Source: Haliotis cracherodii (lineage: Eukaryota). Taken from it: 64,000 nucleotides of DNA. Shown here piece after piece: positions 1-64,000 of the stretch. How positions within the stretch are numbered: the stretch's first letter is position 1; every line of letters starts with the position of its first letter. The notes below the pieces were generated by a model, which saw only the letters and a program-made list of their open reading frames with translations, ran no database searches and was not told where the DNA came from. Position numbers and translations under genes: made by a program. The DNA lies in the NCBI RefSeq assembly GCF_022045235.1, contig NW_027266265.1, positions 52,514,001 to 52,578,000 of the forward strand, written 5' to 3'.

Positions 1-873
1 GGTTGCTGAAGACCTATTCTACCCCGAATCTTAAGAAATTGGGAGATGGGAGTTATAAATTTCAGATAGAAAATGGTACAAAGCCGAGCAATAATTGAAT
101 ACACTAATAAACGTTTTCTTTCACTTCTGACAATGAAATGAATATAAATAAAAGCGACAAAAAGCATTGGAATATATCAAAAGCATATGTTTATGAATCA
201 CTAAACGTGATGATACCATCATTCGCGAAAAGGTGAGCGTATCTTGAGCTTACACATGCAAAGGCAAGTCAATTGTTCACGAGCAAAAGACATGGGAAGT
301 CAAAATAGGGAACCGCATCGGACATTATTTTTGTCACTGATGCGCGTTAAATTTAGCGCGACAACGTACTTCAATTTAATATCTCGTTTCTGAGTATAAA
401 CGTACGATAATGGCGCCAATGCCCAGTTCCATTTATATAGGTAACTCCTTTCCGAATCGAACTGCGCCCAACTGACTGTACGTGAAATAAGTAAACACAC
501 GCAGGACCACGCACTTGTGTGGTTACATGCCATCATCAGTAATCAATATTTATTGATGATTGCGTTTTGGAGTACTGAATTGTTTGGATTTGTCGTCACG
601 TCCAGAAATATGACTTCTATTTGCCGCATACAAATACCACTGGACGAGAAGGAACCATAGTATAGGTGTCGCAACTCAGTGACAAAACCATCCAAGACAG
701 ACATTGTGACACCCGATCACAATAATAGTCGTTTCTTTCCAAATACACCAGGTATTGGGACCTAGCTTATTCCCGCACTGCCACGTGGTCTTAAGAGAAC
801 GTTATTATTATTTTTTTGCATTTCAGTTATTGTACATTTATATGTTTAAATACATACTGCATGCGCATATTCA

Positions 874-1149
874 CACCCGTGAAGATCCATGGTAGAATAG
901 GTATTCAGCAACCCATGATTGCTGTAAAAGGTGACTATGCTTGTCGTAAGAGGCGACTAGCGGGATCGGGTGGTCAGGCTCGCTGACTTAGTTGATGCAT
1001 GTCATCGTATCCCATTTGCATAGATCGATCGATGCTCATGATGTCAATCACTGGATTGTCTGGTCCAGACTGGATTATTTACAGACCGCCGTCATAGAGC
1101 TGGAATATCATGAGTGCGGCGTTAACCAACCAACAAACAAACGGAAAAA
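874..1149 (+). mobile_element. Retroposon family C (non-tRNA structured head, ~270 bp)
   Basis: Starts CCCGTGAAGATCC, ends with the shared tail plus (CAAA/CCAA)n, TSD GCATATTCA. Confidence 0.88.
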
Positions 1150-1800
1150 GCATATTCAGATAGGCATTTATAAATCACCGTATTTTTTGCGCCCAGTTTG
1201 AATATCGTTATCAAGCGTCTGATTCTTTCAAAATATGTCCATAAATTATCGTCTGTCTGCAAGCCGATCAACTTGTCACAATAAATATGCCTACTCGCGT
1301 TACAGAGCGAAGTAGTTCAGGAACAGTCAGAGTCAGAGTTCCACCCCCCCCCCCCCCCCCCAAACGCCCCCCACCCACCCACCCACCCACCCACCCACCC
1401 CTGGATTTTTTTATAGAAAACATTTTTCCTCGTGAAAGTTAACTTGAACTTGATACTTGTACAAATATCTATCCATTCTATCCCTATCCATTCTTCAAAG
1501 ACGCGGAGTGTTTTATAACGAGGCTGTAGCTGTACACGGTGTTTGGACGGGTTATGTTGTCTCCTTGTTTGCACTTTGTTACTTTCTCATGTGTATTGAG
1601 TTAACACAGGGCGGGGCAGTCAGCACTGCCTCTCGTATTACAGGTAGTTATTTGTTTTATTTACCGAGGTTATACACTATGATTATACCTGATTAATGTA
1701 TAAAGTTACCATGCATGTATCATCATCATCATCATCAGTGCATACTTTAGCGTTTGGGATCTAATCTCGACTTAATTTAACTTACACTGAAAGTTCTAGA

Positions 1801-2053
1801 ACGGGTCCCGGACCCGTCGTATGCGCCGATTCGCTGTGCAGAGTTGCGTCCCTTGGGCACGCCAGAAACCTATGATTGTGGGTTCGAATCCCGGTCGCCC
1901 CGATTATGTTTCTAGGTTTGTCAGCACCATACCCGTACGCGTGGGTTTGTCCGAGGTGGTAACCGTCTGAGACCTGCATCACTGCGGGTTTTTCCTCCCA
2001 CATAAAGCCGACACGCCGCGATATAACTGGAATACTGTTCACAGCGGCGTTAC
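1801..2053 (+). mobile_element. SINE family B (tRNA-Leu/Ser-like head, ~275 bp)
   Basis: B-box GGGTTCGAATCCC, body GATTATGTTTCTAGGTTTGTCAGCACCATACCCG, shared tail. Confidence 0.85.
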
Positions 2054-5009
2054 ACCTGGCCTGCGTTCAATAGGCCGAAGTGATTTCTGAGCGCTTACTT
2101 AGCGTTCTCCGCGGACGTTCGGGTGCAATCGAACGATGTGTCAACTGCCGCTGGCAGAGGGCGCGGTTTTCAAAATGGCGTTGCAGACTGATTTTAGCAA
2201 CATTGAACATAAGCAGAGGCCCATTATTTTTAAGGAATGGCGAGTTACGAGGATATTCCCCTACTTAAAACTCATCCATACTTTTACATATTCTGTTTGG
2301 AAAATATTTGAAAAATAAACCAGAACTCTTTGTTGTCTGTATTTATACTGCGTGAGTCGCCCTTGCGTGATGCACGAGATGCGTTCTCTGCTGCTGTTGC
2401 ACGTGCGCGAAGCTCCGTCGCGAGCTGACTTTTACAATGCATGGTACACGGCTCTTCATAATTTCGTTGGGTCCTAAACTAGTATTTATCAATCGCTTGC
2501 ACATTGTTTATACATGCTGACGGGAATAATAGGCAATGTAGAGCCCCGAACAATGATATATATATATATTACCTGATTTGTTTATTTCTCATCAAAGGTT
2601 TATCTAGTTGCTATAAATATGAACACCGTTGTAGGTACCTGCTCTAACACAAATTATATACATATTATTTTGAGCTTTTAAGCTTAATGCATAATTATGA
2701 AAATATTTAATAGTTAATTTCACACCATACAATCATGCGCTTCCGTAGTTGAGGTTGACACGTTCTCAAATCAAACGATCCAGTTTCGAGCCTCGCTGGC
2801 GACACGTTTTCTGAAAAATAAATTATTTATTTGACAATATATGGTAATAATAGTTCCGTCAATTCCAAGTGACAATTAATTTAAATGTTGGTTCAAGACA
2901 ATGTATAGTTGACAAACAATTATCCTTTACGGAAAAATAATGGAGCGATTAAACAATAGAATGACGTCACAGATGTGTTTTAGTGTCAGTGACACCCGTT
3001 CAGTATTAATACTCGCTTGACGCAACCGGGGACAGTGCTCAGATGATCATGTCGTGTGAGGTTGTGTGAGAACTACTGCACAGAATGATATTTGGACTAA
3101 AATCACCTAAACAATTACGGGCGAAATGCCGTACCGAGGTAAGGATACTGTTTAAATGATACCGAATAAGATGAGCGTCTTTTACATCTGTGAATGCATG
3201 GAGAGGCTTCGTGTACCTTTTTTCATCGATGTGTACCTTTCTTCATCAACGTGTTCGCGAAGTGCAAGGTGCATTTGAACCTCGTTAGTCCGAGGTCATA
3301 ACTTAATTAGTCACAACTTAGCTATAACAAGTGTCAGGGTTAAAACAGTTGCTTGGACAAACTGCAGTGGATAGACGGGAAATGGGATAGACTAGAACCG
3401 GTCACGTGACTGTTTGTTTGTTTGTTGTTTAACGCCGCAATATTCCAGCGCGGATATTCACGGGTGTACGCACCCGAGGAGCGTCTGGGCCCTCTGTAAA
3501 TTTCAACAAAATCGATTATTTACAGGCCGCCCTGATATTGCTGGAATATAGTAGACTGACGTAAAAAACAACAAATCGCAATGTTTTAGATGTATATGAG
3601 GGAAGACAAACACCTATGAAAATATCTGAATTTGTTTTCTTTGAGTTTCGACAAATAAAGGTTTATATCGCATAATAATAATATACGTCAATTGTTTACA
3701 AAAGGAAATCATATGAGTGTTATTGGGACAAAACTGCAACTTCATACCAAATTTTATTATACATGTATCGTGTTCACAAACAGAGGCATGAAAAGGGTTT
3801 GTTGTACTGAAATTAACATGGGTTGCAAGGAAAAATACTTCGTGCTGCGAGGGGCTTCAAAATGCAGCTAAAACACACAAAAATTCTGGTTTTAACAAGT
3901 GATAAATGTTGCAACAAATGTATTCACTGTGGTGGTATTAAACTTCACCACTGAGTGCGTGTATGTTGTTCCACGTTGAAAATACGATGTCCACAGGGAC
4001 CGCATTTGTCCCAAGTCCGCCATCTTTGTCCCTCGACGTGCCTCCTCTTAAGTAAGCGCGGAGGCGCTGGAAAGCGCTCTCAGCGTGCGTTTCGTTCATT
4101 AGGAAATATTCGGAAGTGCTCGTTGGCGCATCGGCACCAAACGGCTCATGGAATTCAGTACAGACACTTTACACGTGCATCTGACATGTTTAGTGATTGG
4201 ACATGGTTAGTTTTTGAGAATGCTGAAATGTCCTACTGAACCTGATCTTAGTGTAAGCAAGACTGTATTACTTATTCATGGTTTTATGTGGACGATGCGT
4301 TCACGCAGAAGACCTATGCTCGTTGTCCGAAATAGTAATGTAAAACATTATCGTCACTGTGTTAAAGTTGTACATTGTTCAACCCAACTGGACTCTCCAC
4401 GCCACCCTCATAACGGGGAGTCAATTGCCCCAGTGATTGTCATGACACAATGGCGAATCAATGTAGATTACATAACATCTTGACCTAATCCGATTGCTCT
4501 TGCACCTGTGTGAGGATGAATTCACACAAGCGGCGTTTAACAACACGAACCTGCAAGTTATTGTGCCCAAAACAACAGAGTTGCCTTAAGCGAGGACCAG
4601 TCAACACGTATGTCTTTAAACCGGTTTTCAAAGGCACGTGGATTTGGTTCCCATGTTGTGCCTTTGTGTTAAGTTCCTTGTAGTAGAAACCTCACTGGTC
4701 CCCCTTTGATAAATAGCCGGTTTCGCTTATCCAGTACAATAACCGCAGGCTGAATCGACCTAAATGCCCTGATATTCAACTGATACATCTAATTTGGGTA
4801 TGAATACACCTTTAGTGTCAGTGACACCCGTTCAGTATAAATACCGGCTTCACGCAACCCAGGGACAGTGTTCAGATGATCATGTCGTGTAAGGTTGTGT
4901 GAGAACTACTGCACAGAATGAATTTTGGACTAAAATCACCTGACCAAAATGGGCGGAACGGCCGTGCCAAGGTAAGGATACTGTTCAATTGATACTTAAG
5001 ATGAGCGTG

Positions 5010-5219
5010 ACCCTGTCGTCTAAGGCGGCGCGATTCGCTGTGCTGAGTTGAGTCCCTTGATTGTGGGTTCGAATCCCGGTTCGTCCCAATTATGTTTCTA
5101 GGTTTGTCAGCATCATACCCGTGCTCGTGGGTTTCACCGAAGTGGTAACCATCCGAGACCTGCATCACTTCGGACTTTTCTCCCACATTAAGCTGACACA
5201 CCGTGATATAACTGGAATA
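5010..5219 (+). mobile_element. SINE family B (partial)
   Basis: Same head and body as other copies; tail truncated. Confidence 0.82.
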
Positions 5220-5772
5220 GCTTCATCAGCTTGTAAAGAAATATCCTTGTGAGTCATGTATGAATGGAAACAAGCTGCATCCTTTAATTGTTTTTATTTA
5301 CTGATTCACGAGATTGATGTATGTATACCTTCAGTTAAAATTAAGTACTGGCCTTTAAGTCAAGTCTCGTAGTCCTAAACGTTGCCTATGTTGAAGTGCA
5401 CTCATTTCCCAACGCTTCCCAGAAACTCAGAAGCTCCCGAAGCTCTAGACATCTCAGCTCATATTGTGACTGTGCAATGACAGGGAACGGAATCAGTGTC
5501 TTTAGACAAAAACAGGAACCTGTATTATTCCGTAAAGTGAGAAATATTCAGCAAGTTAAACATGTCACTTCAAGGCTCTTCGGTGTCAGTTCCGTTCCAG
5601 TAATTTATTTAAATTTTATTTTATTTTATTTTCCTTGTATTTTATGTAAAATAGTCTCTCGTAGTTCCGCATGGAATGGCTCAGTATTCTAATGTCTTTC
5701 ATTTTGTATATTTTTTGCTTGTATCATATATTGAGGTGAGGTTTCTGTACGTTCATTGATACATATTTCAGC

Positions 5773-6047
5773 GGGAGCACAGGTGGCCCAGTTGTCTAAG
5801 GCGCCGCGATTCGTTGTGCAGAGTTGCGTCCCTTGTGCACGCCAGAAACCTATGGTTGTGGGTTCGAATCCCGGTTCGCCCCGATTATGTTTCTAGGTTT
5901 GTCAGCACCGTACCCGTGCTCGTGGGTTTCAAGTGGTAAATGTCTGAGACCTGCATCACTTTCCTCCCTCATTAAGCTGACACGCCACGATATAACTGGA
6001 ATACTGTTAAAAGCGGCGTTAAACCCAACCCAACTCACTCACACTCA
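5773..6047 (+). mobile_element. SINE family B
   Basis: Near full length, ends AAACCCAA(CTCA)n. Confidence 0.88.
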
Positions 6048-6299
6048 GTGCATTGAAGTAGCGCATCCATCTCCTGGGGCAATGCTCGCCCGTCTGTCCT
6101 GTCTTTCAGTGAGAGAAGCGCTTCACTCGTTCACTCCACCTCTTAGATCACGACCAAGAGATCACATTCTCCACAAGAACCGTATCCCCATGCCTTCCAA
6201 AATTAATCGCCAAATTTGAACTCCGTTGAAAACAATCAACCTCTGTTATCACACCCTTACCAAACGTAACCGTACCTTCGGCAACATCCGCGAGTGATA

Positions 6300-6583
6300 A
6301 AAACATGAAATAAATGTTTTTTCAGTGAACTGTTTCCGCTAACCTGATACTGAGTGTCGCTCAGTAAGTGACTACCTGTAACGGTGTCCCGTGATAGATT
6401 CATCTAGGGGGCCGGGGGCTGCGTCTACGGTCGCCAGGTGAGGATCGGAGCCTCAGTTTCGCCGATTTAGTCAGCGCGGTGTTCAACGGCTGTACGCGCT
6501 GGTTTATAGACCAGCGATCAAAATGATATGTAGATATACAAAGTCCCATAGAATCGCGTTGACTTACCTTTGTTTCTTTACAG
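6300..6583 (+). promoter_or_regulatory. Probable 5'UTR exon/promoter-proximal region of the ITPR-like gene
   Basis: Unique, CpG-richer stretch. Candidate donors CA|GTAAGT (6364) and CAG|GTGAGG (6438) lie upstream of the acceptor at 6583. The transcription start cannot be determined. Confidence 0.35.
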
Positions 6584-6610
6584 CTTAATGGATACAGTAG
6601 AGCTGCGGGA

Positions 6611-6693
6611 ATGGGAGAGTACTTATGCATTGGCGATCATGTGAGCCTCTATTGCGAGGAGACAGAAGGATACGCTTACAGCTACCAGTCGAG
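6611..6693 (+). CDS. ITPR: ITPR-like coding exon 1 (MGEYLCIGDHVSLYCEETEGYAYSYQS-)
   Basis: Acceptor tttacag ends at 6583. ATG at 6611 in ggaATGg context. Donor AG|GTAAGA, phase 2. Matches the ITPR N-terminal L.IGD..SLY motif. Confidence 0.88.
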
Positions 6694-9600
6694 GTAAGAC
6701 AATTCATCTTACAAATTTCCGTGACACAGAACTGATGTAAAAACACATCATACATCACGATGCCGCATGCCACACAACAAAGGACACTGCTTTGGGGAAA
6801 TTGTTATAATAAAATGCATACAGGAAATTGTCAAGCTGTTTCTCTATTGACATAAGACGCATTCATAACCCTGGCTATTAATGTTTACGCCTATGATTTA
6901 GTCAAGCCATGCTTTCGCTATTGACCGTGTACGTATTGAGTTCAGCGTATGTAGCATGGTATTAAGAAGTGTGCTAATGCATTTACTTTGATTTTTATTC
7001 ATGTTTATTCTTCGTCGTGTATTTGCCCACCAGAAAATCGCCACATGTTGTGCATTTGCTCACCGTGGCAGAGAGAAATTAAATGAAACCCATCTGACAT
7101 GTTCTAGGCCAGAACAGATTGCCCACGACTATTTGTTTAAGAGCGGAGGCTGGAAAGCAGCCGTTTGGTATTTAGAACATTTGCCACCATGACAGTCAGT
7201 CGTATTTACATCGCTTTATTACCCTACCCCTAAAAGAACCCACGCAGTTTTCAATTCCCTGTGCAGAATGACCGCAATACCACGTAACCGTCGTGCCCAT
7301 CAATTTTGGACGCAAACACGTGTCTCTGTCCCTAATGGAACACTATTTCAATCTGTCTCTTCACTGTCGATATTTTCCGATATACAAAAATATTAGTTTG
7401 TCGATCAGGGTAACTGTGGGTGTAGTTAAACAATTCAAACTCGGGTATTATTTCTCTGGTTAAGAGCAGGCATGACGGCAATTAATCACAATTTGTTACG
7501 TCGTCTGCTGCAGGCGGATATGTACGACATTTGAACTCCACCCAGTAGGAATCTTGTGTTGTTAATGTCTGGGGGAGAGGTGGGGTAGTGCAAGTTGCTT
7601 GTGGGACAAGGGTTGGTAAGGAGGGTTATCGATGGAGCTTAGACGCGACGGGGTATGTGTTAATAAGACACCCATCTTATATAACTTCTGTGAATGTTTA
7701 GTATGGTTTCGGACAGGGTGTGGATATATGTAGTGGATGGCCCGGAAAGGGAGGTGGAACGTAGGGGAGGGGTAAATGGGATGGGGTGAGGGAGGGGGAC
7801 AGTGGGGTGAGGGGGGAAATGAAGGAGGGGGACTTCGGATGATAACCTAAGGATATCGGGGTTAAGGAGGATGTGTAGTGATGGGTACATTTGGATCTTA
7901 TTTTTGAAGAGGTGCACCCATCCGGTCAATCAGTTTAGTTTTATGTCGGTGTTAATAATACGGTGGCCAAGTCGTCTAAGGCGCTGCGATTCGCTGTGCA
8001 GGGTTGCGTCACTTCGGCATGCGTGACCTATGATTGTGGGTTCGAATCCCGTTTCGCCCCGATTATGTTTCTAGGTTTGTCAGCACCATACCCGTGCTCG
8101 TGGGTTTCACCGAAGTAGTAAATGTCTAAAACCTGCATCACTTGGGGCTTTCCTTCCACATTAAGCTGACACGTCGTGATATAACTTGAATAATGTTAAA
8201 AGCGGCGTTAAACCCAACTCACTACACCATCGTCGCCTGTCAGTTGGGATCGACAGGTTTGTGTTGTTGCAATGACCCCTGAATGGAGGGTGTATATACG
8301 TCGTGAAGGGATCATGGTCTGAACCGGCGAATACAGGTGCCTGTCGGGGTAAGATGTAAACATTTGTTGGTCTGAGTGCGACCGATAGCGGTGGTGTCTT
8401 AATGGCATGATGGCGGACAGGGATGGGACGGTGGGCGAACAACATGTAAATGTTAGAAAGGAGCGTGTTTATTTGCCGTCGAGTGTATTGGATGAGGTGG
8501 ACATCGAAGGAAAACTTTAAACGCGTGTAAAATCTTCCTGTTAGCTGTAATGTTATAATGATGGCTGGAACATCACTTCTCCGACCAAAACTCCTCAGGG
8601 GCACGAGCGACCCAGTTGCCAAAGGCATCGAAATTCGCTTCCCTTTGGTGCGGTAGAAACCTACTTTCTTGAGTCCGAATTCTGGTTCGCTTCTGAAATG
8701 TCAGTGATGTCAGCACCATTCCCGTGCACGTTGGTTTTACTAAACTGGTAAACATCTGAGACCTTTCACTTTGGGCTTTCGACCCGCGAAGATCCGGGAT
8801 AGAATAGGTCTTCAGCAACCCATGCTTGCCATAAACGGCGTCTATGCTTGTCGTAAGATCGGATGGTCAGGATCGCTGACTTGGCTGATGCATATCATAG
8901 TATCCAATTGCGTGGACCGATGCTCATGATATCAATCACTGGAGGGTCTGGTCCAGACTCGATTATTTACAGACCGCCGTCATATAGCTGGAATATTGCT
9001 GGGTGCGGTGTTAAATAACTACAAACCAACCAACCAACCCAGCGGCGTTAAACCAAACCCAACCCAACTCAATCAATCACTCAAACACTTTGAATCTCCC
9101 AGCCATGCTCTCCGTCCCAGCGTTTCTGAACTTTCCCCACACTTAGCGACACATCATAAGTATATATTCTCCATATAGGTTATAAACACACAAACACAAC
9201 AGTTGTATACTATTCGGTTATTCCCCGCGACTTGTACCAGGCGTGTCCAATCTGTCTCAGCTCCCTGGGGAAGCTACATCAGTGTCTGCATTCATCTGTT
9301 CTCAACAATGGTCGTATTAACCACATAGTGACTTTTGGTACGTACAACCCTCTTCTACCGAAACAAACACTGTCATGTTTTGATGACCGTTGTAACATTT
9401 GTTTAACTTGGACGCGTTTACCTCGTCATGCATAGTGACATATAGATCGATCGACTATGGTTACATATATAACAGTCTGTTTGTTTGTTTACGCCGCACT
9501 CGGCAATATTCCAGCTATATGAAGGCGGTCTGTAAATAATCGTGTCTGGACCAGACAATCCAGTGGTTGACATAGGGATGCTGATTACCTATTCTACCCG

Positions 9601-12600
9601 TAACAAGTTAACTGTTATGTTATGTGCCTAATATGGCATCATGACGAATGACATCCTTCTATCTCGCGGCGATGGTATAGCTCAGTGGGTAAAGTGTTTG
9701 CTGGTCACGCCAAGACCTCGGTTCGATTCCCCTTATGGGTACAATATGTGAAGCCCATATCTGGTACCCCCCCCCCACCCCACCCCACCCCACCCCACCA
9801 AACAACAAATATACAACACTCTTCCTACAGTAAGCTTACACTCCGTTATGTAACTGAAATGCCATTCTAACTATCGTAAAATCAACTACCACTCCAAAGA
9901 CATCCGCCCACCCGTAATGAACATTACATATGTGGCATTCTGGAAGTGGTTCTGGTGAACTTCTTGCGTCGAGAAAACGTTCATGTCTAAACCAAACATG
10001 CTTTCCAAACATATGGCAAATATTTAGCCCATGCCGATTTCGTTTGAGAATCATCCTTGCGTTGAGACTAGCTAATTATTTGCTATTTTAAAGTTGAAAT
10101 GTAACACTGAAAAAGTAAATGAATACGTTTATCGTAAGTTGAACGTCAACAAATACCTCGTCCGTGTTCATGCTGTTTGTGTAGATGAGCAAGAGATACT
10201 ATTTATTCGACTCTTTCTAGTTGTCTTTGTGCTGCTGGCGCTCAGATACGCCCACCAGCATTGCACCGTGTACGTTTTCTTGTGTGAAAGTTTATAAATT
10301 TGAAGTTGCTCTTCAACTGCAACAGCGTGGATATGCTAACTACAATTTAGAAATGTTTACACATACACACACCTGTCCCCGACGAATAGAGTGGGTGAAT
10401 GGGCGGATGGGTGGTGGGCGGTCAGATACCATAGACGCTTCACACGTTTCGTGACCCGTGAAGATCCGGTGTAGAACAGGTCTTCAGCAACCCATTCTTA
10501 CCGTAAAAGGCGACTATGCTTGTCGTAAAAGACGACTAACGGGTTCGGGTGGTCAGGCTCGCTGACTTGGTTGAAGCATGTCATTGATCCCAATTGCGTG
10601 GATCGATGCTCATGATCTCAATCACTGGATTGTCTGGTCCAGACTCGATTATTTACAGATTGCCGTCATATAGCTGGAATATTGCTGAGTGCGGCGTAAA
10701 ACGACAAACAAACAAACCAAATCACACGTTTTGTAAAAATGGTATCTAACGAGACTGGGTGTAATACCTCAAGTGTTCACCTGAACAAACTTGGGAATGG
10801 CATCAGGCATAATCTTTGTCACTGACGCCTCAAAAATTTGGAAATGTCCTCCACATGTCCACCATCAAACTTTTTTAAAGCCCAACTAAGGCTCGAATCC
10901 TAAGCGCAATCGGTGTCCATGGGTATGTCTACTTGCCTGAACGTCCTTTATTATTCTTGGATTAAGCTAGGCTACAAGAAACAAGCAGTTATACTTGATC
11001 TCTAGGCTTTCTTGCCGATCTGTGCGATGACACCGTGAAACACCGCCTCAGCCATCATTTGTTCAACACTCTTCGTGAAATTCATTTGTTTTACTGAACG
11101 GTTTTGGATGAGATTTATGAGAGAGCAGATAACGCAACAATGAAACGGTAACATTTGATTTCATCTTTCACATAAAACATGTTAAGTTAACATCCATTCA
11201 GAAGGATGCTATGGCCATGTTTGGAGGAGGTAAAGTTTGTAACGACAGTTATGTTCTCAGCGAGTGCAAGATTTATGTTTCGCAGCCATGCACATAATCA
11301 ATATCCCTTCCACTGGGGAGTATTAGGATGTAAAACGGACCATAACTTAATCAGAATGAAGTGGGAAAGCACTGATGCTGACAATTTTATAACTTCGAGG
11401 TGCCTTTGAACTCGCTGAAAGCATTTCGATATTCCTGCAAAAAGAGGTTTTAATAAACCATGGATGCGCAGCTTTTGGAAGAACCTTGACCTTTATCACA
11501 GGTCGTGGTTCTAGTCTCAACTGGTTATGTATACTACTCAAAAGAAGTTAAGGATCACCTGGTTCTTTCATATTACAATAGTTAATCTCTCATGCCATGA
11601 CAGATTAACATTACCAATATGAAAGAATCGGGTGATCCTTAAATTCTTTTGAGTAGTATAATATCAAAGGTGAATATTCTATAAGGATAATAGCAAAGAG
11701 AAACCGTCACACTTGAATCACGTTACCGTTAGTTATGACACCAGGTGTTCAAACGGGAAAATATTTCCCCGGTTTCCAGAGCACTTTCTCCAATGGTATT
11801 CCACAGTGGATTTAAGGAAAAGCAGATATGGCCAATACAAGACTGAACTCACGTATTGTCACCTCGAGTTTAGCAATAATTGACTTCCTTTCGAGGTGAA
11901 GACAAAATTTCGACTTCACAAGAGGCTGCATACTGCGTTTTATTCCAGACCTGACACGGACGTGACCTTTGCAGTAATTGGCTTTTAAATCTTAGGCATA
12001 TGCTTGCGGCCACTTTGGGAACTTACAAAATGAAACTTGTGCAGTGGAACGAAAAAGTTGTTAAATGTTAAAATGAGGCCTGGAACCTAAGCGATACGAA
12101 ATAAATGTTTGGCATAATAAACACACTTGTCAGCATTTGGGTCCTATAACCCTTAGCTTTTAATCTTTTATTTATTTTTTTGTTGTTTTTGAAACAGTAT
12201 ATTGGCTATAATTACACGTAATGAAATGAATTTCCGGTTGGAACCTGTAAACGTTAATGCACAAATGGTGAGTGAAACAAAACCGGTTTTGATACATTCC
12301 CTCTTTTCTCTAAACCTGTGAAGGCCAATTTCAGTTATATCAGGTAGTGCAGGTCTTACACGATTACCTCCGTGGTCTAGTGGATAGAGCGTCTGCCCGT
12401 AGAGCGGAAGGTCGTGGGTTCGATCCCTGGCCGCGTCATACCAAAAGACGTTAAAATATGGTATTTATTGCTACACTGCCTGGCGCTCGGCGTTAAGGAG
12501 CTAAAAGAGTACTGATCGTCCCTTGTACACATGTTAAGTGTAGGCATGTTATCTCAGTGGCCTAGCACCATAAAACCGGCGTTAGTCCGGACGAGTACAA

Positions 12601-15600
12601 TCGGCCACACGTACACGCACGCACGCACGTACGTCGCTGCAAAAGTGCAATAATCTTGGACGCGACGTTAAACCCCATTTCACCTCATCTCACGTAAGAC
12701 GTTTACCACTTTGCTTAAACCCACTAGAATGTTGTTGACAATCAGGGCTTGGAAATCATGGTCATAGAATTCTGACACGCGTAAAGGACGCAACTCTGTT
12801 TCTCCGTGCCACTCGTGCTGCCTCTAGTGCACTGGTATCAAAGAATAACATTCAGGTGTATTACCTGTTCGACATGTGTAATACATTCAGGCATACGAAA
12901 TATGTCACGCTCATGAATAATTCATTCACAAGCATTTCTCCGATTCAATGGACCACAACAAAAGAAGTAGTCTATACACAAATTCGAACTAACGTAACAA
13001 TATCCAACCCTCAGTAGAGCTCACTTATTCTATCAACCATGCGCGTGTATAGTTCCTTCTGCATATACCGTTACACACAGGCTGGTGTATATGTCACCTT
13101 ACATTAATGGCTACGGTGGATTTTGGGTCATAATGTGAATCAGCATATGTGTTACACCACCATTGATATCAGTGCAAACAGGGAAATGTATTTGTATGTT
13201 TGAATTGAAATGTATGTTGGTGATCGTAATGCTTATATCGTAATGCTTATGTCGTTATCCAAAGGCTTTAAAAAGATGGTACTTGTTGTTATAATGCCTC
13301 GCGCTCGGCATTAAGTGGATAATGATTAATCATGGACTGGGCGGCTCGGGGTCAGTATTCTGTGTATAAGTGAGCTAAGACTACAAAATCGGCTAAAGCC
13401 AAGACTAGTACAAGCAGTCAAATACATGCATGCACGTCTGTGATTGAAATAATTTTGAACGCACCGCGACGTTAAAGACTATTGGCCTCTCCAGTCGGGT
13501 TATATGACGTCGAATACGGGGACGTTTATAAATGTTGTCTGTTAGCTAGTGTAGGGTGGGTGCGAGAAGTCTGCGTGACCCTCCGTCTGGAGATAAAGTA
13601 TTGTGACCAGCCCAGCTGTCACCGGCATACACGTCTTCAACAATCCAGTGCAGATACACGGATTTTAAAATGAAAAAAGACATTCGTGTCTGTCCACAAT
13701 CCTTGGTGTATACAGATACGTGTCCACAATCCTTGGTGTATACAGATACGTGTCCACAATCCTTGGTGTATACATATACGTGTCCACAATCCTTGGTGTA
13801 TACAGATACGTGTCCACAAGCCTTGGTGTATACAGATACGTGTCCACAAGCCTTGGTGTATACAGATACGTGTCCACAGTCCTTGGTGTATACAGATACG
13901 TGTCCACAGTCCTTGGTGTATACAGATACGTTTCCACAATCCTTGGTGTATACAGATACGTGTCCCCAATCCTTGGTGTATACAGATACGTGTCCACAAT
14001 CCTTGGTGTATACAGATACGTGTCCACAATCCTTGGTGTATACAGATACGTGTCCACAATCCTTGGTGTATACAGATACACGTGTCCACAAGCCTTGCTG
14101 TATACAGATACACGTGTCCACAATCCTTGGTGTTTACAAATACACGTGTCCAAAACCCTTCATTTTGTACTCGCGATCAGAACACACTCCCATGTGTCTA
14201 CTTGCATTGCCGTTTGTCGGTAGTCTTTCTCACCTGCTGAATACAAACAGGCAGCATATGGATGTTCTCTTTTTCACAGCTCAGACATATTGAATACCCC
14301 ACCCTGTTTCCTGAAACAGTGTTCCTTGGCGTTCCTTTTTGCGCGTCATATCAACTTTGTCGACAAGTCAGTTGTTGTCGTCTGTAACGCCACCGAGAGT
14401 GATGTACGCAGCATCTGCCACGTGGTCTTCACCGCGACCGACGTTGAAAGCGTCAACGGTTACACCGACTCCGGTTCAAGATATAACGATTAACCCTGGT
14501 TTGGTAAAAGCATTACCCCACATACTAAGCTCCACTAATTGCAATGGGGCACTAGGGCAGCGAAACAACGGTGGGAAAACATTTGATGTTTACGACCGGC
14601 TGATACACGATTGACGTTGATTGACGTGTCTGTGTACTCACCGAAATGCATTGTCTCCGAGGAATTATCACACTTCTATTCAGTGCTTCAACAACTATAG
14701 CGTGCCTTGTCATTAAGTACTGGCATTGTTGTGTTTATATCACCTTCCTTTGGCAATTATGTCTAAAATGATTAACAACCTGAGGTTAAGTCATTGCGCC
14801 TGGCTTCCTGACATACCAACATCATGATACAGTTATAGAATGTTCCGCCCCATCGCCGACTAAGAGCTGTGGAAATTGTTGCAGACATTCCAACACATGC
14901 TAGCTCATAACAACGTTACCTTTTCGTCATTGGAAATATCAAGTAAGGATAAGAATTTATGGATAAACAACTTCTTTGTTACAATAAGAGCGACGTTTCG
15001 ATGTAGGTTCTAACATCGTTATCAAGCACTTGCTTCTCCTTACTAAGCACTCCAACTTCTAAATGCCTTTCAAAGAAGTTATTGGAAATATCGCTTTTTC
15101 TAAGTGAATATTTCTAAATAAAAGCACCAAAACAATTTCCATAATCAGAAATATCTGCTAAAAGCAGAGTCCGTTCTTTGATTCCGGTCGGGTAGCCTAG
15201 TGGTTAAAGCGTTCCCAACCCGAAGACCCGGGTTGGGAAGTTCCCGACATGGGTACAATGTGTGAAGCCCGTTTCTGGTGTCCCCCGCCGTGATATTGCT
15301 GCAATAGTTCTAAAAGCGGCGTAAAACCATACTCACTCTGATTCCGACTGTCATAAGCACTATCACTTAGCGATGATACCAGTTGAACATATCCTGCCCT
15401 AACGGTGGCAGCCGTCACAAACACATGCATAGGCAAGTTTATTGTTTACCTGATCAATCACGGGACGTTTGGTACAAGTTAAACAAGGGAACTGCACCAA
15501 GCATCACTTTTGACACTGATGCCTCAAACTTTTGAAATGTCCTCCACATGTCTACCCCAAAACACTTTGAAAGCCTGACAAAGTCCTTAACTGCTCGAAC

Positions 15601-18600
15601 CTAGGCACAGCTGGTGTCCATGGGGATGTCCTGACCCGTGAAGATTCCGGGGCAGAACAGGTCTTCAGTGACCCATGCGTGCCGTAACAGGTGACTATGC
15701 TTGTCGTAAAAGGCGACTAACGGGACCGGGTGGTCAGGCTCGCTGACTTAGTTGATGCATGTCATCGATCCCAATTGCGTGGATCTATGCTCGTGGTATT
15801 AATCACTGGATTGCCTGGTCCAGACTCGATTATTTACAGACCGCCGTCATATAGCTGGAATATTGCTGAGTGCGGCGTTAACAACCAGCCAACCAACCAA
15901 CCTAAATGTCCTTTCCCCATATTTCATTTAGATGTTATCCGAGGAAGTCAAGCATTTATATGTTTTTTACTAACTAAACTTCAGATGGCTTTTAATATCA
16001 TTTTTTAGAAATATTCCGAACCTTTGAAGATAGTGGAGTAACCAACATATATTGATAAATACCTCATGGCTAAAGGAATTAACGTTTTCACAGAATTCTT
16101 ATCAAAGATGCCCAGAGGGTTCATAACAATACTCCCGATTTTCAAAGAATAACTGGATGCGCCTAATGTATTTCGTTGTGAATCTTACATCCCACTTGTC
16201 AATGCATGTGTTCAGGTGAGAAATCCAGTCATACTCTGTGCGTTTATGAAGTGTACTACGGCTATCTAAAGCATCATAAAGTCAGTATGTCAATTGTGGG
16301 AGATAGTTAATAGTGTCGTAAACATTATAGAAACGTATACAGACGCAGGAACTATTTCTTGTCATTGTTCAATCTTTATGAATCACGACACGAAATATTC
16401 CAACTATTTGTTATCAGTTATTTCTTGAAGGGTTTTAATATATAAGTATAAATACCACCGAACAACGCCCTACACATACTTTCATAAACGTAAAATGAAA
16501 ATTAAATTTGAAACACAATCTATTGCTTTTCCCACCGAGGCTTATTTCAGCAATAAAAAACGTAACGGGGGATCATTATATCAAAGAAAAAAACGTTTAA
16601 CTTCACAGGTCAGACACGTTCACATATTTCCTTTATTTCGCCAGACTGTTTAAAAAAACACTTTAAACACCCTTTCCATTTTAGACCACCAACCCCTTTT
16701 CTAGTGAAAATAAAGCATTAAATTCGAAATAGCCCATTTTATATTAAGTTTACCAAGCCAGCCGAAAATAAGGGCCCACGCACCTGTCAGTATATCTGTT
16801 AAGAGATATATATTCTGTTACGTCCTGTTTGGAAACAAGCTTCCTTTGAAGGCATCTTCGTGAGAAACTGACAGTGTTTTGTTTACCATCCTAATTGCCT
16901 CGCTTGTTTGTGGACGTGATCTGGCCCCCGCGGTATCACACCGACGCGCTGCATATTGTATGTTACGACGTCGTGATCGGCATCTCATCTTCAACATCGG
17001 CAGCAGCGTCTGTTACGACCGTGTTCTTTATCTTTCAAAGCTGAGATCCCATATGATGGAAACAGGAAGCAAGTTGTTCCGAAATGTCTGGTCGAGGTTT
17101 GTCAGGGTTAAACAGAAAATAGACACATTTGTCTTGATTTCTTAATGCAGGCTAATAGGTCCCTGTTATAAATCAGGAATTACTTAGAGTTCGTACTTGG
17201 CTGCTTCACTCCGTGTTTTAGAAAGCCTACGTGATGCTCAATATCTACCAACGATGGTATTTGTTGTATATTTCTTTCTTTAGTAGACTGTACATTGGAT
17301 AGATTTGTTCGACCAATGTGTTTGCATGTGTACTGTCACAATTGCAAACTGTTGTGATATTTTGTTTTGGTTTCCAAATCTTACGGGACCATTGGCAGTG
17401 TTCTATAGATATTCATAAATTACATTATCATCAGGACCAAAGTCAGTACTCAGCATCCTCGTTAGTCCAGGGACCTCGGTAGTCCGCACCTCGGCTTGTG
17501 GGCGAGTTTAGTGTCTGTTTTATGATACTGTCTATACTTATAATGCGCCCAAGCCATACCTTAAACAATTCGTGAAGCGCTACATTATCTCCCAGTCAAT
17601 TCTCAGCTCCCTGGGGAGTACATAACCTCGCGCCTAACATTATCATTTCCTCCTACCGGGTACCCATTCACTGCTGAGTGGACAGGAGCACATGTGCTTC
17701 AGTGTGGGTCACCGAAGTGGTAAACGTCTGAGACCTGCTTCACTTGGGGCTTTCTTCCCACAATAAGCTGACACGCCGTGATATAACTGGAATACTGTTA
17801 AAAGCGGCGTTAAACCCAACTCACTCAGTCTCACTCAGTGTGGGACAAGACCAAGACTGCCTTAACTCTCTAGCGGCCACCCATCCGGCTACTCTCCGCA
17901 ATTAACGTTGCGTAGTTTCGCCTGGTTTGTTGACCTGTGCGCCGTGTTCATGTTGTACTCGGGACTGCCACCATAATTCCATACTTCAATGACCGACACA
18001 ATCAAGACTCTTCCAACTGTCTACACTGTGCAGGGTCCGGATTAATGAGGTTTCACGACCCCCCACATGTTATTTGATGTTTGACAAAGATCTCACCATG
18101 TCATACACATTGATTAAATACCCGCTGTCAAGATCATTTGTTTCGTATACTTTTTGCACGGTGTTTTTACATTGCACACACAGTCAGAAGTACATTTTGT
18201 TTCTCGGGAATGACGCAAAAAAAGTCATAATTGATACCTGGAACACCATCTGTGTAGCGCTGTTTTGAAATTAGACTCTGTAGGTGTTTGTTTTACAGCG
18301 CATCTCTTGATACCGCGTTAAGCGCACATGTAAATAGATTTCGCTTTTACTGGGCGGCTCGACGAACAAGTGCAACCGAAGAACACTCCCATATTGTATC
18401 GGCAAACTATGTAGATAAGGACAACCGATGGGTGTTGACAAGCGATGCAGTTTAACTCATGCCTATCCTCTTGAACCACGTGACATATGACCTATGACCT
18501 GCAGCAACCGCCAGGTCACGGTGACCGACCGCTGGCAAATGTCTGGAGTGCGTCTATAAACACAACAATGTTTCAATCTGGAAAAAGAGTGTGCATGTTG

Positions 18601-18856
18601 TTTCGATACATGCATTTGATGTATATTCACAGTAGCAGTGTTTACACACACACCTGGCGTAATCAGTGGATTTTCAAGGAGATATCATTGTTGTCGAGTC
18701 ACGAAATAAACACGACGCTCTTTCTATCCAAGGACTTGTTTTGAGCGTTCTGTGTTGCATGCGTAACCGGTGACATTATCACGATAAAGGAGGTGGGTGG
18801 TGATTGTATAGGTGATTAGAAGCAGACAAAGACGTATGTTTGAATGGTGAGAAAGA

Positions 18857-18902
<46 letters not shown>

Positions 18903-21900
18903 ACACACACTTTTGACCTATAAAACATACACACGGAGGCCTAAACTCACGCCTGTTTAAGTATGATATTTATAACAATTATATTGGCTTATAACAATAT
19001 GTGTAACTGTCCAATTGTTATTAAAATCATCATTATTATTGATGAAGATTACTTTAATCTTTTGACAGTTACACATATTTTGTTTTAAGCTATAGTACGA
19101 TGAGTTATACGTGTTTTAAGGAGAATAAATACTCGGGTTAATATATAGTATCATGTACGTTGCTTAAGCGATAGGCATTCTTAGTTCCTCAATTATGAAG
19201 GCATTTGCAAACGCTTTCAACATTTCATATTTTATGTACCCAGGTATACGTAATGTTAAGGAGTGCCGCGAGTACTTAGCGCGCTCAGATGTTATAATTA
19301 ACGATAGGGACACGGGTGACCCAGTCGTGTGAGGCGCTGAAATCAGAGTTGCGTCCCCTTGGCGTACCAGGCACCTCTGATCGTGGGTTCCAATCCCAGC
19401 TTCGACCTGATTATGTTTCTTGGTTTGTCAGACCTTTAACCGTACCCATAGGGTTCACCAAAGCGGTAAACATCTGAGACCTGCATTACTACGGGCTTTC
19501 CTCCCACATCGGACACACCGTCATATAACTGGAATACTTCCCGAAGCGACGTGACACCGAACTAGCCTAGTCGAAGTGATCCAATACACTGAGGGGGCAC
19601 GGGTGGCCCAGTCCCTAAGGCGCCGCGAGGCGATGTGCAGAGTTGCGTCCCTTGGGCACGCCAGAAACCTATGGTTGTGGGTTCGAATCCCGGTTCGCCC
19701 CGATTATGTATCTAGGTTTTTTCAGCACCATACCCGTGGTCGTGGGTTTCACCGAAGTGGTAAACGTCTGAGACCTGCATCACTTCGGGCTTTCCTCCCA
19801 CATTAAGCTGACATGCCGCGATATAACTGGAATACTATTAAAAGCGGCGTTAAACCCAACTCACTCACTCACCCAATACATGGATAAGTCGTATTGTTCA
19901 TAGAAAAATGCTCTACCTCAGCGAGGTTGCAAAAGTCGTAGCTTTGATAACTCCCACAAGTCCGACTATACTTTCATTGTTATAACACTGTCCGTATGTG
20001 TGCACCTTTACGAAGGCACGTATTTACGGTGACAGATTAACACATGTTAAAAACGGATTTCGCGCATATGTTACGTTTCCATGCTAGTCTGGCATCACCC
20101 GTGCTAATATCTGATTACTTCTGATATATGATTATAACGTCTGACGTTGACGTCATATATATAATAACCGGTCGTATACAGGGGAATATGGATCTTTTAT
20201 TGACATAATTATTATCGTCACCGAGTTTTTCACTTATACGGTCATAAAACAAAACGGGAATAGTCATGTTTGAACATTTGGAGGTGTGACAGTTTGTCCA
20301 TATATCGTTCCGTTATCGTGTAGATTACAAGAGGTTACCCTGTAATACATTATGGTGATCAATGAAATGTCATCCACTTGTCAGTGAACTAATCCATATA
20401 TCCTCGAAACATCCTTATTTAATACTTTCGGACCACATGGCCAAACAGGAAAGCACCATCTGTTTCAAGAGGCGATTGTGATTGGTTGTAACATTAACCT
20501 ATAGTTAGCGGTTTGATTGTCAGGACGGTTATGTATGCTTAAACTGCAAGGGCATTCTTTCGCCCTGATTTTAAAGAAGAAACTTAAAAAACGATTCCAA
20601 CTCAAGTCAAGAATGATTTGGCAAATATATACTACTCAAAAGAAGTTAAGGATCACCTGATTCTTTCATATTACCATAGTTAATCTCTCATATCATGACA
20701 GATTAATTTTACCATTATGAAAGAATCGGGTGATCCTTAACTTCTTTTGAGTAGTATATAGAATTCCTCAGTTCTAGCTTGCAATTAAGCTTTGGTCTTG
20801 GCTTAATTTGAATTAACTTTTTACTTTGTAGAAATACATTTTAGAATAATAACTTTATTTCTGGGACATTGTAATGAGAGGCCAGAGTGGAACTAAGCCA
20901 TTGGCTCTGTGTAATTATGACAGTCGCAAGCCTCAATACACCCTAAACAATGAGCCAATAGACAAAAACATTTGCTCAACTGAATTATCCCGAACTAGCG
21001 TCTCTTCTAAAACAATCGGAATTTTTTTTATATAACATACACAACCCACCTCGAAAGAACACATCCACTGGCAGGGAGAAAGATAGGGCGTGGCAGAGCC
21101 GGTCAGGGGTGGCTGTTTGTATTTGATTCGTAAAATGACTGAACGTCAATGATCGGCTTTAGGTGTTGACGAACCACTAACAAGAGTCACACAAACAGCT
21201 TGAAGCTGAATTTAGTCGGCTGACCAAATGCTTCTGTGTGGCTGTTTTGGGAACACTGTCTTCTGGATTAACGTCATCTCTGTAATCATGTTTTATCCAA
21301 TTATACGCTGACTATAAAGTCGTTATCTGTATAATGCATTCCCTGCACAAGCCGAATCCAGTTAACAGGTGGGAAGAAAACACAGAAATAAAATAAACGT
21401 ACATGTGCTGCGGAGCCCCTTGGATTATCTCCCCAGCTGCCCGTCCATGTCATACGTACAGGTTCCATTTGGAAATATCATTAATAGTTTGCGAAGCTGT
21501 TTCTCGTAAATGCGATGTTTATCAACATTTTGTATATTGATGCGTGTTGAAAAATCGTGAACATATCCCTGCTTCCACGATGCATGTTGAAACGCATGAA
21601 CCGATTTGCCATTGAACGTCCCAGTTATGTAACCTTCAGACGGTTGAGAAAATTAATTCCCTTGTCACCTTTCAAAGAAAATAATTTGACATTTTGAATT
21701 TAAGAGCGGGTACTATTTAAACTTTTACAGCAAAAAAGGACAGCATTCGGTTATGCATGTTTGCACATCAGGATAGTGTTGACTTTCCCAGGTCTCTACC
21801 ACCACGTGGTACAAACAATCACAACGCCATCTGTCGCTTGTTTTCTGTCTAAAGTTATTTTCTTTTGTTTGTGTTGGCTTTACTCTCATTAGAAGAACCT

Positions 21901-24900
21901 CAGTTTCGTATTTGCCATTATTTGAACATTTCTTTAGCTGTAGAATTATGAAAGGTTTTGTCCATTTGAAGTTTGACTATGTAAATATTTTTTTCATTCT
22001 TTCACTCCAGCCTGTAATTTTTATTCAACTTATTTCAGTAGATTGAGTATGACTATGGTTTTCGCCGCTTTTAGCAATATTCCAGCAATATCACGGCGGG
22101 GGACACCAGAAATGGGCTTCTCACATTGTACCCATGTCGGGAATCGAACCCGGGTCTTCGGCGTGGCGAGCGAACGCTTTAACCGCTAGGCTACCCGACC
22201 GTCCCTATTTCAGGAGAACTTGGTTGGATAATGTTTTGAAATGACGGATATCGATTGATTCAGATATCTTCCAGTTTCTCAACGACTTCTAGATCCGAGT
22301 GTTCGACATGCTCTTTGACTATGTGACTCTAACAGGGGATTATCGTACTTGATGAAACTCCCAATGCCTTGATGTGGGCATCTTGACAACTGGTCTTTAG
22401 TACAGGAAGATAAAACATTTTGTAACATGTTTTGTTATGACACAAAATCATTATTATGAGTGAGTGACTAATGTTTTACGCCGCTTTCCAATAGGTCTTC
22501 AGCAACCAATGCTTGTCGTAAGAGCCGACTAACGGGATTGGCTGGTCAGGCTCGCTGACTTGGTTGATGCATGTCATCGTTTTCCAATTGCGTAGATCGA
22601 TCGATGCTCATGTCAATCACTGGATTGTCTGGTCCAGACTCGATTATTTACAGACCGCCGTCATATAGCTGGAATATTGCTGAGTACACACAAACCAACT
22701 TAATGGAAGGAGTAATTGGACTTGATAAAAATGGGAATATTTGTTCCCAGAATGACAGGACAGGGCATCCTGAGTTGTCCCTCAAATGTTCCTGTTTCGT
22801 ATCCGAGATGCGCCACTATTCCTAGTTTTCATTCATACCTCTCAGTATTTGACCCCCAGCATCCTTGTGTACAGACCTCTCAGTATTTGACTCCCAGCCT
22901 CCTTGTGTACAGACCTCTCAGTATTTGACCCCCAGCCTCCTTGTGTACAAACCTCTCAGTATTTGACCCCCAGCATCCTAGTGTACAGACCTCTCAGTAT
23001 TTGACCCCCAGCCTCCTTGTGTACAGACCTCTCAGTATTTGACCCCCAGCATCCTAGTGTACAGACCTCTCAGTATTTGACCCCCAGCATCCTTGTGTAC
23101 AGACCTCTCAGTATTTGACCCCCATCATCCTTGTGTACAGACCTCTCAGTATTTGACTCCCAGCATCCTAGTGTACAGACCTCTCAGTATTTGACCCCCA
23201 TCATCCTTGTGTACAGACCTCTCAGTATTTGACCCCCAGCATCCTTGTGTACAGACCTCTCAGTATTTGACCCCATCATCCTTGTGTACAGACCTCTCAG
23301 TATTTGACCCCATCATCCTTGTGTACAGACCTCTCAGTATTTGACCCCCAGCATCCTTGTGTACAGACCTCTCAGTATTTGACCCCCAGCATCCTTGTGT
23401 ACAGACCTCTCAGTATTTGACCCCCAGCCTCCTTGTGTACAGACCTCTCAGTATTTGACTCCCAGCATCCTTGTGTACAGACCTCTCAGTTTTTGATTCC
23501 CAGCATCCTTGTGTACAGACCTCTCAGTATTTGACCCCCAGCATCCTTGTGTACAGACCTCTCAGTATTTGACCCCCAGCATCCTTGTGTACAGACCTCT
23601 CAGTATTTGACCCCCAGCATCCTTGTGTACAGACCTCTCAGTATTTGACTCCCAGCATCTTTGTGTACAGACCTCTCAGTATTTGACTCCCAGCATCTTT
23701 GTGTACAGACCTCTCAGTATTTGACCCCCAGCATCCTTGTGTACAGACCTCTCAGTATTTGACCTCCAGCATCCTTGTGTACAGACCTCTCAGTATTTGA
23801 ACCCCAGCATCCTTGTGTACAGACCTCTCAGTATTTGAACCCCAGCATCCTTGTGAAGCGATTTGACTTTGCTCACATGCACATTGTGGTTTTTGTCAGT
23901 TGCACATCTTGTATGCAAACAACTAACCTCGTTTCTGTCTTCACCGCCTAATTATTTCCCCGACGAGGCCATTTTGTCCGTGACACTTCCGGTGATAAGC
24001 AATGATCTACACAAACGGCTTTTTACCCTTGGGCACATCAGCTCATCAGAAAGGTCTCGGCGATTCCTGTAAATGTAATCAAGACGAAATTAGCTCGACA
24101 ATTCATACATCACACACTCCTTGTTCACTGAGTGTGTAACTTGGGTTTAACGCCTCTTTGGACAGTATTTCAGTTATATCAACTTGATATTGAGGAAAGT
24201 CCAAAATGATGCAGGTTTTAGATGTTTACCACCTTTTGGAAACCCACGAGCACGGGAAAGGCGCTGGCAAACCTAAAAACATAATTGTGTAGAACCGAGA
24301 TTCGAACCCACGATCATGGGATTCTGGCCTGTGATACGAGAGGTGGAATCTGATTGGTCCATAGGAGAGGCTTAGAAGGGACATAACTGGTAATAGCCAC
24401 TGGTGGCGCTACGATCGAGCCCAGTAATTCCAGCCTAGTTCGGCAATGGTGGAAACTCGACTTTTATAGTCTGTTAACTCTCTTGCCTCGGGAAGATGAG
24501 CGAACTGCGGCGCTGGTTCATTATCAACAGTAGATTGGGTAATGGATTAAAACACTCTCCTTGCTTTAAACAAGTTGCAATCTTTGTTATCAGTAAAGCT
24601 AATCGTATATTTACATTGTCTTGCTTGAAAAACTGTCAGGCAGCATTCGGTGCAAAGTGAAGATGGAAGAGGCGTGTAAGCAGATGATGGCAGGAGTGGC
24701 GCATGTTATCACATCCTGGCACTGACGTGTGCACGCGCTGCACCATCTGTCATATCTGTTCCCCCCCCCCCAGTGTGTTTGGGGATACCACACAGCTCTG
24801 ACATAAATCAGTTAACGCTCATTCAGATAACAAATAGGGCACGGGTGGCCCCGCCATAATTCTCTGTGCAGAGTTGCGTCCTTTAGTGTGCCAGGATCCT

Positions 24901-26479
24901 ATGGTGTGGGTTTGAATGCCAGTTTCACCTTGATTATGATCGATGGTTTGTCAGCGTCATGCCGATGCTCGCAATTTTCAACAAAGTGGTATTAAACTGG
25001 CTCAATTCGGGATTTCCTCACACATCAAGCGGACACGTTGTGATGCAATGGACATTCCTTTCAAAACGTCTCTGAGCCTATTCACGTACTTTTTGTTCAT
25101 GAAACCAAACGTGTCCTTGCTATTCCTCTTCAGTCAAAGGTCACCGATCAGTTCTAACCTTTGCCGCGTCATACAAGACATGGGGCTTCCCAAACACTTG
25201 ATACAACGCCTGTATGTATGGCAGGCGAGCCCTCGCTCTCTCAGACTTCCTGTAGACTTTCTATTATTGACTCTGCTCAATTGGAACCGACTAGTAACGG
25301 AAATGTTGCCTTGGCTTTCAGCGAAGGTTTTCGTAAGTCTGGCAGTTCCTGAAAATGCGTATAATATTTCTTAAATCTCTTGTGGAAGAACGCAGTTGGA
25401 TCCCATAGTAACAGTAACGCTACCTTGATTTGAAAAGATGTTTTTTTATAGAGCCTTGTGTTAGAAAAGTATACCTATGCCTTGTCCAATGTTATACCCA
25501 GTTGCGTGACGGATTCTATACGTGTTCCTATGTGATTAGGTCAACATTTAGTCTATGAAATCGTGCATTACACTATACAAATAATTTTCCCGATGCTGAT
25601 TTGCTGGCTAGACTTACTTTTGTATACATATCTAGATTGTTTTTTTTTCCATAAATAAATGGTGCAGGACTTATGTGATATCTGTGTTATGTGTGATAAA
25701 TGTAATATCTATAATATATTCGTTTTATATGTAATACATGTTATATACTGGACGGGTAAGACATATATGATATACTAGTACGCATTATGCGGCATGCCTG
25801 CAGAATCTAATAGAACAACGCGAATGTTTATAATATTGGTTATAAGCAAAAAATGTAAAAACACTTTCACAAGATGCGTCACATTATCGTTTTAGTATTT
25901 ACAAAAAAACGCCATAGAAAAGTATCACAAATACATACCAACCACTCCTCAAGCATATTTAACGCCTTGAAGACTAAATGTCACCTTTTCAATGATACTA
26001 TTTTATAGTTCGCGGAGGATGCTAAATGTAAATGTCCAGGGAGGTGACGGGCTGTCTGAATAAAATTCTCCAGTAACATTGTTGGACTTATGGGAATACG
26101 GCAGGAATTTCTTTATCATCAAAAACACGGAACAGCAGCCAAGTTGAAGAGACAAACCTATTGGAAATGCAGAGTTGTCTGGTTCTCTTGATGGGCGGGG
26201 GCAGTGGTGATACCATGCAATCATTTATGTGAAGCAGGCATCGCTCTCCGATCTGGGATCGTGCATTTCCCCAGTGTGTATACGTTACTTATCAGGGGCG
26301 TTGGGTTACACGTAGAAGCCGCGCTGAAACCTGTTAGCGTAATTTAGTTAAAATAATCAAATTTACAGGGAAAGATATAGATGGTTGAAGAGCAATCCGG
26401 AATGCCATACATTCCGTATCTTACCATTAACTAAATTCCTGAATTTATCTCAAGCCTCCATTCATTTAATTCTCAAGAA

Positions 26480-26527
<48 letters not shown>

Positions 26528-29500
26528 TACAATAAAGAACAAAACGGTAAATCACGTGGCATGTCGAGTAATACGAGTTGAATGTAGTCATGCTCTATGC
26601 CTGTAGAGGTCGGATGGCCTAGTGGTTAATGTGCTGGTTCGTCACGACGAAGACCCGTGTTCGATCCTAAAATTAAGCCCTTTCTCAATGTATCTCGAAA
26701 TATCAGGCCGGGGACACAGGAAATGAGCTTTACATATTGTATCAATGGAGAATCGAAGCCGGCCCTCATGACCCTTTAACCACTAGGCTAACCCACTACC
26801 CGAGTAAGGTTGAGATAAAGAAAATTGAGGGGTCAATCCCGACGTTTAGGCGATGGTGCTATTAATACTGAGACCTATATATCCACGGTGAAGGGATTAC
26901 GCTTTTTGCTGACTTGATTCGTCACGGAAATATTTCCTGGAGGGCTTTAAATAATATGCTACGCCCATGTGTATAATTTGTCAAATCTCACGCTTGAATG
27001 TCGGCAATGATTCATTGCTAGCGCTGGAGATTAAACCGCCGTGTTTGTTAATGAAGGCGCGTTATAGCACACGTGAAAATATCGATTACAAAAAACTAAA
27101 TATGAGTAATAATTTATTGTTAAAGCGAAATGTGAATGAGAAATGCCCGACATCCTGTCTGCATTAGACTGGTTTTTTTCAACTTATTTAGAAAATGTGT
27201 AAGGCTATTTTCCCCAGACTTGAGTTCACGTTTTAACGTAAAACATATGATTGTATTGTGATAATAATTTGCTGTTATGCTTAATATATCAACCGTAGGC
27301 ATGGGCACTTCAGACTACAGATAAAGTGGTAGCTTTCTTACCTTGTTCATTTTCGTAACGCATTTGTTATTTACAGATTCCGAATGATCTATACGTGTAA
27401 TTGTTTACAGTGAACCAAAGGCGTGTATTGATATATACGTGAACGTATACAGAATATTCGATGAACACTCATTACCTTTTGAGTCAACAAAATGGCCGTA
27501 TATGAATCCGGGATCACAACCCCTTCCCCTCCTCAACCCCCGTCACTGACACCCCACCCCCAACCCCCCTGTAACTCACCCCCGCCCCTTCCACAACCCC
27601 ACCCTCCCTCCCTCCCCCAAACACACGCATACACTCACCCCTCTCCTAGTGTTATCGGGTATTACATTCTCGCCAATGTATACATTGAGCCTATTGTGGA
27701 AAATGTGAAGAAAACACATCCGATAAATAATCTACCCGCGCTACCCTCTCTTTAGGTGTTGCAAGGGGTGACGGAGACAATGCACGTCTCGCCTTCCATA
27801 TTTGTGGAACCCGATTTACACTATTGTATATAGATCAGGAGCAATTTCAAACACCCTCGTCACCCTCGTAGTCCCCCACCCCCACCCCCCCCCACCCCCC
27901 CACCCCCACGATTGCACCCGGAGTAATGGGGTTACACGTTGAATTGTTCGCGTCCTTCATGCATATATGCATGAATGTTTCGCTTTCCCCATGCATCTGA
28001 AGAAACAGCCCCGCTTTCAAAGCCTTCTTATCGATCAAAATACCGGACAGGCGTGATCGATTTTTTCATGTTTCCTGTCCTTAAAAGTGTTTTGTTTGTT
28101 GTTTTGTTTGTTGTTTTGAACAACATAATCTCTACCCGTAATGTTTATGCCAACCTACCGCACACAAAGCCAAGCTTGTTCAACTTCACAGCCTGTGCAA
28201 GTATTCCCACATGCCTGTTCCTTTATGCTCATTTCTCAACATAAAATTCACACCAATTCAAACGTTTCAGAATTGTTTTTAATACAGTAATAAAACATGA
28301 TTAATTCTTCAATACGCCCCTTCAGCTCTTACCGTTGCCAGCATCACATATACGATAATTGCTGGTTTAACCTTCGTAACAGAGCTGTTTTAGATACAGT
28401 TCTTGATCTGAAGATTCTAACGTCTTACCATGGGCACGTGTCAGTGCCATTGGGTGGTCTTCGAGGAAGATCGTCTTTTGAGTAGCATAATGATTAGATT
28501 TTGAAAGATGTCTATGTTATTGGTAATTTAAAACCAGTACTGATAATAGTATCTCTGGATGTCCAAATATCCAGAAGTGGCCCTGATGCAGATAGGATAG
28601 GTAGCCACCATGGGATTTCGTGGTGATGATTTTAACGTTGTAAGATGTATTACTTCTAGCATAACGGGGGCACGGGTGGCCCAGTCGTCTAAGGCGCCGT
28701 GATTCACTGTGCAGAGTTGCGTCCCTTGGGTTCGAATCCCGGTTCGCCCCAATTATGTTTCTAGGTTTGTCAGCATCATACCCGTGCTCGTGGGTTTCAC
28801 CGAAGTGGTAAACGTCCGAGACCTGCATCACTTCGGGATTTCCTCCCACATTAAGCTGACACGCCGTGATATAACTGGAATACTGTTAAAAGCGGCGTAA
28901 AACCCAACTCACTCACTCACTCGAGCAGTACATTCGACGTCTTCCCGAGGCAAGGGAGTTAACTGACTATAAAAGTGGAAACTGTTAACGCCCTTGCCTC
29001 GGGAAGATGTACATTCGTTTGCGTTATACCGGTTGTATTTCCTCATAATTGTTAGGATACATTGTCTAAGTTAATCTTACTAGCAGTCATGGACAACGTT
29101 TACAAAGTTATGTCTATACTGAAGTTCTTGCTTTTGTCCTTGGACACACATGTGACATACAGGGCTCCTTGAACATGACAGATAACACGTATAATTGTTT
29201 AAATGTTGTTTCCATCACAGAAACATGTAAAGTCGGTCACTTTGTCACAACTTTAGTGAAAATTCAAGATGGCCATAATTTTAATCAAGATGGCCGCCAA
29301 CCTTCCTTTTAAATAGAACCACTTTTGTTGATAAATCCTAAAAGTGTTTAAGTTACGATTATCTGGGCGTTAATAACACTTTGGAACGGTTCCACGTGTG
29401 TTTATGTTTGAGTTTGCAGTCGATGCCTTTTTTGCAGTACTTTCTTCAGTTCTCTGAAATATTTGTTAATTCCATTAGTACCTTTACACGAGACTTTGGT

Positions 29501-32500
29501 CCTTCATATGAACATCCGGTCTACCAATCTGTGCCTCCTTCCCGTTTCAATCTACACCTCATTACTGGTTGTTTTTCTGTCCACTTAACATTCTCAAGGT
29601 GATAATCCCTCACAAAAACAAAATGTTTATATGTTTGAAGCTGACGTGAGTTAACATGGTCCTGCAAATAGTTTTAATAATTATTACCACATTCTATCTC
29701 AGTATCGGGACCATCTCGACAGAAAGTTAAACTGAAACGTCGCATCATTATAACATCGATGTCAGTACAGGAGACGTTGACTAAAAAACGACCAAAGAAA
29801 TCCATAATCACAAGAAATCTGGAAAAAGCAGGGTCCATTGTACGATACCAACTACATCATCAGCATGTTTTTTTAATTCAAAATTGAATAGTGAGAATCG
29901 CAAAAAGGTGGCAATCTTTACAAACTCATGCAAGGGCAAGTCAATTGTTAGCCTAAAAAAACTGGGACTATATGGAACACGTCAAATTTTGACATGTCAA
30001 ACTTGGAATTTGGAAACTCCCTTAAACAGGACGGTAGTGTTCCCAGTGAAACCGTCCTGCGTAACGAATGATAGATTAAGACTATAGCCCCTTTTCTATA
30101 TAATCTACATTTTGACATTCCGGGCAGTGATCATCCGGAATGCGGATAATGTCCGGTTTAACGAGGTTTTACTGTATTCAAGCTGTGATCCAAAATCTCC
30201 ATACCTGGTGCCGAGGTGGTTATGAAATAGTTTGCAAAGCAAAGCTTGTAGATATAAAACGTCATCGTCAGAGAATTATCACCCTTGATTATCCGAAACA
30301 AATTCTTTATGAATGGGTCACTGAAAATGATTACACACGTGTCAGGAGGAATGTTAACGTTTTATCGCCCGTTAAAAAAATTGCAGTTGCGTACACCGAG
30401 TAATCAAACGTGTACACTAGCTTTAAGTCGCTCAAAAGACATAACAAATAAGACAAGACTGAATTAAATTCAGTTTCACTCCCGCCATGGGGAGTTTATT
30501 GAATTTATATGTCAGTAGCATAACATACAGGGTTTTTAGGTGCTTTGTAGAGGAAATATCACTGGGTTAGTGAGATCTAAGTTCTCAGCAGGTATTCGCG
30601 GTATGTCAGATGGTAGAGACTGCTGAAATGACATGTTTGTTTTAGCAAGTAGAGAGAATACCACGGCCGATGTTCAGACAGTTTGTGACAAGCAGAGATT
30701 CTCTTTCTTTGCCTCTCTGCGCGTGTGCGTTTTACGCCTTAAAGGTGCCTCGGTGATGAGGCGTGGGCTGATGGACTGCTTCTTGCAATCCCGTTATGAC
30801 CTATTTAAGGCGTGGGCACTTATCAGGATTTTGGGCTTTAGAAACTGATTAAGAAGTCAGACTGTTACACGCGTTCGGCTGGCGAAGATACACTTGTCGA
30901 TCCCCTTTAAGGGCATAGCAGGACCTTAAGACTCCAGACTGTCACGCACATTCGGCTAGACAGTTACCAGAATGTTGATCCCCTTTTAAAAAGAATCGCA
31001 CTCCAGAATGTCACATCAACCCCGTTAGAACAATTCCAGACGTGAAGACAGGAGAGCCCCTTTAAGAAGATATATTCATAACGTTATCACTCTTAATAAC
31101 GAATAAAGTAAGCCTCTATCGTCAGTAACGCAGACTCGGTAACACCTTCACAATACACACTGGGAATTCAAATTTAAACAATTAATTCGGGTTTTTTTTC
31201 AGTTGAATAACACAATGTCAATTATAAACACGATAATTAATATTTTTTGTCTCATTAATCTTAACAAAAGGGGGGGAGGTCGGGTAGCCTAGTGGTTAAA
31301 GCGTTCGCTCGTCACGCCGAAGACCTGGGTTCGATTCCCGACATGGGTACAATGTGTGAAGCCCATTTGTGGTGTCCCCCGCCGTGATATTGCTGGAATA
31401 TTGCTAAAAGTGGCGTAAAACCATAATCACTCACTCACTTAACAAAAGGCCGTAAAGCCGAGTGAATTATATTGTAGCCGCGAATGGAATGCAGTGGCTG
31501 TAATATGTTAGACTGCCTCGCCCCGGGCGAGTGTACTTGTGTCATCCAGATAACTTCCTAGAGTCGGATGTTTGTCAGATGCTGCAGAATGTTTACAATA
31601 CCTGCCTTTACAATGAGAATTAATTAGATACCAACGGCACTGTCGTTGATTCATGACAAGGGGCATGCCGTTGCTCTCCAGCGTGTTTTACTGTTATGAC
31701 TACATGGTTACGTTACATAACGGCACATGAAATACGTTTTCTGGAAGTCACCGCACCACCTGTGAAAGCCACTTGAATGTGTTAGAGATGAATGGGCGAG
31801 GAGGTAGGACGCAGATACAATGTTTGATGTATCCAGAAGTAAATATAACATAATGGTTTCTCCTTTGATGCTGTATACTACATTGAACATGTTAATAAAA
31901 CATTTTTATGTGTATCTACGTATTGTCGCATCCCATATTTCTTCATCAGTGTAAATAAGTAAACATTGATTTTTTTTTTTTTTAACGTGAACGATCAACG
32001 GATTCTTGGCAATAGGATTTTTTAAAATGACACCATGCTATGCCTCACAAGTAGAACTGAGAAGCATCACTGTGTAAACATAATTTCGTTGAAGTCACGT
32101 TTATTCAAACACGTTCAAGTGTATCATGCTCTGAAATTTCAATTTCTTTTTTTTTTATTTAAAACTGTGATAAACACTGCAGCTCACGAGGGTCACCTTT
32201 CAAATTTTATTCAAACACAGAATAAGGTTTTTCGAAAACCTCTGACTCGACCCAGGCATGCTGCGCTACGTTCCAGACGCGGTCGGTATTTATGAAGTAG
32301 TCATTAAACCACGTGAGGACTGTGACATGTTTAACTTGCCAAATGTCATGTTGGCCTAGATCACGTGACCGGCATCATTATGGTATTTAAGGCCAATATA
32401 TAACGGTTAAGACTTGCTGAAGACGTGTAATTACAAGTCTTGTGTGCAGTATCTATGTAGTGTTCCAATTCAATATACTCTGCCATTATCCACACAGATA

Positions 32501-35500
32501 TGCTATGTACAAAAGAGCGGACATCCTACCTCTACATATACGTCAATATTAATACAATTATATTAACATGTTGATATTGTTTTCAAATGTTTGTTTGTTG
32601 TTTAACGCCGCACTCAGCAATATTCCAGCTATATGACGGCTGTCTGTAAATATCGAGTCTGGACCAGACAATCCAGTGATTAACATCATGAGCATGGATC
32701 CACGCTATTGGGATAGATGGCATGCATCAACCAAGTCAGCGAGCCTGACCAGCCAATCCCGTTATTCGCCTCTTACGACAAGCATAGTCACCTTTTACGG
32801 CAATCATGGGTTGCTGAAGAACTATTCTACCCCGGAATCTTCACGGGTCTAGAAAATCTATTCTATTTATATGGTGATTTAAGTGCTTCCACACAGAGAA
32901 AGATAACATGTATTAATTTTAAATTGGTCATAATGATTGACCAAGGTCAAGAGAGTTGCTGCTACATATTTTAATAAACGGATGAAATAGCTATTGTCCT
33001 GCATAGCAGCAAAACAGTAAAACAGTAATTAAAAAAAGACATGAGCATGACGTCCACTTATGTATTCATGATGTCCACTTATGTATTCATGACGTCTACT
33101 TATGTATTCATGACGTCTACTTATGTATTCATGACGTCCACTTATGTATTCATGACATAACGTTAACATCAGTTCAACATTTCTTGGTCGAATGTCATCC
33201 ACAAGTACACACCATGTCCTCGAAGACACTATACAAACAATAGGTAACGTTAAGGTCAAATTAAGTTTCCTTGATTCTGTGATGTCCCAACGTCATGTAA
33301 ACAAAGGGTCGTAGAGTGTCGCCCTGGCTCATCCCGGCACGTTCATTGCCAGGTTTGCGGGGTCAGTTGTCCAATGACCGTCAAATATGCTGACCCCTTC
33401 GCAACGCTTGTCACCGAGATGCTAGACTAGCCATTACATGTGATGAAGCTGGTTGGGGAGAGCCAGCTTCGTGTATCTGCATACCGCGTTGTATTCATTC
33501 AGGTGGCGTTGGTATAGAAAATAGAATTGAAACATTCCAGCAGGTGGTTGGACCTGAGTAGATGGAACATAGGCTTGGCGACATGATGCTGCAATGCTGT
33601 GAAGCGATAAAACCACAGCGGGGTTTTAATAGGTTGTATTGTTAATACCAGGGCCTGTTTGTCGCATAGTGTGTGCAGTGCTTGACACTGATACGCATAT
33701 GCATGAAAACACACGTACGCATCTTGTGATGGGGAGTTTAATGCCATCTGCATCTGTTTGTTGATATACGTTAACAGTGCTTGACTATTTCATATAGTTA
33801 CATGTACATATTGTTTTGGAGGGGTTTAATACCATGAGAAATTGTTTGTTGAATTACTTAACAATTACGTTAACAGTGCTTGGTATACATACACATGAAA
33901 ATAGCAGCTTAACTGTCGAGGGAGGAGGTGGGGGGGTCTTAAAATTCCGTGAATATTTTGTTTTTTGCATAAAGTAGCAGAATTTGATTTACATATATTA
34001 TCAAACATGTGCTGATTGAAGTTAAGATTGAAATAAGTGTATTCAGGAACTCCCCGGTGGCGTGCAAGTACTTCGCATATAGATCACTGTCATGTCAATC
34101 ACTGGATTATCTGGTCCAAATTCGATTATTTACAGACCGTCGTCATATAGCTGGAATATTGCTGAGTGCGGCGTTAATCAACAAACAAAACTTCGCATAT
34201 AAAGAAGTTGTTGTTTTCATCCCCAGCAAGCAATTATGGACATTTGATATATATAACGAGTGTGTAAATTAGAGATTAACACAGTGAGTGTGAAAAGGTG
34301 ATTGAGTTTAACGACGCTTTTAACAGTTTTCCATATATTAATGTGGCAGCAAAGCCCACAGTGAATTGTCAAGACCTCCTGTTTGTTGGATTAATAGAGG
34401 TTTTATTTGTCTGTCTGTTTGTTGAACGCTACAATGGGGAATATTCCAGTTATGACAACAGTCAGACAATCCAGTGACTGATATCCGCGCTGTCGGACCG
34501 AGCTCCGGCATCCGATCCGTTTAGTGGGTTCTTGATGACAAAGGGACGGTCGTGTAGCCTAGTGGTTAAAGCGTTCGCTCGTCACGCCGAAGACCCGGGT
34601 TCGATTACCGACATGGGTACAATGTGTGAAGCCCATGTCTGGTGTCCCCCGTCGTGATATTGCTGGAATATTGATAAAAGCGGCGTAACTCACTCACTCA
34701 CTCACTCACTCATGATGACAAAGGTTGCTAGTGGCCTCCTTAAACCGGAGTGCCCACGGAGTATTACATTAACACTGATACCACGCACATGGGTCAATGA
34801 ATTAATATTGTTTTACGTCGCCATCAGCACTATTCCCGTAATATAAACAGGAAATACTAAAAGCGGCGTTAAACCATTAAATACTCACTAGACGCTACCT
34901 AGCAGGGGACGGTCGGGTAGCCTAGTGGTTAAAGCGTTCGCTCGTCATGCCGAGGACCCCGGTTCGATTCCTGACATGGATACAATGTGTGAAGCCCGTC
35001 TCTGGTGTCCCCTGCCGTGATATTGCTGGAATATTGCTAAAAGCGGCGTAAAACCATACTCACTCACTCACACTACCTAGCGGTATCAGTGTTGCAGTGT
35101 AGGACGGCTGGTGAGCTCTGCGCCACTTGGAAACATAACCTTCTCTTCGGAGAAAAGTGCACATGATCTTGCAGCGAAAGAACTCCAAAATATGACATTT
35201 AAACCTTCTCGTTACTTTTGACATTTCCCTTTAAACTTCAAAATAACATCCAAGTAACAGGTTTGAAGTGTTTACACACAAAACAAGCAGAAAGCGTATT
35301 TTTATCTGGGGCACACAATAGACGTTTAATGCAAGGCTTTATGTAAAACCCATTCAAACTCGTGGAAGCTGGTATGGCAATATTTAACTTCTTCAAAAGT
35401 TCACGTTGACATAAGTATTGCTTTCCAGTGTTGTAAGGGGATACCACACAGCTCTGACATAAAATAGTTAACGCTCAATCGGAAGACAAATGGGGCCGGG

Positions 35501-38500
35501 TTGCCCCGCAATAAGTTTTTTGTGCAGAGTTGCGTCCTTTAGTATGCCAGGATCCTATGATGTGGGTTTGAATGCCAGTTTCACCTTGATTATGATCGAC
35601 GGTTTGTCAGCATGATACAAAAAGTCGTGATTTTCACAAAGTGGTAGCTATCTCAACTCTGGCTTTCCCCTCGCATCGAACTGACTCGCAGTGGTGTCGC
35701 TAAAATAATGTTAAAGCGGCGTTAAATCGGCATTAAATCCCAACGACTCACTCAAAAGACGAAACCAAATCAAAACGTTTCGGTTTTTGGAAGATTTGTT
35801 GGTTGGTTGTTTGACGCTGCGATCAGCAATATACCAGCTATATGACGGCTGTAAATAATCGAGTCTGGACCAGACGGGCCAGTGATTGATATCATGAGCA
35901 TTGATCTACATAATTGGGATTGATGACATGCATCAACCAAGTCAGCGATCCCGTTAGTCATCTTCTTCGACAAGCATAGTCGCCACTTACAACAAGCATG
36001 GGTTGTTGAAGACCTATTCTCTTCCCGGATCTTCCCGGGGAGGCTATTTGAAGAAAGTAATGCTAGTTCATATAGTACCATGGGTTGTATTTGTTAAAGT
36101 TAAGCCTCAGTTTAAATATATCTGTATTGAATGTGTGAAGTTTAACGGTTAACCCGATCATCCTGTTCTTATGACTGTACTACTTCCATTCAGTGGTCTG
36201 TCTTACTCGCAAGTTCTGTTTTACACCTCGCTCATATGCCAATCACATGCTCTGGCATCGAGGCTGCGCCGAAATACCACATCGGACATAGTTTACCGTT
36301 ATATTACAGGTGCGCGAGTGCCGTGAAGATCACGATCATATAGAACATACCGACACCTTGTAGCCTTGCATGTACAATCTTCAGGATCCCGCAGACATGC
36401 ATGTGTATTTTGTTTAATACTGAAATAGCAGGTAACAACTATCAGTAATGCAAGCACCGCCAAGTTGTCCTTCAGATCCCGCAGTCAGAATGTCAACTAG
36501 CATTTAGCAATATTAGCATCCTGCTGTCGGCATTGGTTCTGAAAAAAAATGATTATTTCATGTTTTTCATGTTTTTCATGTTTTTGATATATTCAAGTAC
36601 CATTCAATACACGTTGTATCATCTTCGTGAATTACATGCCTGGCATGGCATGGTAAAACATTCGCAGAATCAATGTGATAAAAACTATATTTATATAAAT
36701 GAACGACCAATTCGTTGTGATCATGTTAAATGGTCATACAAGCACAGGTTTTTTGTTGACTGTTGCTTGTTCGGTTTCCATGTCACGGCATGACACCCGT
36801 TTGAGGGCTGGGTAGATTCGGTCCCTAGTAACCAGTGATAGTCGCAACAGTCGCCTAAAATAGGTCGGGATATCCGGCTTGTCTGCTTGTATGTCAGCGT
36901 GACCCGGTGTCGTGACATTGCGCCCCCCCTGGCATGGATCGTTGCTCATACTGTCGGTCACCGGTTTGACTCGATTATATAGACTGTCGTGAAATAGCTT
37001 GAAAATTGCTGACCGTCGCGTTGATAAATATTCACTCACTGAATGTTGTATACGTACTGTTTCCTATGTCTTAAGGACCGCCTCCGTGGTCTAATGGTAG
37101 AGCCTCCGCCCGGAGAGCGGAAGGTCCGGGATTCCATCCCCGGCCGCGTCATACCATGATGTGAAAAGATAGTACTTGTTGTTACCCTGTCTGGCGCTCG
37201 GCATTAAGGGGCTAAAACAAGGACTGGTCGGCTCGGAGTCAGTATACTGTGTCTGAGTGGGGTATTTATGTTAAACTGCGGCATGGTATCTCAGTGAGCT
37301 AGCACTATAAATCGNNNNNNNNNNNNNNNNNNNNNNNNNNNNNNNNNNNNNNNNNNNNNNNNNNNNNNNNNNNNNNNNNNNNNNNNNNNNNNNNNNNNNN
37401 NNNNNNNNNNNNNNNNNNNNNNNNNNNNNNNNNNNNNNNNNNNNNNNNNNNNNNNNNNNNNNNNNNNNNNNNNNNNNNNNNNNNNNNNNNNNNNNNNNNN
37501 NNNNNNNNNNNNNNNNNNNNNNNNNNNNNNNNNNNNNNNNNNNNNNNNNNNNNNNNNNNNNNNNNNNNNNNNNNNNNNNNNNNNNNNNNNNNNNNNNNNN
37601 NNNNNNNNNNNNNNNNNNNNNNNNNNNNNNNNNNNNNNNNNNNNNNNNNNNNNNNNNNNNNNNNNNNNNNNNNNNNNNNNNNNNNNNNNNNNNNNNNNNN
37701 NNNNNNNNNNNNNNNNNNNNNNNNNNNNNNNNNNNNNNNNNNNNNNNNNNNNNNNNNNNNNNNNNNNNNNNNNNNNNNNNNNNNNNNNNNNNNNNNNNNN
37801 NNNNNNNNNNNNNNNNNNNNNNNNNNNNNNNNNNNNNNNNNNNNNNNNNNNNNNNNNNNNNNNNNNNNNNNNNNNNNNNNNNNNNNNNNNNNNNNAGTGC
37901 AATAATCTTGGACGCGACGTTAAACCCCATTTCACCACACCTCCTATGTCGTAATATTGTATTGTTTATTTTTTCTTGCAGCTCCACCAACAATGGCCTC
38001 TGTGTGTACTCCAACCAGGATCGCAACAGACCCGTCAACATTCCAAACCCTCAAGGTCAGACACCTCTCACCCTCATTTACCCAGCCACACCTTGTATGG
38101 CATACCACCAACACGAACATATTAATTAATAAACATCCCCGAAAGCCTTGGGGCAAGTCTGGATTTTTTCACATTCTTTTAGTTTCTGTACATTATGTTA
38201 CAGGACAGGTAACAAAATAATTTCTAAAACTATTTTCATATCATAGAGATGCTGGCCTCACCAAGGTCAAGCTATAGCATTGTGTTGTGTGGGATGCTGT
38301 TTCCGCATCAGGTGCACATATAAAAGGATAAAGCGTCATATTTTTTATTAGTTGGTTGATGGATCTGCCCAACCTAAAAATCAGAAATGGTGAAAAAATC
38401 TGGTTTGACGCTTTTTATTACCGCTTCGTCAGATAATCACAATTATAGAAAAAAAAGCTATCACAAAGTGTTTCGCTGCCTGGCACAAACAATTATACAT

Positions 38501-41500
38501 GCTCAACGATCCGTAAATGATATTCAGAGGTTCATCGCTACTCATACGGGTGGCACTGTATTCATGTAAAATGCTGTAAAAAATAACATTCCTGTCACAT
38601 TTTAATTTCCATAAGGGCAGATAAATATACATTTTGAAACTGTATTGTTTTCTAACCCTACCGGCCCTGAAAACCCCCGATAGTAAAAGGGTTTTCAAAT
38701 TATATATATGTTCATTTTGACAACCGATCAAAAGTTTAAGATGAACTGCGATTTCTTTGAGCCTCGCGCCTATCAGTGGACATGTTACTGTTTCGGCTAT
38801 TTGCTTCGAATCTCGACATGGTGGACTGTCATTTTAATGTCGTGAAACGGGAAAATATATGTCCTAAGACCACATACATATAGTAACATAGTAAAACAGA
38901 CCGTGGCGACATCTTCAGTGTTAGTGCTTTGAAGAGCAAAACTTCATGTAGATTCTCGTCATCTTTGAATAGCGTTTAATCACATGGAGTGGTATAAGTC
39001 TTTGTTTTTTTCACAATATGTTAATATGTTTTATTTCAGCTGTGGTGTTCCAAATGTTCATCCAGAACAGGTACAAACTCAACAAAAAATACCGAAAATG
39101 GCTTGCCTTGTCACAGAACCCGGATGTTGCGGACTCGGGGATCAAGGTCATGCTCAACCAGGCCAAGGTCAGTAAACATGTCATGAAACAGGTCATATTG
39201 TATTTAGTTTCACGCCACTAAAGCAAATTAGAATACCCTTTAATCCCATTTGACCATCCAACACGCACCTTCACACAAACATTCCTTTATCAGTAAAACA
39301 CTAAGTACGTTTGTGATTAACTTGTTGTTTAATGTGTCCTTTTCGTCATATTTTAAATTACACAAAAATGATAGATGAGTCAATAGTACTTACAGATGTG
39401 ACGGCGGCGGTGGTACCCTTTTGGTTTAAGCGCTCGCTCGTCACGCCGAAGACCCGGGTTCGATTCCCCACATGGTTACAAAGCGTGATGCCCATTTCGG
39501 ATGTTCCCAGCCGTGATTTTGGTGGAATATTTCTAAAAGCGGCATAAAACAATACTCATTCCCTAATGGGATTTTGTCAAATAGCAATCCCCGATTTGAT
39601 ACAAATCCACAGGTGTCAGTTTCTCGATCAGTTCGTTAATGTCAAATATGGTCTGAAAAAATTACGAAATGTTATAACAATAGAAATTAAAAATAGCAGC
39701 AAAGTCAATGGAATGTCTTCATGAAATAAAATAAAACGCAAATGAGTGCAGTACACGTTCCAATCTTGAGTGCAGTTGAAATGTGCATCGAACATGCTTG
39801 TTTCCTTTACCTGCACGCATCGTATAAATATAGCTTGTTGTACCTCATCCTCATCCTGCTCGGACATGTTGTCTCTGCAAGCTGTATCCGAGATGTATGT
39901 ATTCGACTTTCTCCTGCCAAGAAATATTTCTCATCAAAGATTTAGCACGTACCTGACCCACGCCCGTATGGGTCTTTACCTGTCGACGTATGTTAATTGG
40001 CCCCATCCCGTCTTTTTGTGTTTATCTTTTGCGTATACTCTCAAAATATTGTAAATTTTTATAGATAGTTTTTGTCTTACTCACTAGAATATTTTGTGTC
40101 AACAAATGTAATGCGTGGCTATTTACGTGTACTCACACTGCATTTTTCTTCCTATTCCATAGACCGCCTCCGTGGTCTAGTGGTAGAGCGTCCGCCCGGA
40201 GAGCGGAAGGTCCGGGGTTTGATCCCCGGACGTTAAAAGATGGTACTTGTTGTTACCCTGTCTGGCGCTCGGCATTAATCTAGTCCAGACTAGTACAAGT
40301 AGCAACACAAACACACACACCTACATGCACGTCGCTATAATAGTGCAATAATCTTGGACGCGACGTTAAACCCCATTTCACCTCACCTCACCTCCTATTC
40401 CATAGTAGCCTCAGGACATCTTAAACAGCAGTTTCTGTGTGTATTAGTGATATCTCACGATTAATAGTTTTATGTATACGTCACTTATAACATGCATTTC
40501 AATTATTTCATTACGTAATGCGTGTATATTATACACATATACATTAGGTCATATAGCAAATGTGCACAAGAGAAGTGATAATTCCTTGTACAGATCGACC
40601 AGTGGTCTAACTGACCGCGATTCGCCTTGAAGAGTAACGCCCCTTAGTCATGCAAGGATTCCCTCTGATTACGACCCTTGGTCCATATTCCGTGCCCGTA
40701 TGTTTCACCAGTCATAAACTTGTGCCACTTGTCTCTCGATCAAGCTGACACGTCGTGATTTAACTGAAATACTGCCCAAAGCGGCGTCAAACAAACTCAC
40801 TCACTCAACGTTAAGAACCTGAACGACCACGGTAGCTTAGGCTCCGATACAGAACATTGACCCCTGGTAAAAGTATGTATCTAGCCCGCTGAGTTTTTGT
40901 TTTACAATGACCCTTAATTGATAACAAAATCTTAAATGAAGGGGTTTGGACATTACGCGCTCAACATGGTGGCATCATTAGAATGAGGTTTAGTTGCTTC
41001 TGTCCTTTACTATGAATGCTTAATTAACCATACTAATGCTAACAAACAAGACGAACATGTCTACGTTATCAACAGATAATACTATTACTGCACGTCATCA
41101 ACTTCAGTGAGCCTGATCCAGTGCGACCTAAATAATAAACCTACTTTCGGAACACCGACTAACCAACACTCATAACGCCAATGCCGTATCATGGTTATAC
41201 TTAATTACATAGTGATGTTATATTCAGAAAACTCATATTCCCAGCTGGTCTATTCATGACTGACATATACCATGCGGAGTATCTCCGGTATCCGTCACTA
41301 TATAACGTCGAGAATGCTTTTATCGTCCTACTTTTCACACGCAATATATTGTAGGTGTATGCTGTTCCACGTACAGGCAATTACGTTCCCCTCGTTATAC
41401 TGATCTGCACAAAAGATAAGATGTATGTGTATGTCACGCCCCATATAAATGAGTTATCTCCCCTTCGACCAACTCTTCCTTACACAAAGGATACAACGTG

Positions 41501-56500: not shown

Positions 56501-59500
56501 CAGGGCGGATCAGTGATTCGATTATTCCACAAAGAGCTGGAGGCGTATCTGGTCGCCGAGGGCCTGTTTGACGAGGTTGTCACTGAAGATGGTATGAGTT
56601 AATGCATCATTTTGTTTCTTGCTGACATCTTAATCTGTATTCGATTATATCTTCTATCATTTCAAAACAATGTAACTGATGGGATATGAAAATATACACT
56701 GTTCAAATATGATTTCAGTTCACTTCCGGGTTCGTGCAATCGACCAGCATCGTCCCAAGTCCCTGTCTCCATCTACTTCCGGTATCACCTATTGGCAGAT
56801 CGAGGCTGAACACAGTATTCTTGATGGTGAGGCAGCCTCGTTTCCATTTCCTCAGCGTATTACCCGTGATAGTTAAACATATTCTTTTTTTCCATTTGAC
56901 AGAACTAAAATGCACTATTCAAGTATTACATCACATTTATTCGCATGTACACAAACAATGCAAAGAGGGTGAAACGCATATGTAATTCCTCGTCAACGTG
57001 AAATCTAATAGCTTGACATGTCTTTACCATGTAAATGACTTGCACTAGCAGAACTAGTCCATATATATCGTTATATATTCCGTGACCCTGCTTAAGACGA
57101 AGTCGGATGAGTATAGCCATGTATATCAATACGAGCATTTATAGATGTAAGACAAGATGAAAAAGGTTTAGGAATAGGATTAAATAGCTGTAATGCTCAG
57201 GTAATCCAGTCGATAAACCTGGTAAGATATTGGAAATTCAATATTGACAAAAGGTAGTTCGTCTGTATTCTTAGTTAACGCTCAAAAGCCAAACTAACAG
57301 GATTTTTTTAATAATAGAATACAAAATGCGAATACTTCCAATCAGTTTCCTCGATCCCATTGACATGCCTACTTCCGTTATGTTTACGTTGACAGAAGGT
57401 TATCAATGTTTCACTTTTTTTAGGTGACGTACTGCGCTGGGAACAACAGATTCGCTTACGTCACATGTTGACGCGACAGTATTTGTGTATTGACTCCAGG
57501 TCAGAGGTCAGCCTCTGTCCTGACCCTTCTGACCCCAGGACGGTATTCCGGCTTCACTCTGTTCTCAAGGTAGGTCAAGTCGAGTTCGATTCTCTAAATG
57601 GTACAATTGCTGAATCTCCATCCCTGTGCCCCTCGCTGTGATATTGCATGGATATTGCTCTCTCATTCACTATACCAGTGTGTTAAAATCGAATTGCTAT
57701 CATTCCCATGTTTGATATTGTATACTAAGGTATGATATTGTATATTAGGATATAATATTGTACTATGCTTGTCGTGAGAGGCGACTAACGGGATCGGGTG
57801 GTCAAACTCGCTGATTTGGCTGATGCGCGTCATCGCTTACCAATTGGGTGGATCGGTGCTCATGGTGTCAATCACTGGATTGTCTGATCCAGACTCGATT
57901 ATTTACAGACCGCCGCCAAAAAGCTGGAATATTGCTGAGTGCGGCGTTATACAACAAACAAAATAATCGTGTATTATATTCTATTACATTGTAGTATATA
58001 GTGTATAATACTGTATGATATTGTATAGTAAGGTATAGTAAGGTATAATAAGGTATAATAAGGTATACTAATGTGTAATAGTGTATGGTATTTTATGATA
58101 ATATATGATAGTTATGATATTGCACGGTATTGTATAATAGTGTCCGGTATTGTGTAATATTGCATCACAGCGTCTAATATTGATGCTTAAAGAATCATGT
58201 TCAATTCCCGTGTTACAGGAGCGGGATGAGATCCAGTTTGAGAGCTACGCCCGGATCGAGCACATGTTGACAGGCTGCTGGCTACACGCACTCAAAGGTT
58301 CCATTCATTCTCATCCAGTGCACAGTCAGTTTATGTTTACGTGTTTTTAGCTCTGCTGGTGTCGGATGCACGGGCCGCAGGTACCACCGAGATGCTATAC
58401 ATCTCCCAGGCCAAACCATATACATATTATATTCAGAAATAGTCAATATATACTCCTGACCTGTTACCTCGAAGACAACCTTCCTTAATCACTGTCGAAT
58501 CACAGTGGCTGGGATTGCTCATTTCAGTTACTTACTCATATCGAATGTTTCGTTTAATCTATGAACTTCGAGATAAAAGGATTTTAATTTCATTAGAGTA
58601 ATATTCTAGTATACGCCAATATTAGTCAATAATGCCAAATATCTTTCATCATTACTTTTCTGTTAATCCATATTTACTTTATTTTACCTTAAACCTACCT
58701 TATTTTATCCTAGCTTTACCATACTTCTATTAGCCGTATTTCATTGCTATTCTTTTAGTTTTTCTTATAATTTCTACTTTGCTCGGGACTTTATGTATTC
58801 CTTGAAAATATTCTTCTTTTGAGTTAATTGCAGTTCTCGGCATGTTCTAAACCATACTCTATATTAAATATAATCGTCCTCGATTATTTATATATCAATA
58901 ATATAACCATTTTTATCGTTTTAGAATGGAGCGATAAGGCGTGAGTGAGTTAAAGTTAAACGTCGCGTGGGCATTATTTCAGCCTTATAGTGACGAGACC
59001 AAGTTGATATATTGAAAAAGGGAGTCATGAATGCAAAGTTATATTTAAAAACAAATATTATCAAACATATTTCGGCATAACACTACCATTACCACCAGTG
59101 AATTAGAGATAAAGCATTGAATAAAAATGTATATAATAGAATGGAGGTATCATAATATTAGGCGATGTTGAAGGAGGCACTGAGCTTGGCCTATTACCTT
59201 ACGGTTAAAGTTTCTGTTTACAAGATGAGTTTATGCCGTATTAAATTAACCGATATATGTATTCGTCATATTGATATTGCACGCTGACCGTCGTAAACAG
59301 GTCATGTTTTTTGTGGAAAAACTACGAACTGTGATCTCACTGCTCTCTACCCTCTTGTTAGCGGTCGTATGTTAATCTCTGTGCAATCAATGTCCTGTTC
59401 AGATGAAGACTATCAGAAGCATCAGTACCTGGATGGTGACAATGAGCGTTCTATGCAAGGGCTGCGCTGGGACGGCGCTGCGGTCAGAAAGGTAGATTAT

Positions 59501-62500
59501 ACGGCGCTTCCATGAATATATTGACTATGTAAACGCATCTCCACAAACCCTTCAATGTCACATTTGTTATCCTTTATTATTAAAAAAGCGGAGGACTATA
59601 AGTGAAATAAAAATTAAAATATAAATATTATTACTGAAAATCAGCTAAGGAGGAATGTAAAGTTTTGCATCTGCTTGTTTATGAATCATACAGTAACTTT
59701 AAACACAAAAGTTCGTTTTTATATGTTGGAGAAATACAATTAATAAACTACTCATAAACAGAGGGGCATATACTCGAATGTTCGTTCTATATTTTTTAGA
59801 CTTAAATTTTCTCCGTCCTTCCTACAGGTGTCCGCCAGCAATGAGAGCGTGTACGACGACGCCTACACCATACAGAGGGTGGAGAAGGTGGACGTCGGCA
59901 ACTTCAACTACGTGGCCGGCATGGTGCCCTTCCTCTTCAACCTCATACAGGACGTGCGTACTTTAACTTGTTGTCCATTGTACATTAACGTTTGTACTTC
60001 AATATACAAAAACACAACGACCGATTTTGTTGATGATATCCACAATACTGAAATAGTGGCATTTGTCAGTAGCTGCCCACATTAACAATAGTCATGTAAT
60101 ATGTGGCTTTTCATGAACATCAAGGTCAAAGATTGACACTTAAGGAAGATGCCCAGTTGATGAGGCACGTTACTGATTGCAGCACGTGCTGTTACTGTAT
60201 GTCTTTAACCCTGTCTTTGCAGCGTCGGAGTGCATCACCGCTGAATGCAAGGAAGACCCACGGAATACTTATGGTGCGTGCATATTTTTAGGATAAAATA
60301 TAAACTTTTACTGCAGTTGGCTCTAAATCCAGTTTACGTTTCCAAGATTTGTTGTTGAAAAGTGACCAAGGGCTTATTGTTATTGTGTGCTTTCTGCATA
60401 TATGAGAGCCCGTTTCTTCAATAACCCATGGTGGTCGTGAAGGCCGGCTCAAATTTTCATCGGATGGTATCAATGTGTGATTATGATAGATGCATATATA
60501 CTCATACTGCATATATCTTCCCCGGTTTGTCTGGCAAATAGTTCATTATCAACATCAGCATATTGATTTGATAGTTTTTCTTAGAAGTTGAAGGATAACA
60601 AAGTAGAAAGAAATATGGATAACACCTTTGTTGTACTGTAATAGCGACGTTTCGGTATAGATAATTTTTTGTCTACTTTTTTTGGCAACGCAAACAACAT
60701 GCACTCACTCCCATGGTTCTCTTGTTTTCCAGGCCTTGAGAGAGGTGAAGGACTTCATGTTGCCACACAACAAACCAGACAAAGACAGACAGAAGCTCAT
60801 GCGGAACTTACGGGTAAGACAATGAGACAATCAGACACCTATGGTCTTGTAAGAGACGACAAAGTAGATGGGACGGATGTGTGACTTCGTTGATATAGCT
60901 GGAATATTGCCACACAAGCATTTCATAAAGACTCGGCTAATCCTCCACTCCTCCTGCTCAGGTGATCGACCTGCTGGTGAAGCTGCTCCAGTCCCCACTA
61001 AGAGATGGGGATGAGGAGGCGCATCTCATCAGGATCTTCAAGGAGGCCTACGATGTCCTCCACGCCTACATGATAGGCAAGAGCAGGAAGAACGCCCTCT
61101 ACTTCGCCAAGTACATCGACTTCTTCCAGACACAGTTCACGCAAAAGGTACTCCGGACTTCAGTTTTCTTAGCATGATATAAGGGAGGAACTCTGTTCCA
61201 ATCACCTGGATTACCTATATTCATTTTAAACCCGTAATGTAGGTGGTCGAAAGAAAATATGTGACCCCCATGGCCAGGGGAAAAGGGACCTTATGGGTGT
61301 TAGGATACATAGTGCTAGAATACCATCGTTTGACGTCAACTTCTGTGAAGATCGCAATTTGTGCGGAAAGTACAATAATATCTTTTTTTTCTCTTGTTAT
61401 TTCGTTATTTCATAAAAACATTATTTCAAAACCTTTCAGCATACATATCTATCTACTTTCAATTCATAAGACATTGTCTAAAAATTGCATTTATTGCATA
61501 AATAGTTAAAGTCGGATAATGAGTTCATATGTTTGATGTCGTATGTCTCTCTATTATTAAATAGGAATTGAAGCTTGTGAATTGTATTTTTGTGTGCCGA
61601 AGATGCTGTAGTTTTAAAATATAATGAAGAGTCAAAATGTGATTTATTTTTTATTTTTTATTTTTTTCACCATCAGGTCTTAATCTCCTGGTGGGTCACA
61701 TATATCATTTAAAAACATTTTACTATTGTGTTGTATTTGTTGAAAATTACCTATGTATTGATGCATCTAGAGTCGAATCTATTGCTTGTGTCCATGTGTT
61801 TGTGCTTGCCCAAAGCGCCTACAACGGATCTGGAAGTGTCGTGTTTTATTTCTGATGTGTCGATGTGTTTTATTTCTGATGTGTCGATGTGTTTTATTTC
61901 TGATGTGTCGATGTGTTTTATTTCTGATGTGTCGATGTGTTTCCTTACACTACTCTGTCCATGACCTCAGGGTGGTATCGGCCTTAACGTGGCCTCTATG
62001 ATTGTCGAGCTGATCCGGGACAAGCGGAAGATTGTGGACAGGATCACTAACAACCACATCGACATCTTCATTCAGCTGCTCAGGTCCAACCAGGTAAGGT
62101 CACCCGTACCCTAGGGTGTTTACATCTTCTGGCTTATCTTTGAGAAGGTGGAATAAATAACAACAGTGAACCGAAAATTTGTTTGTCTCATCTTTTGTTA
62201 AACAAATAAAAATGGCATAAACAGTGGAGCTTCATTAAGTTCTAGGATTTATTCGCATTTCCACTGTAACTGTGTTCCGATGTTGGACTATCGTGCCTAT
62301 AACGATACATATTGTCTCTACCGATATATCGAAGACATTTTTTTAGGATTGTAATTCAAATCAAACCCTTGTAGTTCATAGCGCAAGTTTAGGTTTGCGG
62401 TGCTTGGACCCTTGTTCGTTCAAGAATCCTGTGATCGTTGGTTCCAATCCTAGATGCTCCCAGATTTTGATGCTTGGTTTTTGAGCATCGTACCCATAGA

Positions 62501-63605
62501 AGTTGTAAACGTCTAAGACTTGGGTCCCCCACATCAAGCTGCCACGCCGTGATATCATTGTAATACTGCTCAAGACAGCATTAAACAAACCTCTTTCTGG
62601 AACTTTTTTGCTTCCAGAATTACCGGTTCCTGGACCTCCTGCAGGTGCTGTGTGTCTGCGACTGCGTCGCCATCCCCAACAACCAGAGCTACATCGTGCA
62701 GCAGTGGCTGCGATCCTACAAGGTCAGCTTACAGAGTGACAATTATCATTTAGTGTTTCAATCGTACCATTGAACTCAATCCATTTGGTTTTATTTGTTT
62801 AGGGGCGGTCGGGTAGCCTAGTGGTTAAAGCGATCGCACGTCACGCTGGAGATCCGGGTTCGATTCCCGACATGGGTACAATGTGTTAAGCTCATTTCTG
62901 GTGTCCCCTGCCGTGATATTTCTGGAATATTACTCAAAGCGGCGTATAACCATACTCACTCGCTCACTAATTTCTTTTAGCGTACATTTTAGGTTTTCCT
63001 TAAGCTGGCTTGCTATAAATACATTTGAAAAGACACAAAGACCAATCCGTAAATCAGACATAAGAAATCGCCCCATCTTTATTCCAAACATTTCACTTTA
63101 CTGGTTCAATATATTGATAATAATATATAGAATTTCTTTTATTTCTTTGTTGTATTTGGGTTCGTACAAATTTAAAACCCTGTAAATTTCGGACAATGTA
63201 TTCATAATTATGTATATTGAAGGTAAGATTATATCTTGGGTATAAGATAAATCTGCGTCGGTCCCGTACCTATTCCAGAAACCGGGGACGTGTATACCAG
63301 ATAGCGTCATCAAACCGTTAAATCCTTCAGACAAAGAATGGTGTACTCAGCTTGGTCGAAAAAGCAATCTCCCGTGGTGTTTGAAGTTATAAACACCAGT
63401 CACAAATCACGAATGGCTTACACGATATTTGCTTTTTGTTAAAACCAATTCAATTTCGTTGACATTCTGTAATCTTGTCGATATTATATTACAGGACAGT
63501 GTTTACTTAATGGACCGTGGTCAGAATATCAACAAGAAGCCGAACATCGTCTACATCTCTGTTGACGGCGGCTCCCACTGGGTGGCACTGCATCACTTTG
63601 TTGAC
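6611..63605 (+). CDS. ITPR: Divergent inositol 1,4,5-trisphosphate receptor-like (ITPR/IP3R-family) Ca2+-release channel, 5' part (20 coding exons, 670 aa; gene continues beyond window)
   Basis: Manually spliced exons join in frame at GT-AG sites. They give ITPR-family motifs: YLCIGDHVSLY (cf. FLHIGDICSLY), RYGEIVQLKH (cf. QYGNVIQLLH), GGSVIRLFH (cf. GGDVVRLFH), RQKLMR, SRKN (cf. YRKN) and RFLDLLQVLCV (cf. RFLDYLSDLCV). Divergence from canonical ITPR1 is high. Confidence 0.93.
7960..8222 (+). mobile_element. SINE family B
   Basis: Near full-length copy. Confidence 0.87.
8781..9040 (+). mobile_element. Retroposon family C
   Basis: Same 5' start GACCCG(C/T)GAAGATCC and the same tail. Confidence 0.87.
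10453..10721 (+). mobile_element. Retroposon family C
   Basis: Full length, flanked by TCACACGTTT direct repeats. Confidence 0.9.
11534..11656. mobile_element. 123-bp Tc1/mariner-type MITE
   Basis: Near-palindrome with TIR CTACTCAAAAGAAGTTAAGGATCACC, flanked by TA on both sides. Confidence 0.88.
12365..12692 (+). mobile_element. SINE family D (tRNA head plus Meta/MESC-like central domain)
   Basis: tRNA-like head, then GTCATACCAAAAGACGTTAAAA.ATGGTA...CCTGGCGCTCGGC, which resembles the MetaSINE central domain (from recall, unverified). Sits inside a decayed reverse family B copy. Confidence 0.82.
13685..14130. repeat. Minisatellite, 30-bp unit CGTGTCCACAATCCTTGGTGTATACAGATA, ~14-15 copies
   Basis: Direct tandem periodicity; accounts for the six overlapping repetitive ORFs. 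Confidence 0.97.
14986..15031 (-). ncRNA. Minimal type-I hammerhead-ribozyme-like motif (U3-A8 core variant), probably Penelope-associated
   Basis: Minus strand reads AAGUGC-UUGAUAA-C-GAUGU(UAGAACCU)ACAUC-GAAA-CG-UC-GCUCUU. Stems I and II pair, and stem III is a palindromic CG. Confidence 0.5.
15186..15338 (+). mobile_element. SINE family A (tRNA-like head, ~160 bp)
   Basis: A-box TAGCCTAGTGG, shared 3' tail, TSD TGATTCCG. Confidence 0.85.
15633..15902 (+). mobile_element. Retroposon family C inserted into a Penelope-like remnant
   Basis: Full length, flanking ATGTCCT repeats. Confidence 0.88.
18859..18910. repeat. Poly-C run plus (CA)n microsatellite
   Basis: Seen directly. Similar low-complexity tracts at 1341-1400, 26485-26526, 27520-27645 and 52850-52883. 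Confidence 0.9.
19306..19872 (+). mobile_element. Two adjacent SINE family B copies (old ~19306-19562; young 19593-19872)
   Basis: The second copy is near consensus and flanked by CCAATACA repeats. Confidence 0.88.
20632..20754. mobile_element. 123-bp Tc1/mariner-type MITE (second copy)
   Basis: Same TIRs, same length, TA flanks. Solo TIR ends also at ~28475, ~48530 and ~50597. Confidence 0.88.
22039..22205 (-). mobile_element. SINE family A
   Basis: Full-length reverse copy with TSD TATTTCAG. Confidence 0.88.
22837..23855. repeat. Minisatellite, 38-bp unit ACCTCTCAGTATTTGACCCCCAGCATCCTTGTGTACAG, ~27 copies
   Basis: Direct tandem periodicity with no spacers. Confidence 0.97.
28665..28921 (+). 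mobile_element. SINE family B
   Basis: Full-length copy with a small deletion in the head. Confidence 0.9.
28938..29009. mobile_element. 72-bp hairpin MITE
   Basis: TIR C(G/A)TCTTCCCGAGGCAAGGG.GTTAAC with flanks TACATTCGA/TACATTCGT. The same terminus appears at ~24455-24499. Confidence 0.7.
31272..31437 (+). mobile_element. SINE family A
   Basis: A-box and B-box (GGTTCGATTCCC), tail ending (CTCA)n, TSD CTTAACAAAAGG at 31260-31271 and 31438-31449. Confidence 0.92.
32588..32849 (-). mobile_element. Retroposon family C (reverse)
   Basis: Full-length reverse copy ending TCTTCACGGGTC. Confidence 0.9.
33046..33156. repeat. 21-bp tandem repeat CATGACGTCCACTTATGTATT, ~5 copies
   Basis: Visible tandem periodicity. 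Confidence 0.93.
34545..34712 (+). mobile_element. SINE family A nested in an older reverse family C copy
   Basis: TSD TGATGACAAAGG at 34533-34544 and 34713-34724. The flanks are a decayed family C element (~34410-34760, minus strand). Confidence 0.9.
34905..35072 (+). mobile_element. SINE family A
   Basis: Full-length copy, TSD CTACCTAGC. Confidence 0.9.
35795..36040 (-). mobile_element. Retroposon family C (reverse)
   Basis: Near full-length reverse copy. Confidence 0.85.
37076..37941 (+). mobile_element. SINE family D spanning the assembly gap
   Basis: Head lies before the gap and tail after it. TSD TCCTATGTC(T/G)TAA at 37062-37074 and 37942-37954. Confidence 0.85.
37315..37895. other. 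Assembly gap (581 N)
   Basis: Run of N characters. Confidence 0.99.
37982..38055 (+). CDS. ITPR: ITPR-like exon 2 (S-STNNGLCVYSNQDRNRPVNIPNPQ-)
   Basis: Acceptor ttcttgcag, donor G|GTCAGA. Phase 2 to 1 links exons 1 and 3 in frame. Confidence 0.85.
39040..39167 (+). CDS. ITPR: ITPR-like exon 3 (AVVFQMFIQNRYKLNKKYRKWLALSQNPDVADSGIKVMLNQAK)
   Basis: Acceptor tttcag, donor AAG|GTCAGT. Aligns to ITPR 'CLFKLCPMNRY'. Confidence 0.88.
39403..39560 (+). mobile_element. SINE family A (diverged)
   Basis: Recognisable head CGTCACGCCGAAGACCCGGGTTCGATTCCC and tail. Other partial copies at ~9667-9770 and ~26606-26800. Confidence 0.8.
40163..40392 (+). mobile_element. SINE family D with internal deletions
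   Basis: TSD TCCTATTCCATAG at 40150-40162 and 40393-40405. Confidence 0.88.
41693..41967 (+). mobile_element. SINE family B
   Basis: TSD CCTCATATTAACG at 41680-41692 and 41968-41980; ends 37 nt before exon 4. Confidence 0.92.
42005..42091 (+). CDS. ITPR: ITPR-like exon 4 (MAAEAENKDNEAEQKRQHGKRVRYGEIVQ)
   Basis: Acceptor cctacag, donor CAG|GTCAGT. Matches ITPR '[28 protein letters not shown]'. Confidence 0.92.
42156..42378 (+). mobile_element. Retroposon family C (single-unit head variant)
   Basis: Same 5' start but only one 22-nt internal unit. Other partial copies: 1-30(-), 3411-3467(-), 9478-9602(-), 22490-22700, 34090-34190, 45487-45810 and 57761-57962. Confidence 0.87.
42420..43000 (+). 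pseudogene. Highly decayed Tc1-like transposase remnant (related piece at ~45060-45200)
   Basis: Broken motifs VIG-MLQ, QETGS and LQDQAH recall Tc1 'AIGMLQ..RETGS..FQQDNA.PH'. About 120 bp is similar to 45060-45190. Confidence 0.35.
43105..43380 (+). mobile_element. SINE family D, 5'-truncated
   Basis: Central domain and tail. An older copy lies at ~13255-13477. Confidence 0.85.
43620..44290 (-). mobile_element. Penelope-like retroelement remnant (RT C-terminus plus 3'UTR), frameshifted
   Basis: Frameshifted translation: LELEIQQTSETASSVSYLDI...RLYEKRDYFNFLTVNFPVLLNNIPPALPSGVYISQLLRNNRACSFYQDFK...KKLYGRHVGDISKFDASVTKMMSDAIPY*, stop at 43873-43875. Related 3' fragments at ~185-345, ~10750-11090 and ~15430-15630, all minus strand. 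Confidence 0.75.
46049..46126 (+). CDS. ITPR: ITPR-like exon 5 (LKHTFSGKFVHMSTTHTSMKDKNNMK)
   Basis: Acceptor cttccag, donor AAG|GTAACC. Matches 'LLHLKSNKYL...EKNAMR'. Confidence 0.9.
46530..46610 (+). CDS. ITPR: ITPR-like exon 6 (VSMHEFNAKNAQFRILPRYKVKSEGEV)
   Basis: Acceptor gttccag, donor GTG|GTACGT. Matches 'FYIQPFYKLRSIGDS'. Confidence 0.92.
47540..47686. repeat. 31-bp G-rich tandem repeat GGTGTCTGACGGGTTTGGGCTGGCCGGGTCA, ~4.7 copies
   Basis: Near-perfect tandem copies. Confidence 0.95.
48273..48490 (-). mobile_element. SINE family B (reverse, 5'-truncated)
   Basis: Reverse complement of the family B body and tail. Confidence 0.9.
48752..48849 (+). CDS. ITPR: ITPR-like exon 7 (VQLYDQIVFESVKSPGHYFHTSDPFQIDNFSCG)
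   Basis: Acceptor ttcccag, donor GG|GTATGT, phase 2. Matches '[21 protein letters not shown]'. Confidence 0.9.
49082..49234. repeat. 19-bp tandem repeat AGACTTGACAAACAATTCG, ~8 copies
   Basis: Visible tandem periodicity. Confidence 0.95.
50017..50140 (+). mobile_element. SINE family B, internally deleted (head joined to tail)
   Basis: Head GGGGCACGGGTGGCCCAGTCG joined directly to the tail; flanked by the direct repeat CTCACGAAACACACG. Confidence 0.85.
50430..50590 (+). mobile_element. SINE family A
   Basis: Full-length copy, TSD TGTTTACTA. Inserted at the end of a Tc1-type TIR (CTACTCAAAAGAAG at 50597). Confidence 0.9.
50671..50785. repeat. 23-bp tandem repeat ACCTCCCTAGTGGCTGACCAGTG, ~4.5 copies
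   Basis: Visible tandem periodicity. Confidence 0.93.
52140..52500 (-). mobile_element. Possible decayed Penelope-like end (GIY-YIG C-terminus plus degenerate hammerhead)
   Basis: Translation LHVSKPITGICKGGVFKRF resembles PLE endonuclease C-termini; downstream is ATGATGA...GAAACGTT. Weak evidence. Confidence 0.3.
54298..54458 (+). mobile_element. SINE family A
   Basis: TSD CTCGACCAAGAATT at 54284-54297 and 54459-54472. Confidence 0.9.
55600..55875 (+). mobile_element. SINE family B
   Basis: Full length, flanked by TCAAACTCAT repeats. More decayed copies at ~17703-17837, 24129-24328(-), 24836-25070, 35490-35750, 40595-40806, 53476-53615 and 62385-62590. Confidence 0.9.
56259..56346 (+). CDS. 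ITPR: ITPR-like exon 8 (-SELNLGVERSSFTLIGSLRENLELDKFVR)
   Basis: Acceptor tttacag, donor AGG|GTTGGT. Phase compatible with exons 7 and 9. Confidence 0.88.
56504..56591 (+). CDS. ITPR: ITPR-like exon 9 (GGSVIRLFHKELEAYLVAEGLFDEVVTED-)
   Basis: Acceptor tttacag, donor G|GTATGA. MIR-repeat motif matching 'GGDVVRLFHAEQEKFL'. Confidence 0.93.
56719..56826 (+). CDS. ITPR: ITPR-like exon 10 (VHFRVRAIDQHRPKSLSPSTSGITYWQIEAEHSILD-)
   Basis: Acceptor atttcag, donor G|GTGAGG. Matches 'VFLR...SATSSKALWEVE'. Confidence 0.92.
57424..57569 (+). CDS. ITPR: ITPR-like exon 11 (GDVLRWEQQIRLRHMLTRQYLCIDSRSEVSLCPDPSDPRTVFRLHSVLK)
   Basis: Acceptor ttttag, donor AAG|GTAGGT. Matches 'WNSLFRFKHLATGHYL'. Confidence 0.93.
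58219..58297 (+). CDS. ITPR: ITPR-like exon 12 (ERDEIQFESYARIEHMLTGCWLHALK-)
   Basis: Acceptor gttacag. Weak donor G|GTTCCA, with an in-frame alternative donor after 58324. MIR motif SY.R+.H..T..W+H. Confidence 0.88.
59403..59491 (+). CDS. ITPR: ITPR-like exon 13 (DEDYQKHQYLDGDNERSMQGLRWDGAAVRK)
   Basis: Acceptor ctgttcag, donor AAG|GTAGAT. Phase 1 to 0 fits the neighbouring exons. Confidence 0.85.
59828..59953 (+). CDS. ITPR: ITPR-like exon 14 (VSASNESVYDDAYTIQRVEKVDVGNFNYVAGMVPFLFNLIQD)
   Basis: Acceptor cctacag, donor GAC|GTGCGT. Codon third positions are GC-rich. Aligns to the 'EDKEAFAIVPVS..EVRDLDF' region. Confidence 0.9.
60223..60273 (+). CDS. ITPR: ITPR-like exon 15 (RRSASPLNARKTHGILM)
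   Basis: Acceptor tctttgcag, donor ATG|GTGCGT. Symmetric phase 0 and fills the expected gap before exon 16. Confidence 0.75.
60733..60813 (+). CDS. ITPR: ITPR-like exon 16 (ALREVKDFMLPHNKPDKDRQKLMRNLR)
   Basis: Acceptor ttttccag, donor CGG|GTAAGA. Carries the RIH-domain motif RQKLMR. Confidence 0.94.
60962..61147 (+). CDS. ITPR: ITPR-like exon 17 (VIDLLVKLLQSPLRDG...GKSRKNALYFAKYIDFFQTQFTQK)
   Basis: Acceptor tgctcag, donor AAG|GTACTC. Matches 'KLLQAPF...DYRKNQEYIAK'. Confidence 0.94.
61836..61942. repeat. 24-bp tandem repeat GTGTCGATGTGTTTTATTTCTGAT, ~4.5 copies
   Basis: Visible periodicity just upstream of the exon 18 acceptor. Confidence 0.93.
61971..62093 (+). CDS. ITPR: ITPR-like exon 18 (GGIGLNVASMIVELIRDKRKIVDRITNNHIDIFIQLLRSNQ)
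   Basis: Acceptor acctcag, donor CAG|GTAAGG. Matches '[29 protein letters not shown]'. Confidence 0.93.
62618..62722 (+). CDS. ITPR: ITPR-like exon 19 (NYRFLDLLQVLCVCDCVAIPNNQSYIVQQWLRSYK)
   Basis: Acceptor cttccag, donor AAG|GTCAGC. Matches 'RFLDYLSDLCVS...IPVTQELI'. Confidence 0.94.
62802..62968 (+). mobile_element. SINE family A
   Basis: Full-length copy in intron 19. Confidence 0.88.
63495..63605 (+). CDS. ITPR: ITPR-like exon 20 (DSVYLMDRGQNINKKPNIVYISVDGGSHWVALHHFVD)
   Basis: Acceptor attacag, donor GAC|GTGAGT. Phase 0 continuation. Confidence 0.85.
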
Positions 63606-64000
63606 GTGAGTCTAGCCTTGTAGGACAATGCACGGATTACCGGAACACACAGGATTCCATTACCATCAACCCGGGACGACATTTGTTTGCATGCGATATC
63701 GTGACAATTTGTCATTTGAGTTCTTTCATTTATGTACAGATGAGACCTATTGTTAACATATTGATTACATTTTTTAGAATATCGATTAATTTCAAACTGC
63801 GTTACGTGTATTCTCTTGTTATATATCGAACTCGTTGGTCTCGATTTATTTGTTTTCTCTTAACGCTTGCAAAGGGTTGGTATAAATGTAATGTTGACAA
63901 CAAAAAATGTTAACCCTGTTCTTTTAAGGGTATGTGTCTTGACTTCCATATCGGTGTTCATGCTGTCAACGCGACTAAAATATGGCTTCAATATCTAATA

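What the first reader, a model, noticed from the sequence alone, without database searches (positions are those of the whole stretch)
56504..61147. Non-canonical IP3-receptor paralog with a remodelled ligand pocket
Seen: the spliced protein is clearly ITPR-family but very divergent from canonical ITPR1. By manual alignment to mouse IP3R1 numbering it keeps R241, R265 (VHFR), R506, K508, R511 (RQKLMR) and R568/K569 (SRKN). It changes K249 to A, R504 to K and Y567 to S, and replaces the T266-T267-G268-R269 loop with VRAIDQHR plus an insertion. Established: R265, K508 and R511 are the critical IP3 contacts, and T267, R269 and Y567 also coordinate IP3 phosphates. Inference: this is probably a second, invertebrate-retained ITPR lineage (possibly the IP3R-B-like clade) with lower IP3 affinity or a different ligand, i.e. 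a poorly characterised Ca2+-release channel.
Basis: partly seen in the sequence, partly recalled or inferred. Interest (0 to 1): 0.8.

Follow-up and report, generated by a model that had tools for sequence, protein, structure and literature searches.

The report
Abalone IP3R-B type channel gene
This stretch holds the front part of an expressed black-abalone gene for a non-canonical cousin of the IP3-receptor calcium channel. The family is known but barely studied, and its ligand pocket and pore both differ from the textbook receptor.

Summary
Window 56504-61147 contains ten GT..AG exons, with both ends exact exon borders. They encode residues 283-600 of RefSeq XP_071092373.1 ("ITPR3-like", 2857 aa, Haliotis cracherodii). 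The gene runs from window 6581 to about 41 kb past the window end. Spliced contigs in three public runs show it is transcribed.

The residue calls are confirmed: R241, R265, R506, K508, R511, R568 and K569 are kept. K249 is A, R504 is K and Y567 is S. The T266-R269 loop is replaced and is 5 residues longer. Only the loop's register is ambiguous.

- The genome has a separate canonical ITPR on C56, with FLRTTGR, NYRKNQ and GGGIGD, 90% identical to rat IP3R1 in one exon.
- It has one RyR on C45.
- It has three non-canonical paralogs; the window gene is one of them.

The same pocket signature is near-invariant across 82 relatives, from Capsaspora and choanoflagellates to molluscs. It is therefore an ancient family trait, not decay. 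This fits the published IP3R-B subfamily, reported not to bind IP3.

None of the 82 has the GGG[VI]GD pore filter.

I could not fetch canonical full-length proteins, so no tree joining A-type, B-type and RyR was built. The scan's notes hold no earlier ITPR finding.

Verdict: new member of a known kind.

The parts
6581..6691 (+). first coding exon found in the window (P0240 aa 34-70). It holds the conserved start motif MGEYLCIGD. The exon for aa 1-33 was not found in the window or in the 10 kb upstream.
   Evidence: exact match to P0240
37980..38054 (+). coding exon, aa 71-95. It lies 85 nt downstream of the N run 37315-37895, which was left untouched.
39039..39167 (+). coding exon, aa 96-138 (suppressor-domain region)
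42005..42091 (+). coding exon, aa 139-167
46046..46129 (+). coding exon, aa 167-194
46530..46613 (+). coding exon, aa 194-221
48752..48850 (+). coding exon, aa 221-253
56260..56346 (+). coding exon, aa 254-282. Its 3' border at 56346 is shown by an RNA joint.
56504..56591 (+). exon with GGSVIRLFHKELEAYL. R288 (codon 56519-56521) corresponds to R241. A296 (56543-56545) stands in place of K249.
56719..56826 (+). exon with the remodelled loop VHFRVRAIDQHRPK. Codons: R315 56727-56729, R317 56733-56735, D320 56742-56744, R323 56751-56753, K325 56757-56759.
57424..57569 (+). beta-trefoil (MIR-like) exon, aa 348-396
58219..58297 (+). beta-trefoil (MIR-like) exon, aa 397-422
59403..59491 (+). coding exon, aa 423-453
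59828..59953 (+). coding exon, aa 453-494
60223..60273 (+). 51-nt micro-exon, aa 495-511. It is included in the spliced contigs: together with the next exon it fills the 131-nt gap.
60733..60813 (+). exon with KPDKDRQKLMRNLR. K528 (60781-60783) replaces R504. R530 (60787-60789) = R506. K532 (60793-60795) = K508. R535 (60802-60804) = R511.
60962..61147 (+). first RIH-domain exon with GKSRKNALYFAK. S579 (61082-61084) replaces Y567. R580 (61085-61087) = R568. K581 (61088-61090) = K569.
61971..62093 (+). RIH-domain exon, aa 601-641
62615..62722 (+). RIH-domain exon, aa 641-676 (PF01365 match at window 62615-62719)
63495..63605 (+). last coding exon inside the window, aa 677-713. Fifty more coding segments follow, up to window-equivalent 104784.

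Best explanation
SHOWN.
- The window holds the 5' quarter (20 of 70 coding segments, aa 34-713) of the black-abalone gene for XP_071092373.1, a 2857-aa member of the IP3R/RyR superfamily.
- The gene is intact, spliced and transcribed.
- It is one of three non-canonical paralogs in this genome. They sit beside one canonical ITPR and one RyR.
- It belongs to a clade that reaches back to Capsaspora and choanoflagellates. That clade carries a near-invariant, non-canonical version of the IP3 pocket.

INFERRED.
- This clade is the published IP3R-B subfamily.
- The protein forms a tetrameric ER channel. Its N-terminal clam (second beta-trefoil plus first armadillo domain) still clamps an anionic ligand.
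- The full ARM1-side basic cluster would do the clamping: K528, R530, K532, R535, R580, K581.
- On the trefoil side there is an R315-x-R317 pair.
- The trefoil loop that holds the 4-phosphate of IP3 is replaced by a longer loop with a conserved Asp. Y567 is Ser and K249 is Ala.
- I therefore expect IP3 to bind poorly or not at all. The channel would be gated by a different phosphorylated ligand, by Ca2+, or by both.
- The gate and C-terminal Zn-finger motifs are kept. The GGG[VI]GD filter is not, so permeation probably differs as well.
For: GENE AND PRODUCT.
- P0240 aa 34-2857 match the locus exactly in 70 segments.
- The chromosome length 59495813 equals that of C2.

EXPRESSION.
- GT..AG joints appear in contigs of 3 runs from 3 studies.
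- All 7 exonic differences among the 40 listed are synonymous.
- The protein is 99% identical to the H. rufescens protein.

FAMILY CENSUS IN THIS GENOME.
- C56 is canonical.
- C45 is the RyR: 4 of 4 PF02026 matches lie there.
- C2a, C2b and C67 are the non-canonical loci.

CLADE.
- 165 proteins at E<=0.001 among 1.84 billion for a gene-specific exon.
- The 82-row tree follows the species tree from Capsaspora to molluscs.

POCKET.
- Column counts over 82 rows: R265-position R in 75, T267-position R in 75, R504-position K in 79, K508 K in 81, R511 R in 81, Y567-position S in 75, R568 R in 76, K569 K in 79.
- 7 of 13 named positions are invariant, against 136 of 2857 overall (P = 6e-7). Against 27 of 391 in the ligand-binding region, P = 4e-6.

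PORE.
- 0 of 82 rows have GGG[VI]GD.
- The canonical gene of the same genome has GGGIGD.

LITERATURE.
- IP3RB is absent from vertebrates, fly and nematode, and is understudied (passages).
- IP3R-B 'could not bind IP3' (passage in PMC9113742).
- Pocket roles of R269, K507/K508, R510/R511, Y567, R568 and K569 (passages in PMC13503717).
- K508Q abolishes IP3 binding (passage in PMC13319452).
Against: - No binding or channel data exist for any mollusc member. The 'cannot bind IP3' statement is second-hand. Alzayady 2015 is not held, and it concerns the Capsaspora protein.
- I could not confirm that XP_004347257.1 is the clone that was tested.
So are R568 and K569. A basic residue (R323 or K325) may stand in for R269. 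Residual IP3 binding is therefore not excluded.
- The register of the loop differs between alignment methods.
- No canonical IP3R or RyR rows are in my tree, so monophyly of the clade against them rests on the literature and on motif and identity contrasts.
- The runs that hold the spliced contigs are only guessed to be RNA, although spliced contigs are hard to explain otherwise.
- No structure model of the pocket could be made.
Confidence: 0.7

Rival explanations
1. Same gene and same clade, but still an IP3-gated Ca2+ release channel. The retained R265/K508/R511/R568/K569 equivalents, plus the extra Arg and a stand-in for R269, would bind IP3 with lower or merely different affinity.
For: - 5 of the 11 classic contacts are identical and one more is a conservative change.
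- K325 is K or R in nearly all metazoan rows.
- The pocket is under strong constraint, as expected for a working ligand site.
Against: - T266, T267, G268 and Y567 are all changed.
- A near-invariant Asp (D320) sits in the loop that holds the 4-phosphate in IP3R1.
- The Capsaspora member carries the same signature. The family is reported not to bind IP3 (passage).
Confidence: 0.25
2. A fast-evolving, lineage-specific duplicate of the canonical abalone or mollusc ITPR, whose pocket is decaying.
For: - RefSeq names it 'ITPR3-like'.
- Overall it scores higher against IP3Rs (874 bits) than against RyRs (404 bits) in the PDB profile search.
Against: - Orthologs with the same loop and pocket occur in hemichordates, Trichoplax, a sponge, choanoflagellates and Capsaspora.
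- The changed residues are invariant rather than drifting.
- The gene differs from H. rufescens at only about 0.5-1% of residues.
Confidence: 0.02
3. A pseudogene or a gene-model artefact.
For: - Exon-level Pfam hits are all below the curated cut-offs.
- The exon for aa 1-33 was not found nearby.
Against: - 70 coding segments are open and match the protein exactly.
- Spliced contigs appear in three runs.
- The exonic differences seen are synonymous only.
- Pfam's precomputed full-length domain set is complete for the cluster representative.
Confidence: 0.01

Closest known systems
IP3R-B subfamily (Alzayady et al. 2015, Mol Biol Evol; leech ip3rb1/ip3rb2 in bioRxiv 10.1101/2020.08.17.254631)
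   Same: - The taxon spread is the same: Capsaspora, lophotrochozoans and hemichordates, with no vertebrate, fly or nematode member.
- It coexists with a canonical IP3R and a RyR in one genome.
- Its architecture is IP3R-like.
- The leech genome also holds five family genes: 2 A-type, 2 B-type and 1 RyR.
   Different: - Abalone has 1 A-type, 3 B-type and 1 RyR.
- The window gene belongs to a mollusc-wide sub-branch (B1). That branch arose with its chromosome neighbour (B2) after the split from nemerteans and annelids.
- I could not see the accession lists of either paper. One paper is not held and the supplements are closed. The equation of my clade with IP3R-B is therefore by distribution and by the non-IP3RA Capsaspora member.
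Canonical IP3 receptors (ITPR1-3, also called IP3R-A). Structures include 3uj0, 6mu1 and 6dqj.
   Same: - The domain order is the same: suppressor domain, beta-trefoil, ARM/RIH domains, RIH-associated domain, six-TM channel, and a C-terminal CFIC...H..H motif.
- R241, R265, R506, K508, R511, R568 and K569 are kept.
- The S6 sequence ...IFGIIVDTF... is kept.
   Different: - K249A, R504K and Y567S.
- The T266-G268 loop is replaced and is 5 residues longer, and it carries an Asp.
- There is no GGG[VI]GD filter; the gene reads YGLIGDMFEE instead.
- The Ca2+-sensor motif reads CDGQN, where I recall canonical receptors having a Glu.
- Scoring against the PDB is about 0.25 bit per residue in the ligand region. 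The genome's own canonical exon scores about 1.7 bits per residue.
Ryanodine receptors
   Same: - Same superfamily.
- The channel domain aligns (E = 1.7e-52).
[quoted passage not shown]
   Different: - There are no RyR-repeat matches at this locus: 4 of 4 lie on C45.
- The length is 2857 aa, against about 5000 aa for a RyR.
- The N-terminal 870 profile positions align to IP3R1.

Membership tests
IP3R/RyR (RIH) channel superfamily | The domain set Ins145_P3_rec, MIR, two RYDR_ITPR, RIH_assoc and Ion_trans | tested here: met
   - Precomputed Pfam for P0163, the cluster representative 99% identical to the window's product, lists PF08709, PF02815, PF01365, PF08454 and PF00520.
- Exon pieces alone gave only sub-threshold MIR and RIH hits.
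IP3R/RyR (RIH) channel superfamily | Conserved S6 gate region and C-terminal Cys/His motif | tested here: met
   - G2533, I2534, V2536, D2537, T2538 and F2539 are invariant in 38 sequences. So are C2557, C2560, H2577 and H2582.
- This region aligns to ITPR2 2478-2679.
IP3R-B subfamily | A lineage separate from the canonical IP3R-A, which coexists in the same genome | tested here: met
   - The canonical gene on C56 has FLRTTGR, NYRKNQ and GGGIGD.
- The window gene and two paralogs lack these motifs.
IP3R-B subfamily | Groups with published IP3R-B members and apart from IP3R-A and RyR in a tree | tested here: inconclusive
   - The tree of 82 relatives holds Capsaspora XP_004347257.1 (not the IP3RA accession of PMC9522344), plus Lottia, Capitella and Saccoglossus rows.
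- No A-type or RyR rows could be fetched.
- The published accession lists were not visible (supplements closed).
IP3R-B subfamily | Present in non-vertebrate holozoans; absent from vertebrates, Drosophila and C. elegans | tested here: met
   - No named row among the 81 and 85 hits, or among the 10 looked-up representatives, comes from a vertebrate, arthropod or nematode.
- These searches are not exhaustive.
IP3R-B subfamily | Does not bind IP3 (shown for the Capsaspora member) | not testable with these tools
   - Only sequence inference is possible.
- The abalone and Capsaspora pockets share the signature.
- The claim itself was read second-hand, in a passage of PMC9113742.
Canonical IP3 receptor (ITPR1-3 / IP3R-A) | The IP3-contact set R265, T266, T267, G268, R269, R504, K508, R511, Y567, R568, K569 | tested here: not met
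   - 5 are identical: R265, K508, R511, R568 and K569.
- R504 is K.
- T266, T267, G268 and Y567 are changed.
- R269 is unsettled.
- The list of 11 contacts is partly recalled (Bosanac 2002) and partly read in PMC13503717.
Canonical IP3 receptor (ITPR1-3 / IP3R-A) | GGG[VI]GD selectivity filter | tested here: not met
   - The gene reads YGLIGDMFEE at aa 2487-2496.
- 0 of 82 clade rows have the motif.
Ryanodine receptor | RyR repeats (PF02026) and a size of about 5000 aa | tested here: not met
   - 4 of 4 PF02026 matches in the genome lie on C45.
- The product is 2857 aa.

The most novel reading that the evidence does not exclude
IP3R-B receptors, of which abalone keeps three, may be a separate class of intracellular ligand-gated channel rather than weak IP3 receptors.

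Their pocket signature has been frozen since before animals arose:
- H-x-R-x-R on the trefoil strand;
- a longer Asp-bearing loop;
- Lys at the 504 position;
- Ser at the 567 position.

That pocket would recognise a different phosphorylated ligand. Candidates are another inositol phosphate, a lipid head group, or a phosphoprotein pseudo-ligand of the IRBIT kind.

The loss of the GGGxG[DE] filter after sponges branched off would give placozoan and bilaterian members a different ion selectivity.
Probability: 0.3. Interest if true: 0.75.

Novelty: new member of a known kind. Interest (0 to 1): 0.4.

Why it matters
IP3R-B is the third branch of the IP3R/RyR superfamily. It is missing from every standard model animal: vertebrates, fly and nematode. 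Its ligand, ion selectivity and physiology are therefore unknown. The leech work found one member marking touch neurons.

This report does three things:
- It shows that the pocket and pore differences are fixed, constrained family traits rather than noise.
- It gives exact residues to mutate.
- It shows that a farmed and endangered mollusc carries three expressed or intact copies next to a fully canonical receptor. That makes a clean side-by-side functional comparison possible.

It is not a new kind of system. The clade was named in 2015, and RefSeq already models the gene.

Tried and rejected
WHAT LED NOWHERE.
- Pfam on ten exon-bearing stretches gave only sub-threshold MIR and RIH hits. 5 of 10 had any hit and 0 of 10 passed a cut-off.
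- A PDB search with the loop exon alone gave four chance hits and no IP3R.
- A PDB search with the pore exon alone gave nothing.
- Two word-index searches were meant to reach canonical IP3Rs from the channel domain and from the RQKLMR/YRFLD region. They returned only relatives of the window gene (81 of 1807 and 85 of 116 candidates). I left the third search unused, because no full-length canonical query was available.
- Exon-length queries cannot reach 2700-aa proteins under the tool's length rule.
- As a result I built no tree with A-type and RyR rows.
- Structure prediction of the ligand-binding region was not possible. P0240 exceeds 1200 aa, exons may not be joined, and none of the stored proteins of 1200 aa or less covers its first 700 residues.
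- Alzayady 2015 (PMC4540961) is not held, so I used passages in papers that cite it. Its supplementary tables and those of the leech paper probably list IP3R-B accessions, but they could not be seen.
- Rfam found nothing in the window.
- ORFs of 130 aa or more are repeats or minisatellite read-throughs.

WHAT I CONSIDERED AND REJECTED.
- Pseudogene.
- Sole canonical ortholog.
- Recent fast-evolving duplicate.

See the rival explanations for the evidence on each.

JOINED STEP LEFT OUT. Searches on window sequence were done exon by exon. Where a full-length product was needed, I used database proteins that the tools returned (P0240 and relatives).

Full report
WHAT IS AT THE COORDINATES.
The + strand of window 56504-61147 carries a run of short open stretches with clear IP3-receptor motifs, such as GGSVIRLFHKELEAYL, VHFRVRAIDQHRPK, RQKLMRNLR and GKSRKNALYFAK.

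Contigs of three public runs (X1, X3, X8, from three studies) lie on these stretches only. They skip the DNA between them at GT..AG borders. Those joints define exons 56504-56591, 56719-56826, 57424-57569, 58219-58297, 59403-59491, 59828-59953, 60962-61147 and 61971-62093. A 131-nt gap in the contigs equals exons 60223-60273 plus 60733-60813.

The runs are only guessed to be RNA. Even so, spliced contigs show that a processed transcript exists.

A fourth run (X18, unspliced, about 3% different) covers the introns as well. One search listed 40 differences, with 200 more not shown. Of those 40, 7 lie in exons, and all 7 are synonymous third-position changes.

THE GENE AND ITS OWNER.
A gene-specific exon downstream of the window (L026:2200-2538) was searched against 1.84 billion representatives. 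It found 165 proteins at E<=0.001.

Following those hits through two cluster look-ups led to P0240. This is XP_071092373.1, 'inositol 1,4,5-trisphosphate-gated calcium channel ITPR3-like isoform X1', 2857 aa. It is encoded on a chromosome of 59,495,813 bases, which is the length of the window's contig C2. A neighbour protein on the same chromosome is named Haliotis cracherodii.

P0240 residues 34-2857 match the locus exactly in 70 coding segments, running from window 6581 to window-equivalent 104784. Twenty of these segments (aa 34-713) are in the window. The finding covers aa 283-600.

The exon for aa 1-33 was not found in the window or in the 10 kb upstream. RefSeq isoforms differ there and at two micro-exons outside the ligand region.

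The protein is 99% identical to the H. rufescens protein and 96% to the H. rubra protein.

FAMILY CENSUS IN THIS GENOME.
Pfam searches of the whole genome place family members at five loci.
- C45 is the ryanodine receptor. All 4 RyR-repeat matches lie there.
- C56 is a canonical IP3 receptor.
  - One exon reads [33 protein letters not shown]... It is 45 of 50 residues identical to rat IP3R1 237-286.
  - Another exon has NYRKNQ.
  - Its pore reads GGGIGD, with ...LNLIFGVIIDTFADLRSEK after it.
- The other three loci are non-canonical.
  - The window gene (C2a).
  - A second gene 1.7 Mb away on the same chromosome (C2b). It matches the P0203 cluster at 92-100% in its exons.
  - A third gene on C67. 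It is 89-97% identical to an H. asinina protein, P0268.
- The three non-canonical proteins are 43-58% identical to one another.

THE POCKET, RESIDUE BY RESIDUE.
Rat IP3R1 numbering was anchored with the canonical C56 exon. Three alignments were then compared: P0240 by phmmer against solved structures, a 38-sequence clade profile against solved structures, and the same profile by hhalign against the C56 exon.

All three agree on these points:
- R241 = R288.
- K249 becomes A296.
- R504 becomes K528.
- R506 = R530, K508 = K532 and R511 = R535.

The plain pairwise alignment is gappy in this stretch and places it differently.

The profile alignment shifts everything by two, so that H313 = H261 and R317 = R265. 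A shift of two keeps the in/out pattern of a beta strand. I infer that both arginines face the pocket in either case.

An equivalent of R269 is not settled.
- R323 aligns with it, but this position varies in the clade (R, K, N...).
- K325 is K or R in nearly all metazoan rows.

The PMC13503717 passages read place the residues as follows. R269 lies at the 4-phosphate. K507, R510, K569 and Y567 lie at the 5-phosphate. R568 lies at the 1-phosphate. R265 and R503 form the surrounding charge. A passage in PMC13319452 says K508Q abolishes IP3 binding.

On this reading, the ARM1 side of the pocket is intact apart from Tyr to Ser. The trefoil loop that cradles the 4-phosphate is rebuilt.

THIS IS A FAMILY TRAIT UNDER CONSTRAINT.
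I aligned 82 relatives, leaving out isoforms, near-identical rows and some partial models. The same residues recur from Capsaspora and choanoflagellates to molluscs:

| Position (IP3R1 numbering) | Residue in the clade | Rows out of 82 |
|---|---|---|
| R265 | R | 75 |
| T267 | R | 75 |
| K249 | A | 73 |
| R504 | K | 79 |
| K508 | K | 81 |
| R511 | R | 81 |
| Y567 | S | 75 |
| R568 | R | 76 |
| K569 | K | 79 |

The exceptions are mostly gaps in partial models.

In the 38-sequence alignment, H313, R315, R317, P324, Q531, K532, R535, G577, S579, R580, K581 and Y585 are invariant. D320 is near-invariant.

Against 27 of 391 within aa 230-620, P = 4e-6. A pocket that had simply lost its job would not look like this.

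PLACE IN THE FAMILY.
The tree used FastTree on 2467 columns, with SH-like support only, and I placed the root on Capsaspora by choice. It follows the species tree in this order:
1. Capsaspora
2. a choanoflagellate group
3. the sponge Oscarella
4. Trichoplax
5. amphioxus and hemichordates
6. two old lophotrochozoan branches

One of those two branches holds the C67-type genes (19 rows). The other (45 rows) splits within molluscs into the window's type (19 rows: a chiton, gastropods, bivalves; support 100) and the C2b type (13 rows). Together these form a 32-row group with support 100. The window protein sits with the other gastropods (8 rows, support 100).

The tree has no canonical IP3R or RyR rows, so it cannot test the clade's monophyly against them. 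That part rests on three things:
- the contrast with C56;
- the finding that the Capsaspora member XP_004347257.1 is not the accession listed as Capsaspora IP3RA in PMC9522344;
- the literature.

WHAT IS KNOWN.
- Passages of the leech preprint say the bilaterian ancestor had IP3RA, IP3RB and RyR.
- IP3RB was lost in vertebrates and is absent in D. melanogaster and C. elegans.
- The subfamily is understudied.
- Helobdella has two A-type, two B-type and one RyR gene.
- ip3rb2 marks touch neurons.
[quoted passage not shown] It cites Alzayady et al. 2015.
- That paper is not held. From memory only, I recall its abstract saying that Capsaspora IP3R-A bound IP3 and released Ca2+, and that IP3R-B did not.
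- Searches for the terms CO.IP3R-A, CO.IP3R-B, IP3RB and 'IP3R-B family' found nothing further on the subfamily.
- The scan's own notes hold no finding with the words ITPR, IP3, inositol, trisphosphate or ryanodine.

HOW IT MOST LIKELY WORKS.
Shown:
- The gene is intact, transcribed and constrained.
- It has the full IP3R-type domain set.
- The S6 gate region and the C-terminal Cys/His motif are conserved.

Inferred:
- It is a tetrameric ER channel whose N-terminal clam still closes on an anionic ligand, held by K528, R530, K532, R535, R580, K581 and the R315/R317 pair.
- With the 4-phosphate loop replaced by a longer, Asp-bearing loop, and with Y567 and K249 lost, IP3 should fit poorly.
- I put about 0.55 on 'not usefully gated by IP3', 0.25 on 'IP3-gated with altered affinity', and the rest on unknown.

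BEYOND THE WINDOW.
The pore loop reads RYGLIGDMFEE, where ITPR2 reads QGLRNGGGVGDVL.
- 0 of 82 clade rows have GGG[VI]GD.
- 6 of 82 keep GGGxG[DE]. These are the sponge and five rows of the choanoflagellate group.
- 41 of 82 have [YFH]GL[IV]GD.

The classic filter was therefore lost after sponges branched off, while the canonical gene in the same genome keeps GGGIGD.

A second difference concerns the motif I recall as part of the Ca2+ sensor (LCE[NG]HN in IP3R and RyR). It reads [IM]CDGQ[NH] in animal members and CEG.N in the unicellular ones.

LIMITS.
- No canonical full-length proteins could be fetched.
- No structure model of the pocket could be made.
- No tissue information is available.
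- The run kinds are guessed.
- The key functional claim about IP3R-B was read second-hand.
- Supplements that may list IP3R-B accessions were closed.

Noticed in passing
L027:6696-6722 (window-equivalent 100696-100722), outside the window: The pore loop of this gene reads RYGLIGDMF(EE) in place of the GGG[VI]GD selectivity filter. 0 of 82 relatives have the classic motif. Only the sponge and five rows of the choanoflagellate group keep GGGxG[DE]. The canonical C56 gene of the same genome has GGGIGD (L033:6202-6450).
   Followed up: partly
L024:7121-7123 (window-equivalent 91121-91123): The motif I recall as carrying a Ca2+-sensor Glu (LCE[NG]HN) reads ICDGQN here. Asp stands at this column in 71 of the 73 rows from animals. 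Glu stands there in 8 of 9 unicellular rows.
   Followed up: partly
G000:C2:54257281-54329621 (-) and G000:C67:11210146-11292025 (-): There are two further non-canonical paralogs. The C2 copy lies 1.7 Mb from the window gene. By equal contig lengths in the hit tables, the two types also share a chromosome in H. rufescens, Biomphalaria, Gigantopelta, Mactra, Mya and Pinctada. This suggests an old tandem duplication with kept linkage.
   Followed up: partly
window 45531-45795: An intronic copy (88% over 249 nt) of the 3' end of a downstream exon plus its intron start (window-equivalent 75114-75354). The 42 exonic bases are identical and encode EPHHMNQNIMISHG. The copy abuts a SINE-like repeat.
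   Followed up: partly
window 57762-57963: A very abundant repeat lies in the intron between two beta-trefoil exons. Summed contig depth there is 10^5 to 10^6 in all four runs, with many loose ends sharing one consensus. Similar translated repeat pieces (…RHAEDPGSIPDMGTMCE…) recur through the introns.
   Followed up: no
L025:188-784 (window-equivalent 104188-104784): The last exon adds about 200 residues after the usual C-terminal domain. The extension is Pro-rich and acidic. It is also present in the Pomacea and H. rufescens proteins.
   Followed up: no
window 13691-14160 and 22837-23855: Two intronic minisatellites: 30-nt units x 15.5 copies, and 38-nt units x 26.9 copies. The second explains the strong strand skew at 22-24 kb.
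   Followed up: no
window 37315-37895: A run of 581 N lies 85 nt upstream of the second coding exon found. It was left as it is.
   Followed up: no
window-equivalent 68274-68309 and 84698-84736: Two micro-exons (aa 821-831 and aa 1774-1786) are present or absent among RefSeq isoforms of three abalone species. There are also alternative first exons. None of this variation touches the ligand-binding region.
   Followed up: partly
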